Below, one piece after another: positions 1-64,000 of a stretch of DNA of 64,000 nt. The DNA is from Planctomycetota bacterium (GTDB lineage: Bacteria > Planctomycetota > PLA2 > JAEUHO01). The stretch spans positions 1,312,001 through 1,376,000 of the forward strand of contig CBDCTJ010000007.1 in the NCBI GenBank assembly GCA_965222115.1. Reading direction: 5' to 3'. The translations under genes and the position numbers were made by a program. The notes beneath the pieces are model-generated. The model ran no database searches. It was not told where the DNA came from and worked only from the letters and a program-made list of their open reading frames with translations. How positions within the stretch are numbered: the first letter of the stretch is position 1; every line of letters begins with the position of its first letter.

Positions 1-2
1 CC

Positions 3-941
3 TTTGATGCGAACTCGCCGCACGCGTCCATTGCAGTTACGGATGCTTCCTTTAGCCGAATCACGTTTCGCAGTGGGACGTCCGCCGACAGCGTGGATGA
101 GTTTTATTTAGGCAGCACCCTTGAATCCGTGACTCAATCCGTCAATCAAATGTCGGTCTATCGGATAGGAAACAGCCTCACGTGGGATTCCCAGCCAGAG
201 GGCATTGAAGCGATGGCTGCGCAAGCCGGATTTGTCCACGATGAGGGCTTCCACATCAACTGCGGAAACACGTTAACAAACATCGTCTCGAATCCGAGCC
301 AAGTGTGCATTTCACCCGTTGGCGAATATGGCACGTGGGATACTGCTCTGTCGGGACACAGGTGGCACGCCGTGACGATGCAGCCATTTCGTGGAGGTAC
401 GTCCACGCTTGCTTCGGATGAGGCCTCGATACTTGCGCTGATCGACGAGGCGAGCACCAATCCGTTAAATGCTGATACGGTCTACTACGTGTACGCCGCC
501 TGGCCAATGCTTCCCGACTATGCTATGAAGTGGGATGGTGTTGTCGTCGATGACGATGCAACGCCCACCGTTTTAGCCCGGCAGTATTTCGATTATCTCA
601 TGGGGCGCCTGCGTTTGTCAACCCAGTCGCGGGTCTATCTCATCCCCGTGGGCGAAGTCCTCTACGATCTAGACGCCCGATTGCGCGCAGGTGCGGTTCC
701 TGGGCTCACTCGTATTGATGATCTTTATCGCGATGGTATCCATTTGAGTCACGACTTAGGAAGATTCGTGGCTGCGTTGACGACGTACGCCACGCTGTAC
801 GCCACAGATCCGACCGGGATCATAAAGCCGGAAAGCTGGTATGGCACCACGGCAGCAGCTTACTCGCCCGAGTTCTACATGACGGTGTACGAGTCCGTAT
901 GGTCTGTCGTGTCGGGCCATGAGTTCACGGGTGTTGAGTAG
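3..941 (+). CDS. SGNH/GDSL-like hydrolase-domain protein, 5' truncated by window edge
   Basis: Frame is open from base 3; IGNSLT block-I-like motif and DGIHL (DxxH) motif. Confidence 0.65.
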   Translation, partial: FDANSPHASIAVTDASFSRITFRSGTSADSVDEFYLGSTLESVTQSVNQMSVYRIGNSLTWDSQPEGIEAMAAQAGFVHDEGFHINCGNTLTNIVSNPSQVCISPVGEYGTWDTALSGHRWHAVTMQPFRGGTSTLASDEASILALIDEASTNPLNADTVYYVYAAWPMLPDYAMKWDGVVVDDDATPTVLARQYFDYLMGRLRLSTQSRVYLIPVGEVLYDLDARLRAGAVPGLTRIDDLYRDGIHLSHDLGRFVAALTTYATLYATDPTGIIKPESWYGTTAAAYSPEFYMTVYESVWSVVSGHEFTGVE

Positions 942-1743
942 TTCTTCCTGGATCGGTCCGCGCTGGCGAGTACACATGCGCCGTCATTTGGTGGAGAACC
1001 GAGAATGAATCTCCAGTCAACGTTCGTAGTAGTGCGTCATGCTCTTTGTCAAACGCTTCAATCTGTGCGGACGGGAGTGAAGCACCAATGCCACGGCAAG
1101 CCAAGAATCGACCTCGCCAAGCGTCTCGCGTGAATGGCATGCGCCGTTCCATGACGTGATAGCACTCCAATTTCAGCGTACTGAGCGCCCAGTCAAACAT
1201 CGGAGGCAATACGCCATCGTAGTTTGCCGCGCTCCACGAAGGATTGTGCTTGAGTACGAGTTCTTCGGATGCCTGTGCAATCGCGTCGCGCTGGGGCAGC
1301 CACAAGAGGTGCGTGAGCACCAGCCGTCCGTTTGGCGCAAGAACATCCAGCACTTTTGGCAGGAGAGCATTTGCGTCGAAGTAGAGCCAGCTTTGGCCGG
1401 CGGAGACAAGATCAAAGCACCCAGGAGGGAACGCAATGTCCTCCGCCTTGCTCTCAAGGTAGTCGATCTCGAGACCCGCCTCAGCGGTGAGCGCCTTTGC
1501 CATTCGAATCTGGGCACGTGATACGTCGACGCCAGTAACGCGTGCCCCTCGAGCGGCAAAGGCGCGAGCAAGCACGCCCGTGCCTGTGCCAAGGTCAAGA
1601 ACGCGTTGGCCCGGAGTCCCAACACCGAGTGTTACGAGTCGATCAAAGAACTCGTCTGGATAGCCGGGACGGTACTTGGCGTAGGCCTCTGAGGTTCTTC
1701 CCCAGTCTATGGGTTGTCCGCCATCTATCGGGTGCCTTGTCAT
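925..1743 (-). CDS. Class I SAM-dependent methyltransferase
   Basis: YAKYRPGYP, VLDLGTGTG, FDLVSAGQSW motifs. Confidence 0.9.
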   Translation of the reverse strand: MTRHPIDGGQPIDWGRTSEAYAKYRPGYPDEFFDRLVTLGVGTPGQRVLDLGTGTGVLARAFAARGARVTGVDVSRAQIRMAKALTAEAGLEIDYLESKAEDIAFPPGCFDLVSAGQSWLYFDANALLPKVLDVLAPNGRLVLTHLLWLPQRDAIAQASEELVLKHNPSWSAANYDGVLPPMFDWALSTLKLECYHVMERRMPFTRDAWRGRFLACRGIGASLPSAQIEAFDKEHDALLRTLTGDSFSVLHQMTAHVYSPARTDPGRTTQHP

Positions 1744-1831
1744 CTAAGTGCCTGCGTTCGAGGAAGTTGCTGAATACCATGAGTCCGTGCTGGCGAGAGG
1801 GGCTGTGAATATACAACGAGTAGAATTTTCT

Positions 1832-1859
1832 TTGACAGCCGCGCACGTGAACATAGCTT
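1832..1859 (+). promoter_or_regulatory. Putative sigma70 promoter of the met operon
   Basis: TTGACA (1832-1837), 16 nt, TAGCTT, just upstream of the riboswitch. Confidence 0.5.
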
Positions 1860-1882
1860 CCCGCACTCACGTAACCAACAAC

Positions 1883-1994
1883 CCCGATTGCATCAAGAGT
1901 TCTGAGGCGCTTTGCGCCTTAGGCGGCAACCGAGTGAGCTTCGCTCGCCACGGTGCCGAGGTCATCCCAACATTTGGGACCGATGCGGGCCGGG
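1883..1994 (+). promoter_or_regulatory. SAM riboswitch (SAM-I clan, SAM-I/IV-like variant)
   Basis: P1 GCATC/GATGC, ATCAAGAG joiner, P3 GGCAACCG...CGGTGCC, P4 TCCCAA/TTGGGA; lies upstream of methionine genes. Confidence 0.85.
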
Positions 1995-2092
1995 TCGATG
2001 GGGCAGGCGCCTCGTTGATCGGGTCAAAAACGACGCTCGTCGTCGCGCACTGCCCTACCTAGTTCTTGATGTCGAGGCCAGGAGCCATCGAC

Positions 2093-3319
2093 ATGAACCA
2101 AGCACATTATCAGCCGCCGTTCCCCTCTTCCGCCCACACGATTTGTAGTCACGCGGGCATTGGGTTGAACGACGGTGAACCCCTTGTGGGCCCCATCGCC
2201 CAATCCACAACGTACTGCCGTGACGGCGTCGGAAGTGATCCGGCGCATCAGTATTCGCGGGTGTCCAATCCCAACGTGTCCGCCCTGGAGCACACGCTCG
2301 CCACACTCGAGCAAGCCGCTGAAGCCGTTTGCTTTGCCAACGGACTCGCGGCAGAAACCGCGCTGCTCCTAAGTCTCTTGAAGGCCGGCGATCATTGGAT
2401 CTGCGGTCGATCGGTGTATGGCGGTACGACGCGACTGGGCCAGCAAGTGCTTCCCGATTTCGGGATTGAGACGACCTTTGTTGACACCACCGTACCTGCC
2501 CGTGTGCGGTCCGCGCTACGCCCCAACACGAAGCTGGTGCTCATTGAGACGCCCTCCAATCCCACTCTCGAGATGAGCGACATAACGAAAATTGCACGCA
2601 TCGCGCATGAGGCCGGGGCGCTGCTCGCGGTCGACAATACGTTCCTGACGTCCGTGCTCCAACAGCCGCTTGAACTTGGAGCCGACATCTCGGTGTACTC
2701 CACGACCAAGCTCATGGAGGGACACTCGGTTGCCTTGGGAGGCGCAGTCGTATGCAACTGTGGAGGCCTTGCGGATCGTCTGCGATTTATACGCAAGTGT
2801 ACCGGTTCCATACTTTCGCCATTCAACGCATGGCTCACCGCGAACGGCATCAAAACGCTACCGGTGCGCATTGCGCGGCAATCTGCGTCGGCGCGCGAGA
2901 TTGCTATTGCCCTCAGTGAACAAGAAGGCGTGCGACGCGTCTGCTATCCAACCCTGTATACGGGGGAGACGTTCGACATTGCCTTGCGGCAGCACCGCGG
3001 CGCCCATGGTGCCGTTGTGAGCTTCGAGCTGCAAGGCGGTGCGTCGGCGGCGAGGTTGTTTGCGCGGGCACTCTCTTCCATTCGACTGGTGGAGCACGTG
3101 GGATCGGTGGAGACGCTCCTAACTCACCCGGCTTCCATGACGCACGGCGACGTGCCGCAAAACGAACGCCTGGCCGCTGGCGTTTCCGATGGACTCCTAA
3201 GGCTCTCGGTTGGGCTTGAAGATCCCAGCGCGATTCTGCTTGACTTGACCCGTGGACTCCAGGCGACAGGCGTGGCCGGACAGTCAGCGTCCTGTGAGGA
3301 GGCATCCTCATGCGTGTAG
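2093..3319 (+). CDS. metB: Cystathionine gamma-synthase / trans-sulfuration PLP enzyme
   Basis: YSRVSNP, ETPSNP, VDNTF, YSTTK (PLP Lys), LRLSVGLED; AGGAG at 2080-2084 before ATG 2093. Confidence 0.8.
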   Translation: MNQAHYQPPFPSSAHTICSHAGIGLNDGEPLVGPIAQSTTYCRDGVGSDPAHQYSRVSNPNVSALEHTLATLEQAAEAVCFANGLAAETALLLSLLKAGDHWICGRSVYGGTTRLGQQVLPDFGIETTFVDTTVPARVRSALRPNTKLVLIETPSNPTLEMSDITKIARIAHEAGALLAVDNTFLTSVLQQPLELGADISVYSTTKLMEGHSVALGGAVVCNCGGLADRLRFIRKCTGSILSPFNAWLTANGIKTLPVRIARQSASAREIAIALSEQEGVRRVCYPTLYTGETFDIALRQHRGAHGAVVSFELQGGASAARLFARALSSIRLVEHVGSVETLLTHPASMTHGDVPQNERLAAGVSDGLLRLSVGLEDPSAILLDLTRGLQATGVAGQSASCEEASSCV

Positions 3320-5037
3320 TACCAACCATTGTTCTGAAATTCGGTGGATCGGTGCTTGGCGATGAACTGCACATGCGCTCCGCCGTTCATGAGATCTACC
3401 GCTGGCGTCGCCGCGGATTGCATGTAGTGGCTGTTGTTTCCGCACTGGCAGGCAGAACGGATGAGTTACTTGCCAAGTGCGCGCGGCTCTACCGACGTCG
3501 TTCGCCAGAGACGGAGGCGGTGGTCGCGGCTACCGGGGAATTTGAGAGTGCGGCGCTCTTGGGTCTTCATCTGAATCGTGCTGGCCTCTCGGCAACGGTG
3601 CTAACGCCAGCGTCAATCGGCTTTCGTGCAACCGGCTCGGCGCTTAATGCCTCGCCCGTCGAGCTGGATCGAGAGAAGATTGTTCGCGCGCTCAATCGGT
3701 CGGGTGTCGTTGTGCTACCCGGCTATGTGGCTATGGGTTCGATGGGTGAAACGGTTGTATTGGGGCGAGGTGGCTCCGACCTCACAGCGCTCTATGTGGC
3801 CCATGCACTCGACGACTGTCGCTGTCGCCTCATCAAAGATGTTCAGGGCCTCTACGACCGAGATCCCGACAGGGAGGGAGCACGCGCGAATCTCTATGAA
3901 CTCGCCACCTACGAAGACGCGCTTGCCACCGACGGATCGATTCTCCAGCACAAAGCCGTCAGATTTGCCCGTGACGTCGGGCTGTCGTTTGAAGTGAGTC
4001 GCCTTGGTGGGCGGGCGCATTCCACGATTGGGAGTTTTAAGACACGATTTCGAACGACTCTGGAGCAGTCGCGTCCGTTGCGCGTTGCGCTACTTGGCCA
4101 TGGCACGGTGGGTGCTGGCGTTTTCAATCTACTTCAGCAACAGCGTTCGAGATTCGAGATCGTTTGCGTGACGGTTCGTGCGCCGAGCAAGCACGGCGCG
4201 CTCGCCAATATGGGTGTGCGCATCCATACCGATGCCAATCGAGCCGTTATGGAAGACATCGATGTAGTCATCGAGGTCATGGGCGGCACATCAGTGGCTT
4301 GCTACGCTGTTGAAGCTGCGCTGAAACGAGGCGTGCACGTGGTTACGGCCAACAAAGCGCTGCTTGCGGAGCATGGGGATACTCTTGCAGCGCTCGCACG
4401 AACCCATGGCGCTTCGTTGCTTGCTTCCGCGTCGGTGGGGGCCTCCGCCACCGTTCTTGAAGCGCTCGACTGGAACCCGAGCGCCAAGGTTAAATCGGTG
4501 CGCGCCGTACTCAATGGAACGGCCAACTACGTACTAAACGCCGTGGCTCGCGGGGTCCCGTTCGACGCATCGGTGTCCAAAGCGCAGGCGCTTGGCTTTG
4601 CCGAGTTGGATCCTTCGCGCGACTTGGACGGACTAGATGCGGCCGACAAACTCCGCGTCCTTGCACGTGCGCTTCATCTCGACGTGCCGACGGTTGTTTC
4701 CATCCCCCGCGATCCGTTGTGTGACGGCCTAGCCAGCGCATGCGCGTTGGAGCAGACGTTGCGCCAAGTTGCAACGCTTGAGCGCAGGGGAACCAAGGCG
4801 CACTGTGCGGTGAGGATCGAACCCGTTACCTCCGATGATCCCCTCGCGTGTCTTGCGGATGAGGAAAATGCGGCCGTGATCACTTGGAATGACGGCACAC
4901 GTCGCATCGTGCGAGGTGCAGGGGCTGGACGTTGGCCCACGGCGGAATCGGTCGTGGGTGATCTGATGGATCTTGCGAGACAGCGCGGCGCAGACTTGCA
5001 TGAGGAAGTTGCGTTGCGTCTGCCTCTGGTGGTCTAG
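3310..5037 (+). CDS. Bifunctional aspartate kinase / homoserine dehydrogenase (MetL-like, no ACT domains)
   Basis: KFGGS, VVSA, LGRGGSD (kinase); GHGTVG, VVTANK, LNGTANY, GAGAG (dehydrogenase); overlaps metB end. Confidence 0.88.
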   Translation: MRVVPTIVLKFGGSVLGDELHMRSAVHEIYRWRRRGLHVVAVVSALAGRTDELLAKCARLYRRRSPETEAVVAATGEFESAALLGLHLNRAGLSATVLTPASIGFRATGSALNASPVELDREKIVRALNRSGVVVLPGYVAMGSMGETVVLGRGGSDLTALYVAHALDDCRCRLIKDVQGLYDRDPDREGARANLYELATYEDALATDGSILQHKAVRFARDVGLSFEVSRLGGRAHSTIGSFKTRFRTTLEQSRPLRVALLGHGTVGAGVFNLLQQQRSRFEIVCVTVRAPSKHGALANMGVRIHTDANRAVMEDIDVVIEVMGGTSVACYAVEAALKRGVHVVTANKALLAEHGDTLAALARTHGASLLASASVGASATVLEALDWNPSAKVKSVRAVLNGTANYVLNAVARGVPFDASVSKAQALGFAELDPSRDLDGLDAADKLRVLARALHLDVPTVVSIPRDPLCDGLASACALEQTLRQVATLERRGTKAHCAVRIEPVTSDDPLACLADEENAAVITWNDGTRRIVRGAGAGRWPTAESVVGDLMDLARQRGADLHEEVALRLPLVV

Positions 5038-5232
5038 CAAGCGACCGTACTCAATGTAGGGTTCTTTGAGTTCTTACTCTGCTCGAAGGGTCGGACAAGT
5101 ACAGAAACGCAAATGGAATAGAGATGACTGATAAGCACGCCAACCAGAACACGAACCAGTTACCTTGAAACTCATATCGAGTGATATTGCCCATGTGGAA
5201 CGCCCTAGCTCGGATTGTTCATGAAGCGCATG

Positions 5233-5739
5233 CTAGTTGAGTCCGACTAGTTTCTTCCAGCGCTTAAGGATCTTGGCGCAGGTTCGATAGTGGCTCGCGG
5301 TGTTCATGCCGAGATAGCTCGCGAGAGGCTTCTTCTTGGTCCACGCGTAGTGGCCGGGCGTAAGCAACTGTTTGGTGCTCATCTTCTGGGCGAGGCCGAG
5401 AATTTCCTCATAGGACGCGTCAAACGCTCGTCGAACGGAGACTTTGGATCGCTTCGCAAACTTGGCCTGCAAGTCGCGATTGAGGCGGGGCGTTTCGTTC
5501 CACTTGTATCCCGGTGCCGGCATGGCAGGCGATTCGCCAGATGTGCCCTCCCGATGCCAGCGCAAGAAGAGCTGCTCCCAGGCGGTTACGTGAGCAATGA
5601 GATCGTGAACGGTCCAGTCATCGCCCCAAACACCCGGTTCCTTGTGTCGCTTTGCGAGGATGCTGTCGATCAACTCGACGAGTTCGCCGTGGTGGCGCTC
5701 GATCGCGGCAATGAGTTCCTTTTTGCTGGTGTATTTCAC
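5233..5739 (-). CDS. ClbS/DfsB (DinB-like) four-helix bundle protein
   Basis: WTVHDLIAHVTAWEQL, PAPGYKWNE, NTASHY pattern. Confidence 0.8.
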   Translation of the reverse strand: MKYTSKKELIAAIERHHGELVELIDSILAKRHKEPGVWGDDWTVHDLIAHVTAWEQLFLRWHREGTSGESPAMPAPGYKWNETPRLNRDLQAKFAKRSKVSVRRAFDASYEEILGLAQKMSTKQLLTPGHYAWTKKKPLASYLGMNTASHYRTCAKILKRWKKLVGLN

Positions 5740-5877
5740 GATCGAATTCGTCTCCCTTCGAAAACATGGCGACCAGACAGGGTGAGTCGTTTAGGCGAAA
5801 TCCGGGCCATTCGCGTTCGCTCGAAGCTTGTCTGCTCAACGCCGCTCATCTTGAAGTACGATCAGAACGGGTGCCCC

Positions 5878-6396
5878 ATGAAAGCAGCAACATTTTGGAA
5901 AACCGTCACGATGGATGGTTCAGATTTGCTCGGCAAGCTCGTCGAACTCCTTGAACGCAAGAAGATCCGATATTGCGTGATTGGCGGGCAGGGCGTGAAC
6001 GCGTACGTCGAGCCTCTGGTCAGTCTTGACCTAGATTTCGTCGTAGCGGCCGAGCAGCTCGAATCCTTTTCGGAGGATCTCGCGTCGTTCGGTGTGGAGA
6101 CATTCGCACATAGCATCATTCTCTCGCTTAAGGGCTCAGACCTCCGTGCACAAATACAAACCGACCCCAGATATGCGCCGTTCGTAGATCGGGCGGAAGT
6201 TCGCAGCGTTCTGGGAATGCCCATGCGCGTGGCGCGAATCGAAGACGTTCTTCAGGGCAAGGTCTGGGCCGCATTGGACGACACGCGCCGCAAGAGCAAA
6301 CGTCTGAAAGACTTCGCGGACATCGCGAGGATCATTGAGAGTTTTCCGAAGCTTGAGTCGATCGTGCCAGACTCGATTCGCAAACGGTTAATCTGA
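5878..6396 (+). CDS. Small nucleotidyltransferase-fold protein
   Basis: VIGGQGVNAY...SLDLDF and C-terminal KDFADI; upstream part of the listed ORF is antisense to the ClbS gene. Confidence 0.7.
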   Translation: MKAATFWKTVTMDGSDLLGKLVELLERKKIRYCVIGGQGVNAYVEPLVSLDLDFVVAAEQLESFSEDLASFGVETFAHSIILSLKGSDLRAQIQTDPRYAPFVDRAEVRSVLGMPMRVARIEDVLQGKVWAALDDTRRKSKRLKDFADIARIIESFPKLESIVPDSIRKRLI

Positions 6397-6425
6397 GCGG
6401 AAATTCGCGCTGTGTGAGTTCGTCG

Positions 6426-6971
6426 ATGAACACTTGGATCGCGCTACTCCGTGGCATCAATGTAGGTGGGAAGAACAAGGTCAAGATGGCCGCGCTACGC
6501 GATGCGCTTGAGTCAATCGGGCTCAAGAACGTGCGCACCTACATTCAGAGCGGCAACATCGTGTTTGAGTCGCGTACAACATCGTCGTCACGATTGAGCG
6601 CGAAGATCGTTGCCTGCATCGACGAAGAGTTCGGGTTTCGGCCGTGTGTGTTTGTCCTGGGTAGTGAAGCTCTACGCTTGACGATCGAAAGGAATCCGTT
6701 TCCCGATGCAGTGAGCGACTCCAAGACGCTTCATTTGGGTTTCCTGGCGTCGCCCGCGAAAGACGCGGACCTTGAGTCCATCGCGAACGCTAAGGCTGCC
6801 AGTGAGTCGTATCTGCTGGATGACGGTGTGTTCTATCTCTTGGCACCCGGCGGCATCGCGCGGTCCAAGCTGGCTGCGGGCCTCGAACGCTGGCTTGGTG
6901 TGGCGATGACCTCGAGAAACTACCGAACGGTCATGAAGTTGGCGGCAATGACTAAGCACCCTCTCGACTAG
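6426..6971 (+). CDS. DUF1697 family protein
   Basis: IALLRGINVGG, VRTYIQSGN, TSRN motifs. Confidence 0.9.
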   Translation: MNTWIALLRGINVGGKNKVKMAALRDALESIGLKNVRTYIQSGNIVFESRTTSSSRLSAKIVACIDEEFGFRPCVFVLGSEALRLTIERNPFPDAVSDSKTLHLGFLASPAKDADLESIANAKAASESYLLDDGVFYLLAPGGIARSKLAAGLERWLGVAMTSRNYRTVMKLAAMTKHPLD

Positions 6972-7035
6972 TGGCGCGAACGCTGCCACTATGGCTTGGA
7001 CGATTTCGTGGGGTCTCGACAATTGGAGGCTTGAA

Positions 7036-8463
7036 ATGAACACGTCCATACGCCCTTGGTTTGCACCCGTGTTGATGCTTGCCATGTGGTTTCCTGGCAC
7101 TGCACTGGCCAAGGAGGCGCCCGACCATTGGAATCTTGGATCCGTTGGTGTGTCGATCGACCTTGTGAAGGATCGCGTGGTGGTTACGGCTGTACATGAA
7201 GACACACCTGCGGAGGGGAAACTCGAGAAAGGCGATGTCATCGTGGGTATGGGTGATAGTGAACTTGGCAAAGATCCCATCGATTCACTTGGGCGCGCGC
7301 TTGATGCTGCCGAAAAGTCGGGCTCATGCGTTCTCAAGATCGAGCGGGCTGGGACGACGAAAGAAGTCAAGCTAAAGTTGCCCAAACTCGGGGCATACAC
7401 TGGTGCGTTTAGTGCGAAGAACAGCAAGGTCAAGAAGCACCTGAAGGCCGCATGTGAGTATGTGATTGACCAGCAACAGGGTGGAGGAGTTTGGCATAAG
7501 TATCGCGACGGGAAGCCGCATCGAGGCGATGGAATCACGACGGCGACGGTGATGAGTGCGTTGGGTTTGATGGCGGTTGACGCGAAGAAGTACAAGAAAG
7601 CAATCAAAGCGGCTACGAGCTTCGCCATGACTCAGGTGCGACCCGATGAAATGGGTCCGAACGCCACATCGGGGCTTCATCGCAACTGGCCTGTGGCTCT
7701 GACTGCGCTCTTTCTCGCAGAGCGATACGGTCAAGCAGGCGACAAGGTGGTTCGCAAGCGGCTTGTTGCCATGCTCGATCGACTTGCCAAGAACCAAGAG
7801 CCCACGGGCGGGTGGTCACATTTCCCCGGCTTTAGTGAGGGCCCGAGCTACAAGTCGCTTTCGTCGCTCACTGCACTGGCGTTGATCGCACAAGGCGTTG
7901 CCGTCAAGACGGGTATCGATGTCCATGCAGAGTCGATCAAGAAGGGCCTCGACTATCTCGAGGCGTGCATTGACGATTCCGGGGCGATGGCGTACTCGAA
8001 GGTAAACGGTGCCACCGGTCCGCAGTGCACGGGTCGTGCGTTCGGCGCCATGGCGGCGTTTCTCATGCACGGTCGAGAGAGCGAAGCGACGAAGCGACTT
8101 CAGAAGTATGTACTGGCACACATTCCAGACCTGCTCGAATCGCATCCTGCGCCCTTGATGGCCGTGCTGTTTGGATCCGTATTGGCGGGCCAATGGCAGA
8201 AATCGCCCGATAAGGCGCTTGCCGGCTTTGGAGACCAGCTTCGCGATGCATTGATTCCCTTCGTAACGCTCGCGCGCCATCCAGAGGGCTACTTCATGGC
8301 CCAGCCATCGCCTGAAACGCGTCGCGTGTCTACATCGCAAGGCAAGCCCAATGCCGATCGCTCGGTCCACGATCCGTACTGGTCCAACGCAATCATCGTT
8401 ATGTTGCTCGCTTCCACGTCACCAAAGCTCATTTGTTTGGGTGCGAAGGCGAAGCGGCGGTAG
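7036..8463 (+). CDS. Exported PDZ + prenyltransferase-like (alpha/alpha) barrel protein (DUF6288-like)
   Basis: GGAGG RBS, signal peptide, WNLGSVG, PAEGKLEKGDVIVG PDZ, QxxxGGW repeats. Confidence 0.7.
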   Translation: MNTSIRPWFAPVLMLAMWFPGTALAKEAPDHWNLGSVGVSIDLVKDRVVVTAVHEDTPAEGKLEKGDVIVGMGDSELGKDPIDSLGRALDAAEKSGSCVLKIERAGTTKEVKLKLPKLGAYTGAFSAKNSKVKKHLKAACEYVIDQQQGGGVWHKYRDGKPHRGDGITTATVMSALGLMAVDAKKYKKAIKAATSFAMTQVRPDEMGPNATSGLHRNWPVALTALFLAERYGQAGDKVVRKRLVAMLDRLAKNQEPTGGWSHFPGFSEGPSYKSLSSLTALALIAQGVAVKTGIDVHAESIKKGLDYLEACIDDSGAMAYSKVNGATGPQCTGRAFGAMAAFLMHGRESEATKRLQKYVLAHIPDLLESHPAPLMAVLFGSVLAGQWQKSPDKALAGFGDQLRDALIPFVTLARHPEGYFMAQPSPETRRVSTSQGKPNADRSVHDPYWSNAIIVMLLASTSPKLICLGAKAKRR

Positions 8464-8522
8464 CAGTATCGTCTTCGTACGTCGTCTTCGGAGGAGTACG
8501 TCGGCATTCGCGGTAGGCAACC

Positions 8523-9903
8523 ATGAATATCCTTTCGATTCACGACGCTGCGCAGTGCAGTGACCTTGAAAAGCTCGCGCGCCATCTCGATGCGAATGGG
8601 CCACTCGACGGGAGTCCACGTGCGTGAATCAGCATTGAGTTCCCTTTCCCATCACGGCAACTTTGTGGAGATTGAGCGGTTGCTGAAGGCTGGGGCGAAC
8701 CCGGAACCGCTGGGATGGACGCAGTTGCATCATGCGGTCGCATTGGGGACGCTCTACGCCGTGAAGGCAAGCGCGGCCGGTGGACTCGACTTGGAGGCGC
8801 GTGACGGTTGGGAACGCACACCATTTCTCCTGGCGGTTCATACCGGCGATATCGCCAAGGCATCACACTTGCTAGACAGCGGCGCAAGCAGACACGTTAC
8901 CGGGCATTACGGCAAGCCCGCCTTGATGTATCCACTCCATCACGACAACGTTGAGATGTTGACATGGCTCATCGAGCATGGCTTTGATATCGACGCGTGC
9001 GATGGTTCTGGCACAACGGCCTTGCTCGAGGCTGCCGAGCTGGGTGCCGTTGACTGCTTTCACGCATTGTTGGATGCCGGTGCTGATGATGCGCTTACAG
9101 ACTCCGCCCAGAGCACACTAATTGGTAACGCGTCACATCCTGAGATCATTGCGACGCTCCTGGCTCGTGGCGAGAACCCGGCCAAACTCGATACAGATGT
9201 GCTACGTGACTACATAGGCCTGGGTACCGAGGATCAGATAACGGTGACAGAGTCGGCGTACCGCGCGGGGCGTGAGCGCACATTTGGAAGGCGCAACCCG
9301 CAGCCCATAGACAATCCGTTTTGGATAGGCATGGTGCGTTGTGGTTGGTCGGCGTACAGGGCCGACGATCACTTCGATAACCGCTCATACGATTCGTACC
9401 CGACCTGGTGTCATGATCGATTTGGTATGTCGCTCACTCCGCTACCTGACGGTCGTTTCGTGCAAATTGCCGGTGAGCATGAGGATTTCTACCACTCGGA
9501 TTTTTGCATCTACAACGATGTGATCGTTCACGATGGGAAGGGTGGCTTCCAGATCTACGGCTACCCTCGCGAGGTCTTCCCACCAATCGACTTTCATACG
9601 GCCACATTGGTTGGTGAGTGGATCTACATTATTGGGAGTCTCGGCTATATTGATGAGCGCGGCTCGAGAACGCCGGTCTACCGTCTAAACGTCAACAATT
9701 TTGTGATTGAGCGTGTTGTTACGTCGGGCGAAGACCCCGGTTGGATATCTAGGCACAAGGCCACGCTCGTTGAAGACCGCATTGAGGTAACGGGCGGCAA
9801 GCGCTACTTGCCGGCACGATCAGGCGGTAGCCGTAACTATGTCGATCGCAGTGAGACCCATGTATTTGATGTTGCCCAAAACCGATGGATTCGCCCGGCT
9901 TAG
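8523..9903 (+). pseudogene. Ankyrin-repeat protein with kelch-like C-terminal domain, apparent frameshift near 8600-8625
   Basis: ATG 8523 frame gives IHDAAQCSDLEKLARHL then TGA 8625; +1 frame continues with ankyrin repeats (GWTQLHHAV, RTPFLLAV) and AGEHEDFYHSDFCIYNDV. Confidence 0.6.
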
Positions 9904-10265
9904 TCTGACTGACTTAAGATCTGGAAGTGGTCCGACGTCAATCGCCAATCGCCTTCATTTGTGCGAATCCAGTCTTCGCGAACAATGACGCCGCTTGCCT
10001 TGTTCATGGACCACGGCGACGAGAGTATCGCCTTGTCATTCCCGATCATTTCGATCTTTCGGTCGAGGTACTTGACGTCTGTGAAGCCGCCTTTGATGAG
10101 GTTTGCCCAGAAGGCCTCAATGGCTTCTACGCCTTGAATGGGGTCAAAGGGCTCTGCATGGAGGTAGGCATCGAGCATGTAGTGTGACGCGCAGCCGGCG
10201 GCATCGCCTCGATTGAACGCTGCTGCCCACGAGTCGGTCACGGCGATAATTTCTTCAAAAGACAT
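9900..10265 (-). CDS. NTF2/SnoaL-like (DUF4440-type) protein
   Basis: WAAAFNRGDA, IQGVEAIEAFW, GDWRLTSDH. Confidence 0.8.
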   Translation of the reverse strand: MSFEEIIAVTDSWAAAFNRGDAAGCASHYMLDAYLHAEPFDPIQGVEAIEAFWANLIKGGFTDVKYLDRKIEMIGNDKAILSSPWSMNKASGVIVREDWIRTNEGDWRLTSDHFQILSQSD

Positions 10266-10380
10266 GGTGTCTCCAACAATGCGGGTGTGCGCAGACGTGC
10301 GCCTGCGTTGACGTACTCCCGTACAGTACGTCGATCACGCGCATTCGCGAGATGGCAATTGCGCCAAAGATGGGATCGTT

Positions 10381-11373
10381 TTGACGTCTGTACGAATTCA
10401 AATCCTCGCCGTGCCCCTTGTCTTTGACTCCGCGTTTCACATTGTGCGTGACTCGCTGAGCACGGCCGTACGCGTGCAGCGAGAACGCGGTCCGGCGCAT
10501 CGCGTGCGCGTTGAGACGGTCACGGTCGATGGCAAACCCATCACCACGGGCAGTGGGCAGCGCGTGAAGCCCGTTCGCAGCGCCAGTCGAACACGCCCAG
10601 ATTTCGTTGTCATGCCGGGCTTTCGCGCAGGCGATGACGCAGAAGCCGTAGTCGACTACGTAGAGCGTCGAAGTACGCAGCCGATATTGCGTTGGATCGC
10701 ATCCCAGCGCGCGCGCGGCGCTTCACTCGCTACGGGCTGCACGGGTGTTTGGCTTTTCGCCGAGGCCGGTGTCTTGGAAGGGCGAGCGGCGACCACCACA
10801 TGGTATCTCGCCCAGGCATTCCAGCAGCGGTACCCAACAGTTCGATTGGACACAAAGAACATGACTACCAACGCCAGCGGAATCCGATGTGCTGGCGCGG
10901 CCATGGCTCACATGGACTTGGTCTTGGGCGTGATTGCGGATGTTTTTGGTGAAGACGTTTGTCGGCGCGTCGCTGCCGAGCTTCTACTTGATGCTCGACC
11001 CTCGCAAACCCACTTCATGATCAGCGACTTCTTGACGGACGGCAGTGAGGATGTACGCCGTGTCACGTCTTGGATTAAGTCCCATCTGCGTGAGCCCATT
11101 TCCGTTTCCAGTATGGCGAATGCCGGGCATGTGTCTAAGCGCACGCTAGCTCGACGTTTCAAGGAGTCGACAGGGCTCTCGCCGCTTCAGTTCGTGCAGC
11201 GCGTACGAGTTGAGGAAGCTGCGCGCCTTCTCCGCACGACGTCTCTTTCGGTTTCGGAAGTTGCGAAGCGAGTTGGATACGGCGATCGCGCCACGTTGCG
11301 CAGGCTCATGAAACGCCTCACGAATCAGACGCCTTCCGACCTGCGTGTGTCGCGTTCCGAAAAAACGGCGTAG
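10381..11373 (+). CDS. GlxA-family AraC regulator (DJ-1/PfpI + HTH), divergent from the NTF2 gene
   Basis: [23 protein letters not shown]; [10 protein letters not shown]; VAKRVGY. Confidence 0.9.
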
Positions 11374-11468
11374 TGACCAGATTCTCTTGTGCTAGTAGAA
11401 CGAGTCGCGAGTCGGCCGCGAAGCTCCTGCACCCGAAGCAGGCGGCAGCGTCCCATGGGAAAATGAAA

Positions 11469-11545
11469 TGGTCGGGGCGAGAAGATTCGAACTTCCGACC
11501 TCCTGCTCCCGAAGCAGGCGCGCTACCAAGCTGCGCTACGCCCCG
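11469..11545 (-). tRNA. tRNA-Pro(CGG)
   Basis: CGGGGCGTAGCGCAGCTTGGTAGCGCG-CCTGC TTCGGGA GCAGG-...GTTCGAATC...CGCCCCGACCA, encoded CCA. Confidence 0.97.
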
Positions 11546-11742
11546 TAGGAATGCCTTGAGTGTTCAAGACGCAAACGGCTGGACAGTTATAGCCCGAAGT
11601 AGCGCGCCTCAAAGTAGGCGCCTAGGGGGTCTGGGGGAGAATCCCCCAGATAGAGGGCCAAGTTGCGCCACGCCCCGTTGATCAGGGTGGGACTGCTATA
11701 TGCTTGTTGAGCGGGGGTAGGACAAATTTGCGGGAGGTTCGC

Positions 11743-12216
11743 GTGACGACAATTCGGGACAAGCAGCTCGGTGAGCTGGTTCTCAGAGGGGGCGAATTCT
11801 GTACGACGATTGCGCGTGAAGGACGGAAGGTGCCGATCGAGATCGAGATCGAGATTGAGGATGTGGATGGACTGGCGCAGCCAATCGATTTATTGCCCGT
11901 GAAACTGGATGACATGCTCGCCGGCGCGCTCACGAGAGCTCGTTCCGAGGATGAATCCTCGGTGGAGATGTATGTCGAGCATCACCTCGATCAACTTGAG
12001 CCAGAGCAGTGGGAGAAGGTCTTGCCGGAGGGCACGAAGCCTACGGCAGACGCGGTTCGTGCAAGTCTCAACCTACGAAAGATCTGGGGTAGCTACGACG
12101 AAGACGGACTTAACCTCAATCTTGATCATGGATTGCCCGTCGAGCTAACGGACTATGTCATCGTTGTTCGCATTGATGCCGAAGGTGAGATCGACGACGT
12201 GTCGATGGAAAGTTGA
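11743..12216 (+). CDS. Acidic hypothetical protein, DUF2004-like
   Basis: GGGAGG before GTG; C-terminus TDYVIVVRIDAEGEIDDVSMES resembles DUF2004. Confidence 0.55.
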   Translation: MTTIRDKQLGELVLRGGEFCTTIAREGRKVPIEIEIEIEDVDGLAQPIDLLPVKLDDMLAGALTRARSEDESSVEMYVEHHLDQLEPEQWEKVLPEGTKPTADAVRASLNLRKIWGSYDEDGLNLNLDHGLPVELTDYVIVVRIDAEGEIDDVSMES

Positions 12217-12245
12217 ACGATCGCAGTTGAATCCACTCGCGTGGA

Positions 12246-12656
12246 TCAACTCGGTTCCGGTGCATGCGATTCGACGCCCGCGACCGCCAACACATTGCCC
12301 TCGGGGTCTGCGAAGTAGGCGACGTGGTCGCCCCAGGGTTTGAGGGTCTTGGGGCGCAGTTCGCGGGCGCCGAGGGCATTGAGTTTGTCGGTAGAGGCGT
12401 CGAGATCGTCGCAGCGTAGATAGAGTTCGGCTCCAGTGAGTTCGCCTTCGGGTACTTGTTTGGGTACATGACCCGTGTTGGCGCCGAAGGATCCTCGTTC
12501 GTAGAAGGAGACGCCGCGACCGTCCGGAAGCTCGAGCTCGACGTAGATGGGGAAGTCGGCACGACGGGGCCAACCGAAGGCCGCTTCATAGAACGTCGCC
12601 ATGGCCTCGACGTCGGTAACGGCGAGCACGGTAAGTATGTGATTCACGGCATTCAT
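12246..12656 (-). CDS. VOC/glyoxalase family protein
   Basis: LAVTDVEAMATFY, KPWGDHVAYFADPEGN. Confidence 0.9.
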   Translation of the reverse strand: MNAVNHILTVLAVTDVEAMATFYEAAFGWPRRADFPIYVELELPDGRGVSFYERGSFGANTGHVPKQVPEGELTGAELYLRCDDLDASTDKLNALGARELRPKTLKPWGDHVAYFADPEGNVLAVAGVESHAPEPS

Positions 12657-12725
12657 GAGCGGACTATCTCTCAAGTTTAGATCTAGCACAAGTCGCGAAG
12701 GACAAGGTGTATCCCGACAAGTGAG

Positions 12726-13091
12726 TTACAACCGCTCCAATCCCTCCGGCTCGATGGTGTAGTCGTGATCCACGTTGCCGGTGTTTCGGGTGGTGGCGGG
12801 TTCGAAAAGTAGGACGTGGGCGACGGTGGGGGCCACGGGCTTGTGCTCGACGCCGCGAGGAACAACATAGAACTCGCCGGGGTTTAGGGTGACGACCTGG
12901 TCGCGGAGGTGAATTTCGACAGTGCCGTGTGTGACGAGAAAGAGCTCGTCCTCGTGTTCATGGTGATGCCACACGTACTCACCTTCGAACTTGGCGAGCT
13001 TTACGAGTTGCCCGTTGAGCTCGCCCACGATCTTGGGCACCCACGGTTTATCGATGGTCTTGAAGGCAGCGTCAAGCGTGACTTTGTTCAT
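12726..13091 (-). CDS. Cupin domain protein
   Basis: WHHHEHEDELF, VVPRGVEHKP; ATG overlaps upstream stop (TAATG). Confidence 0.9.
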   Translation of the reverse strand: MNKVTLDAAFKTIDKPWVPKIVGELNGQLVKLAKFEGEYVWHHHEHEDELFLVTHGTVEIHLRDQVVTLNPGEFYVVPRGVEHKPVAPTVAHVLLFEPATTRNTGNVDHDYTIEPEGLERL

Positions 13092-14197
13092 TAGATGCCT
13101 TTGGGGCCCGTTGCAGCTATCTTTCGTGGGGCGCGTCGCGCGAAACGCCGTGTCATTTGAATTTGGTTGCCATCGAGGTTCCAGGACACCGAATCCATGT
13201 GGTGAAGAATCAACTGCAAACCGCGTCCATGTAGCGCGGTGGTGTCGGCCCATGGTTTGGACAGCTCACCGGTGGGCTCAAATCCCGGGCCTTCATCGCG
13301 AATGGTGTAGTGAACGGCAGAGGGTTCGTAGGTGGCGAGTACGTGGACGTGTCGGCCCGCGTACTTGTCGTCGCCGACACGCTCGCGTATCAATCCGCGC
13401 ACGCCTTGTTCGGTGGCCATGGCGTTGGTCTTTTCTTCAAAGGTGATCTCAAGATTGCCGTGTTCGATGGCATTGGCAAGTGCTTCAAAGAGCGCGAGTT
13501 GAATGCCGGTCTGTGGTAGGTCATAACCGGGAAAGTGATGACGTAGGTCGCGGATCAAGAACTTCACGACACGCCCAACGATATCTGGATTGCTGTCCAG
13601 CGTGAGCTCCGTTCGACGGTCCACGACGAACTCAAGCGCCTGACGGGCGTCGTGTTCTGCGGCCAATGTTTGTCGCACTTGGTCATATACAAAGCGCAGT
13701 TCTCGTTCGTCAAACGGTTTGTGGACAAAGTTGATGGCGCCATACGAAAGTGCGCGTTCCAGATGTTCCCGGCCTGCTTTGGAAGACAATACGACGACGG
13801 ACAGGGACGGCGCGATGTCGCGCATGTCGGACAGGAGATCGATGGCGGAGCCATCCGGAAACGACAGGTCGAGCATGACCAAATCGGGTCGCTGATGGGT
13901 TACGACGTCCATAGCGTGCGAGCGGCTATCGGTTGACGACGTCACATACCCGCAACTGCTGGCCACATCGCAGAGCGTGGTGCGCGCGTCACGGTGGAGA
14001 TCCACAATCAGCGCGACGGGCGACTGGGCAGCCTCGGGTTGGTTCGAAGACGTTGAAATGTCGAAACTCCCACGAATCTCGTAGCACAAGAGGCGAGGCG
14101 AGGGCGTGGATTGTACGACGACCGGCTTCAATCCACTTGAGATTCGAGCCCATCGGGGCACCCTCGTGTCGATTGGGGTAGAGTGACGCCTCGCCAC
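13091..14197 (-). CDS. Response regulator receiver fused to HATPase_c_2 (RsbW-like) domain; start uncertain
   Basis: PDLVMLDL, KPF; EALANAIEHGN, IRDEGPGF, GRGL. Confidence 0.85.
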   Translation of the reverse strand: MARRHSTPIDTRVPRWARISSGLKPVVVQSTPSPRLLCYEIRGSFDISTSSNQPEAAQSPVALIVDLHRDARTTLCDVASSCGYVTSSTDSRSHAMDVVTHQRPDLVMLDLSFPDGSAIDLLSDMRDIAPSLSVVVLSSKAGREHLERALSYGAINFVHKPFDERELRFVYDQVRQTLAAEHDARQALEFVVDRRTELTLDSNPDIVGRVVKFLIRDLRHHFPGYDLPQTGIQLALFEALANAIEHGNLEITFEEKTNAMATEQGVRGLIRERVGDDKYAGRHVHVLATYEPSAVHYTIRDEGPGFEPTGELSKPWADTTALHGRGLQLILHHMDSVSWNLDGNQIQMTRRFARRAPRKIAATGPKGI

Positions 14198-14223
14198 CGA
14201 TCGACGTGCGGGATTTCAACTGA

Positions 14224-16923
14224 GTGTCGAAGAATCTTCCTCGTATTCATTGCCCCGCGTGCGGCACACGCTTTGTGGTGGATCCTGCGCGTGTTCCAGA
14301 AGGGCTGGACGGCATGCCGGCCAAATGCCGATCATGTTCCGCGCGCATGATCGTTCGTTCGCGCGCTGGCGCATTGACGGTGAGCTTGGCGTCTACCCGT
14401 GCCGTCGCTGCCGATGCAGTTGCTCGCGCGGTCGATGCGCCTTCGGCGCGTGGTCAAGGCGGGAGTGCAGCCTTTATGTCGGGCGATCGGGTGGGTCGTT
14501 ACGAGATTGAAGCAGTCGTTGGGCGCGGCGGCATGGGCACGGTGTACAAAGCCTACGACCCCACGTCGAGACGCCATGTGGCACTCAAATCCCTGGTTCC
14601 ACAAGCGCAAGAACTCGACGTGTTGCGGTTTGAACGCGAGATCGCAGTACAGGGAAATATTCAACACCCAAACATCATGCCCATCTTTGATAGTGGCGTC
14701 GTTGGTACTACGCGCTATTACACAATGGAACTGCTGCATCAACCACTCGACTTGATTGACATAACCGCCCTTGTGCATGAGGGACAGGCTGCGAAGGACC
14801 ATGATCTCGCTCGCGTTGCAACCATCACCGACGTGATGCGAACGATTGTCTTGCCTTTGTGTCGCGCAACACACCACGCAAATACCAAAGAAGGTGTGTT
14901 GCATCGAGATATCAAGCCCGGCAACATCATGGTGGATCGGGGTGAGTTGCGTCCTTACCTCATCGACTTTGGCGTGGCGTCGTTGCTACGTGCCGATCAC
15001 CCGCGTTTGGCCGATCTTGACAAGTCGCTTCCCGTGCCATTGCGTGGCGAAGGCGTGCACGTCGCCGGAACGCTCGTGTTTATGCCGCCCGAGCAGGCAC
15101 GCGGCGAAGCCCACGCTACGGGCGATGTGTGGGGGCTCGGCGCGGTGATGCATTACATCGTGTCGGGCGAGCCGCCGCTTGAGTCGGCGAAGAAATCCAA
15201 GCTCAGTCGTCGTGAACGCATGGCGAATCTATCGATGCTGATCGAGCAAGCGCGTGACGAAGGCAATCATGGTGATGCCAAGCAGTACATGGCCATGCTC
15301 GAACGGGTGAAATCGGGTCAAGAGCGCTCGATCGACGATTTGCGCCGTGACGTATTGCGCGGGCACTACAAGCGACGCCCGCCCGGCGTGGAGCCCGGAC
15401 TCGACGCCATGATTTCCAAGGCGATGCATCCCGATCCGGATCAGCGTTACGAAACGGCTGGCGCACTACACGATGCCCTGTCTCAGTGGCTGGATGAACG
15501 CCGTCCGCGTTCACGGCGGGGCGGTACGCACGGGCGTGAGTCATCTTCGGGTCGCCGTTGGAAGTCGCTTGTAACGGCAGGACTTGTGGGCCTTGTGCTG
15601 GGCGGCGCAATTGGCATGTTGTGGCCGAAGAAGAAGCATGACGTGTCTGCCGATCGCGACATGCTGCTCAATCGGAGTCAAGTGGCCATATCGAGCGATC
15701 AGTTAACGGACGCAAGAGACGCGGTGCGTCGTGCCCTTGTGCTCGATCCCACCCATCAGCCAAGTTGGAACGCGTTGCAAGAAGTCGATCGACTCAAGCG
15801 TAAGGCGCGCTTGTCTGAGCGTTGCGATCAATTGGCGCGTGAGGTGGAACGTGCGAAGCTCGGGGAGCGTGTGGGGCTTGCCAAACAACTTGAAGCAACG
15901 ATTTCGAACGACTACGAGCCGTTGCTAACCGCGCAGGAGCGAGTCGCTGAAGCGAATGCGTTGAACGCGTGGCATGCGATTGCGGATACGCGCTGCACGA
16001 TTCATGTGAACGGCATACCGGAGCAGGCACGGGTCGACCTTGTTCGTGTGGATCGTTCGTCGCGACGACTCTTATTGAATGCAGTCACGCCCGTGGACAT
16101 GCCAGCAGATGCGAGTAAGGGAATAACGCTACGCGTTGATGCGGGTCGGGTTGTCGTGCGCATTCGCAAGTCTAGCAAAGACGACCGGGAACACGCACTG
16201 TTCATTCCCGTAGATGCGCGCCAGCCCAGTAGTGTTGTAGAAGTCATGTGCGCGACCGATCCGACCACGGTTCCTGCATCGATGCAGTATGTGCCTGCAC
16301 TGCGAGCGGAAGCGCCAGCACTTTGGGTCGATCGAAAAGAGGTCACCGGTGCTGAGTACGCCGGTTTTCTAAAGACGCTTTCGCCCGAGGAGCGGCATCA
16401 ACGCGTGCCGCGCGTAGCCGGCGCATTAGGCATTGCGCCGCGTCCACTGTGGGATCGAACGGGGGAAACCTATGAACCTTCCGCGCACCACCGTTCGCGA
16501 CCGGTTGAAGGAATCAGTTTGGACGATGCTCGTGCCTACGCGAAGCACGCAGGAAAACGCTTGCCCACGTTTGAGGAGTGGCAACACATCGCGCGTGGTG
16601 GCGACGACCGACCTACGGCTATTGGCGCGGCGTCACTTTTGTCCGGCACACGCGTGCACGTCAATGCACCCGTAGCCGGTTCCTCGATCGGGCCTACAGG
16701 CGACGACGTTAATCCCTACGGGATCGCCGATCTCACCGGCAACGTGAGTGAGTTCACAACAACGCAGCGCACGTGGGCCGGAGTTCACGGATTCTTGGTG
16801 GCCGGGGGCTCCTATGCTCGGGGCGCTGCGGCGGCACTCATCGACGAGGCACGTCCTGTGCCCAGTTGGATGCCACAGGACGGTGTTGGGTTTCGTTGCG
16901 TTCGCGAGGTGCCCCTGAAATAG
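14224..16923 (+). CDS. Membrane Ser/Thr kinase with N-terminal zinc ribbon and C-terminal FGE-sulfatase domain
   Basis: CPAC..CRSC; GRGGMGTVY, HRDIKPGN, DFG, PPEQ; TM segment; RLPTFEEW, DLTGNVSE, GFRCV. Confidence 0.92.
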   Translation: MSKNLPRIHCPACGTRFVVDPARVPEGLDGMPAKCRSCSARMIVRSRAGALTVSLASTRAVAADAVARAVDAPSARGQGGSAAFMSGDRVGRYEIEAVVGRGGMGTVYKAYDPTSRRHVALKSLVPQAQELDVLRFEREIAVQGNIQHPNIMPIFDSGVVGTTRYYTMELLHQPLDLIDITALVHEGQAAKDHDLARVATITDVMRTIVLPLCRATHHANTKEGVLHRDIKPGNIMVDRGELRPYLIDFGVASLLRADHPRLADLDKSLPVPLRGEGVHVAGTLVFMPPEQARGEAHATGDVWGLGAVMHYIVSGEPPLESAKKSKLSRRERMANLSMLIEQARDEGNHGDAKQYMAMLERVKSGQERSIDDLRRDVLRGHYKRRPPGVEPGLDAMISKAMHPDPDQRYETAGALHDALSQWLDERRPRSRRGGTHGRESSSGRRWKSLVTAGLVGLVLGGAIGMLWPKKKHDVSADRDMLLNRSQVAISSDQLTDARDAVRRALVLDPTHQPSWNALQEVDRLKRKARLSERCDQLAREVERAKLGERVGLAKQLEATISNDYEPLLTAQERVAEANALNAWHAIADTRCTIHVNGIPEQARVDLVRVDRSSRRLLLNAVTPVDMPADASKGITLRVDAGRVVVRIRKSSKDDREHALFIPVDARQPSSVVEVMCATDPTTVPASMQYVPALRAEAPALWVDRKEVTGAEYAGFLKTLSPEERHQRVPRVAGALGIAPRPLWDRTGETYEPSAHHRSRPVEGISLDDARAYAKHAGKRLPTFEEWQHIARGGDDRPTAIGAASLLSGTRVHVNAPVAGSSIGPTGDDVNPYGIADLTGNVSEFTTTQRTWAGVHGFLVAGGSYARGAAAALIDEARPVPSWMPQDGVGFRCVREVPLK

Positions 16924-17041
16924 CGCTTTGGCCGAGTACACGCGATTCTTTCGCTGGCAAAGCCCCGTTCGCCCTTGGTCACGGCTCGCTCGGGAGTACC
17001 TTCACGGCGTGCGCCCTCGAATCGGGACGCCGGAGTTGTTC

Positions 17042-18892
17042 ATGGCCGCTGCCCTTTCATCCATTCGCAATGTTGCCGTCGTGGCGCACGTCGACCACGG
17101 CAAAACAACGCTCGTAGACAAGCTGCTCGTCACGGCGGGTGCAATCGCGGCCCTTCCAGAAGACGAATCGCTCGTCATGGACAACAACGCGCTCGAGGGC
17201 GAGCGCGGCATCACCATCTTCTCGAAGAACTGCGCGATTCACTATCGCGACACAAAGATCAATCTCATTGACACGCCGGGCCACGCTGATTTCGGCGGTG
17301 AAGTCGAGCGCGTGTTGCGCATGGCCGATGGCGTTCTTTTGTTGGTCGATGCCTACGAAGGTCCGCTGCCGCAAACGCGATTCGTCTTGCGCAAGGCGAT
17401 GGATGGCGGACTCAAACCGATCGTGGTCATCAACAAAGTGGATCGACGTGATGCGCGGCCCCAAGGCGTACTGAATCTCGTGTACGACCTCTTCATTGAA
17501 CTTGGCGCTGAAGATGATGATCTTGAGTTTCCGGTGCTTTACGCATCGGGCCGGCAAGGCATTTCCGGTCACGAGCCGGATCAATTGCAGCAAAATCTCC
17601 TGCCGATTCTCGATGGCATTCTCGAACACGTCCCACCGCCGCCCTGCGATCCGCAGGCGCCTATGGGTATGCCAGTTTGTGACGTCGTAGTCGATCGCTT
17701 CAAAGGACGTCTCGCTGTGGGTCGCGTGGAGAGCGGCACGGTGCGCGAAGGCCAGACACTCGTTCGCCTGACGTCAGACGGTGAAACGAAGGAACGACGC
17801 GCGGTAAAGCTCTTGACCTTCGAAGGCATGAAGCGCGTTGATGCCAAGTCTGCGATGGGCGGCGACATCGTTGTCATCTCTGGCTTGGAAGGCGTCGAGA
17901 TCGGCGACACGATTACCGATCCCGAGAATCCCGTGAAACCGTGGACGATGCGCGTGGAAGCGCCCACACTCACAATGGAGTTTCGTGTCAATGACTCGCC
18001 CGTGGCGGGTACCGAAGGTACCTACGTTACGTCGCGTCACATCAAAGAACGGTTGTCGCGCGCTGCACAGGAAGACGTGGCGCTTCAAGTGTTGCCGTCT
18101 AAAGAAGGCGATGCTGTGGAAGTGCGTGGACGCGGCATTTTGCATATCGGCATCTTGATTGAAACGTTACGGCGCGAAGGCTACGAGTTTGCTGTTGGGC
18201 GTCCCCAAGTGCTGATGAAGGAGACCGAGCGCGGGTTGGAAGAACCCATGGAAACCGTCCACGTGGAGGTGCCGCCCACCGACTCGGGCAAAGTAATCGA
18301 GATGATGGGCCGCCGCCGCGGTGAACTCATCGACATGAAGACGCAAGGGGATCTCACGTTTCTAGAGTTTGAGGCACCGTCGCGTGGACTGATCGGGCTG
18401 CGAACGCGTTTGCTGAGTGCTACGAAGGGGGAAGCGGTGCTTACGTCGGTGTTTAAGCGCTATTGCATTCACCGCGGCTCGATTCCACGACGGAGTTCGG
18501 GCAGTCAGGTGTCGAGTGAAACGGGTCAGGTGCGAGCCTACGCGCTCAATGGACTCACCGATCGCGGGCCCTTCTTTGTGGACGCGGGCGAGAATGTGTA
18601 TGAAGGCCAGATCACCGGCGAACATCGCCGCGACGAAGATGTACTGGTCAATCCATGCAAGCGGAAAAACCTCACCAATATGCGCTCATCGGGTGCCGAC
18701 GAGAAGGCCGACTACCCTCCGCCCGTCCGCAAGGGCATTGAAGAGTCGCTCGAGTTCATTGCCGAAGACGAGCTACTGGAAGTCACACCCCAGTCGCTAC
18801 GTATGCGCAAGCGACTTCTCAAAGAAGTCGATCGACGGAAGGAGCGCCGCCGCAAACGGAGCGAAGTCGAACGTTCCCGTTCCGGTTCGTAA
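17042..18892 (+). CDS. typA: Translational GTPase TypA/BipA
   Basis: AHVDHGKTTL, ERGITI, DTPGHADFGGEVER, NKVD, LRREGYE. Confidence 0.97.
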   Translation: MAAALSSIRNVAVVAHVDHGKTTLVDKLLVTAGAIAALPEDESLVMDNNALEGERGITIFSKNCAIHYRDTKINLIDTPGHADFGGEVERVLRMADGVLLLVDAYEGPLPQTRFVLRKAMDGGLKPIVVINKVDRRDARPQGVLNLVYDLFIELGAEDDDLEFPVLYASGRQGISGHEPDQLQQNLLPILDGILEHVPPPPCDPQAPMGMPVCDVVVDRFKGRLAVGRVESGTVREGQTLVRLTSDGETKERRAVKLLTFEGMKRVDAKSAMGGDIVVISGLEGVEIGDTITDPENPVKPWTMRVEAPTLTMEFRVNDSPVAGTEGTYVTSRHIKERLSRAAQEDVALQVLPSKEGDAVEVRGRGILHIGILIETLRREGYEFAVGRPQVLMKETERGLEEPMETVHVEVPPTDSGKVIEMMGRRRGELIDMKTQGDLTFLEFEAPSRGLIGLRTRLLSATKGEAVLTSVFKRYCIHRGSIPRRSSGSQVSSETGQVRAYALNGLTDRGPFFVDAGENVYEGQITGEHRRDEDVLVNPCKRKNLTNMRSSGADEKADYPPPVRKGIEESLEFIAEDELLEVTPQSLRMRKRLLKEVDRRKERRRKRSEVERSRSGS

Positions 18893-18902
18893 GGTCGACG
18901 CC

Positions 18903-20900
18903 TTACGCAAGATCCAGTACGCGCTTGTAAAACGCGGGTACGGCGTCGGGGTCATGCGTCATCAGTACGTGGCTTTCAAGCCAGTCGGGCGCGCGCTTCT
19001 GGTCCATCATGACGCTAAACTGCTTGCGCAACGCGCGCCAATAGGGGCCTTTCTTATGTTCACCGAAGAACACAAGCGGCGACAACTCGATTACACCTAG
19101 CTTCATGTCGGTGAGTGTGAGGCCCACTTCTTCCAGTGTGCCCACACCACCCGTAAAGAACAAATGGAAGCTGGCAATCTCAAACCATCGCTGGCGTGCC
19201 TGGCGACTTCGGCCTTGAAACGTTTGATAGAATTCCGCGACTTGATTGGTCTTCTGATCCACCGTTTCAATAAAGCTAGCGCCCACCAGCAAACCCCGCT
19301 CGCGCGCAATGTCGGTCGCTTGTTGCATGGCGCCGGGTCCACCACCGGTAATGATCGCAATGTCATCACCGAACATGGTGTGTAGATTCTCAATCAACCG
19401 TTCTACGCGATCCTGCGTCTTGACATTGAGCGGTTTGGACGAGCCATACGCCGCGAAAATGAGCGACTTGCGAAAGCGATCCACGTTCTGCGGTTCCATG
19501 AAGTAGCCGCGCAGACCACGGAATATGTGTCGTACGACGTGTCCGCGCTCGTCATTGCACCAATAGACTTCGACTTCGAGGCCTTCGTAGTCGGCCAGTC
19601 GACCGTGATCGCGCGCCGACAGGAAGCCGCCATGCTCGTAGGAGGCGCGTCGAAAGATGACTCGCTTGACCTTCTTGCGCACGGCCGCTGCGGAAATCTC
19701 GGCGTGTTCCACGAGATTGGGGAAGTAACCGAGGAGCAACGTGACGCCAGCGCCATCGGGCAGGTCGGCCAGCGCATTTGTGCCAAACGGGCCGCGGTAG
19801 GGGAGACGCAGGCGACCGGCGCGGTGTCGTGCGGTGCGATCGCCACCTTCCGATGGCTGTAGCGGTCGTTCCGGATGCTGCCACCACACCGCCGGGTCTT
19901 CGCCGTCCAGCATGGCGCCGATGTCATCAGTGATGGCCACCAACCGATGGCTGTATCGACCGGCTTCCTGATTGTTTTCCAATCGATCGAACAGCTTAGA
20001 CAGCGCCATGTACTCGGCCGTGGCGCCGCCACGCTGCGCCTGGACGGAACTGCTGGCGTCGTCCGCAAGATCCACACCCTGCCAGTAGTGGGTGCGCGGC
20101 GGCAATTCGGCGGCCCGGTAAAGCGCGGCGGATGCTGCCGGATTCACAATGCGATGATCGGTGGAGTTATGAAACTCCAAGAATATGTTGGTGCCGCGTG
20201 TCGTGATGGGGTCCAGCACCACGGCTTCGAGATGTTGACCCAAGGGTGTGGCGTCACTTTCCAAGACGACGTAGTGTTTGTGTAAGAACATGGAGCACGA
20301 CGTAATCACGCCGTCGCCTGGCGCCAGCACAATGCGGTCTACGGGGCGTCGAACTTGCAGTCGATTGAGCACGTCTTTGCCGTCTTCGCGAACAGCAATC
20401 GTTGTGAGCACGTCCTTAGTCAGCGGTTCCAGCAAGTCATACACATGACCGTGAGGGCGAATACGAAAGTGCCCGCCGTGATCAATGGAATAGCTGGCTG
20501 GAAGTTGTAGCTCGTTGTCGAGAATCGCCTGGTCGATCTCCTCAGAACGCAGTCGACGCTCGGGCGGGCAAAACACAAGTCGCCCGGCGCGCAGTCCCGG
20601 TTGAATCACATGCTCCAGCAGCGGCGCCACGTTGTAGGCCGAGACCATGGCGTTCACGGTGACGGGCAATACGTAGTCTTCGCCGTCGAGCGTGGGTCGC
20701 GCATCATCGAGGGGGACAACGTTGATGCCGAGTCGCGCCAATCGACTTCGTGCCGCGAAACGAATGTGTTCCTCTTGCCCCAGCACCAGCTCCCGCATGG
20801 CCGCCGTGGAGGGAAACCCCACTTCGGCCGTAAACACGCCGTCGCTGGCGCGAGTCACACGCCGAATCCAACCGTCCGGTGTCTGGGGTGCGGTGAACAT
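18903..20900 (-). CDS. Long LOG-family protein (C-terminal LOG domain, large N-terminal region)
   Basis: ITGGGPGAM and GGVGTLEE motifs; AGGAG upstream of ATG 20900. Confidence 0.8.
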   Translation of the reverse strand: MFTAPQTPDGWIRRVTRASDGVFTAEVGFPSTAAMRELVLGQEEHIRFAARSRLARLGINVVPLDDARPTLDGEDYVLPVTVNAMVSAYNVAPLLEHVIQPGLRAGRLVFCPPERRLRSEEIDQAILDNELQLPASYSIDHGGHFRIRPHGHVYDLLEPLTKDVLTTIAVREDGKDVLNRLQVRRPVDRIVLAPGDGVITSCSMFLHKHYVVLESDATPLGQHLEAVVLDPITTRGTNIFLEFHNSTDHRIVNPAASAALYRAAELPPRTHYWQGVDLADDASSSVQAQRGGATAEYMALSKLFDRLENNQEAGRYSHRLVAITDDIGAMLDGEDPAVWWQHPERPLQPSEGGDRTARHRAGRLRLPYRGPFGTNALADLPDGAGVTLLLGYFPNLVEHAEISAAAVRKKVKRVIFRRASYEHGGFLSARDHGRLADYEGLEVEVYWCNDERGHVVRHIFRGLRGYFMEPQNVDRFRKSLIFAAYGSSKPLNVKTQDRVERLIENLHTMFGDDIAIITGGGPGAMQQATDIARERGLLVGASFIETVDQKTNQVAEFYQTFQGRSRQARQRWFEIASFHLFFTGGVGTLEEVGLTLTDMKLGVIELSPLVFFGEHKKGPYWRALRKQFSVMMDQKRAPDWLESHVLMTHDPDAVPAFYKRVLDLA

Positions 20901-21347
20901 GCTGCTAGGGGCTCCTGGAACATCGAAAGCGATCCCGCATGGGTGCATCGCTCGTTTCTCTCTGCGCGGGACGCTACCGCGAGGTAGCGCTGTGTGGGTC
21001 GGATTCGTGGGCCCGAATCGGCGACTCGTCAGCGGGTGATCCTAAGTCCATTCGATATAATAGTTTATGAAATAGTGTCGATTGGGGAACGGTCCGCGGA
21101 TGGCAGGCACTCGATGTGCGACGTGACTGTCGATCGCGTGCATTGCGCATCGCTACCACCCGCGCGTGGTGCCCCCGCTAGGATAAGCGTTCGCACCGTC
21201 GGGTACCTTGCCTGTAAGGGTCTGGTGCGAGAGTGAGCGCGCGAGTTTCGATGACGTAGAACTTGGTGGGTTAGGACAGATGAGTCGCCCACAGGTTGCG
21301 CCCATCTGTTTTCGGCCTGTCTATTCATACCTGGAGTTCAAATTCCT

Positions 21348-22766
21348 ATGAAGCCTATCCACGCAAAGACGTTCATGTCGTACGCGTTGGCAGTCTCGGC
21401 TGCCTTCCTCATGACGTTGGCTCCTCTCACTTCGTCATCCGTCGCTTCCGCCGAAGAGGGCGGCATCTTGGTGAAAGACGACGGTAGCGCCGAGAAGAAA
21501 GGCGATAAGCCTGCCAAGAGCAGTTCATCGACCGGCGCGGGCTCCGCACGCGATATCACCAATCGCCTCTTCGAACTGCTCCGACAAGATCACGGCACGC
21601 CCGATCTTTACATCAGCATTCTGATGGCCATTGGTATGCAACCAACAACCGCCGTGTCAGATCGTCAGCGCGAGGTGCTGCAGGACTGCGTTGTCAAGGG
21701 CAAGCTCTACGGTCGCAAGATGCAGGCGCTGGTGCGCAGCTACGCCTGCTTGGCATTGGGTCGCATTGGCAAGCATGCGCAGATCGGCGCTTTTGAGGGC
21801 ATTCTCTTCAGTCGTCGTGTAAAGAACAACAACATCAAGCGCTCGGCCGCTATTGGGCTCGGCTTGCTCGGCAAGTTGGCCAACGATGAAGAGCGCGTCA
21901 AGATCGCCAAGACGTTGCTCAAAGCCATTGACAAGGGCAAGTTGAAAGACGCCAGTGCGCAGAACTTTGCGTTCATTAGCCTTGCGTACTTGATTCTCTA
22001 CGACGTCCAGGCGGGTAAGACGGCTGTTATCAGTGACACCAAGGCCGACGAGACATTGCTCAAGGTCACCGTTGATGGCCGCCTCACACAGAAGCCCTAC
22101 GGCGCGTTGTCCCTCGCATTGATCAGCCGTGAGATTGGCGATACCACGTCCATCAAGAAGCTCGGCGACTTCCGCTCAAAAGCGCTTGAGACCATTCGCA
22201 ACAGTTTCCGTAGTGGTAAGGGCCTCGATTCCCATGCCCGTGCAGGCTTTGCCGTGTCGCTTGGTATTGCCAAAGACACGCTGGTCGTGAAGGAACTCAC
22301 TAAGGTGCTTTCCGATCGCAAGGCCGACCCCTTCTTGCGCGCCTATTGCGCACTTGGGCTTGGGCTCATCGGCATTGGCACCAACGAGGTCAAGGTCGCC
22401 ATTCGCGAAGCGCTCAAGGATCGCCGGTCGAAGGACCTTCGCCAGCAGGCGGCCGTTGCGTTGGGTCTACTCCAAGACCAAGAAGCCGTGCCGCTCCTGC
22501 TGAAGGAACTCGACAAGGCCAAGACGCAGGCGCAAAAGGGTCTCGTGATTCTGGCGCTCGCCAAGGTCGGTGACGCGCGCTCCGTGGCGCCGCTCATCAA
22601 GCGCATCAAAAATCCGCGTGAAAAGGATCTCACCCGTGCGCTCTGCGTGGCGGGCCTCGGTGTGATTGGCGACCTTGAGTGGATTCCTTCACTCTCGCGC
22701 ATCAGCGAGAACGTGAACTACCGCGCTTCCACCGACGTCATGCGAGAGGTGCTGTCGATTATCTAA
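21348..22766 (+). CDS. Exported HEAT-repeat protein
   Basis: Signal peptide; repeated R..AA.ALG.IG units; GGAG RBS. Confidence 0.85.
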   Translation: MKPIHAKTFMSYALAVSAAFLMTLAPLTSSSVASAEEGGILVKDDGSAEKKGDKPAKSSSSTGAGSARDITNRLFELLRQDHGTPDLYISILMAIGMQPTTAVSDRQREVLQDCVVKGKLYGRKMQALVRSYACLALGRIGKHAQIGAFEGILFSRRVKNNNIKRSAAIGLGLLGKLANDEERVKIAKTLLKAIDKGKLKDASAQNFAFISLAYLILYDVQAGKTAVISDTKADETLLKVTVDGRLTQKPYGALSLALISREIGDTTSIKKLGDFRSKALETIRNSFRSGKGLDSHARAGFAVSLGIAKDTLVVKELTKVLSDRKADPFLRAYCALGLGLIGIGTNEVKVAIREALKDRRSKDLRQQAAVALGLLQDQEAVPLLLKELDKAKTQAQKGLVILALAKVGDARSVAPLIKRIKNPREKDLTRALCVAGLGVIGDLEWIPSLSRISENVNYRASTDVMREVLSII

Positions 22767-22795
22767 ATCGACTCACCCAAGTACGTTCATCTGGT

Positions 22796-22836
22796 CACGC
22801 GCGAATCCGATTGGGTTTGCGCGTGTTTCGTTTTTC
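22796..22836 (+). terminator. Intrinsic terminator
   Basis: CACGCGCGAATCC/GGGTTTGCGCGTG stem followed by TTTCGTTTTT. Confidence 0.75.
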
Positions 22837-22855
22837 GGATTGATGCACGGTATAA

Positions 22856-23061
22856 GCTGCGGTCGATCTCACGCAGAGGCGCTGAGCGAAAGAGGCGCAG
22901 TGGGCGACATGTCACGTTGGTAGTTGGCTGGTGCTTGAACGCTCCACTTCGCTATGTGAGCACCGCGCCTCCGCGAACTCCGCGTGAGATTGGATACCTA
23001 CGACGAGACAGCAAGCGCTCACACTCCACGCGAAGTTGTCAAATAGTGTGGATTGGTTCCT
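22856..23061 (+). repeat. Palindromic intergenic repeat, copy 1
   Basis: 135-bp core 22856-22990 differs from 29603-29737 at 3 positions; arms TCTCACGCAGAG...CTCCGCGTGAGA. Confidence 0.95.
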
Positions 23062-23077
23062 ATGCTAAGATGACGGC

Positions 23078-23332
23078 ATGGCGATCAAGTACAAACCGCC
23101 AAGCGCCAACGGCTACTTCGGTATCGGTACCAAGCCCGCGCACAAGCCTTGGCAACCTCCCGTTACGCGCGACTACACCGTCCGCCGCGAAGTCCCCGCC
23201 GCCTTTCGATCCCTTCGCTTGCGACGCGGCAAGCGATCTGCCGTGGTCACTAACGGCTGGCTTACGAATGTCGCCGTCACCCTGGTCGCGTTGGCGTTTG
23301 TCGTCTCGGTAGCCAAGTTGTTGGGGATGTGA
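23078..23332 (+). CDS. Small basic protein with C-terminal TM helix
   Basis: 84-aa ORF filling the gap after the repeat; hydrophobic C-terminus. Confidence 0.5.
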   Translation: MAIKYKPPSANGYFGIGTKPAHKPWQPPVTRDYTVRREVPAAFRSLRLRRGKRSAVVTNGWLTNVAVTLVALAFVVSVAKLLGM

Positions 23333-23397
23333 GGCCGTACGCGTTACGGAATCTAACAAATCCGGCCCTCGAAACCCTCCGGGCGGTGTCTTGACTC

Positions 23398-25638
23398 ATG
23401 ACCACGATGAGCAACGAACCCATCCCCATTGAGCGCGCTCGAGAACGTGCGCGTCGACTTGCCTTGGCCCTTGTGTCAGATCGAGACGTGGCCGAAGACA
23501 TTGCCCAGGACGCCGCGCTTCGGATTGTGCAAGGACGCTTGCAGGCAAGTGAGTCGTATCGAGGTTTGCTCGCCACGACCGTTCGCCGTCTGGTCATCAA
23601 TCGTTGGCGGAGCAAACACAGGCGTAGACACCATGAGACGTCCGCGGTGGACGGTCGTCGATCGATTGCGGCGACGGACGATCTTGCGGCCATGGCCGAA
23701 ATGCAGGCAACGTTGTGGACCCTCGTGCGCGAACTTCCCGAGCCGTACGGTTCCACGTTGTTGCTGCGATTCCTTGAGGGGCTTCCGCCTCGACGTATTG
23801 CAAAGAATCGTAGTGTCCCTGTCGAAACCGTGAAGAGTCAACTGAAGCGTGGACTACGCATGCTTCGTGTGCGCATGGATCGGCAATACGGTGGGCGCCG
23901 AGAGCTCTGGATGACAGGGCTCCTGCCGTTGTTACGGCACCCACCGACAGGGGTGCTCCTAGGAACGCGCTCTCTTATGCGCACAGGAGGCGCAGTGATG
24001 AAGAAATCCACGATGGCCCGTCTGGCGATTCTCCTTCCGCTTCTTCTTGCGACTGGTGGTGTTGTTCTTTGGGCGACGGGCGCGTTCGAAGGAGAGGACG
24101 AGACATCGTCACCCAAGCATCAAGCGAAGGCCGTCGATGCGGACCGTGGTAATCGTGAGATTTTTACCGACGAGGGAGGACTTGCACGTACTTCGAATCC
24201 TACACTCCGCGCAAGTCCGATTGCACCGAACGAGATTCAACCTGCGTCGCCAACGTCAGATCCCCTGGAGACCAAGGAAGACAAGGCTTTGGCGGATACG
24301 GAATCCGAGCAGGCATACACCATCGAAGGCATCGCCACATTGCGTGGTTCAGCGGATGTTGTTACGCAAGGCGTCGTGGTCGCAGTCGCGAACGTGATTA
24401 GTCCCAACGCGCGTACCGGTGAATTTCGAAGGACGCAAAAAACGTGGCGCAGCGAGATAGACAGCAAGGGTCATTTTTGTATCCGGGTTTCCGGATCGCC
24501 CCTGCCCCGCGTTTCCCGTCTCACGTATGAAGGTCGAGATCACCACCTCGTATCGTGGAAACTCGACAAACCCGGCACGCCGCAGCGCGAGCAACTTGGC
24601 CCGATTTGGAACTCGGCCATGGTCATTACGCACGAGGCCGGTCACATCAACCGCGTCAAGCTCAATTTAGCGCCAAGCTTTCGGCTACGGGGCTTTGTGA
24701 CGGATGAAGATGGAGTCCGCTTGGGCGGCGCAAAGATCCAGTTTGGCGTTCCGCACGGAACGCCCAGGCGGCGAGCCGTATTTGGCCAGCGGGAGGTGAC
24801 GGGCGTCGAAGGTAGGTTTGACATAGGGCCCTTTCTCGCTAGCGGTGAAGGCAACGTCATCGCAGGCGTCACGATAACGAAGGATGGGTACGCAACGGCG
24901 AAGCTCGATCCATGGTCGCTTGAGCGCCACGAACGCGACAATGTACGAGTGGTCATGTCGCGAGGTGCAACGCTTGAAGGCCATGTACTAAGTCCCAGCA
25001 ACGAGCCCCTCCAGGGCGTAGTGGTCGAAGTAGAGTTTGGCGATTATCAACGTCGCGTTGCTACGCGAACCGATGCAAGCGGACGGTTCCGACTCGAACG
25101 CGTAAGCTACGGAAGAGCAACTCTGCGCGCACGTGCATTTCAGTACGGCGCCATCTACGAAGCAGAAAGAGATATTGAACAAGACGAGCTTGAGCTAGAT
25201 CTGAAGACGGAACCGGTTTTTATCGCTCCCGAAGACAAGCAGATTGTTGTACTCGGGTTGACCCTTGTTGACGTAGACGAACGCATTCGGAAGGCATACC
25301 GTCTACCGAAGCAAGTAACCGTTGCGATCGTCGCGTGCGACGAAACGCACAAGCGTCTCGGGGTAGGCACGTTGGAGCCGGGGTATGGCCTCTGGATGGT
25401 GGGAGACACGGCCGTGAGCAACACGAAAGATCTAATAGAGCGCATACTAAGGCACTACCAGAAACTCAATTCGCGTTCCTCGTCTGGGGAGGTAGCGCGC
25501 GATCCCGGGCTACGAACCGTCTACACATTCGCCAACGAGCGGATGTCCGGATCCAGTACACAGCACTTGCGTCTGTCGGCCGATCATCAGCAGGAAGTCG
25601 AGAACCTCGCGCGCCGGATGGGCATCGAGTCCGAGTGA
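23398..25638 (+). CDS. ECF sigma factor fused to TM helix and extracytoplasmic carboxypeptidase-regulatory-like domains
   Basis: AEDIAQDA (region 2), LPEPY..LLLRFLEGL...ETVKSQLKRG (region 4), TM, G.V....G.PL.G..V / TDASGRF repeats. Confidence 0.88.
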   Translation: MTTMSNEPIPIERARERARRLALALVSDRDVAEDIAQDAALRIVQGRLQASESYRGLLATTVRRLVINRWRSKHRRRHHETSAVDGRRSIAATDDLAAMAEMQATLWTLVRELPEPYGSTLLLRFLEGLPPRRIAKNRSVPVETVKSQLKRGLRMLRVRMDRQYGGRRELWMTGLLPLLRHPPTGVLLGTRSLMRTGGAVMKKSTMARLAILLPLLLATGGVVLWATGAFEGEDETSSPKHQAKAVDADRGNREIFTDEGGLARTSNPTLRASPIAPNEIQPASPTSDPLETKEDKALADTESEQAYTIEGIATLRGSADVVTQGVVVAVANVISPNARTGEFRRTQKTWRSEIDSKGHFCIRVSGSPLPRVSRLTYEGRDHHLVSWKLDKPGTPQREQLGPIWNSAMVITHEAGHINRVKLNLAPSFRLRGFVTDEDGVRLGGAKIQFGVPHGTPRRRAVFGQREVTGVEGRFDIGPFLASGEGNVIAGVTITKDGYATAKLDPWSLERHERDNVRVVMSRGATLEGHVLSPSNEPLQGVVVEVEFGDYQRRVATRTDASGRFRLERVSYGRATLRARAFQYGAIYEAERDIEQDELELDLKTEPVFIAPEDKQIVVLGLTLVDVDERIRKAYRLPKQVTVAIVACDETHKRLGVGTLEPGYGLWMVGDTAVSNTKDLIERILRHYQKLNSRSSSGEVARDPGLRTVYTFANERMSGSSTQHLRLSADHQQEVENLARRMGIESE

Positions 25639-25644
25639 GTTTTA

Positions 25645-25852
25645 CGGTCGACCTCACGCAGGGGCGCTGAGCGACGAGGCGCAGTGGGCAACTTGTCACG
25701 TTGGTAGTCGGCTGATGCTAGAACGCTCCACTCCGATGTGAGAGCACCGCGTCTCCGCATCACTGCGTCACGGCGTGAAATGAGTTGTGTGCGCGTACCG
25801 CAACCTCGTTCACACCCCACGCAACGTACCTGAAAAGTGTGGATTTTTCCCT
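25645..25852 (+). repeat. Palindromic intergenic repeat, copy 2 (more diverged)
   Basis: CTCACGCAGGGGCGCTGAGCGACGAGGCGCAGTGGGC...GTCACGTTGGTAGT...GAACGCTCCACT; tail AGTGTGGATT shared with copy 1. Confidence 0.9.
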
Positions 25853-25879
25853 GACACCATATGACTCTTGTGAGCGTCC

Positions 25880-28800
25880 ATGCGCGTCATCGTCATTGCC
25901 ACCGTACTGTTCCTCGTGCTTGTAATGTCAATCGCCTCGGCACGCGAGCCCGATTCAGAGAATGCAAGTACTTGCAGTCTGACTGTAAACGTGTTCCTCA
26001 ATGCGTCGAGAAGCAAGGGGCGCGTGTCCATCTGGAGCGAAGCAGCGTTTCCAACTGCACTGATCGACTGTCACCCTAGCACGGTTCCACCACTTCGCTC
26101 GCAAGTCACTCAAGAAGGACATCGAGTCAAGTTCAGTGGGCTCGCCGTGGGTGCGTACATGCTTGCGGCTGACATTGAAGGCTATCCACGCACCTATTTA
26201 CCTGTGCGTCTGCTAGCCTCGGGCAATCAAGTAGACGTTGATCTTACCGTTCGAGGTGGAAGTCATGAGTTTCGTGGCCGCGTCGTTTGGGGCGATGGCA
26301 AATCGTTCCAAGGCGTGGTACATGCAACGCTACGGTCAACGTGCCATACACCCGCAGAGAGTTCGTTCAGCCATTGCATGGCCGAAACCAATGAAGAGGG
26401 GGCGTTTCGGTTCGCTGGACTTGCTGCAGATCGTTACCTCGTCAGTGTGACTGCGCCGGGTCGATTCTTATCAAGCCATTCTTGGTCGATCATGATGCCT
26501 CCACCAGCGGATATGACACTGATTGCCGATGAAGGCATTGTGCGCCGCAACGTCGTCGTGGTGGATCACAAGAGCCAGCGCCCGATTCCCAACGTAGCCG
26601 TTTCTTCCACGAGTTGGCAGGGGACTCAAAGCCAGCACGCGACTGATAAAGAGGGGCGTGTATGGGTTCGTGGTGGATCGACGTTCACATTTGCCGCAAA
26701 GGGATACGCCACGTTGAGGCGAGAACTAGATGAGTTCGAAGAACCGCTTCGGGTCGCGATGGAACGAGGAGCTTCTGTACGTGGCGTTATATCGATAGAG
26801 GGCGCTGAGAGGCCTGGCCTCGAAGTCACTGTGGCCGCCATGCGAGTTCATCAGGGGGATCCCACTGAGGACGTTCACGTTACTGTGGCGAACGAAAAGG
26901 GGGAGTACAGCATCGAGGGCCTCAAGCCAGGTCGGTGGTTGATCGCAGCCATTGGAAGGAGATGGGCGAGCGTTGATGGAGGCATCGCAACGGTTGAAGG
27001 GCTACGTGATGCGGCCATTGTGTTGGAATCTGATGCGACGACGGAGCACCGCATTCACATGCGGCGTACCCTCGCGATGCACGTCAACGTACGCGATCCA
27101 AGCGGCCACCCTGTCTCGCGTGTTCGCGTCGCGGCCGTGCCTGAACAACAACTCAGGCGATTTGCTCCATTCCTCTTTCATGAGCAGCTGCGTCCGCACT
27201 TGACTGGGCAGACCAACAAGGAGGGGCGCGCCCACTTAGACACAATCCTTCCGGGCATGAACTATGTGGTTATGGCGGAGTCCGCGGACTGCAGCATGCG
27301 AACACTCAATGTCGCCAAGCCGAAAAAGGACAGGCCGCTTGTTGTCAACGTGACATTGCCGCCGCTTCGATCCATGGATGTGCTGGTGCTTGACGACAAG
27401 ACTGGACGGCCCATTCCTAGTGCCTACGTCACCGTTCGAGACGACCTGAACGTCGGTCTCGCGTGTTGGCTTACCAACCAAGCGGGGAGTGCTTCTCTTT
27501 GTTATCGCTCGAATACGCCGCTTCGAGTGGATTGTGAAAAAATTGGGTATATGGAACTGGATTCGCCCGTCACTTCCGATCCAAATGGCATGGCGACGAT
27601 TCGTCTGAAACGAAGTCTCTCGATATCGGGCGTCGTGCGTTGTCCCGAAGAAGTGAAGGGCGTCGTTGCACGGGTAAAGACCGAAACAGATTCGCCAGGT
27701 CACTTCTTCTTACGCGGGAAGACTGCGTTCGATTGTGCGCCCGCGGGGAATCGATTCGTGCTTCGCAATCTCTCTCGCGGGGTTCATCGAATGTCTGCCC
27801 AACTCAAATGGAAGGGCACTACGTTTCGCGGCACCGCGACGGCCGAAGCTGGACGCACGGATGTGGAGATTCTCCTCAAGCCGTTTCAGGTTCCGAAGCC
27901 GATTCAAGTCAGTGTTGTCGACCCCGATAGGAAACCCGTTGTTCGGGCAAAGGCGCTTCTATTCGTTGAAGGAATAGCAATGCACCGGGCACCTCGCCAA
28001 CTCACTGTGAGAGATGGCCGGCTTCGATTCGCAGTACCCAACGGTGCTACGAGGCTTGCCATTGAGATCTACGGTGCAACGGATGAGAAAAGGAACGCCC
28101 TTGGCCTAGGACCACGTGAGGTGGGTCCAATTCCGCCCAGTGCGTTTCCGAAGTTGATTACGCTTCCCGAGGGGCGACGCATCGAAGGTCGTATTGTTGA
28201 CGCGTCGGGTCGCCCTGTTGCGAATGCGCAAATCATCGCTCGGCCTAGACGTTCGTTCGAGGCACGTCGGCCCGAGCAGGCAGCCGATGCGCTATTTCGT
28301 TTTGGCGCGTCCGGCCCCAGTCATGCGAATGCGCGTTCCAACGATCGCGGAGAGTTTGTGCTTGTTGGCCTCGGAAATAAACCCTACCAATTGGATGTCA
28401 ATCCTCCCAAGGGCTTTGCGCATCCGGAGCCAGTGCCGGCCGTGTTGCCCGGCTATTCACCGCAGCGGATAGTACTCGTGTCCGCACCTACGGTCACGAT
28501 TGGGGTTGTTGACAGGAGTGGGCAACCACTCGCCGGTGCGCGCGTACTTCTTTGGTGGAAAACAAGCGAAGGGAAAGAACGGAATCATTCGTCCACGTTT
28601 GAATCAATGACGACCGACAGTAGCGGTTCGATTTCATTCTACGATTTACATCCCAAGAGACACTGTCGACTGCGTATTGATCCACCCGAAGATCGAGAAG
28701 ATCTTCAGGTGATTCGCGTAGACCAGTGGCTTCCAAGATCAAACGTATTCAGATTCAAGCGCTCCTATGAGATCGTGGGGCATGTGCGCGATCGGTCTGG

Positions 28801-29536
28801 AGAGCCCGTGGCGGGGATCCACGTTGGCATTCGAAAGGAGGCAGGTCACCTGAATCTTGTTACGACCGACGAGTCCGGAGAGTTTCGGTTTTCGGATCTC
28901 GACAAGAAGCGCTACAACATTCAAGTGAGCGACGACTTACACCGCAAACATGGGCACCTTCCTTCATTGTCGGTATTGGCGGGAATCACGGACGCAGTCC
29001 TTGAGATTGACAAACGACGTCTATTGAAGTTTCGGTACGTGCGTTCTGAGGTCGAGCGTGGTCCACCGGGAATCATGAAACAAGCCGAGCTCTGGACGGA
29101 AGACGGTGAACTCGTTGGCTCCATTGCGTTTCCGTTGGATGACGACGCTGTTCTGTTGGAACTCGAATCAAATGAATCCTACGCAGTCTTGGGCCGTGCT
29201 TCCTTCAGTGGTGCGCGCGTGTTCCGACGCGGAGTCAGGACGGGAGCGGATGTTATTGTTCTTCGAGAAGCGCGCAGCGGCACCATCCGAGGCTCGCTCG
29301 CCTTGTCGAAGGATCAGCGAATCGAGTCCGCCGAGGGATTTGCCACCTGTGGCGGTGCGAAGTTATCTGTCGACGTGAATACAAATGGGGCGTGGTCGAT
29401 CTCACACGTACCACCCGAATCGACGTGGCACGTCACCATAACGGGTCTCGTTTCGGGGCGACATGTTTTCGCTTCTGGGCGTGTTGAACTAGGAAAACCG
29501 CCCACGAATCGATGGCCCGTCACGCGGAAGAAATGA
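25880..29536 (+). CDS. Large exported protein with tandem carboxypeptidase-regulatory-like beta domains
   Basis: Signal peptide; many GRIVDASGRPVANA / TDESGEFRF repeats. Confidence 0.85.
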   Translation: MRVIVIATVLFLVLVMSIASAREPDSENASTCSLTVNVFLNASRSKGRVSIWSEAAFPTALIDCHPSTVPPLRSQVTQEGHRVKFSGLAVGAYMLAADIEGYPRTYLPVRLLASGNQVDVDLTVRGGSHEFRGRVVWGDGKSFQGVVHATLRSTCHTPAESSFSHCMAETNEEGAFRFAGLAADRYLVSVTAPGRFLSSHSWSIMMPPPADMTLIADEGIVRRNVVVVDHKSQRPIPNVAVSSTSWQGTQSQHATDKEGRVWVRGGSTFTFAAKGYATLRRELDEFEEPLRVAMERGASVRGVISIEGAERPGLEVTVAAMRVHQGDPTEDVHVTVANEKGEYSIEGLKPGRWLIAAIGRRWASVDGGIATVEGLRDAAIVLESDATTEHRIHMRRTLAMHVNVRDPSGHPVSRVRVAAVPEQQLRRFAPFLFHEQLRPHLTGQTNKEGRAHLDTILPGMNYVVMAESADCSMRTLNVAKPKKDRPLVVNVTLPPLRSMDVLVLDDKTGRPIPSAYVTVRDDLNVGLACWLTNQAGSASLCYRSNTPLRVDCEKIGYMELDSPVTSDPNGMATIRLKRSLSISGVVRCPEEVKGVVARVKTETDSPGHFFLRGKTAFDCAPAGNRFVLRNLSRGVHRMSAQLKWKGTTFRGTATAEAGRTDVEILLKPFQVPKPIQVSVVDPDRKPVVRAKALLFVEGIAMHRAPRQLTVRDGRLRFAVPNGATRLAIEIYGATDEKRNALGLGPREVGPIPPSAFPKLITLPEGRRIEGRIVDASGRPVANAQIIARPRRSFEARRPEQAADALFRFGASGPSHANARSNDRGEFVLVGLGNKPYQLDVNPPKGFAHPEPVPAVLPGYSPQRIVLVSAPTVTIGVVDRSGQPLAGARVLLWWKTSEGKERNHSSTFESMTTDSSGSISFYDLHPKRHCRLRIDPPEDREDLQVIRVDQWLPRSNVFRFKRSYEIVGHVRDRSGEPVAGIHVGIRKEAGHLNLVTTDESGEFRFSDLDKKRYNIQVSDDLHRKHGHLPSLSVLAGITDAVLEIDKRRLLKFRYVRSEVERGPPGIMKQAELWTEDGELVGSIAFPLDDDAVLLELESNESYAVLGRASFSGARVFRRGVRTGADVIVLREARSGTIRGSLALSKDQRIESAEGFATCGGAKLSVDVNTNGAWSISHVPPESTWHVTITGLVSGRHVFASGRVELGKPPTNRWPVTRKK

Positions 29537-29602
29537 TCTCGCGCGCACACTTTCGTTGGACCTTCAAAGCGCGCGCATCGTTTTTGGATAGAACACGATA
29601 CG

Positions 29603-29784
29603 GCTGCGGTCGATTTCACGCAGAGGCGCTGAGCGAAAGAGGCGCAGTGGGCGACATGTCACGTTGGTAGTTGGCTGGTGCTTGAACGCTCCACTTCGCT
29701 ATGAGAGCACTGCGCCTCCGCGAACTCCGCGTGAGATCGATCTCCTACGACGAAACAGCAAGCGCACACGCTGCACGCAAAGTT
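29603..29784 (+). repeat. Palindromic intergenic repeat, copy 3
   Basis: Near-identical to copy 1 at offset 6747 bp. Confidence 0.95.
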
Positions 29785-29807
29785 CTTATGGAACGTAAAT
29801 TGTAGCG

Positions 29808-29993
29808 CTAAAGAACGCCCAACAACATCAATCCACCCGCGAGCACAACAAGCCCCGCAAGTAGAGCCCATGTACCACCGCGTCGCACCCCTTCGGCCAA
29901 CGCAAATACGCCCTGAATCGTGACCGCGAAACCGCAGAGTGCGACAACGGCGCCGAGGGAGCGGATTGCGATGGAGGTTGCCAGTGCCGTCAT
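29808..29993 (-). CDS. Small two-TM membrane protein
   Basis: ATGA overlap with the AI-2E stop; two hydrophobic segments. Confidence 0.6.
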   Translation of the reverse strand: MTALATSIAIRSLGAVVALCGFAVTIQGVFALAEGVRRGGTWALLAGLVVLAGGLMLLGVL

Positions 29994-31600
29994 GCTGTGG
30001 CTTCCTTCTTGCCAAAGAGCGCTTTGATCTTGGCCCATAGAGCACCAAAACTGCCGCCGTGGGCATCGGGGGGCTTCTTAGGCAGTCCTTCGATTTCGTG
30101 CAGATAGAAGAGGAAGCACGATTGAATGATGCTCATGGTGGGCACTGCGAGCAATGCACCCCACACACCGAACGAATGCTCCCCAGCGAGGAGCGCAAAG
30201 ATGATGATGACCGGATGCATGTGGGCGTTGCTGCCCATGATCAATGGATTGAGAAAGTTGGCTTCAATCAAATGAATGAACGCAATCCATGCGAGTGCCA
30301 ACACCCCGGTTGTGACGCTGTCGGTGGCCGCGATAAGCACAATCGGAATCGAGCTTGCGATGGTACCGAATACCGGAATGAGGCTCAATACGGCCGCAAT
30401 GGACGCCAGCATGACGGCGTAGGGGACTCCGAGTAGCAACAGCCCGAGATAGGTAAGTACACCATTGACGAGGCAGATAACAAGTTGCCCGCGAATTACG
30501 CCGGAAAGTCCGCGATCGATGTACTGGATTAGTGACTCGTAGGAGCGTTTGTATTTTTGAGGAGGCAGACTTGAGAAGAAGGAGGCGATCTCCTTGCGGT
30601 CCATCACGAGAAACGCTGTGATCATGAGAATCAGCAAGAATTCATAGAGCGATAGGACAATAGTTCCCGCGATCTTGACGGCGCTCTTGGCAACCTTGTT
30701 TGGCAAGTCCTCGCTATAGGCGGCGGCCTTGATTTGGATGAAGTTGCGCAGGTCGTTTGGCTCGAAATCTAGGTTGACCTTGCGCAAATTGGTGAGCAGC
30801 GGCCCCAGTAATTCTCGCTCGAAGAGCACTTCGGCGCCCTTGGCCGGTTCCCCGACGGACAACGAAATTTGGCGATCGCTCACGATCGAGCCATCGTCGT
30901 ACTTGGCAACCCCTGCTTCCAATGGATCAATGGAATCTTCCGCATCCTCCGGCGGCGGCAACGACGCATTGTCCTGTCCTGTTCGGTCGAGGATGACGGT
31001 GGCCTCGGTTTCACCGGGGGGGATGCGCACGTCATGGAGCGTGGTGTAGTTGCGCACCGAAGGTGTCAGTTCGCCTTGGCCCGGTCGCTTGGCTCGAATC
31101 GTTAGCTTGGTTCCGCGTGGCACCACAATGGTCTTGGTTCGGCGTTCGCGGACGGGTGTGGAGTCGCTGTCGCCTGACGTACTCAATGGTTGCGGCTCAT
31201 CCAGGCGAAATACGGCTCGTGCGCCGTGTTGTTTGAGCGCCCGCGAGAGCTTCGTGGCGCCCGTTCGAACTTCCGTGCCCGCCCGTGTGAGTCCCTTCCA
31301 CGCCAAAAACCCAAGTCCACCGATGACGAGCGTGTAGACCAAGACAATGATCGGCCCACGTGCCCATTTGATGCCAAACAGGCGGCTCTTCTTCACCCAC
31401 AGGACCACGGGCTCTACGAGATAGGCGAGAAAGATCGCCATGAGGAACGGAAACAGGACTTCCCGAAAGACGATGATCAGGAGCAGGAAGGCGCCCAGAA
31501 ATGTGAGCAGGATGAGGACGTTGGGGCGCCTACGCCGCGGCACATGACCGTCCGGGGGCACGCGCTCGTCGGGGGGCGGGGATGCATCTGCCTCACTCAT
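29990..31600 (-). CDS. AI-2E family transporter with large soluble insertion
   Basis: PFLMAIFLAYLVEPVV, RGQLVI, IPVFG, HPVIIIFALLAG, GALLAVP. Confidence 0.9.
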   Translation of the reverse strand: MSEADASPPPDERVPPDGHVPRRRRPNVLILLTFLGAFLLLIIVFREVLFPFLMAIFLAYLVEPVVLWVKKSRLFGIKWARGPIIVLVYTLVIGGLGFLAWKGLTRAGTEVRTGATKLSRALKQHGARAVFRLDEPQPLSTSGDSDSTPVRERRTKTIVVPRGTKLTIRAKRPGQGELTPSVRNYTTLHDVRIPPGETEATVILDRTGQDNASLPPPEDAEDSIDPLEAGVAKYDDGSIVSDRQISLSVGEPAKGAEVLFERELLGPLLTNLRKVNLDFEPNDLRNFIQIKAAAYSEDLPNKVAKSAVKIAGTIVLSLYEFLLILMITAFLVMDRKEIASFFSSLPPQKYKRSYESLIQYIDRGLSGVIRGQLVICLVNGVLTYLGLLLLGVPYAVMLASIAAVLSLIPVFGTIASSIPIVLIAATDSVTTGVLALAWIAFIHLIEANFLNPLIMGSNAHMHPVIIIFALLAGEHSFGVWGALLAVPTMSIIQSCFLFYLHEIEGLPKKPPDAHGGSFGALWAKIKALFGKKEATA

Positions 31601-31722
31601 GCCCGTACGATACGTGGCAAGCGTGGCATGGACGACGTTCTAAAGGAGGGCTGCGCACGGCCCGTTTCGAGTCACCACCGCAAGAAGGACGCACCGTGGT
31701 CTATTCCGTGACATGCCGATGG

Positions 31723-33150
31723 ATGCCTGGTCGGTTTCATGGGGTGGCGATGCTTGTATGCGTGATTGCCATGCTGAGCGCCCATGATTCGGTGTCATTG
31801 GCAAGCCCCGCGACGACACCCAGTATCGAATCCATTCGGGTGGGCCTTGCGTCGCGCAATGCCGCGCGCAGAGTCAAGGCCTTGAACCAACTCGAAGCGC
31901 GCATCGTCGCGCAGGAACAGCGTACCTCCGCGGGCGACGACGCCAATCAACGAGACGCACAGCGATTGGTTTCGCTTCGCGCTGGCCTGCGATCGTTGCT
32001 GAATCACGAGGCAGATTCGGAAAACGAGGCCGGCCGTGTTGCAAGTTTGTTACCGCGCATTCAAGCCACATGGGCCTGGAAGGAATGGAGCGCATTACTG
32101 GGTACGCCCAATGACGCATCGCCTTTGGTCCTCCAGCGAGCGATTGTGGCGACGACCAGTCGGTCGAACGATACTGGATTCCTTCGGTTTCTCGTTGAGC
32201 GTGTATACGACCGCAAGTTGCCGCTCACCCATCGCGCGTTTCTTTTGGAAGCGCTGGGCACCCACGCCAGCGCACTCGCGCTTGCCGAACTTTCGCGCCA
32301 TCGACCCAAGGCGCATTGGCTCATTCAGGCAAGTTGTTCTCGCGGACTTGGCTACCGCCGCGACTTCCGACGTGTACCGCCGCTGTTACGCATGTTGAAA
32401 TCGTCCCATCGGGCCGTACAAGTTCAGGCCTGGGAATCACTCGTGCGTGTGACGAGACAACCACTGAAGTTTGATGTGAAGATATGGGACTCTTGGTGGG
32501 AAACGTATCAAGCGAGCATGCGCAAGACGCCGAGTGGGCGCAAGGGTGCAGGTGAGCGTTCACGCTACGCCATCGACGCGCCGCCCCACATTCCGCATTA
32601 CTACGGAATTCCCATTCCTCGACGCAAGAGCGGTGTTGTGTTCTGTCTCGATGTAAGCCAAAGCATGTACGGCTTTGGGATCGCCGCGGCGCGTCGTGAA
32701 TTGCGTAAGTCCCTCCTCGATTTTCCCAGCACGCATCGATTTCAAATCATTGGGTTCCATCAACGTGTGCTGCCATGGCGAGACACCTTGTCGCCTGCGC
32801 ATCCCGTGCAGAAATACCTCGCTCTCAAGTGGGCCGACGCCCTTGAGACCATCGCCTACACCAATATCTATGACGCGGTCGAACTCGCATTCGGCTACGC
32901 GGGGCGCGGACGGAAGGCCGTGGCGCGTCCCGTTCGAGTCGATGAGATTTTCCTGCTTTCCGATGGCGCACCCAATCGCGGCGCCTACCGCGCCAGCCGC
33001 TTGATCGTGAAGCACTTGAAGGCACTCGCACAGCCTGAAGACAAACGGGCTATTCCGATCCACACCGTCGCCGCGGGCGAGTCCGTGTATGAACTTCTTG
33101 ATGATCTTGCCACCGCGACGGGCGGAACTTTTGTGGATGCCTACGAGTGA
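31723..33150 (+). CDS. Exported HEAT-repeat + VWA protein (start approximate)
   Basis: Signal-like N-terminus, WDSWW, YYGIP, MIDAS DVSQS, LSDGAP. Confidence 0.8.
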   Translation: MPGRFHGVAMLVCVIAMLSAHDSVSLASPATTPSIESIRVGLASRNAARRVKALNQLEARIVAQEQRTSAGDDANQRDAQRLVSLRAGLRSLLNHEADSENEAGRVASLLPRIQATWAWKEWSALLGTPNDASPLVLQRAIVATTSRSNDTGFLRFLVERVYDRKLPLTHRAFLLEALGTHASALALAELSRHRPKAHWLIQASCSRGLGYRRDFRRVPPLLRMLKSSHRAVQVQAWESLVRVTRQPLKFDVKIWDSWWETYQASMRKTPSGRKGAGERSRYAIDAPPHIPHYYGIPIPRRKSGVVFCLDVSQSMYGFGIAAARRELRKSLLDFPSTHRFQIIGFHQRVLPWRDTLSPAHPVQKYLALKWADALETIAYTNIYDAVELAFGYAGRGRKAVARPVRVDEIFLLSDGAPNRGAYRASRLIVKHLKALAQPEDKRAIPIHTVAAGESVYELLDDLATATGGTFVDAYE

Positions 33151-33167
33151 TCTGCGACAGTGCGCGC

Positions 33168-34275
33168 ATGACGCTCTCCACCGGCGAAGTCCGAGCCCTT
33201 CTGAAGTCCCTGCGGGAACGCTTTGACGCGGTCCGGGGGCGGCTTTGACCTCGTAGGCAAGCAGGCCGAGTTCGCCGAACTCGAAGGCGCCATGGCCGAG
33301 AGTGACTTCTGGGACAATCAAGACAGCGCTCAGAAGACGGTTGAGCGACTCAAGGCCGTCAAAGCCATCATCGAGCCCTGGCTGGCATTCGAATCGCAAC
33401 TCGAAGACGCCGATGTGCTGCTGACCATGGCCGAAGAGGAGAACGACAGCGACACCGTGGCGGAAACGGCGGAGCAAGCGCGGGGACTCGAACGTGAACT
33501 CGAGTCGTTGGAGTTTCGCGCGCTATTGTCGGGCCCTCTCGATGACAAAGGCGCGTTCGTGCAGATTCAAGCCGGCGCGGGTGGCACCGAATCGTGTGAC
33601 TGGGCCGAAATGCTCACTCGCATGTATTCCCGCTGGGGCGAGCGCATGAACTTCGCGGTAAAAGAACTCGATCGTCAGCCCAACGACGAGGCCGGGATTC
33701 GATCGAGTTTGCTTGAGATTCGCGGTGCGTATGTGTTTGGCTACCTAAAGAGCGAAGCCGGTGTGCATCGCCTGGTACGCATTAGCCCTTTTGATTCCCA
33801 GAATCGACGACAGACCACATTTGCATCGGTTGACGTCACGCCGCTTGTGGACGACACCGTCGAGATCGACATCAAAGAATCCGATCTCGACATCACGACC
33901 TATCGCGCTGGCGGCGCCGGTGGGCAGCACGTCAACAAGACGGAGAGCGCGGTTCGTATTCGACACGTGCCCACAGGTGTTGTCGCGGCCTGTCAAAACG
34001 AGCGCAGCCAGCATCGAAATCGAAAAGTCGCGCTGCAAATGCTCAAAGCCAAGTTGCTGCGCCTGGAAGAAGATAAGCGTATGGCCGATCAGACCGTGCG
34101 CTATGACGAGAAGGGCGAAATCGCGTGGGGGAGCCAGATTCGTTCCTACGTCATGCATCCTTATCAAATGGTCAAGGACCACCGCACGTCGCATGAGACG
34201 GGCAATGTGGCTGCGGTGATGGATGGCGACCTAACGAAGTTCATGGAAGCGTGGCTGCGCGATCGACTTCAATAA
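33168..34275 (+). CDS. prfB: Peptide chain release factor 2 with programmed +1 frameshift
   Basis: 26 codons from ATG 33168 end in CTT TGA C (33243-33249) preceded by GGGGG; SPF and GGQ motifs in +1 frame. Confidence 0.97.
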
Positions 34276-34590
34276 GCGCGCTCCAAAAATGAGCGTGCCC
34301 TCCGCGCAAGGCGAAGGGCGAGCTCAGCTCCAACCGACACAGGCCATTTCAGTATGGGTTGTTGATAGTGGCTGTCGTTGCGAGCGTGCATTCCTTATCG
34401 ACACGTACTTGAGTTTGCTGAGCGCGAATCGAGAATTCGAGCGCCGCAAAACCGCCACATCGCCCAGACAATGCGCGTCTCAGTGCCATGTGTGCATCGA
34501 TGGTGTGTGTCGCTAGGTGTGTGCGCTGCGCGCAAAGCGCCATTCGTTGCGAGTTCAAAATTCGTCGTATGGTCGCGCTACACATTCGGC

Positions 34591-36219
34591 ATGAAACCAG
34601 GCCAAACCAGCACAACCACTTCAGCACCTAACGTCACCATTCGACGCGCGCTTTTGTCCGTGTTTGACAAGTCTGGGCTCGCTGAACTTGGCAAAGCCCT
34701 AGTGAGTCGAGGCGTCGAGTTGATTTCGACGGGTGGAACTGCACGTGTACTTCGCGACGCAGGATTGGACGTCAAGGATGTATCCGACGTCACGGCGTTT
34801 CCGGAAATGATGGATGGCCGTGTCAAGACGCTACACCCAATGATTCACGGCGGCCTGCTAGCTCTGCGCGACAATGACGCACATGTGGCGTCGATGAAGG
34901 AACACGACATCGGCGCGATTGACTTGGTGGTGTGTAATCTCTATCCCTTCGCAGAAACCGTAAAGCGCGAAGGCGCAACATTCCCTGAGATCATTGAACA
35001 AATTGACATTGGCGGTCCGTCGATGGTGCGCAGTGCTGCTAAGAATCATCGATTTGTGTCCATCGTCACCCGCGCCGATCAATACGAGGCGTTGCTCAAT
35101 CAGTTGGAGGCACACGACGGCGCAACCACGGGCGAGTTCCGATGCGCGCTGGCGTTGCAAGCGTTCGCCGAAACCGCTGCCTATGACGGTGCGATCGCGC
35201 GTTGGTTTGCCTCGCAAGACGAAGTCGATGGCTTGCCGCGTTCGATGGGCCCGTCCTACAGAACCTCGGTGCTTCGCTACGGCGAGAATCCTCATCAGAA
35301 GGGTGCGGTCTATGTAGATCCGCTGGCGCCAACGGGAAGTCTTGCGAAGGCGGAAGTGTTGGGCGGGAAAGCGCTCTCGTTCAACAACCTCGGGGACGTC
35401 GATTCTGCCTGGGCGCTGGTACGTGAGTTTGATGGTCCTGCCTGCGCGGTCATTAAACACGGCAATCCATGTGGCGCCGCGGTGAGCGACTCGATCGACG
35501 AAGCCTACGACGCAGCCATGGCATGTGACCCTCGAAGTGCATTCGGTGGCATCGTTGCGCTTAACCGTCCTTTGTCGCCGGCTTTGGCAAAGACCATGGC
35601 CGTTCCCGAGCGCTTTCTCGAAGTGTTGATTGCGCCCGGCATCGATGCCGGTGCCGCCGACGTGTTTCTCGCGAAGGGCGCGCCCAAATGGGGCAAGAAC
35701 TTGCGCATACTCGATGCTAAGACCGCAGGTAGCGATCCGCATGGACTTGATGTGCGCAGCATCGACGGTGGATTCCTAGTTCAAGAACGCGACGACACGG
35801 TTTACGTGGGCGGCAAACCTGAAACCGCAACCAAGCGAGCACCAACCGCGGACGAAACGCGCGATCTCGACCTAGCCTTCCGTGTGTGCAAACACGTGCG
35901 CAGCAACGCCATCGTCTTGGCGCTGGGCGGACGAGCAATAGGCGTGGGCGCGGGCCAAATGTCACGCGTAGAAGCCACCGAAATCGCCGTACTTCGCGCC
36001 GAACGTTACGCAGCCGAAGCCGGCATAACGCTCGACGGCATGGTCGTGGCAAGCGACGCCTTCTATCCCTTCAACGACGCCATCGAGTTGGCCCTCGACG
36101 CCGGCGCCAAAGCCGTCATCCAACCCGGCGGCAGCCGCAACGACAAACGCGCGATTGAACTATGCGACAAGCGCGGCATCGCGATGCAGTTCACAAAGAC
36201 GAGGCATTTTAGGCACTAG
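34591..36219 (+). CDS. purH: Bifunctional AICAR transformylase / IMP cyclohydrolase
   Basis: RALLSVFDK, GRVKTLHP, IDIGGP, RYGENPHQ, ASDAF, RHFRH. Confidence 0.97.
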   Translation: MKPGQTSTTTSAPNVTIRRALLSVFDKSGLAELGKALVSRGVELISTGGTARVLRDAGLDVKDVSDVTAFPEMMDGRVKTLHPMIHGGLLALRDNDAHVASMKEHDIGAIDLVVCNLYPFAETVKREGATFPEIIEQIDIGGPSMVRSAAKNHRFVSIVTRADQYEALLNQLEAHDGATTGEFRCALALQAFAETAAYDGAIARWFASQDEVDGLPRSMGPSYRTSVLRYGENPHQKGAVYVDPLAPTGSLAKAEVLGGKALSFNNLGDVDSAWALVREFDGPACAVIKHGNPCGAAVSDSIDEAYDAAMACDPRSAFGGIVALNRPLSPALAKTMAVPERFLEVLIAPGIDAGAADVFLAKGAPKWGKNLRILDAKTAGSDPHGLDVRSIDGGFLVQERDDTVYVGGKPETATKRAPTADETRDLDLAFRVCKHVRSNAIVLALGGRAIGVGAGQMSRVEATEIAVLRAERYAAEAGITLDGMVVASDAFYPFNDAIELALDAGAKAVIQPGGSRNDKRAIELCDKRGIAMQFTKTRHFRH

Positions 36220-36273
36220 TACTTGAGCAAATCTCCCGTTTCGCGCGCGGAGTCGTCGGCCTTTGCCGAATCG

Positions 36274-38841
36274 CTACTTCTTTCTGTCAATCACGAACTC
36301 TACGTCCGTCAACGTGCCTTCGGTGACAGCGACGTGTCTTGCGGGGGCTCGATCGGGGACGCCTTGCCAGCCGCTTGGAAGCGATACGCGCCACCTGCCT
36401 GGCATGAGCAGGAACTCCGCAGTCCCGTCCAAGTCGGTTTCACCATGGGTTTCGTCAAACACAGTGGAATCGGTTCGTTGCTTGGGGCTATTGCGGTCGG
36501 GGCGCCTTAGAGAAACGCCAACGTTCTCTTGCAATAGGCCCTCTGCGTCTCGAGCCGTTACGCGGAGGGTCCCGCCTCGACTTAGGACAATGCGGCTTGG
36601 ATCGACGTCCTGTGGAGCGTCGTCGCGATAGGTTGCGTCATACAACGGCAAGTATCCATCGACCGTCACTTTATAGGTAAACGGCGCATTCAGAAAGCCG
36701 CCGACTTCAAAACGGCCATCGGCATCCGATATTGCATCCGAGGTAATGGCATGATGGTCGTTGTCGCCGCTATCAGTTACCGATACATGGGCACCAAAGA
36801 TTGGTTCGCCGCGGTCGTTGACGATGCGTCCATCAATAACGATTCCTCGGTTCAGCTCAAGATCAACATCAAATGTACTCGCGTCTGCAGGCACATCGAC
36901 CTGATGGCGAATCAATCGATACCCCGGTGTTCGAACTGCGATATGCCATGTGCCGGGCAAGAGGTTGCGCTCCACGAAGGCTTCGTTCGTGGTTCGGGAA
37001 GACCACGGGACAAGAATCACTTTGTGTCGCCAGCGTATCCAACTTCGCCGTTCGCCACTTGAAGTGCGCACGAACGTCATCACGGATGGTGCGTGGGGTT
37101 GTGATCCCTTTGAGCATCGCAACCGAAACTGAACGGAAACGCGTTGCGCACGTCGAGCAACGATTCGAATCGGAATGCCATCCACGGATACAACGCTCTG
37201 ATCGGAAACGTACGTTCCTTGAGGCCCGAGACCAATCACAGCGCCTTTGGCAACTGATGCGACGAATCGCCCTTCCTTGTTGGTTTCGGCGAGGGGTTCG
37301 CCGATAAGAGAGCGAACCACGACATGAGGCAACGGGGCGTCGCTCTGATCAACCACGACACCTGAGATGGTGAGCTGCTTGGTCGTGTCCCTCGCTCGAA
37401 GCACGTGGTTCTCGTTGCCGTGCGAACCATGAGGAAGTACAAGAGTCACCCTCGTCGTTTCGCCTCGGCGCACTTTGAGCCCCCAACCCTTTTGATTGTC
37501 GTACTTGGCTTGGCCGAACTCATTCGTCGGTGTGTTGGGTCCTGGCCGCGGTTGGAGACCTACGTTGAAGGTTCCTGTGTCGAGCCCCTCGAAGCGCATT
37601 GTCCCATCGGCATCGCTCAATTGTCCGCCTAGCGATCTCCAAGAAGGCGAGCGGCGACTCGCCGAGCCGTACACGTAGGGAATGGGCTTTCCATCTGGAT
37701 CTATGACGCGGACGACGAGCCGCCCTTCTTTCGTCACGACAGGATTCCAATTCGCTTGCGGTATGTCTCGCCCCAAGCGAATGCCCTCACGGTCTGCCGG
37801 TGCGTAGCCAGACTTCCGGGCCGAGACTATGTACGCTACGCCTCGTGCAAGTCCTTCAATCCGATATCGCCCGTGTGCATCGGACGTCGCTACCAACTGA
37901 ACACTCAGACACTTGGTGGCATTCAGATGTGCGAGTGGCGTGTACCAACTTGGCTCTTGCATGGGCCATGCCTTGCTGGCGTCATGGTCGTCGAGTCCAC
38001 CCCATGATCCCGGAAACGCACAGATAGACACGCCTGATACCGGCTTTCCGTTCTCGTTTCGAATCTCTCCGACGACAGAGCCGCCCGTTGGAATGCGAAA
38101 TACGCGTTTTGCGTTGCTAGCAATCGGCTCGTCTTCAAGCGGCCACCACGTGGTGCGTCGTCCTGGCGCATGGATTGCCAACACGTAGCCTCCGCAGGAG
38201 GTCGCCTTCTTGCGAAGCAAGATCGTTGCGTTTCCCTTCTCATCTGTCGTGCCGGCCGGGACGCTGCCTTCAAGTCGGTAGGGTGAGCGATTCATTCGAA
38301 CGAAGCTGCAAGGATGCATCAGCAATTTCGCACCGGTGACGGGACGGTCTGTGCCCAGTTCGACGACTCGAATTTCCATGCGCTGTGCAGGGTGAAGCTC
38401 GACCAACGCGCGTCGAAACGGCGCTCCGCGGACGCTCGAGTTCAGAGCAACGTCCGTCGCGAATCCCTCATGGGACGCCATGACCTGTTTGACTGGGCAC
38501 GGAAGTCGTTGAAAGCGTACGAGGCCGCGTCGATTGGCAGTCTCGCGAACAACGGACTTGCCTTCAAGCGTCGCGTCAACGATGGCACCACCTATGCGAT
38601 GACCCTCCAATGCATCGACGACGAGCACAAGGCATTCGTGGACTTCGCGAGGCGGATCGTTCGTAGCGGGCGATCGTGCAGTCCCCACGAGTTTGACCGA
38701 CTCGTCCGGGCACTGCTCGTTGCGCTCAAGTGTGTCATCCGGCACGATCGAATGTGTGCGGAGACACTTCACGAACATGACAGCTGACGTCACGGCCAAT
38801 GCGACGCCCGCGATGCATAGAACGATCTGCTTGGCAGGCAA
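36274..38841 (-). CDS. Membrane-anchored carboxypeptidase-regulatory-like repeat protein
   Basis: N-terminal hydrophobic anchor; GRIVNDRGEPI, SDADGRFEV repeats. Confidence 0.82.
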   Translation of the reverse strand: MPAKQIVLCIAGVALAVTSAVMFVKCLRTHSIVPDDTLERNEQCPDESVKLVGTARSPATNDPPREVHECLVLVVDALEGHRIGGAIVDATLEGKSVVRETANRRGLVRFQRLPCPVKQVMASHEGFATDVALNSSVRGAPFRRALVELHPAQRMEIRVVELGTDRPVTGAKLLMHPCSFVRMNRSPYRLEGSVPAGTTDEKGNATILLRKKATSCGGYVLAIHAPGRRTTWWPLEDEPIASNAKRVFRIPTGGSVVGEIRNENGKPVSGVSICAFPGSWGGLDDHDASKAWPMQEPSWYTPLAHLNATKCLSVQLVATSDAHGRYRIEGLARGVAYIVSARKSGYAPADREGIRLGRDIPQANWNPVVTKEGRLVVRVIDPDGKPIPYVYGSASRRSPSWRSLGGQLSDADGTMRFEGLDTGTFNVGLQPRPGPNTPTNEFGQAKYDNQKGWGLKVRRGETTRVTLVLPHGSHGNENHVLRARDTTKQLTISGVVVDQSDAPLPHVVVRSLIGEPLAETNKEGRFVASVAKGAVIGLGPQGTYVSDQSVVSVDGIPIRIVARRAQRVSVQFRLRCSKGSQPHAPSVMTFVRTSSGERRSWIRWRHKVILVPWSSRTTNEAFVERNLLPGTWHIAVRTPGYRLIRHQVDVPADASTFDVDLELNRGIVIDGRIVNDRGEPIFGAHVSVTDSGDNDHHAITSDAISDADGRFEVGGFLNAPFTYKVTVDGYLPLYDATYRDDAPQDVDPSRIVLSRGGTLRVTARDAEGLLQENVGVSLRRPDRNSPKQRTDSTVFDETHGETDLDGTAEFLLMPGRWRVSLPSGWQGVPDRAPARHVAVTEGTLTDVEFVIDRKK

Positions 38842-39009
38842 CGTGCGTCCTCAACGAGTGGGCGAGATATATCTTGCGGCGCATAAGAGAACGAAACGGG
38901 TCGGTTGTGGTTCATGGGCGTCCGTTCGTTCGGGGTGGCGTGCCCCCAATCTCGCTAGCAAGCGTTGTGAGAGTCCCAACTTTCTTGCTTCGTGCCTCCG
39001 TGCCAGGCA

Positions 39010-39074
39010 CCCGCCATAGTCGGCTGTTTTCCGCAGTGCGCCCTCCATCCTTTTTCAGCTCTCTGCGCCGCCGC
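39010..39074 (-). repeat. 65-bp repeat A (left flank of TA module)
   Basis: Ungapped match to 39965-40029, about 46/65 by hand count. Confidence 0.7.
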
Positions 39075-39109
39075 CCAACGGCAATTCTTGGCTGCGAACG
39101 ACAGTTGTG

Positions 39110-39147
39110 TGGCATAAATTGCCATTCAGATGACATAGGGCTATACT
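39110..39147 (+). promoter_or_regulatory. Sigma70 promoter and putative operator of the TA operon
   Basis: TTGCCA-17 nt-TATACT; palindrome TGGCA-N5-TGCCA overlapping the -35. Confidence 0.75.
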
Positions 39148-39153
39148 GATCGC

Positions 39154-39435
39154 ATGTCAGCCGAAGCCGACGACATGACCACAATGAACGTCTCATTGCC
39201 CAAGCAACTTCGTTCGTTCGTCTCCGAGCGCGCACGGGGGCGGTTTGGTTCCGCGAGTGAGTACATTCGGGAACTCATCCGCAAAGACGAACGGCGCGCT
39301 GCTGAAGAGCAACTCGAAGCCAAGCTGCTGGCCGGACTGGAAAGCGGCGACCCGATTGACGTCACTCCGGAGTTCTGGGAACGCAAGCGAAAGGAGTTAC
39401 TGAAGCGCCATCGTCGCCGAAACGGGTCTTCGTGA
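39154..39435 (+). CDS. ParD-family (RHH) antitoxin
   Basis: MNVSLP..LRSFV...GRFGSASEYIRELIR..LLAGLESG. Confidence 0.9.
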   Translation: MSAEADDMTTMNVSLPKQLRSFVSERARGRFGSASEYIRELIRKDERRAAEEQLEAKLLAGLESGDPIDVTPEFWERKRKELLKRHRRRNGSS

Positions 39436-39743
39436 AAGTCCGCATTTGGCCCGCGGCAGAAGCGGACATCGCCAATGCGGCGGACTACTACGCCGAGAAG
39501 GAAAGCGTAGAGCTTGGCTTGAAGTTCATTGACTCGGTGAATCAAACTATAGAGTCACTCCGAACTCACCCACATCTCGGAGTTCATCTGGAATGGCTAC
39601 GTGGCCCTCTACTCGGATGCCGCCGTTTACCCGTTGCTGCGCCGTTCTCTGCATATCAGATCTTTCACCGGCCCCATCGAAATACGCTTGACGTCATTCG
39701 TGTGCTCCACGCGGCTCGCGACGTTCCCTCGATACTGAGATAG
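39432..39743 (+). CDS. RelE/ParE-family toxin
   Basis: PAAEADI, P.LG, VIRVLHAARD; GTGA overlap with antitoxin. Confidence 0.9.
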   Translation: MKVRIWPAAEADIANAADYYAEKESVELGLKFIDSVNQTIESLRTHPHLGVHLEWLRGPLLGCRRLPVAAPFSAYQIFHRPHRNTLDVIRVLHAARDVPSILR

Positions 39744-39797
39744 CCGCGATTACGAAAATTGATTCCGCACCCGAGGTCAGTGCGAAGCCGGCAAACG

Positions 39798-40216
39798 CTT
39801 GGGACTCCGGTTGCTCTTGGTCTCCTTGGTGAGAGTCTTCCTATTCAAGGTTTGCCCCGTTTTCAGCGAATAAGCGACTCCGTCAATTGCATTCCCCAAC
39901 GCTTGCGCTTTGTTTCTTAGCGCCCCTTGTGTGAGCCTTTTCTTCTTTTCTTTTGAATTACCGTCCCGCTACAGGCGGTTTGCTTCCGCAATGCGTCGTC
40001 CATAAACATGCCGCTCTCTGCGTCTCCGCATCTCCGCGTCTCTGCGCCTCTGCGCGAATCGAGCTGCGAACGATTTCTCGATTCGTGATCACAGTCCAAA
40101 AAAGGTGTGAATATTGTCCTGGCACCGTGTCGCTTTCGGGCCGCTTCCTTCCGCAAGGCACCTTCCACCAAAATGCCGCCCACTGCGCCTCCGCCACTTA
40201 GCGCCCCTGTGTGAGC
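39798..40216 (-). repeat. Cluster of REP-like repeats (65-bp repeats B and C, two left arms of the palindromic family, CACCAAG units)
   Basis: 40173-40216 reverse complement GCTCACACAGGGGCGCTAAG..GAGGCGCAGTGGGCGGCAT matches arm of copies 1-3; direct repeat at 39916-39936; tandem CTCTGCG/CTCCGC units 40015-40056. Confidence 0.8.
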
Positions 40217-40273
40217 TGAACCGCCCACGTCTGGATCAATCCCGGCATTTGCACTGATTCTCCTCTATTCGCG

Positions 40274-41944
40274 ATGCCCGCCGCACCCGGGTACGATACG
40301 CCGATGCACGGGGACTCCTCTCAACAAGCAGCACACTCTTCACTTGTTCCACGCACAGCGTTGCGCGTGATCGTGGGCGCGCTGCTCATGTGCGCATTCG
40401 TATTCGCGTCGGATACAAGCGTATCCGCGAAGGGTGGAGACGATACCGAAGGTGCGATGGGGCTCACGCGCAAGGAATATCGGAAACGTCGCTCTTCACT
40501 TCGCTCGGCGGCGGGACGTTGGATCACAAGTCGCAAGGCGTTTCCATCCAAGTGTCCGTTGTGCAAGGGGTCGGGCTTTCGGTTGAAGAAACGCGGTCGG
40601 CGCATCTTGCGAGTGAAGTGCCATCAGTGCGAAGGCAAAGGGAAGTGGATTTCCCGCAAGCACTACCGCGCTGTGTACTTCGACATGCGCACGCCCAAGT
40701 TTCGATCGATTCCCGACATTCAAGATCAACTCACGACGCAATACAACCAAGTGCGACGCGGAAGTCCCTGGCCGCAACAGTTCTCACGATATCGCTTTCG
40801 ATCCTGGGAACTTGTGGACGCGACGCATGGCATTGTGTGGGTGCTATTTGATGCCGCGCGCGTTCCCCAAGCCACGCGTTGGATTTGGGCGCAGCGCGAA
40901 GGCAGTAAGAAGTCCGCATGGTTTCTTTGGTCGGCGCGCGTGGATGGGGCATGGCCCACGCCCGGCTCCGCGGCCGAAGACGAGAATGACGGGTGGACAC
41001 CGCTGTCGGCGTCCGAGTGGTCCCGACTTCGCAAGACGGTGGTCGAAGCGCAGTTGACGTCGCGCGTGGTGCAGTCGTGGAAACAGGGTGCTGCATTGCG
41101 TGTGCGTTTGGAGCCACGTGGGTTTAACGACGCGCCGCCGTATCCCTATCGTGTTGAACGTGACGCGGGGCGTCTTATTCATGCGCTCTTCATGGTGCAT
41201 CCGGATTGCAAAGCAATTCAAACCGAGTGGAACGTGCCGTGTGTCGATAGCGTTGAGCGCGAGGAGAGTCGCGTGCGCTGGATTGCGACCCTCGATCGCT
41301 CCGCGTTTAAGCCGGACACGTGGAAGGCAACCAAGCGACGCTACTGGGCGAGTTTTCTTACCTGGAGTAACGTCGAGCACGAGGGCTGGAAGCCCAAGCT
41401 GCAGGGAACCGCGCTTGATACGCCCATGCCCGGTTCGGTAGCGCCCCCCGCCAATCCCGCCCCTGAGAAGCCGCCGCCAATACAGCCCACGCCCACACAA
41501 CCAACGCCCACGCAGCCAACGCCGGAGCCCAAAAAGCCGCCGCCCGCCAAGCCCACGCCAAGCCAACCCACGCCGACTCAGCCCACGCCGATGGACGACG
41601 AAGACGAACTCGCCGAACTCCCGGCGCTCACGTCAAAGGCGAAAAAGGCTGCCGCTGAAGTGCTGAAGAAGATCGAGGCCGAGTATCAAGCTGCGGTGAA
41701 GGAAACCAATGAAGGGCGCGAAGCGCGGCGCGCCGGTGCTCACGACGTGTGGCAGGAGAAGATCGACAAGGCGCTCATGCACATCGCGTCCATCGATGAT
41801 CTTTGGTCGGAAGCCCTTGTCCCCGCGATGCCCGGAACGTCCGACCTCGTCCGCGAGGCCGTTGCGGAAGAGCACTTCAGCGACTTCTGGGACAAGGTCT
41901 ACGAGCTCAAAGGTATGTTGCGCAAGATGTCGTCGGTCCGCTGA
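40274..41944 (+). CDS. Exported hypothetical protein with CxxCxGxG zinc-finger pair and Pro/Thr-rich linker
   Basis: Signal-like segment, CPLCKGSG, CHQCEGKG, PTPTQ repeats; start uncertain. Confidence 0.7.
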   Translation: MPAAPGYDTPMHGDSSQQAAHSSLVPRTALRVIVGALLMCAFVFASDTSVSAKGGDDTEGAMGLTRKEYRKRRSSLRSAAGRWITSRKAFPSKCPLCKGSGFRLKKRGRRILRVKCHQCEGKGKWISRKHYRAVYFDMRTPKFRSIPDIQDQLTTQYNQVRRGSPWPQQFSRYRFRSWELVDATHGIVWVLFDAARVPQATRWIWAQREGSKKSAWFLWSARVDGAWPTPGSAAEDENDGWTPLSASEWSRLRKTVVEAQLTSRVVQSWKQGAALRVRLEPRGFNDAPPYPYRVERDAGRLIHALFMVHPDCKAIQTEWNVPCVDSVEREESRVRWIATLDRSAFKPDTWKATKRRYWASFLTWSNVEHEGWKPKLQGTALDTPMPGSVAPPANPAPEKPPPIQPTPTQPTPTQPTPEPKKPPPAKPTPSQPTPTQPTPMDDEDELAELPALTSKAKKAAAEVLKKIEAEYQAAVKETNEGREARRAGAHDVWQEKIDKALMHIASIDDLWSEALVPAMPGTSDLVREAVAEEHFSDFWDKVYELKGMLRKMSSVR

Positions 41945-42327
41945 TTCGATGAGGCCGCGGTAGCGTCTACGCGAGTCGATTGTGGTCGCTTGTGATAGGT
42001 TTTCGGGGTCGCTTGCGAGTGGGTGCAGCCGAGGCTGCGTCGGCTCGCGGGCGAAATCTACTGGATCGCACGTCGTAGTTCGCGGGTAGGTTCGGGCACT
42101 GGACCGGACCGCCACGCGACAGGCTGCAACCGACACGCAACGCGTGGGCATGAACCTGGATCATGGAAGCGAACCGAGCTTCGATGGTGCCATCAGTCGT
42201 AGTCATGAACTAGCGATCGAGTACGACCCAACTTCCGCCCCTTCGCCGCCACGACGGCGAACAACATTCATAGAAGGCCCGCGCTTGCACGAACCGGTTG
42301 TGGCGTGTGCCCTTCGCCTTGGACACT

Positions 42328-43800
42328 ATGACGAAACCCACGCTCCGCGAGCGGCGCCTCGGCCAATGCCAGCGCGCCATTCATTATTACTTCAAAGATC
42401 CCTCGTTGCTCGACACTGCGCTCACGCACTCGTCCCTGCGTGCTCCAGATAGAGAATGCAACGAGCGCCTCGAGTTTCTCGGCGATTCGGTATTGGGCAT
42501 GGTCATCACCGAGGAGCTTTATCGTCGCCTACCTCAAGAAAGCGAGGGTGACCTCACTCGGATTAAGTCGGCCACGGTGTCACGCGCGTCGCTTCATGAT
42601 GCAGCCGAGCGCTTGAAGCTTGCCGATGTGATGGAGATTGCTCGCGGTGTTGGCCGTCGCGACGCCTTGCCCGCCAGTGTGCTTGCCAATGTGTTTGAGA
42701 GCGTGATTGGCGCCATTTACCTGGATGGCGGCTACTACCCGGCGCGCGAGTTTGTGCTCAAGCACCTCGGCCCGGAACTTGAGAACGAAATCGTCGATCG
42801 CGGTGCGAGCAACTACAAGAGTCACTTGCAGCAGATGGTGCAGCAGCTGAGCGGGTTTGCCCCGTCGTATCGAACATTGGAAGAAGACGGTCCCGATCAC
42901 GACAAGACCTTTGTCGTTGCCGCGCGCTTTGAAGGTCGCGAGTGGGGACGCGCCTCCGGCACAACTAAGAAGGAAGCGCAACAGGAGGCCGCGCGTCTTG
43001 CGCTTGATGCCTATCGTGCTGAACACATCGAAGACGATGACGAGCAGGATACGCGCAAGCCCCGTAGGCGCCGGTCACGCCGTCGCAGGCGCAGTGACGA
43101 TGACGAGACGCCTCATAGGACCGAGCCGCACGAGGCCGAGGCACCGGTTGAGGAAGTCGAGTCGGTACAAGCGACTGACGAAATCGAAGTTCGTTCGCCG
43201 CGTAGACGAACCCGCAAGCCGCGGGACGTGGAGGCCGCGCCCATCCCCTATTCCGATGCGCCACGAACGCCTCGCAAACGTCGTAAGCGAATGACCGCAG
43301 CAGAACGCGCCAAAGCCGAAAAGCATCCCCCTGTAGAGCCGCTCGTTACGCCTGATGACGACGTGCCAGATGCCATAGAGAAAAAGCCCGCGCGTCGGAC
43401 GCAAACCTCGCGTGAATCGACGCCGCCCCCATCGAGTTCTCATCGTGCGGACGCCACCACGACAGCCCGAGACGAAACAGAGCCGATGATCGACGCCACG
43501 GATGGGAACGCGCCCGAGTCCACGCGCAACGAACCGGTTGACGACTTTGGCGCCGGCATCGATCTCGATGACGTGCCCGCCAAAACGAGGCCGGCAAAGA
43601 AGAAGCGCGCCAAACGAGCGAAGAAGGCCAAGAAGCGCAAAGCGAAGGCGGCGAAGAAGCGCGCGCGCAGGACGGCGACGTCACGCAAGAAACAGGCCTC
43701 GACCTCTTCGTCGAGCAAGGCGGTACCTGCCAAGAAAGCAAAGGCCGATCCGGCTCCCAAACCGGCGGACGACGACGGGTTTGGTGCAGGCATTTTGTAG
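42328..43800 (+). CDS. rnc: Ribonuclease III with long low-complexity C-terminal extension
   Basis: NERLEFLGDS, ANVFESVIGAIYLD, dsRBD NYKS.LQ...GPDH...KKEAQQEAA. Confidence 0.95.
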   Translation: MTKPTLRERRLGQCQRAIHYYFKDPSLLDTALTHSSLRAPDRECNERLEFLGDSVLGMVITEELYRRLPQESEGDLTRIKSATVSRASLHDAAERLKLADVMEIARGVGRRDALPASVLANVFESVIGAIYLDGGYYPAREFVLKHLGPELENEIVDRGASNYKSHLQQMVQQLSGFAPSYRTLEEDGPDHDKTFVVAARFEGREWGRASGTTKKEAQQEAARLALDAYRAEHIEDDDEQDTRKPRRRRSRRRRRSDDDETPHRTEPHEAEAPVEEVESVQATDEIEVRSPRRRTRKPRDVEAAPIPYSDAPRTPRKRRKRMTAAERAKAEKHPPVEPLVTPDDDVPDAIEKKPARRTQTSRESTPPPSSSHRADATTTARDETEPMIDATDGNAPESTRNEPVDDFGAGIDLDDVPAKTRPAKKKRAKRAKKAKKRKAKAAKKRARRTATSRKKQASTSSSSKAVPAKKAKADPAPKPADDDGFGAGIL

Positions 43801-43854
43801 AGCGAACGCTCGTTTACGATCTGACAAGCCGTTGTCGCTATCGAGTGGGTTGCC

Positions 43855-46800
43855 ATGGATCGCTTGCTCACTCAGGAACGAGATGCACTCGCTCGCGCGT
43901 GGAAGGAGCGCGGTGCAACACTTGAGACGCCACTCCATGTAGCGGGGCTCTATGGCGCCAGCATGGGGCTGGCTGTCGCAGCACTTGCCGAAGTGCATCG
44001 TACGGTTGTGGTTATCACCGCCGACTACCGCGTTTCGGATGCGTTGCGCGTTGACCTCGGTGTGTTTTCGAATCGCGAGCCGCAGCTTTTGCGCGCATGG
44101 CCGCGCACGGAAGGCCGAAGTCCCGATGCCGATGTCGTGGTCTCGCGTGCGCGTGTACTGCATTCGCTCCACGCGAAAGATCACGAAGACCGCGGCCCCG
44201 CGCTTGTCATTGCACCCTTGGCGGCACTCGTGCAACCCGTGCCCACCGCACGTGTGTTTCGCGCCGGGCTCTTGACGCTATCCACCGGTCAAGAAGTCGC
44301 CATGCAAGTGCTTCAAGAGCATTTGGCCACTGCAGGTTTTGCCCGTGTCGGCGCCGTGAGTGCGCCGGGCGAGTTTGCATCGCGTGGTGGCATTTTGGAT
44401 GTTTGGCCGTGGGAAACCCCAGATCCTATGCGGTTGGAGTTCTTCGGGGACGAGATCGAGTCTATTCGCCATCTCGACGCCTCGTCGCAACGCAGCGGCG
44501 AGACCGTCGAACAAACAATATGGAGTGTCTTGCCGCCCGAGCAGTTGCGGCATCCCGTGGGCCAAGCCCGGGCGTCGTTGTTGGATCATTTTACCGATCA
44601 CGGCATGACGTTGATGGTCGAGCCCGACGCGATTGTGGGCGCCGCCACGTCCTATCGCACCAGCGAAGGGCTCGGTGCCGAGGCACGGATTTCGGAACTC
44701 GAGCGCAAGCTAGCCGAACGCCCGGTGACCATGCTCGCGCAGACGCCCGATCTCGCCGAGAACGTTTGCGCTGTAGACATTGGAACGGTGGATACGCTTC
44801 GGGGAATTGCGCTACGTGCTGCGTTGCGCGCTGAGGATCGCGACGCCGATGCCCGCGCGATTCGAATTGTCCGCGCGTTTGGCGAGGTTGCCGACGCGTG
44901 CGACAGGCTCGTGATTTATCGACGTGCGGTTGGTGAAGAAGAACGCTTGCGTGAGCTTCTAGCGCCGCTTGGACTCGAGCAGCGCATGACGTTTGTCGCT
45001 GGTGCAATCTCGCGTTCGTTTGTGCACCGAGCTACGAGCACGGCTCACATTGCTTACGATGACCTTGCCGACATCGCACTGCGAGAGCGACTTGGCGCGG
45101 CGCCCCAAACACCCGCGCGACCCATTCGCGATTTTCTTGAGTTGGAAGTGGGGGGCTTGGTGGTGCACTTGCACCACGGCATCGGCATCTTTCGCGGGCT
45201 CGACACGATTGAAGGGCCCGATGGCACCGGCCAGTACTTCAAGGTGGAATTCGCTGAAGGCACAACGGTATACGTTCCGGTGGCGCGCGTGGATTTGGTG
45301 CAGCGCTATGTCGGTACGGGTCGAAGACCCAAGCTCAGCAAGTTGGGCGGGCAGGAATGGACCCGGCGTAAGAAGAAGGTCACCGAGGCCGTTGAGGATT
45401 TGGCCGACGACTTGCTCGAAACGCAAGCTGCGCGCGCTTGCCGTCGTGGGCATGCCTATCCACCGGATGGCGAATGGCAAGAAGAGTTCGACGCCGCCTT
45501 TCCCCATGACGACACACCGGATCAAACGGTGGCCATTCAGGCGATCAAACAAGATCTTCAAGGCGAACGGCCCATGGACCGTTTGCTTTGTGGTGATGTG
45601 GGCTATGGCAAGACCGAAGTTGCCTTGCGTGCAATTTTCAAAGTGATTGCGTCGGGCAAGCAGGCCGCGGTGTTGGTGCCCACCAAGGTGCTGGCCCAGC
45701 AGCACGCCCGCGTGTTTCAACAGCGACTCGCGCCCTACCCACTCACCATTCGCGTCTTGTCGGGTCTGCGCACCCATCGCGAGAACCGTGAGACGGTTGC
45801 GGGACTCATCGATGGCTCGGTGGATGTTGTCATTGGCACACACCGGCTTCTCAGCAAAGACGTGGCCTTCAAAAATCTTGGGCTCGTGGTCGTGGACGAA
45901 GAGCAGCGGTTTGGCGTGAAGCACAAAGAGCGCATCAAGTCGTTTCGACCCGACGTGGATTTGCTCACGCTTTCCGCAACACCGATTCCACGCACCTTGC
46001 ACATGGCACTTTTGGGGATTCGCGACATTAGCAATCTCACCACACCGCCTCTCGGTCGCCACGCCATCGATACCGTGGTCACGCGTGAAAGCGATGAAGT
46101 CGTTCAGGCGGCCATCCAGCGTGAACTGGATCGTGGGGGTCAGATCTTTCTGGTGAACAGTCGCATCAAAGAACTTCCGTCGGTGGGTTCATGGCTATTG
46201 CGACTCGTCCCCGAACTACGCTTGACCAACATTCACGGCCAAATGGACAAGAAACTCGTCGAGGATCGGCTCATGCGTTTCGTGCGCGGCGATGTGGATC
46301 TCTTGCTCGCGACCACCATCATCGAATCCGGCCTCGACATCCCCAACGCCAACACCATTATTGTTCGCGACGCCGATCGTTACGGTTTGGCCGAACTGCA
46401 CCAGCTTCGTGGTCGCGTCGGGCGCGAGCGACGGCGCGCGCACGCATTGTTGTTGCTGCCACGTGGTCGCACGGTTCGCGGCGAGGCGCAAGAACGCCTT
46501 CGCGCCATTGAGGAGTACAGCGAACTTGGGGCGGGTTTCCGTATCGCCATGCGCGACTTGGAGATACGCGGCGCGGGCAATATTCTTGGTGCCAAACAGT
46601 CCGGGCACATCGCCTCGGTGGGCTACGAGTTGTATTGCAAGTTGCTTGCCGATGCCGTTGCGAACGCAAAGGGCAAGGGCGACCGTACGCCTTCACTCGC
46701 CTATCTCGCGGTAGACGTTCCGGCGGGCATACCGCTTGACTACGTAGCCGATCGCCGCGAACAGTTTCATCTCTTTCGTCGCATCTCGACGGTGGCCGCG

Positions 46801-47154
46801 CTTGATGACCTTCAAGAGTTGCGGCGTGAGTTTGAAGATCGTTTCGGCAAACTGCCCGATGATGTCGAGCGGCTGCTGGTCGGCCAGCGCGCTCGTTGCG
46901 AGTTTGGGGCGCTCGGCGTGGAGCGAATTGCGCCGGGGCCCGACGACGTGAGCGGCCTCATTCTTCACGGCGCGGTCCACGTGATGGATCGCATGCGAGG
47001 GATCTTTCGTGCCGCACGACGACTTTCGCCCACCAGTACGTTTATTCCGCTCGACGAGCCGCGCGATTCCGGACTGCCCCCTGCCGATCAACTCCTGCGC
47101 CGTCTCGTGACGCGACTGAACCGCGCGCGCGATCGCACCTCACGCCAACAATAG
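43855..47154 (+). CDS. mfd: Transcription-repair coupling factor
   Basis: RGGILDVW, HGIG RID, GDVGYGKTEVA, DEEQRFGV, QLRGRVGR, RDLEIRGAG. Confidence 0.96.
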   Translation: MDRLLTQERDALARAWKERGATLETPLHVAGLYGASMGLAVAALAEVHRTVVVITADYRVSDALRVDLGVFSNREPQLLRAWPRTEGRSPDADVVVSRARVLHSLHAKDHEDRGPALVIAPLAALVQPVPTARVFRAGLLTLSTGQEVAMQVLQEHLATAGFARVGAVSAPGEFASRGGILDVWPWETPDPMRLEFFGDEIESIRHLDASSQRSGETVEQTIWSVLPPEQLRHPVGQARASLLDHFTDHGMTLMVEPDAIVGAATSYRTSEGLGAEARISELERKLAERPVTMLAQTPDLAENVCAVDIGTVDTLRGIALRAALRAEDRDADARAIRIVRAFGEVADACDRLVIYRRAVGEEERLRELLAPLGLEQRMTFVAGAISRSFVHRATSTAHIAYDDLADIALRERLGAAPQTPARPIRDFLELEVGGLVVHLHHGIGIFRGLDTIEGPDGTGQYFKVEFAEGTTVYVPVARVDLVQRYVGTGRRPKLSKLGGQEWTRRKKKVTEAVEDLADDLLETQAARACRRGHAYPPDGEWQEEFDAAFPHDDTPDQTVAIQAIKQDLQGERPMDRLLCGDVGYGKTEVALRAIFKVIASGKQAAVLVPTKVLAQQHARVFQQRLAPYPLTIRVLSGLRTHRENRETVAGLIDGSVDVVIGTHRLLSKDVAFKNLGLVVVDEEQRFGVKHKERIKSFRPDVDLLTLSATPIPRTLHMALLGIRDISNLTTPPLGRHAIDTVVTRESDEVVQAAIQRELDRGGQIFLVNSRIKELPSVGSWLLRLVPELRLTNIHGQMDKKLVEDRLMRFVRGDVDLLLATTIIESGLDIPNANTIIVRDADRYGLAELHQLRGRVGRERRRAHALLLLPRGRTVRGEAQERLRAIEEYSELGAGFRIAMRDLEIRGAGNILGAKQSGHIASVGYELYCKLLADAVANAKGKGDRTPSLAYLAVDVPAGIPLDYVADRREQFHLFRRISTVAALDDLQELRREFEDRFGKLPDDVERLLVGQRARCEFGALGVERIAPGPDDVSGLILHGAVHVMDRMRGIFRAARRLSPTSTFIPLDEPRDSGLPPADQLLRRLVTRLNRARDRTSRQQ

Positions 47155-47241
47155 CTACCGAGCACGGTTTTCGTCTCCCTCCGGTCATTCACACGAAAAG
47201 GAACGCGCAGGATCCGTCGGGGTGGCGCGTATTGTGGTGCC

Positions 47242-48492
47242 ATGACCACTTGCCACTTCCGCTGCGTGATCATGGGGGCCGCGCTTGCGTGTGCCTTCAC
47301 CGCGTGTTCCAACCGCCTCGGCAGCGAAAACGCCCCGTCGCCCATTCCCGCCGAGTACCTCGACGCGGTGCAACGCGGTGAACGCGTGGATATCGACGAA
47401 CAGGGGTCGTTGGTGCCGCGCGTGCGCCGCAATGCGGGCGAGGCCACGGTCGATGAGTTCCTTGCACGTGTGGGCGACAATGTGCTTACCCGGCGCGCCG
47501 TCATGCGTCGCCTTCGTGTCGATCCCGCGGAAATGGGGTCGGAAGAGATCGAAGAAGAAGTTCAGAACGAGCGACTCAAGTGGGCGTCCTTGCAACTGTT
47601 TATCAATGGATTTAAGCAGGCAGGGCTCACCATCTCACCCAGCAAGCTCGATGGATTCGTCGATTCCCACATGAAACGCACGCTGGAGCGCGAGTCGGAG
47701 CGTGTCGGCGAGCCCATCACGCGCGAACGCTACCTTCGCGAAAAAGAAATGACCTGGGATGACTTTCGTCGCGATGCGCGTGAGCAGTTTCAAAAGGAAC
47801 TGTATGTCCGCTACAAACTCAATGGCCTCGGTGGACCGATTCGCGCCGAAGTCGATGCCCACGTTACGCCAGCGGAAGTGCGCAGCGTCTACTTCAACAA
47901 TCCCGAAGCCTGGAATGAACCCAGCCAGATTCGCATTGTGATCTTCCAGATCTTCGTGAAAGGACTCGCCGACGAAGAACACACGATTGTCGAGTGGGAA
48001 GCGTTGGCAGAACGACGGGCCGAAGGGCTCGCGCGACTCTTTCGTCAGGGCGTGGATCCCGAACGCTTGGAAGCGCACTACCAACTCGACCAAGAAGACA
48101 TGGGAACCATGTCACTCATGCCCAAGCTGGCGCCAACCGAGGCCATCGTCAGAAATCTACCCAGCAAGCAATTTCGCGATTGGGTCATGGCACCCGGTCG
48201 GCAGCCGCGCGACGTCACAATCATGAAGGACGGGCGCGGGCCGGTCATCATCGGCATTCTCGAGATGAACACCGGTCGCGTGGTTCCCTTTGATGAGGCC
48301 TACCCCAAGATTGAGCAATTGATCAAGAATGGTCAACGTGCCAACTTGGAAGCCCGCATGTTGATCGACATGATTCGTGAGGGCGTGGCCATTGACCCGC
48401 CGGAATTGGCCGACGAACTGCTCGACGAGGCTTATCGACTTCGCTCCGTAATTCGTTCGCATAAGGTTTTGAAGAAGTCACGTCTCCGATGA
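47242..48492 (+). CDS. SurA/parvulin-like periplasmic chaperone lipoprotein
   Basis: Lipobox FTAC, LARVGDNVLT, VTPAEVRSVY, PFDEAY..I; follows mfd. Confidence 0.65.
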   Translation: MTTCHFRCVIMGAALACAFTACSNRLGSENAPSPIPAEYLDAVQRGERVDIDEQGSLVPRVRRNAGEATVDEFLARVGDNVLTRRAVMRRLRVDPAEMGSEEIEEEVQNERLKWASLQLFINGFKQAGLTISPSKLDGFVDSHMKRTLERESERVGEPITRERYLREKEMTWDDFRRDAREQFQKELYVRYKLNGLGGPIRAEVDAHVTPAEVRSVYFNNPEAWNEPSQIRIVIFQIFVKGLADEEHTIVEWEALAERRAEGLARLFRQGVDPERLEAHYQLDQEDMGTMSLMPKLAPTEAIVRNLPSKQFRDWVMAPGRQPRDVTIMKDGRGPVIIGILEMNTGRVVPFDEAYPKIEQLIKNGQRANLEARMLIDMIREGVAIDPPELADELLDEAYRLRSVIRSHKVLKKSRLR

Positions 48493-49616
48493 GCGATGAT
48501 GCGCGCATGAATGCGCCTCACGAGTCGCCTCTCGAGGCATCGGTACATGATGAGTCATCCCAGCGAGGTGCGAAACGCATTGCCATTTCGCTAGCCGTGC
48601 TCCTCGCGTTGGTTGCGGTGGGGGCGGCGGTACGTGCGGTCATGATGGGTGCCGGCGAAGGGCGACTGTCGTTGACCGAACTGTCGAAGACTTCTCACTA
48701 TCCGGCCGCGCGCATCGAGCCTGCACGTGTGCTCGTGGAGCAACTCGCGGGCGGACTCCTTGCGTGTCAAACAACGGACGGTGGATTTCGCCCCGAAGCA
48801 AAACTCAGTTCCACGTTTGGTCATTCACTGGATCGTTTGGCGGCCACAGCATTGGCCGCCGTGTCCTTGGAAGCGGCCAAGGCCTACTGCCACGCCGATC
48901 GACAGGCGGAGATCGATCGATCGGTCGCGTCGGCGATTGCATTTCTAAAGAAGCATCAACAGGATCACGGTGCCATCGGTCGTTACGTGGAAACGCGCCG
49001 CTGGTCGCAAGTTGAGGCGACGGTCGGCGGTGTACTTGCGTTGGCGTTGGCGGACGGCAACGAACATCACGATGCATTGAAGCGTGCGGCAAAGGCGTTG
49101 GTGCCCATGGCACGGCAGGGACTTCGAAATGGATGGCCACGTGGTCTCAACGCGATGGCGATCGAGTGGATCGTGCGCCGAGAACTGGGGGACATCTTTG
49201 GCGTTCCGGCACGCGAGTTGGTCGAAGCGCGGCGAGTCACCAAGATGCCCAAGGACGCGGGGACGTCGTATCGCGATCAGAATATGGCCGAGGCGATTTC
49301 GCGTACGGTGCTCGGTGTAGACCGAGGCGTCGGCGCATTTCCTAGGCAGATGGCCGACGTGTTGATCGAGGAGAAGCCGTCGTGGAACGGCCAAGCAACG
49401 AGCCTTCCCACGTGGTGGATGGAGGCGTGGCTCGTCGCGCGACTCGGGCGAGAGGGGGCGAGCGCGTGGTTTGATGCCATGGCCGACGCGCTGATCGAGT
49501 GGGTAGACAAAGATGATCTCATCCCCGGGGGATGGGACGCACCGCCGCTCATGCAGACCGCGACCGCAATACTTGCGCTTCGCGAAGGATTCGCGCGCGG
49601 CGATGCCGCTCGATAG
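48489..49616 (+). CDS. Membrane-anchored prenyltransferase-like barrel protein (degenerate)
   Basis: N-terminal TM; LLACQTTDGGF, FLKKHQQDHGAI, QTATAILAL; ATGA overlap. Confidence 0.6.
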   Translation: MSDDARMNAPHESPLEASVHDESSQRGAKRIAISLAVLLALVAVGAAVRAVMMGAGEGRLSLTELSKTSHYPAARIEPARVLVEQLAGGLLACQTTDGGFRPEAKLSSTFGHSLDRLAATALAAVSLEAAKAYCHADRQAEIDRSVASAIAFLKKHQQDHGAIGRYVETRRWSQVEATVGGVLALALADGNEHHDALKRAAKALVPMARQGLRNGWPRGLNAMAIEWIVRRELGDIFGVPARELVEARRVTKMPKDAGTSYRDQNMAEAISRTVLGVDRGVGAFPRQMADVLIEEKPSWNGQATSLPTWWMEAWLVARLGREGASAWFDAMADALIEWVDKDDLIPGGWDAPPLMQTATAILALREGFARGDAAR

Positions 49617-49969
49617 TTAATGCGTAGTAAGTATTTAGTCTGTCCGTGTTGGCGAGCCGTCGAATATTTGCGGCGCGGATGAACCGCTCCCGTCTGGGCG
49701 CGTTGGATTGATTGTCGGCATCGGCCTACAATCTGGTCCTACCCGTTTCGTGCTCGCGTCTTGCGTCATTCGATTTCAAGTCGGCTGATTCTTGTGCGTG
49801 AGTTCCGTTCACCAGATGGACGCATGCGTTGGCAGGCGCGGGCGTTTTGGTCATGCTGACGAAACGAATGATCTACAGAATTAGGTGATGCTGTGAACTG
49901 TTTCGTGCGGCGCCGGAAACGGCTTCGCCGACGGTGTATGGCACAGACCTTTCGGGAGAACCATTTCCC

Positions 49970-51571
49970 ATGCCACGACATGAACGCGTTCATCACCGCG
50001 ATGCATTCGCCCCCCAAGGCGACTTCAATGAGCAGCTCTACCTTGCGCTCAAGCAGAGTCCCTGGTGGATGATCAGCATATTGCTCCACGTCGCCGTGTT
50101 CCTCATCGCCTCGATGTTTGCCAACGTCAAGGCCGATCCACCGCCCAAGAAGTTGATCCAGGCCTCTCACGTTGAAGAGTTCGAAGAAGAACCGCCCGAG
50201 ACGGAAGAGGACACCGAAGAAGTCCACGAGCAAGAGACCGTGGCCGAAGAGCCGGTGATCAAAGACGAAGAGATCGCCGACCACCCTGAGACCGACAACG
50301 ACCTTCCGTACGAAGAGTCTTTCGGTGAGTCAGAAGGCAACTCCGACGCCCCATTTGAAGGCCCGGCCAACAACGGCACCATCGGTATTGGCGGTGGCGG
50401 TGGCGGTGCGTTCAGGGGGCGCGGCGGTAGCAAAGACACTGGAACTGGCGGCGGTGGAAAGAAGAAGTTCGACGACGCTGTGGATGACGCCCTCAAGTGG
50501 CTCGCGGCGCACCAGAGCCCCAACGGTGGTTGGGAAGCGGCGGCGTTCCGCAACTGGTGTGACGGCAAGCTCGTCGATGACGAATCCAAGAAGCCCGACG
50601 GTGTTGGCAAAGCCCACTACGACCCGGGTGTTTCCGGTCTTTCGCTGTGTGCATTCCTGGGCGCGGGTTACACCAACCGCGGAAAGCACCCCTTCGCCCG
50701 CGTTGTGGGTAAGGGCTTGCGCTACTTGAAGAAGAAGCAGGACGCCGAAGGATGCTTTGGTCCTCGCTCCACGCAGCAATACACCTATAACCACGCGACG
50801 TGTTCCTTGGCCATGGTGGAAGCCTTCGGTATGACGGGCAGCGCGATCTACAAGAGTTCCGCGCAGAAGTGTCTCGACTTCATCGCGCTTTGCCGCAACC
50901 CCTACTTCGCTTGGCGTTACGGCATCCGCACGGGTGAGAATGACACGTCGGTTACGGGCTGGATGATGATGGCACTCAAGAGCGCTAGCCTAATCAACAA
51001 GTATGCGATCAAGCGCGGCAAGCCCGCTCCTCTCGTCTATGACGAGTCGGCGTTTGAGGGCATTCGGGCTTGGCTCGATAAGGTGACCGATCCCGACTAC
51101 GGTCGTGTGGGCTACGTCACCCGCGGCACGCCGCCGGCGCGACCGCCCGAGCTTCAGGACCGATTCCCGCCTGAAAAGTCCGAGTCAATGACGGGCGTGG
51201 GCATGTTGGCACGCATCTTCATGGGCGAGGACCCCCGCAAGAGCAAGATCATCAAGCTTGGTGCAGAACTCTGCCTCAAGACGGCGCCCACGTGGAACCC
51301 AAGCGATGGTTCCATCGACATGTACTACTGGTACTACGCCACGTTGGCCATGTTCCAGGCTGGCGGCAAGTACTGGAAGGGCTGGGAGTCGGCCATGACG
51401 AAAGCATTCCTCCCGTCTCAGCACAAGAAGACCACCTACTGCGAGCTCAAGGGCTCGTGGGATCCCATCGGCCCCTGGGGTCCCGATGGCGGTCGTGTCT
51501 ACAGCACGGCGGTGATGGCCATGTGCTTGCAGGTGCTCTATCGCTACGACAAGGTGATTGGTACGAAGTAG
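49970..51571 (+). CDS. Prenyltransferase/squalene-oxidase-repeat protein with TM anchor and acidic/Gly-rich linker
   Basis: WWMISILLH TM; WLAAHQSPNGGW, YNHA, DTSVTGW, YYWYYAT, GSWDP, GGRVYSTA. Confidence 0.88.
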   Translation: MPRHERVHHRDAFAPQGDFNEQLYLALKQSPWWMISILLHVAVFLIASMFANVKADPPPKKLIQASHVEEFEEEPPETEEDTEEVHEQETVAEEPVIKDEEIADHPETDNDLPYEESFGESEGNSDAPFEGPANNGTIGIGGGGGGAFRGRGGSKDTGTGGGGKKKFDDAVDDALKWLAAHQSPNGGWEAAAFRNWCDGKLVDDESKKPDGVGKAHYDPGVSGLSLCAFLGAGYTNRGKHPFARVVGKGLRYLKKKQDAEGCFGPRSTQQYTYNHATCSLAMVEAFGMTGSAIYKSSAQKCLDFIALCRNPYFAWRYGIRTGENDTSVTGWMMMALKSASLINKYAIKRGKPAPLVYDESAFEGIRAWLDKVTDPDYGRVGYVTRGTPPARPPELQDRFPPEKSESMTGVGMLARIFMGEDPRKSKIIKLGAELCLKTAPTWNPSDGSIDMYYWYYATLAMFQAGGKYWKGWESAMTKAFLPSQHKKTTYCELKGSWDPIGPWGPDGGRVYSTAVMAMCLQVLYRYDKVIGTK

Positions 51572-51608
51572 AAGAATCGAACAACAGGTCGATTCAAGCA
51601 TACGCGTT

Positions 51609-51645
51609 CGACGCGGGGTGATTCGCCCCGCGTCGTTTGCGTTTT
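51609..51645 (+). terminator. Intrinsic terminator
   Basis: CGACGCGGGG/CCCCGCGTCG 10-bp stem then TTTGCGTTTT. Confidence 0.8.
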
Positions 51646-51712
51646 GGGGAGTCGCGAGCACGCACCCTCGGCCACCGGTTGCGGCTGTAGAGGTTCGCGG
51701 TACACAGGACGC

Positions 51713-52903
51713 ATGCCAATCAGTCGCGCCATTGCCGATGCCATGAAGGGATCTTCGTGGATCCGAAAGATGTTTGAAGAGGGGATACGGCTCAAGGCGA
51801 AGTTGGGTGTGGACAAGGTGGCCGACCTGAGTCTTGGCAATCCCGTCATGGAGCCACCGCCAGCATTCAAGGCACGGCTCACAGAACTCGCTACGAGCAA
51901 CGACGCGGGCATGCACCGCTACATGCCAAATGCTGGCTTCCCCGCCGCACGCGAAGCCCTCGCGGCTTATCTCAGGCAGCGCACGGGCGTAGGGTACGAC
52001 GCAAGCGCCATCGTCATGACGGTGGGCGCCGGTGGCGGGCTCAACGTCATCATGAAAGGGTTGCTCGATCCTGGTGACGAAGTCATTTGCCTCACACCGT
52101 TCTTTGTGGAGTACCGCTTCTACATTACGAATCACGGCGGTGAGATGGTTCTGGTCCCTACGACCGACCAGTTCCTTCCCGACATCGACGCGATTCGCGC
52201 TGCGATCACGCCCCGCACGCGCGCCGTACTCGTCAACTCACCCAACAATCCAACGGGCGTGGTTTATGGAACAAGGGACTACGACGGGCTTGCTTCACTT
52301 CTGACGGAAGTGTCCAAAGAACACGGTCGCCCGATCTATCTCATTTCGGATGAACCCTACCGCGCCATTTCCTACGATGGCGTAGACGTCCCGTGGCCCG
52401 TGAAGCACTACGCCAATACGATTCACGTCACGTCGTTTTCCAAAGACTTGGCCATTCCCGGCGAACGCATTGGGTACATTGCCGTGAATCCAGCCACGGA
52501 ACACGGCGAAGAACTCGCGGGCGCATTCACGTTCGCCAATCGCATTTTGGGATTCGTCAACGCACCCGCGCTCCAGCAGCGGCTTGTGGCCGGTCTCCTC
52601 GAAACGCAGATTGACCTCTCCGGTTACGTCGCGAAGCGCAGACGACTACTCGACGCACTTACCGATTCCGGCTACGACTTCGTTCGACCCGATGGCGCGT
52701 TCTACCTCTTTCCACGCGTGCCCACCGCAGACGCAGACGACGTTGCCTTCGTAAAACTCTGCCTCGAAGAACGCCTCCTCGTTGTCCCCGGTTCCGGTTT
52801 CGGTTGCTCCGGCCACTTCCGCATGTCCTATGCGGTCCGCGATCTCGACATCGACTTAGCCGTTGAAGCCCTCAAACGCGTCATGAACCGCATTCGTAGC
52901 TAG
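51713..52903 (+). CDS. Class I/II PLP aminotransferase (aspartate aminotransferase-like)
   Basis: SWIRKMFEEG, NSPNNPTG, SDEPY, SFSK, PGERIGY. Confidence 0.92.
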   Translation: MPISRAIADAMKGSSWIRKMFEEGIRLKAKLGVDKVADLSLGNPVMEPPPAFKARLTELATSNDAGMHRYMPNAGFPAAREALAAYLRQRTGVGYDASAIVMTVGAGGGLNVIMKGLLDPGDEVICLTPFFVEYRFYITNHGGEMVLVPTTDQFLPDIDAIRAAITPRTRAVLVNSPNNPTGVVYGTRDYDGLASLLTEVSKEHGRPIYLISDEPYRAISYDGVDVPWPVKHYANTIHVTSFSKDLAIPGERIGYIAVNPATEHGEELAGAFTFANRILGFVNAPALQQRLVAGLLETQIDLSGYVAKRRRLLDALTDSGYDFVRPDGAFYLFPRVPTADADDVAFVKLCLEERLLVVPGSGFGCSGHFRMSYAVRDLDIDLAVEALKRVMNRIRS

Positions 52904-53006
52904 TCGTTTAGCATCTGTGCGTTCGTTCTTCGCGTTTGGCGTGTATACTGTCACTTCACACCGAGCCCGTTTCCGATCCGACCCGAATTCAGAGCGGAGC
53001 GCCGAT

Positions 53007-55307
53007 ATGGCAAGGGCGAGTATTCTATTTTGTGTGACGTTGATACTGAGTGCGTGTGGATCGAGCGATACGGCACTCGATGAAGGGCGTATTGCGGAAA
53101 ATGAAGCCCGGGCTTCTTCTGATTTGGCGTATCCAAATTTTCGAAGTTTGGAGCCATTGCCAACCGCGGCGCAGTCGATCGACGTAGTCATCGATCGAGA
53201 TGGCTACCTACGAATAGACGGCGAACCGGTTTCGCTTGATGCTTTCAACGATCAGCTCGTAAGACGTGTAAAGAACGTCGAACGCGAACACGATGGCGCA
53301 AGTCCCTTGTACGTCGTGCTTCATTTGGATCATGGAACATGCTGGCGAGTCGTTCAGTGGATCATGCAAGTGTGCGTGCGTCGGCCTCAGTCGCTCTACC
53401 GCATGGTGTTCGCAGGCCGCCAAGACGAGACGCAGCGAATTGGCGGCATCAGACTCGATCTCCCCAAAGACGGCAGGGTCCATCCACACTTCCCCGAAGA
53501 GTATCCATCGACGCAGCTTAAGTTCTTTGCACGCGCTGGCGAGATGGCTGACGCGAGTCATGCGGCTGCGTACTTGAGATTCCGGCGCGCGGTGTACGCC
53601 CTTGCGATTCGGAAACGGAAAGCCTATGAGGCCACAGGCAAGTCATGGTCGAGCGGGTTGACCGAGTTGATCTCGCCGCCTCTCGATGAGGGGCTTGTAC
53701 GAACGGGATACGTCTTGCAGGCGCTCGATGCCTTGCGATGGGCGGGGTACGGTGGAATCGTGTTTGAAGGACGAGCGTTCCCAGTCCCAGCAAAGCCAAA
53801 CGACGATGACGAAAAGGCGTCCAATTACTTAGGCAATCCGCGTACAGATGCACACGCATTCGCGCGTTATGCGCGCTCCCACGAAGACAATCACGTGTTG
53901 CTTAAGTTTGACGGCGAATACGCACTGCACTCGAAGGATGCGAATGGGCCGTCGCTTTCGAAGCGTTCGCTGATGGTGGATCCTCATGCGTTGAACGATG
54001 AAGAGCACGGCCCGAATCCTGTCGATGAACCAGAAGTCGAGCTGGACGATCCCGAAGAGAGTGTAGCGGTTACGCTCGATGGTGATTCTGTCGTTGATAG
54101 TTCAGTCGGACAAGCTCACAGTTATCGCCCGTTGGGCAGGTGGGTGTATCCATACGGCGCATTTCCCATGGGCGCGTTTCACTCACGTGAGGAGGCATCC
54201 TCAAGTCGATACTGCAAGCAAATCGACAACGCGCTTCGTTGGTTGGCGGCGCATCAGAGTGCAAATGGTGGCTGGGAGGCAGCAAATTTTGGAAAGTGGT
54301 GTGACGGCAAGTTGGTCGAAAGCGTAGACGAGAAAGCGGTTGGCGCCGGCAAACCCGCGTACGACGTCGGCGTTTCGGGACTTGCGCTGTGTGCGTTTTT
54401 GGGCGCTGGGTACACGAATCGCGGGAAACACCCGTATGCCCGCGTGATCGGCAGGGGACTGCGCAGCCTAAAGAAGATGCAAGATGCCGAAGGCTGTTTC
54501 GGCCCTCGAAGACCGGAACGATATCGCTACAACCACGCAGCATGTTCCCTCGCCATGGTCGAGGCGTACGGCATGACGCGAAGCGCGATCTATAGGTCAA
54601 GCGCTCAGAAGTCGCTCGACTATATCAAGCAGTGTCGTAACCCTCATGCTGCATGGTCGTATGGCATGCCGCCGTTTCGTAGCGATACGTCAACCACGGC
54701 GTGGATGGTCGCGGTTCTTCATAGTGCCGGCCGCCTGAATGGATACATGAAACGACGTGGACGTTCGGAGCCGTTAGAGATTGATGACGGCGCGCTCAAG
54801 GGAGTGCGGAAGTGGCTTGATAAAGTGACGGACGCCGAAACCGGTCGGGTCAAGTATCGTGTTGGTCTCTCAAGTGACGTACGGCCGCAAGAAAAGGCGT
54901 TTTCGCCGGACAAGACGGAGGCGACAACCGCCATCGGTATTCTCGCTCGCATCTACTCGGGTGAAGATCCGCGCAAGAGTGCAGTTATCAAGCATGGCAC
55001 GGCACTATGCCTCAAGAAGCTCCCGCGCTGGGACGCAAAGGGCAGTTCGGTGGAGGTCTACTATTGGTATTTCGCAACGCTTGCCATGTATCAGTTGGGC
55101 GGTGACAACTGGGGGACATGGAGCGTTGCGCTGGAGAAAGCACTGCTCCCCAATCAGCGAAATGACACCACCCATTGTGAGTTCAAAGGCTCCTGGAATC
55201 CCATCGGACCGTGGGGTGCCGATGGCGGGCGGGTGTATAGCACCGCGATGTTGGCGATGTGTCTTCAGGCGGCGTATCGGTACAGGCGGGTGTTTGCGAG
55301 GAAGTAG
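53007..55307 (+). CDS. Lipoprotein: ExbD-like domain fused to prenyltransferase-repeat barrel
   Basis: GGAG RBS, lipobox LSAC; IDRDGYLRIDGEPVSL...VVLHLD...WRVVQWIMQVC; C-terminal half paralogous to 49970-51571. Confidence 0.75.
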   Translation: MARASILFCVTLILSACGSSDTALDEGRIAENEARASSDLAYPNFRSLEPLPTAAQSIDVVIDRDGYLRIDGEPVSLDAFNDQLVRRVKNVEREHDGASPLYVVLHLDHGTCWRVVQWIMQVCVRRPQSLYRMVFAGRQDETQRIGGIRLDLPKDGRVHPHFPEEYPSTQLKFFARAGEMADASHAAAYLRFRRAVYALAIRKRKAYEATGKSWSSGLTELISPPLDEGLVRTGYVLQALDALRWAGYGGIVFEGRAFPVPAKPNDDDEKASNYLGNPRTDAHAFARYARSHEDNHVLLKFDGEYALHSKDANGPSLSKRSLMVDPHALNDEEHGPNPVDEPEVELDDPEESVAVTLDGDSVVDSSVGQAHSYRPLGRWVYPYGAFPMGAFHSREEASSSRYCKQIDNALRWLAAHQSANGGWEAANFGKWCDGKLVESVDEKAVGAGKPAYDVGVSGLALCAFLGAGYTNRGKHPYARVIGRGLRSLKKMQDAEGCFGPRRPERYRYNHAACSLAMVEAYGMTRSAIYRSSAQKSLDYIKQCRNPHAAWSYGMPPFRSDTSTTAWMVAVLHSAGRLNGYMKRRGRSEPLEIDDGALKGVRKWLDKVTDAETGRVKYRVGLSSDVRPQEKAFSPDKTEATTAIGILARIYSGEDPRKSAVIKHGTALCLKKLPRWDAKGSSVEVYYWYFATLAMYQLGGDNWGTWSVALEKALLPNQRNDTTHCEFKGSWNPIGPWGADGGRVYSTAMLAMCLQAAYRYRRVFARK

Positions 55308-55334
55308 CCCGCCGCTACCTCTATCATTCCCTGC

Positions 55335-55763
55335 GTGAATAACGAATCCAGTGACTGGCGGGCGGGCGATCATCGAGCGGCCTGGCAACGAGTGTTTCGG
55401 CGACTTCATGGCATGGATCCGCAGCGACGAGGTGACCTTGATCGATTTCGATTCGACATCGTTGATGTAGGTGACGACGGCGCGGATCTAGTCGTGCACG
55501 CCCGCTTTCGTAATGGTAAGCGTTACTGTTGCTATGACCCCGTCTGCAACTTTCGATCACTGTGGCGTGAGTGGGAGTCGTTTCGGGTTGCAATGGCGGA
55601 AGAATGTCTGGATCACTTGGCGCCCGTTAGAATTCTTGAGTGGCGGGTGACCGTGGAAGAAGGGGCTATGTTTGACCTCGGTGTTAGGGAATCAAAGCCC
55701 AGAATTATCGATGCACCATTTTGCTATAGGGCAGGGCCGTACCTAGAACCGGAACATGAGTGA
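55335..55763 (+). CDS. Hypothetical protein
   Basis: 142-aa ORF filling intergenic gap; no recognised motif. Confidence 0.45.
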   Translation: MNNESSDWRAGDHRAAWQRVFRRLHGMDPQRRGDLDRFRFDIVDVGDDGADLVVHARFRNGKRYCCYDPVCNFRSLWREWESFRVAMAEECLDHLAPVRILEWRVTVEEGAMFDLGVRESKPRIIDAPFCYRAGPYLEPEHE

Positions 55764-55783
55764 TTTGGCTGCGCCAGCGCGTT

Positions 55784-56059
55784 CTACCGCTGCCGTATGC
55801 GCCGTTCGATGACTTGGATGACCTTTCGAGTGGCCGGGTATTTGTGGCCGCGATGCGCGAGTACTTGTGCCTCTTTTTCGCTTGAGAGTTGGATCCATCT
55901 AAGGCCATCGGACGCTTCCTTGGTTATGGCAGCATCCTCGTGGTCCAAGAACGAGATGAGCTTTGTTCGAACACCTTCCAGATCGCCTCGATAGCAAAGC
56001 GCGGCACATGCTCGGCAGCGAAGAAGATCGTCGGGATCGTCTAGTGCGGCTTCAAGCAC
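55784..56059 (-). CDS. Short HEAT-repeat-like ORF, possibly a fragment
   Basis: ALDDPDDLLRCRACAAL, FLDHEDAAITKEA. Confidence 0.45.
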   Translation of the reverse strand: MLEAALDDPDDLLRCRACAALCYRGDLEGVRTKLISFLDHEDAAITKEASDGLRWIQLSSEKEAQVLAHRGHKYPATRKVIQVIERRIRQR

Positions 56060-56190
56060 GGCGACACAGTCACCCGCGAGCTCTGCATGATCGCCGCGGT
56101 TGGTCTAGACTGGCGACAGTGAGTCCCGCGAATAATCAAACCACCCATGATCGATCGAAGAGGCGCGCGCCGATTCGTAGGCGCAAATCG

Positions 56191-56469
56191 GTGCGAGAGT
56201 TGGTGGACGAGGAGAGCCAGAGAGAGGGCTCAGACCTCGGGCTGTTGGACGACTGGATCGCTTGGATGCCAGAGCTTTGCACTGTTCTCCTGGCACTCCT
56301 TGGCGTAGTCGCCTGGGGACCTCGCTTATGGGAGAACGTGTGGTACTTGTCGATTTACTTCACGATCGCGCTTGGCGTGCTTTGGTACCAGTGGGCTACA
56401 CGCAAGCGGCTACGAGAACGACTACACGCACGCCGTCAGGCGATGAGGAAACGACGGGCGAAACAATAG
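56191..56469 (+). CDS. Small two-TM membrane protein (start uncertain)
   Basis: Two hydrophobic helices and basic tail. Confidence 0.4.
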   Translation: MRELVDEESQREGSDLGLLDDWIAWMPELCTVLLALLGVVAWGPRLWENVWYLSIYFTIALGVLWYQWATRKRLRERLHARRQAMRKRRAKQ

Positions 56470-56558
56470 TGCTCGCGTGATTTCGCGCTAGGAGGTACAT
56501 CGGCGTGCCTGGCACCGATGCGTATGTGTTGCTCGTTTGCGTTGTCGTTTTTCGTGCG

Positions 56559-56819
56559 TTACATGCTTGCGATTTGGCGGGCGAGGCGGGCCTTTTTGTT
56601 GGCGGCGTTGTTGGCGTGGATCACGTTGTGGCCGGCGGCTTTGTCGATGCTGCTGAAGGCGACGGGAAGCAATGATTCGGCGCGCTTCTTGTCGCCGGCC
56701 TCAATGGCCTCTCGGACTTGACGCATGGTGCCGCGCATGCGGGAGCGGCGTTCCTTGTTGCGGAAAGCACGGCCGACATCCTGGCGGAGGCGTTTTTTGG
56801 AGGAAGCGTTGTTGGGCAT
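56559..56819 (-). CDS. rpsT: 30S ribosomal protein S20
   Basis: MPN..SSKKRLRQ, IDKAA, IHANNAANKKARL. Confidence 0.96.
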   Translation of the reverse strand: MPNNASSKKRLRQDVGRAFRNKERRSRMRGTMRQVREAIEAGDKKRAESLLPVAFSSIDKAAGHNVIHANNAANKKARLARQIASM

Positions 56820-56962
56820 GGGGCAGTCCTACGAATCGTGAGCGCAGGCGGAGCCTGCGGCAGCGGGGAACCGTAGCCGGGATCGCGGTCTTGGGCGCCT
56901 TTTTTTGGCGGTCTGAAGCATGCCAGACCGTCCTTCGGGTCCGGGATGCCAGGGGCTGCGGG

Positions 56963-58300
56963 TTATGAAAGAGCGCTCAGACGCTCCAATACGTCGCGAT
57001 AGCTGGCGTCTTCTTCGACGATGCTCTCGAAGATCTTACGGGCCTGGTCGTTGTCACCCTTGCGCTGGAGCAGGTCGGCGTAGTCGTAGTTGACTTCCTT
57101 GGCCTTGGGGCTGGTGAGCGTGGGGAAGCTTTCGGCGGCCTCCTCCAGCTTCTTCACAGCGAGCGTGAGGATGTTCTTACTTTCGAAGCATCGCGCTTGG
57201 TACTGGAGGCTCTGGACCTTGATATTCGGATCACGGACCGTCTGCTGGAACTCGGCCAGCGCTTCATCGACACGCCCGGCCTGAAGCAGCCACTGCCCGA
57301 GGCGATAGCGTTCGGCAAGATCCAACGGATGCTCGGCCACGCGACGCGCGTACTCTTTGATTGAGGCCTCGGTGAGCGTGTTCATCGCCGTTTCATAGGC
57401 CGATCTCAACGACGCGTCTTCGGGACTCGCGGTCATGGCCTTGCGAGCGGTACTTGCTGCTGTCTTCAATGGACGCAACTTAAGATCACCCAGGCGAACA
57501 CCCAAGTCGTAATTGTTGGGTTCAATCTCGAGCGCTTTCTCAAGACTTGCTACCGCCTCGTCTTCTTGACCACGCTGCAACTGCAACTCATGCAATCTCA
57601 CATACAGGCGAGGATTGGTCGCATCCTCTGCAATTTGCGCCTGCATCTTTGTAATTTCATCGGCTGCGTGTTCCGGCGTGAGTTGCATGCGCGATTCGGA
57701 TTCGAGGTCCTTGGCGGCTTGCTTGTCCTTAATCAACTCGCGGCTCGAACCCGCAGTCTCGTACCCAGAAATCTTTAGCGCACCCTCTGCAGCCAAGTTC
57801 TTGCGCAACTTCAATGCTTCTTGATCGCGGGGCTCAATGCGCACGGCTTCACTGAGCGCATCAAGAGCTTCTTTAATATCGCCCTTGCGACCCAAGGCCT
57901 CGCCCAGGCGCTTCCATGGTTCGTTGTCTTCCGGGTCGGCATCGGCGGCCTGCTTGAACGCGACAACACCCATCTGATAGGCAGCGGCGTCCATCGCGGC
58001 ATTGCCGAGCGCCATCAACGTGGCTTTGTCATCGGGCTTTTTGGCAAGCACGCGCAGGCACGACGCAATGCGTTTCTTGGGATCCCGCGTGGTGCCCGCG
58101 GAGAGCTTGGACAACGCGCCACCGAACAAACTTTTACCGCGCGTCTCGCGATACTTTTTGGCGGCCGTAAAGAAGACCGAAACCGTCTCCTCGTCATTGG
58201 GCGACAAAGAGAGGTACTCCTGGGCGATTTCAATCGCCAGGGGATATTGCTTGCGCCGGAGCGCGTCGCGAGCCTTGGTCTTGAGGTCTTGGATGCCCAT
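56963..58300 (-). CDS. Tetratricopeptide repeat protein
   Basis: Multiple TPR-like units; C-terminal SYRDVLERL. Confidence 0.85.
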   Translation of the reverse strand: MGIQDLKTKARDALRRKQYPLAIEIAQEYLSLSPNDEETVSVFFTAAKKYRETRGKSLFGGALSKLSAGTTRDPKKRIASCLRVLAKKPDDKATLMALGNAAMDAAAYQMGVVAFKQAADADPEDNEPWKRLGEALGRKGDIKEALDALSEAVRIEPRDQEALKLRKNLAAEGALKISGYETAGSSRELIKDKQAAKDLESESRMQLTPEHAADEITKMQAQIAEDATNPRLYVRLHELQLQRGQEDEAVASLEKALEIEPNNYDLGVRLGDLKLRPLKTAASTARKAMTASPEDASLRSAYETAMNTLTEASIKEYARRVAEHPLDLAERYRLGQWLLQAGRVDEALAEFQQTVRDPNIKVQSLQYQARCFESKNILTLAVKKLEEAAESFPTLTSPKAKEVNYDYADLLQRKGDNDQARKIFESIVEEDASYRDVLERLSALS

Positions 58301-58480
58301 GGGCGCTCCCTTGTTGTCATATAGAACGTCGGATCTTACAGACCCGCAGCCGGGCGGTCTATGCGGCGTCGCCTTCTCATTCGAACTGGATACTCAGCTT
58401 CCACAAATTGCGTCCACGGTTTGCGGGTGGCGGTCCGAAACCCGACGCGAGCCGTTTCCCGGGCCAGTACCATTTCAGCG

Positions 58481-59032
58481 ATGCAACTCGACCTCGTCCT
58501 ATGGCCCGATCCGATTCTCGCCGAACCCACCGCGCCCGTAGGCGAGGTCGGTGAGGACACACGCAAAATCGTGGCCGAAATGCGACGCATTATGTTTGAG
58601 CATCGTGGCGTGGGATTGGCGGGCCCACAAGTCGGCATCGGCCGCCAGATCATGTTGGTGTGTCCCACTGGAGAGATGGGCGACGAGACCGTGGTATTGG
58701 ATCCCGAGATTTTGTCCGCCAAAGGAAACGAGTCGGGCGACGAAGGCTGTTTGAGTCTGCCAGGCATTTACGTCCCCGTGGAGCGCGCCACGTCGATTCA
58801 GGTGCGCTATCGCGACATCAACGGTCGTACCCGCGAAACCAATCTTGAAGGCTTCCCGGCGCGCGTGTTTCAGCATGAGTACGACCATCTGCAGGGAACG
58901 ATGATCCTTGATCGTATGCCGAAGGATCCACCCAAGGACGTTGCGCGACAGATTCAAGCGCTCAAGGATGCCTACGCCGACGTGCAAGACAGTGCACCCA
59001 ACAGCAATCCGCCCAACGGTAGTACGGACTAA
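58481..59032 (+). CDS. def: Peptide deformylase
   Basis: GVGLAGPQVG, EGCLS, HEYDH. Confidence 0.96.
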   Translation: MQLDLVLWPDPILAEPTAPVGEVGEDTRKIVAEMRRIMFEHRGVGLAGPQVGIGRQIMLVCPTGEMGDETVVLDPEILSAKGNESGDEGCLSLPGIYVPVERATSIQVRYRDINGRTRETNLEGFPARVFQHEYDHLQGTMILDRMPKDPPKDVARQIQALKDAYADVQDSAPNSNPPNGSTD

Positions 59033-59035
59033 CGC

Positions 59036-59980
59036 GTGCGCATCTATGACGGGCTCGACGGCCTAGCGCCCAACGACTTTCGAAATGCCGTTGTCACCAT
59101 TGGCATGTTCGACGGACTGCATCGCGGCCATCAACACGTGCTCGCGTGTCTGACTGCGCAGGCGCAACAAGTGAAGGGCGAGTCGGTGGTCGTGTCGTTC
59201 GACACGCATCCAATGGCTGTTATTACCGGAGCGCCGCCACGACCGATTCTCTCTCGGCCCCTTCGATTGCGACTCTTGGATGCGCACGGCGTAGACGCCA
59301 CGCTCTTGTTGGCGTTTGACGAGACCATGCGCGCGATGAGCCATGAATCATTTGTGCGCGACATCTTGGTGAATCGCATTGGACTTCGTGGACTCGTGTT
59401 TGGCTACAACAGCAATTTCGGATTCGGCGGCCAGGGTACGCCGATCACCGTACGACCATTGGCCGAGAAACACGGATTTACGATATACGAGGCGCCCGCG
59501 GTCGATGTAGAGGATCGGCCCATTTCGAGCACACGCATTCGCGAAGCGATCGTGCTGGGTGAACTGGATGGAGCCGCGGATATGCTCGGTCGGCCCGTGT
59601 CTGTGATGGGTGCAGTCGTTCGTGGGGATGGTCGCGGGCGCACGCTTGGATTTCCTACGGCGAATATCGACGTGGGTTCAGTGGTCTTGCCGCCGAAGGG
59701 CGTATACCGCGTCGATGTAGAGATTGATGGTGCCGAGCACGATTCTGTTGCCAAGTATCAGGCGGTGGCCAACCTCGGAGAGCGGCCCACGTTCAAAGAG
59801 ACAACAACCGGTGGGCGTCCCGTGTTAGAAGTTCACATTCCCGGAGCGAGTCTTGATCTCTACGACAGGCTCGCGCTCGTCACCTTTCATTCAAAGATCC
59901 GTGACGAACAGAAGTTTGCGTCGGTCGATGAACTGCGCGCGCAGATCGAGCGCGATATTCGATCGCTATCCGTATGCTAG
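59036..59980 (+). CDS. ribF: Riboflavin kinase / FAD synthetase
   Basis: GMFDGLHRGH, ISSTRIR, GRTLGFPTAN, IRDEQKF. Confidence 0.96.
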   Translation: MRIYDGLDGLAPNDFRNAVVTIGMFDGLHRGHQHVLACLTAQAQQVKGESVVVSFDTHPMAVITGAPPRPILSRPLRLRLLDAHGVDATLLLAFDETMRAMSHESFVRDILVNRIGLRGLVFGYNSNFGFGGQGTPITVRPLAEKHGFTIYEAPAVDVEDRPISSTRIREAIVLGELDGAADMLGRPVSVMGAVVRGDGRGRTLGFPTANIDVGSVVLPPKGVYRVDVEIDGAEHDSVAKYQAVANLGERPTFKETTTGGRPVLEVHIPGASLDLYDRLALVTFHSKIRDEQKFASVDELRAQIERDIRSLSVC

Positions 59981-60073
59981 AGATACGAGGCGAGTCGACG
60001 CGTACGATTCACTTTCCTAGTCCGGACTAGCGAAATGGCAGTTGGCGCACGCCCCATTAATGGACATAAGAGA

Positions 60074-60149
60074 TGGTGGCTAGGCCCGGATTTGAACCGG
60101 GGACCCCTTGATTTTCAGTCAAGTGCTCTACCAACTGAGCTACCTAGCC
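60074..60149 (-). tRNA. tRNA-Phe(GAA)
   Basis: GGCTAGGTAGCTCAGTTGGTAGAGCA-CTTGA CTGAAAA TCAAG-...GGTTCAAATCC...CCTAGCCACCA. Confidence 0.97.
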
Positions 60150-60560
60150 TTGATGTCCGAACTTCGCAAAAGCGAACACGCAGATGGGCACAATCGCAAG
60201 GAGATTCCGGAGCGCCACAAGATCCCAAGTAGGCGCCCGATGCCACGGGCGAGCTTGGCGAAATTGGTGGTGTATACTGGACCGCGTTGTGAGTCGATTG
60301 CCCCGGTATGCGCCCGGGCCGGTATCGGCATCACAGTGACGCGATTCATTTCAACCTTGTTTCCCCTGTTTCGAATTTCAGAATCGACGATTCAATCTGC
60401 CAACCCGTAGTTTGCGGTGCCCTGCTGAGATAGGACGGTACCGCAAACTCAACCCATATGGACTCAATCCAATTGGCCGCAGCCGTTTGTGAGGCGTCGG
60501 GCCGTGATCGTCGAATACTGAAATTGCGAGTTCCCACATCATCATTAGGAGTGCCAAAGC

Positions 60561-61166
60561 ATGTCTGACACTGGTGACGAATCGCCTGCACCACAGCAAC
60601 GGGCCGACCAGCAACGAGCATTGATTTCCTTGTCCATCGGCGACGCAAAGTTGCGCGTGGAAGGCCCCGAGGATCTCGTGGAGCGGACCATCGCGTCGTA
60701 CCTGCCCACACTCCAGCGGCTCATCAATGAACACGGTGGCGATGAGCAAGCCGGTGACGACGCCAAGCCCGAGCGTATGCCATTGGGCATGGCCATCACC
60801 GCGGACGCAGCGACTGATAGCAACGGTGCCGCGTCCAAGTTCGACACGCCCATGGAACGGCTCAAGCACTGGTATACCGAGCAGATCGTTCATCCCGAGG
60901 GCAAACGCGGGTTCGTACAAGATCACGTATTGCTATTCACCTACTTTACGACCGACGTCTTACGCCGTGCGTCCGCAGCCACCGCCGATATTCGCCGCTG
61001 CTTTGAAACGCTCGACTTACGCGTGCCCAACATTCCCGTAATGGTCTACAACCTAAAGGCCAAAGGACAGCTTCGGCCCGCGGAGCAATATGCCTCCTAC
61101 CACTTGACCGACGCGGGCCGTGGCTACATCGAGGATCGCTTCAGCCTCGTTCGAAAGATCCACTAG
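60561..61166 (+). CDS. Hypothetical protein with possible C-terminal winged-helix domain
   Basis: AGGAG RBS; NLKAKGQL...YHLTDAGRGYIE wing-like pattern. Confidence 0.6.
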   Translation: MSDTGDESPAPQQRADQQRALISLSIGDAKLRVEGPEDLVERTIASYLPTLQRLINEHGGDEQAGDDAKPERMPLGMAITADAATDSNGAASKFDTPMERLKHWYTEQIVHPEGKRGFVQDHVLLFTYFTTDVLRRASAATADIRRCFETLDLRVPNIPVMVYNLKAKGQLRPAEQYASYHLTDAGRGYIEDRFSLVRKIH

Positions 61167-61194
61167 CGCCCCACGCGTCACACGGATCACGCAC

Positions 61195-61476
61195 TCAAAC
61201 GATGTCCAACTCGTGCTCAATGAGTAGGGCTTCGGGATGCATGCGAAGCCCATCGAGAATCGTCGTGACGATGTCGCGTGCGTGCGAATAGTCACCACTC
61301 ACCGACGAAAAGCCGAGTTCGGCGATCTTGTGAACGTCATTCTCACCAACTTCGGCAGCGGCCACCCGGTACCGGCTGCGCGCGCGATCAAGAATCGAAC
61401 GCACGACTTGGCGCTTGTCCTTGAGCGAGCGCGCGTTGGGAATATGAAGGCGGACGAATAGGCAACCGACGTGCAT
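61195..61476 (-). CDS. DUF503 (YlxP-like) protein
   Basis: MHVG...ARSLKDKRQVVRS...VAAAEVG. Confidence 0.9.
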   Translation of the reverse strand: MHVGCLFVRLHIPNARSLKDKRQVVRSILDRARSRYRVAAAEVGENDVHKIAELGFSSVSGDYSHARDIVTTILDGLRMHPEALLIEHELDIV

Positions 61477-61536
61477 GGAAGCGATCGTAGCGCAGTACGT
61501 TGCCATTCTGCGAATCCTCTCGCTACACTTCCACCC

Positions 61537-62436
61537 ATGTCGTATTCACTCGACGACAAACTTGTCGTGGGCGTTTCCACGCGCGCGCTCTTCAACCTGG
61601 ATGCAGCGCATCGGGTCTTTGAGGAACAGGGCGTGGAGGCCTACACCGACTACCAGGTCAAGCACGCGCGCGTGCCGTTGGAGCCCGGGACCGGATTTTC
61701 ACTGGTCAAAGGCCTGCTGCGAATCAACGAGTTGGTGGGGGAGCCCATCGTCGAGGTTGTGGTGATCTCGCGCAATAGCGCCGATACGGGCCTGCGCACG
61801 CGCCACAGCATCAAGGCGTTGGAGCTTCCTATTACACGCGCGGCATTCACCCGTGGACGACCGGTTGCCGACTACCTCGAAGCGTTTTCGTGCGATCTGT
61901 TTCTCTCCGCCAATGACGACGACGTGCGCCTCGCACTCCAAGCCGGGTTCGCTGCCGGCAAGATTCTGCCCGTGTCATCCGATGCACCCCTGGCACCGGA
62001 AGAAGAAGTGCGTATCGCGTTCGATGGCGATGCCGTACTGTTTTCGGCGGCCAGTGAGGAGATCTTTCAGCGCGAGGGACTTGACGCATTCCAGGCCCAT
62101 GAGGAAGCCAAGAGCGACGTGCCGATGGAAGCCGGGCCGTTCATGGGGTTCCTGGTTGCCTTGTGTGCGATCCAAGCGCGTTTCGATCCCGAGGCCTGCC
62201 CCATTCGTACATGCCTCATCACGGCGCGCGATGCCGTCAGTCATGAACGCGTGGTCAATACATTGCGCGCTCTTGGCGTTCGAATTGATGAGTACTTCTT
62301 CTTAGGCGGCGTGAAAAAGGCGCCCATCGTCAAAGCCTTTCGCCCGCACATCTTTTTCGACGACCAACTGGTCCACGCCAAGCCCGCCTCCGAAGTCGCC
62401 CCGTCGGCGCAAGTGCCGAGAAGTGGCGAAGCGTAG
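61537..62436 (+). CDS. 5'-nucleotidase (cN-I-like family)
   Basis: LVVGVSTRALF, IAFDGDAVLF, LITAR, PHIFFDDQ. Confidence 0.92.
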   Translation: MSYSLDDKLVVGVSTRALFNLDAAHRVFEEQGVEAYTDYQVKHARVPLEPGTGFSLVKGLLRINELVGEPIVEVVVISRNSADTGLRTRHSIKALELPITRAAFTRGRPVADYLEAFSCDLFLSANDDDVRLALQAGFAAGKILPVSSDAPLAPEEEVRIAFDGDAVLFSAASEEIFQREGLDAFQAHEEAKSDVPMEAGPFMGFLVALCAIQARFDPEACPIRTCLITARDAVSHERVVNTLRALGVRIDEYFFLGGVKKAPIVKAFRPHIFFDDQLVHAKPASEVAPSAQVPRSGEA

Positions 62437-62496
62437 GGTCGTGCCACTTGGCGGGTGCGTTTGTGGTTGGTTGTTGTGCGCTCTTTGGAGTTAAGA

Positions 62497-62554
62497 GGCT
62501 CTCACCAAGGGCACCAAGGGCACCAAGGGCACCAAGGGCACCAAGTTCACCAAG
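62497..62554 (+). repeat. 9-bp tandem repeat CACCAAG(GG) x6
   Basis: Units start at 62503, 62512, 62521, 62530, 62539, 62548. Confidence 0.95.
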
Positions 62555-63037
62555 AGCGGCTGGAGGATGTGAGATTTCCGGCATTGCGTTGGTGCCTGTG
62601 GCGGGACGAGAAGAAGAGCGCGCGCAGAGGCGCAGAGCGCAAGCGTCGATGAACGCGAATCGTGTGAATGAGGAACGATTCGCAAGCACGTCGTTTAAAA
62701 AATGGGCACACGAAGACACTAAGACTCTAAGGCGCAAGCGTTGGGGAACGCGTCTTGGCGGGGCGCGTACCTTCCGTGGCGGGACGTGGAATGACGAATG
62801 GGCTCTCACCAAGCGCTGCTCGTGAGTTGGGAGTTGCGTTCAATGGAGCGGTAAATTGCGCATGGCTCCGAGGGAGACACAGTTGATAGCGAAGGGTGAG
62901 CGAAGCGAACCCTGTGATAGCGGCGCTACACCCTGGGTTCATTCCCCCTCATAAGATCTCGCCCTGAATGGGCGGCAGAATGTTGCCTCGCCCACAACGT
63001 TCCCAGTTGTACCTCATCTCGCATGTAGCCTATTCTC

Positions 63038-63430
63038 ATGACCCTGTGGATGCCCATTCTGGCGGTCTTTGCATATGCGATACCCACACTCGTGGCGTTC
63101 GCCGTGGTTGCCTTTGTGTGGATCAGCGCGCGACACGATCTCCACCCCAAGCGATTCAAGATCAGCGTCCGGCCGCATAAGCCCAAAAGGGCACCCAAGC
63201 GTGAGGAGGTTGTTTCATATGGCGCAAACACGAATAAGGGTTCGGAGGGAATCCGTCTCACACGCCGACGCTTTACCTTCACGCGGCCTGACAACCCGAA
63301 ATGGAGCTATGTCTTTGCGTTCGTCGTTGCGGTCATTTGGTTTGGCATGTTCGGGTGGCCAGGCGCACTTTACGCGTCGATTGCACTTTTCGGAGGTATC
63401 TACCTAGTCACAAAGATCCCCTCGAGATAA
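63038..63430 (+). CDS. Small membrane protein
   Basis: One N-terminal and two C-terminal hydrophobic helices around a basic loop. Confidence 0.6.
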   Translation: MTLWMPILAVFAYAIPTLVAFAVVAFVWISARHDLHPKRFKISVRPHKPKRAPKREEVVSYGANTNKGSEGIRLTRRRFTFTRPDNPKWSYVFAFVVAVIWFGMFGWPGALYASIALFGGIYLVTKIPSR

Positions 63431-63438
63431 GACGCCTC

Positions 63439-63999
63439 CTACCCCAACGCCTCCTTGATTCTTTCCGCCACGCGCAACGCGTTTGCATAAATCGTAAATG
63501 TGAATGGCCCGCGACCACCCGATGGCATGAAGCTGCCGTCGGTCACGTAGAGATTCTCAACGTCATGGGCGCGGCAGTCGCGGTTGAGTACCGAAGTCTT
63601 CGGGTCGTCGCCGAATCGACAGGTTCCGCCGACGAGGTTGCTGCTGGGTCCGCCGGGATTGGCGGTGTAGCGGATGTGCTTGGCACCGAGGGCTTCGAGA
63701 ATGCGTTTGCCGCGAGCTACGAGGAGCTTTGCGGTGGTGATGCCTTGCGGGTGATTGAATGATGTGACGTGTGCCACGGGGATTTTGAATCGATCCCTGA
63801 GGTACGTGCCCTTGGGGGACTTGGCGATCTTGACGTGGCAGTTGGGCGATGGGATCCACTCGCCGAAGACCTCGAAACGAATCGTGTCAATCTCATTGAA
63901 GTAGTGGTTGAGCTTGTCCTTGAGCGCTTGACCCCAGATGGGAAAACGCGTGCGATCCCATAGCGCTTGACGAACGGCCGCGGTAATGGGATTGGGATG
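63439..63999 (-). CDS. GMC-family oxidoreductase, C-terminal part (5' end outside window)
   Basis: Frame open to window end; GTCRFGDDP..SVL...CRAHDVENLYVTDGSFMP, TIYANALR. Confidence 0.88.
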   Translation of the reverse strand, partial: HPNPITAAVRQALWDRTRFPIWGQALKDKLNHYFNEIDTIRFEVFGEWIPSPNCHVKIAKSPKGTYLRDRFKIPVAHVTSFNHPQGITTAKLLVARGKRILEALGAKHIRYTANPGGPSSNLVGGTCRFGDDPKTSVLNRDCRAHDVENLYVTDGSFMPSGGRGPFTFTIYANALRVAERIKEALG

Positions 64000-64000
64000 C

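Follow-up and report, generated by a model that had tools for sequence, protein, structure and literature searches.

The attC sites of integron cassettes carry the consensus cores RYYYAAC (R'') and GTTRRRY (R') at the ends of the palindrome, and clusters of attC sites without an integrase are designated CALINs. Neisserial intergenic mosaic elements (NIMEs) combine dRS3 repeats with RS elements. An account of these elements proposes that they boost recombination with incoming DNA and that genes flanked by such arrays are exchanged or inserted between conserved neighbours (PMC1797815). Correia elements are described as able to form promoters at their ends and to influence adjacent genes (PMC2649163, PMC1797815). 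REP, BIME and REPIN sequences are presented in one source as extragenic palindromes behind genes, found as singlets and inverted doublets with a very uneven abundance between related genomes, the REP unit measuring 20–40 bp (PMC3733652). The three palindromic repeats of a planctomycete chromosome described here are members of a genome-wide, modular, hairpin-forming intergenic repeat family and not a private array.

Repeat copies and gene layout of the locus

The window is the whole 64,000-nucleotide stretch that was analysed, taken from a Planctomycetota bacterium (assembly GCA_965222115.1). The features of the locus are the following.

21348..22766, plus strand: HEAT-repeat gene, 472 aa (Pfam HEAT_2, 5e-14), conserved left neighbour
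22796..22835, plus strand: terminator-like hairpin of 13 pairs with T-run after the HEAT gene (z −3.89)
22819..23061, plus strand: repeat copy 1 (arm 22856-22923 on plus, ~55-nt centre, arm 22955-23021 on minus)
22982-23061, minus strand: leader module ("tail") of copy 1 (leader HMM, E 2e-7)
23078..23332, plus strand: 84-aa ORF with hydrophobic C-terminus
23398..25638, plus strand: ECF sigma fusion, 746 aa, with sigma regions 2 and 4 followed by a long C-terminal part
25641..25876, plus strand: repeat copy 2 (arm 25645-25707 on plus, centre, decayed arm 25738-25811 on minus)
25773-25876, minus strand: leader module of copy 2 (leader HMM, E 9e-12)
25880..29536, plus strand: protein of 1218 aa; four CarboxypepD_reg domains, further matches Ig-like or macroglobulin-like
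29569..29808, plus strand: repeat copy 3 (arm 29600-29670 on plus, centre, arm 29703-29766 on minus)
29763-29808: diverged tail of copy 3, no leader HMM match at E ≤0.01
29808..30038, minus strand: 76-aa ORF, overlaps the AI-2E gene at that gene's 3' end
29990..31600, minus strand: AI-2E family transporter gene (Pfam, 1.1e-56), conserved right neighbour, convergent

Gene and domain calls agree with the predicted succession of HEAT gene, 84-aa ORF, ECF fusion, 1218-aa protein and convergent AI-2E gene. Orthologues of the HEAT gene are found in all 28 family genomes searched (43–56% identity) and those of the AI-2E gene in 24 of the 28. The ECF fusion, whose C-terminal part carries a CarboxypepD_reg domain, has no full-length match in any of the 28 genomes and no close paralogue in its own genome, where the best match (47%) covers only the sigma domain. 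The best paralogue of the 1218-aa protein is 24% identical, and neither the 84-aa nor the 76-aa ORF has a family match. With a G+C content of 0.54–0.60 the block is not an outlier relative to the genome mean of 0.587.

Repeat calls and BLAST agree that the three repeats are real and lie in the same orientation. The 135-nt core proposed for copies 1 and 3 is 98% identical by BLAST; the repeat call aligns 22856-23037 with 29603-29784 at 93% over 182 nt, and similarity between these copies reaches 219 nt at 89% (22819-23037 versus 29569-29784). An 83-nt centre occurs three times, at 22892-22974, 25676-25758 (88%) and 29639-29721 (98%), as does a 30-nt 5' arm, whose second occurrence starts at 25645, 7 nt past the stop codon of the 23398-25638 ORF. 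Each copy is a compact doublet of two family arms, one per strand, around a centre of ~55 nt. The downstream tail attributed to copies 1 and 2 is indeed shared (23016-23061 versus 25807-25852, 72%; only 61% for the tail of copy 3), but it is in fact the leader module of the family read on the minus strand. In these two copies the leader module sits 16–27 nt ahead of the next start codon and the repeat occupies the entire gap up to the next gene, so that any promoter for the genes behind them must sit inside the repeats.

Independent contigs of public runs extend over the repeats into unique flanks (21000-23439, 22927-29645, 24995-28776 and 28778-29802). An assembly artefact is unlikely because every repeat junction is crossed by separately assembled contigs, and no joints are reported.

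A genome-wide family of modular repeats

An HMM built from the three copies retrieved only these three as full copies, together with dozens of arm matches. The arm HMM gave 70 matches at E<1, of which 58 at E≤1e-4, and a sequence model likewise 58 in this genome. The family has at least 58 arms in this 90% complete genome; they are spread over four contigs and are mostly solitary. Two further arms lie within the window.

40000-40046 and 40166-40246, minus strand: family arms enclosing a leader module (40052-40154)

There are two arm types, each with its own leader, and the leader module also occurs without arms (43 leader HMM matches, many solitary). Arms measure 50–90 nt and the whole unit 135–240 nt, inverted arms being 100–330 nt apart. 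Arm spacing and module combinations vary among loci, with distinct modules mixed in intergenic DNA. Similarity tapers gradually at the element ends, and two copies abut a TAA stop codon at the same leader position. The genus is represented by this genome alone. Short-read assemblies are interrupted by the repeat family at these loci.

Among 28 same-family genomes the sequence model had no match in 25 and one weak match in each of three, and the 140-nt core matched in none of 40 relatives. A 15-nt pattern that occurs 22 times in this genome has a single match in one of the eight same-family genomes of a 250-genome phylum sample, and it is abundant (30 matches) in only one other of the 250. In these searches the expansion of the family is confined to this planctomycete lineage. 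The short arm motif is found in many phyla, as 3' hairpins. No description of the octamer-rich arm core was found in the searchable literature; recurrent across many phyla, it merits separate study.

The arms are placed non-randomly relative to genes, as called by a purpose-made simple ORF scorer: a co-oriented gene lies just upstream of 41 of the 58 (p 1.7e-4), within 130 nt in 36 cases; 26 are found in convergent gaps, which make up 347 of the 1832 gaps overall (p 9e-6), and four in divergent ones (475 of 1832; p 2.6e-4). Genes adjoining arms include housekeeping ones (aldolase, AccA, Rho and LexA).

Folding and expression signals

The description of the repeats as imperfect hairpins holds for copies 1 and 3, which fold as long hairpins (copy 1: z −3.35 on the minus and −0.83 on the plus strand; copy 3: z −3.83 and −3.00), but not for copy 2, which folds no better than its shuffles (z −0.42 and +0.46). 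No T-run is present behind the repeat hairpins. The descending arm and T-run of the terminator that follows the HEAT gene already lie within the similarity between copies 1 and 3, which begins at 22819. A sigma-70 consensus scan of 21000-31000 found no site, and no Rfam family matches the repeats.

Gene content around the repeats

Six relatives have in common the gene order w14224 - HEAT - w18903 - w16928 - AI-2E, with a pyruvate-kinase-like ORF adjoining the AI-2E gene. The block proteins have no match in these regions beyond two weak ones of the 1218-aa protein (E 1.5e-4 and 0.002), found elsewhere in the G001 region. The 6.7 kb block is lineage-specific, none of these six relatives having it at this locus. 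The idea of an insertion between two convergent genes stands insofar as the block is missing in the six relatives and lies at a rearranged site.

At nine hand-picked arm loci other than that of the window, eight of the nine arm gaps beside conserved genes coincide with synteny breaks, compared with 31 of 70 arm-free gaps (Fisher p 0.013), in a test against other genera where the background break rate is high (44%) and some breaks may reflect the 20-kb limit on the compared stretches. In this comparison the arms are associated with synteny breaks. The original prediction had placed the repeats at accessory-gene boundaries, which this enrichment bears out in part; the arms, however, also follow housekeeping genes and the family is dispersed. 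The Rho locus mirrors the window layout, with six extra genes subdivided by three arms between neighbours that are adjacent in four relatives. In the gap between an HtrA-like gene and LexA, whose flanking genes are adjacent in 5/5 relatives, the arm doublet is a plain insertion with the gene content unchanged. The AccA and RibBA loci have an arm on one side only of their extra genes, and arm-free extra genes exist too, for example five at C7:1038605-1043672.

Co-oriented neighbouring arms are unusually alike: same-orientation pairs no more than 10 kb apart are at least 70% alike in 10 of 13 cases, versus 50 of 1622 distant pairs (p 1.3e-7). The two arms of one doublet are of different types and resemble each other like random family members, none of 18 pairs being at least 70% alike. 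Cargo bracketed by alike arms includes a ParE/Phd toxin-antitoxin pair between two direct arms 86% alike, a Band_7 gene and a SASA esterase. Facing arms at C7:1715190-1719132 enclose genes without any Pfam match.

Search for recombinases

The window had been described as devoid of recombinase and transposase genes, and the two families searched, PF01797 and PF00589, match nothing there. Genome-wide, PF00589 has seven matches (XerC/XerD-like proteins, generic integrases and fragments), none by the arms in the window. No integron integrase was found among the five full-length ORFs scanned in this 90% complete genome; the best TIGR02249 scores (112 and 114 bits, cut-off 265) belong to proteins scoring as XerD/XerC. 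A regular-expression search of both strands found no RYYYAAC or GTTRRRY core site in any copy. The one clear Y1 transposase (Y1_Tnp) gene, C7:1411691-1412035, is flanked by an unrelated 15-nt palindrome present at those two places only, and a second, partial Y1_Tnp match (C7:1066506) has no arm within about 30 kb. A classic REPIN/RAYT system is not supported, the sole clear transposase gene being flanked by this different palindrome. What is kept of the REPIN/MITE idea is a REP/MITE-like family expanded in the lineage, but no RAYT gene flanked by the same repeats was found.

Origin of the block

The best reading, which we hold to be about evenly poised, is that of a non-autonomous REP/Correia/NIME-like family whose copies are recombination substrates. 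The family would settle or persist just behind gene 3' ends, and its copies would act as portable stretches of homology. With no dedicated recombinase recovered in the PF01797 and PF00589 searches, recombination would have to rely on the homologous machinery of the host. The block (84-aa ORF, ECF fusion and 1218-aa protein) may have arrived, or been reshuffled, at the rearranged site through recombination between repeats; the likeness of copies 1 to 3 may reflect such recombination or later gene conversion, and the block could be deleted or looped out between copies 1 and 3, which are direct repeats.

It is possible, though on balance unlikely, that the repeats are passive, selfish or neutral, and mark variable spots without causing gene gain. 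They would have multiplied through some copying process as yet unknown, or through duplication over short distances and gene conversion, being tolerated mainly at 3' ends and beside young dispensable DNA, and the three copies would be local ones homogenised by gene conversion. The local likeness of arms could stem from copying over short distances or from gene conversion, neither of which would involve the arms in gene movement. The LexA-locus doublet inside a fully conserved gap, the one-sided arms at AccA and RibBA, the extra genes without arms (C7:1038605-1043672) and the high background of breaks (31/70) fit passive repeats, and the lost hairpin of copy 2 is what decay without selection predicts. 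They would account less well for the enrichment of arms at breaks (8/9, p 0.013), for the co-oriented, locally alike arms that repeatedly enclose whole gene modules, and for the similarity of copies 1 and 3, which passes beyond the family modules into the terminator T-run and is thus easier to reconcile with segmental recombination than with a defined element that transposed.

More doubtful is a dispersed gene capture, independent of an integrase or driven by an unknown recombinase, in which palindromic repeats after gene ends would be portable docking sites. Modules made up of a repeat and one or more genes, whether circular or arriving from outside, would recombine there. This would leave accessory modules, such as the block that follows rho, the ParE/Phd pair and the ECF sigma/surface-protein pair, both bracketed and subdivided by co-oriented, locally alike repeats. 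On the scale of a whole chromosome, such capture would parallel integron cassettes, IS26 translocatable units or neisserial minimal mobile elements. Gene gain and movement are poorly documented in Planctomycetota. Repeats serving as landing pads without a nearby integrase would explain the lineage-specific sigma-factor and surface-protein genes between conserved neighbours, and would give a handle for locating variable loci in MAGs.

We consider improbable a genuine cassette system with site-specific recombination, akin to integron cassettes or CALINs but dispersed and without attC sites. In it, a recombinase encoded elsewhere or unassembled would insert circles, each carrying a repeat and one or more genes, into repeats already in place. 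The layout repeat - genes - repeat - gene - repeat in a single orientation, its recurrence at the Rho locus, the toxin-antitoxin pair between direct arms 86% alike, the position of the leader before the start codons behind copies 1 and 2, and the 90% completeness of the genome would all suit such a system. It is disfavoured by the missing integron integrase, with none of the seven tyrosine-recombinase matches by the arms in the window, by the absence of attC core motifs and by arms that are mostly solitary and behind housekeeping genes. Moreover, neither a conserved crossover point nor a sharp boundary of the cassettes could be made out, and the public-run contigs, which drop rare variants, hold no deletion or circle junction at the repeats. 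The integron-like array with non-attC sites first suggested is not supported, on the first three of these grounds and for the dispersal of the family.

Least probable is a functional cis-element or small RNA family, either a 3' hairpin that terminates transcription or stabilises mRNA or a leader module with an outward promoter, duplicated here because the ECF sigma operon would be regulated together with its target gene. The strong placement after stop codons, the stable minus-strand hairpins of copies 1 and 3 (z down to −3.8), the fact that any promoter for the genes behind copies 1 and 2 must sit within these copies, and the 3' hairpins of the short arm motif in many phyla speak for it. Against it, the fold of copy 2 is not significant, the hairpins lack a T-run behind them and the HEAT gene already has its own strong terminator, neither an Rfam match nor a sigma-70-like site (21000-31000) was found, and 28 same-family genomes manage without the element, which is thus not a conserved regulatory device.

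Comparison with known systems

The locus resembles integron arrays and CALINs in its same-orientation imperfect palindromes of ~60–140 nt after each gene or gene pair and in its accessory cargo, which at another locus includes a toxin-antitoxin pair. Co-oriented sites are grouped in threes both here and at the Rho locus. The family as a whole differs from integron arrays in being scattered over the chromosome, with most arms solitary and behind housekeeping genes. As in REP and REPIN families, the arms are extragenic, follow gene ends, form singlets and doublets and are unevenly distributed among related genomes, but they are longer (50–90 nt versus 20–40 bp).

In its size (135–240 nt), in the long, imperfectly inverted arms that flank a core, in its numerous intergenic copies and in its lineage-specific abundance the family resembles the Correia and ERIC MITEs; inverted arms, small size and a number of 58 arms are those of a MITE, and copies 1 and 2 directly precede start codons. 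Target-site duplication and sharp ends could not be defined, the two arms of a doublet differ in type, and searches of the genome with PF01797 and PF00589 yielded no insertion sequence that shares the element's ends and could be its parent.

NIMEs are unrelated in sequence and have a 20-bp dRS3 in place of arms of 50–90 nt; no phage recombinase is known to target the arms, natural transformation is not known for this organism, and the case for exchange comes solely from cross-genus comparisons. The family is nevertheless like NIMEs and minimal mobile elements in forming non-coding modular intergenic arrays beside variable, often surface-related genes, in combining arm, leader and centre variously and in having arms at gene-content breaks; several distinct modules in varying order within intergenic DNA are a trait it shares with BIMEs and NIMEs. 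Even the modest reading yields a new, well-delimited mosaic REP/MITE-like repeat outside Proteobacteria.

The locus and its assembly

The gene layout originally described around the repeats was borne out by Pfam searches of this part of the source genome (4.55 Mb in 7 contigs, 90% complete). Its features are as follows, the three repeat copies being in the same orientation:

21348-22766, HEAT-repeat protein (Pfam)
22819-23061, repeat copy 1
84-aa ORF, without a Pfam match
23398-25638, ECF sigma factor fused to a part with a CarboxypepD_reg domain, 746 aa (Pfam)
25641-25876, repeat copy 2
1218-aa protein with four CarboxypepD_reg domains (Pfam)
29569-29808, repeat copy 3
29990-31600, AI-2E transporter, convergent (Pfam)
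76-aa ORF overlapping the end of the AI-2E gene

The assembly was checked against contigs from four public sequencing runs of one study. Short-word assemblies of these runs break within copies 1 and 3; single contigs cover 21000-23439, 22927-29645, 24995-28776 and 28778-29802 with zero differences, and the layout is thus upheld by spanning contigs against the assembly artefact that had been envisaged. The public contigs, which cannot reveal rare forms, contain no joints, deletions or variants at the locus, nor were any of the excision junctions proposed for checking reported in them. One contig from run X3 contains copy 3 from 29613 on behind a different upstream sequence, and its 30-letter end is absent from the source genome; this contig could stem from a related strain with the repeat in different surroundings, or reflect an artefact of the assembly graph. 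Metagenome scans yielded no relative with the HEAT protein and, with a 20-nt pattern from the repeat centre, one chance match inside a coding region.

Three related repeat copies

Repeat calls align copies 1 and 3 over 182 nt (22856-23037 and 29603-29784; 93%). BLAST recovered the near-identical 135-nt core noticed earlier, in the same places and at 98%, and extended the likeness to 219 nt at 89% (22819-23037 and 29569-29784). An 83-nt centre occurs three times, its second copy at 25676-25758 (88%) and its third at 29639-29721 (98%), as does a 5′ arm of 30 nt within the window. Copy 2 is the diverged copy noted earlier, and it does start 7 nt past the stop of the 23398-25638 ORF. The downstream tail common to copies 1 and 2 was likewise found (23016-23061 and 25807-25852; 72%), that of copy 3 being 61% alike, so that the tail of copy 1 is closer to copy 2 than to copy 3.

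Each copy in the window is a compact doublet made of a plus-strand arm (the arm being the 50-90-nt unit of a wider family), a centre of ~55 nt and a minus-strand arm of the other of two arm types. The tail has been re-identified as the leader of the minus-strand arm, the module upstream of the arm, read backwards. On the minus strand a leader HMM matches copies 1 (E 2e-7) and 2 (E 9e-12), but it gives no match in copy 3. An ECF-type promoter in the leader, judged by eye, was discarded for its poor spacing fit.

The description of every core as an imperfect hairpin holds for copies 1 and 3 (minus-strand fold z-scores of −3.35 and −3.83, plus-strand ones of −0.83 and −3.00) but not for copy 2 (−0.42 and +0.46). 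The HEAT gene ends in a terminator (z −3.9), a stem of 13 pairs followed by a T-run. The likeness of copies 1 and 3 begins within this terminator and therefore exceeds the modules of the family; ahead of copy 3 the corresponding stretch forms a weak hairpin, likewise with a T-run. Such mosaic likeness among the three copies is the product expected of crossing-over or gene conversion between them. Gene duplication as the origin of the three copies was ruled out because the block genes have no close paralogue in the source genome, the best reaching 47% (sigma domain) and 24% (1218-aa protein).

A genome-wide family of arms and leaders

An HMM of the three cores finds full copies only at these sites, while its first ~50 positions match dozens of other places in the genome. 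An arm HMM built on 38 arms gave 70 matches at E<1 and 58 at E<=1e-4, and an independent sequence model of 21 arms likewise returned 58. The arm core starts with CTCACGCAGAG and holds two GCAGAGGCGC-like units; two arm types are distinguished by their upstream leaders. Since the leader module is also frequent without arms (43 HMM matches, 32 regex matches), the system is a mosaic of modules. The 26-nt motif ATACGGTGTACGGGCAAAATCCACAC and its variants form the outer part of the leader. Solitary occurrences are mostly downstream of co-oriented genes, and the motif clusters in two regions, e.g. C7:641845-669589 and C7:2273495-2284338 (C1, C5 and C7 are contigs of the source genome), one cluster region containing a broken integrase gene and the closest ECF paralogue.

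The arm HMM also detects two tandem minus-strand arms elsewhere in the window (40000-40246), with a leader module between them, and arms at C7:2474907-2476205; the tandem pair lies just upstream of the gene at 40274-41944. Four ORF-free stretches of ~750-900 nt (C1:96655-97550, C1:481300-482109, C7:2558540-2559286, C5:77201-78030) are mutually similar over several hundred bases, and each opens with a leader and arm directly after a stop codon. Rfam offered no match for the window at gathering level, none for copy 1 even at E<=10, and no meaningful one for nine further loci of the family. For such repeats in Planctomycetes, our literature search found nothing beyond Di Nocera 2013, on REPs in general.

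Distribution in other genomes

The arm family is expanded in this lineage. The genus consists of the source genome alone, and the relatives compared come from other genera. A 140-nt core matched in none of 40 relatives. Scoring 150 candidates per genome, the arm model found its 58 matches in the source genome; of 28 further genomes in the taxonomic family, three had one weak partial match each and 25 had none. A 15-nt arm pattern, present 22 times in the source genome (0 times when reversed as a control), occurred once in one of eight same-family genomes sampled; among 250 genomes of the phylum it was frequent only in one 12.3-Mb genome of another family (30 matches).

Many other genomes, however, carry the short two-unit arm motif. 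An exact-match pattern that fixed 25 positions (two of them to purines) located it in at least 113 stretches of a species-representative collection. By their record titles, those listed come from Planctomycetota, Sphingomonadales, Gemmatimonadota, Verrucomicrobiota, Kiritimatiellae, Acidobacteriota, Armatimonadota, Cyanobacteria, Anaerolineales, Treponema and others, with isolates of Erythrobacter, Porphyrobacter and Sphingomonas among the bearers. The widespread arm core consists of TCACGCAGAG followed by GCGCAGAG-like octamers, and among the listed matches the motif is often an octamer-repeat hairpin just 3′ of a stop codon. Judging by titles, a literature search with four motif strings found nothing related.

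Arms tend to lie behind genes and at synteny breaks

Placement counts depend on gene calls from a simple codon-usage ORF scorer (88% coding density), by which 56 of the 58 arms are intergenic. A co-oriented gene lies directly upstream of 41 (expected share 0.465, p 1.7e-4), in 36 cases with its stop at most 130 nt away. Convergent gaps hold 26 of the 58 arms vs. 347 of 1832 gaps (p 9e-6), divergent ones 4 vs. 475 of 1832 (p 2.6e-4). In a scan of 32 preceding proteins, 6 of them without a match, the genes preceding arms included housekeeping genes for class-I aldolase, AccA, RibBA, glutamate dehydrogenase, RuvX, Rho, LexA, AcrB and a SpoU methylase. For the family as a whole, this scatter behind core genes goes part of the way to refuting the original prediction.

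Synteny was assessed for arm gaps beside well-conserved genes, using orthologues in five relatives and up to 20 kb fetched around each. The arm gap marks the end of synteny at eight of nine informative loci (FBA, AccA, RibBA, Rho, GDH, M48 peptidase, SpoU, AcrB), and breaks occur in 31 of 70 armless gaps touching a syntenic gene (Fisher one-sided p 0.013), a comparison to be read with care as the analyst picked the loci, the relatives are only distantly related, breaks are common even in the background and the fetch limit produces some false ones. At the ninth locus (HtrA-like gene/LexA) a doublet sits inside a gap conserved in all five relatives. The Pirin and M3 peptidase loci were left out of the count because they share no neighbours with the relatives.

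Genes that adjoin each other in relatives are separated by two extra genes at the AccA and RibBA loci, and the Rho locus replicates the layout seen in the window. Six extra genes lie there between rho and a 1473-aa gene (C7:1713445-1727042), one with CarboxypepD_reg and the other five lacking any Pfam match at E<=1e-4, and the insert is split by three arm sites (1715190, 1718849/1719081, 1721106). In four relatives the 1473-aa gene is at most ~3 kb from the rho match, with nothing else matched between.

Arms of one orientation that lie close together resemble each other. Within 10 kb, identity reaches 70% or more in 10 of 13 same-orientation pairs, vs. 50 of 1622 distant pairs (Mann-Whitney p 1.3e-7) and none of 18 near pairs in opposite orientation. 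Direct pairs surround a Band_7 gene (247 nt, 84%) and the ParE/Phd (YefM) toxin-antitoxin pair of the Pirin locus (C7:1526058-1527302; 105 nt, 86%; a third arm follows on the opposite strand), and others flank a SASA esterase and Rho-locus genes. Accessory modules flanked by co-oriented, locally similar copies of this dispersed repeat are a genuine, recurrent feature.

The block occupies a rearranged site

Six relatives have the gene order w14224, HEAT, w18903, w16928, AI-2E and w31582 onward (genes named by their start in the window). Relative to them the source genome carries an inversion of a three-gene segment, 16928-22766, and the 6.7-kb block occupies the gap between the HEAT and AI-2E genes. 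Copies 1 and 3 thus mark the precise points of synteny loss, at the 3′ ends of these two conserved genes. The inverted segment comprises a 654-aa gene, a Lysine_decarbox/SLOG-like gene and the HEAT gene, and its left breakpoint is a 4-nt gap without a repeat. The 899-aa gene at 14224-16923 aligns over ~440 residues in four of five relatives and over 834 in the relative G001; it may have been fused or extended beside the breakpoint.

In the six relatives the block is missing from this locus, and w18903 and w16928 lie between HEAT and AI-2E. The relatives' gap beside AI-2E holds one ORF of ~470-600 aa, whose start in G001 reads by eye like pyruvate kinase and whose sole match in the source genome is 740 kb away. 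In the stretches fetched from relatives the block proteins have no counterpart, the one exception being the 1218-aa protein with two weak matches (E 1.5e-4 and 0.002) in another part of the stretch from G001, and no full-length match to the ECF fusion was found among 28 family genomes. The block is lineage-specific, at a rearranged site. Composition was also inspected for recent foreign origin and gave no signal, the G+C content being unremarkable.

Interpretation and alternative explanations

The repeats can be read as a non-autonomous, REP/Correia/NIME-like mosaic family that has multiplied in this lineage behind gene ends and serves as recombination substrate, a reading to which we give about an even chance. 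The role as substrate is proposed because many copies of 100-250 nt are 75-97% identical. Elements would lodge 3′ of genes and multiply; lineage-specific modules would then accumulate, be swapped or be rearranged at the repeats, and co-oriented copies flanking a module would remain or become alike. The block may accordingly have been brought here by recombination at repeats, copies 1 and 3 could loop it out, and the leader modules by the starts at 23078 and 25880 might influence expression.

That the family is a purely passive repeat is rather unlikely; against it stands the repeated bracketing of gene modules by locally alike, co-oriented arms.

True cassette insertion at specific sites by an undetected recombinase, to which the repeat-module-repeat layout lends itself, is improbable. 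As first noted, the window is devoid of a recombinase or transposase, as far as PF01797 and PF00589 are concerned. PF00589 has seven matches in the genome; of the five full-length ORFs scanned, two score as XerD/XerC, reaching 112-114 bits on the integron-integrase model vs. a cut-off of 265, and the rest are generic integrases. Neither attC core motif (RYYYAAC or GTTRRRY) is present in any of the three copies. PF01797 identifies one clear Y1 (IS200-like) transposase gene, 36 kb outside the window:

C7:1411546-1412224, Y1 transposase gene (150 aa) with flanking palindromes

These palindromes are an inverted pair of 15 nt, unlike the arms and present at those two places only, and the unit looks like a lone REPtron/TIRtron-like element. 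From the Rfam, PF01797, PF00589 and attC results it follows that this is not an integron, an attC-type CALIN or a RAYT-linked REP family. The integron-like capture array of the original prediction is therefore abandoned, and so is a RAYT-linked form of its alternative, a REPIN/MITE mobilizing cargo. The original interpretation is thus supported in part, and the recurrent bracketing of accessory modules stands.

A regulatory or terminator element, for which the position behind stop codons might speak and the weak folding of copy 2 does not, is about equally improbable.

Comparison with known systems

The closest functional analogue is found in Neisseria, where mosaic arrays of intergenic repeats are paired with minimal mobile elements and have been proposed to recombine with incoming DNA at the repeats (PMC1797815). 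Correia/ERIC-type MITEs (PMC2649163) are similar in form to the family units. REP/RAYT systems (PMC3733652) share the extragenic palindromic habit, but the present family differs from them in size and in the link to a transposase.
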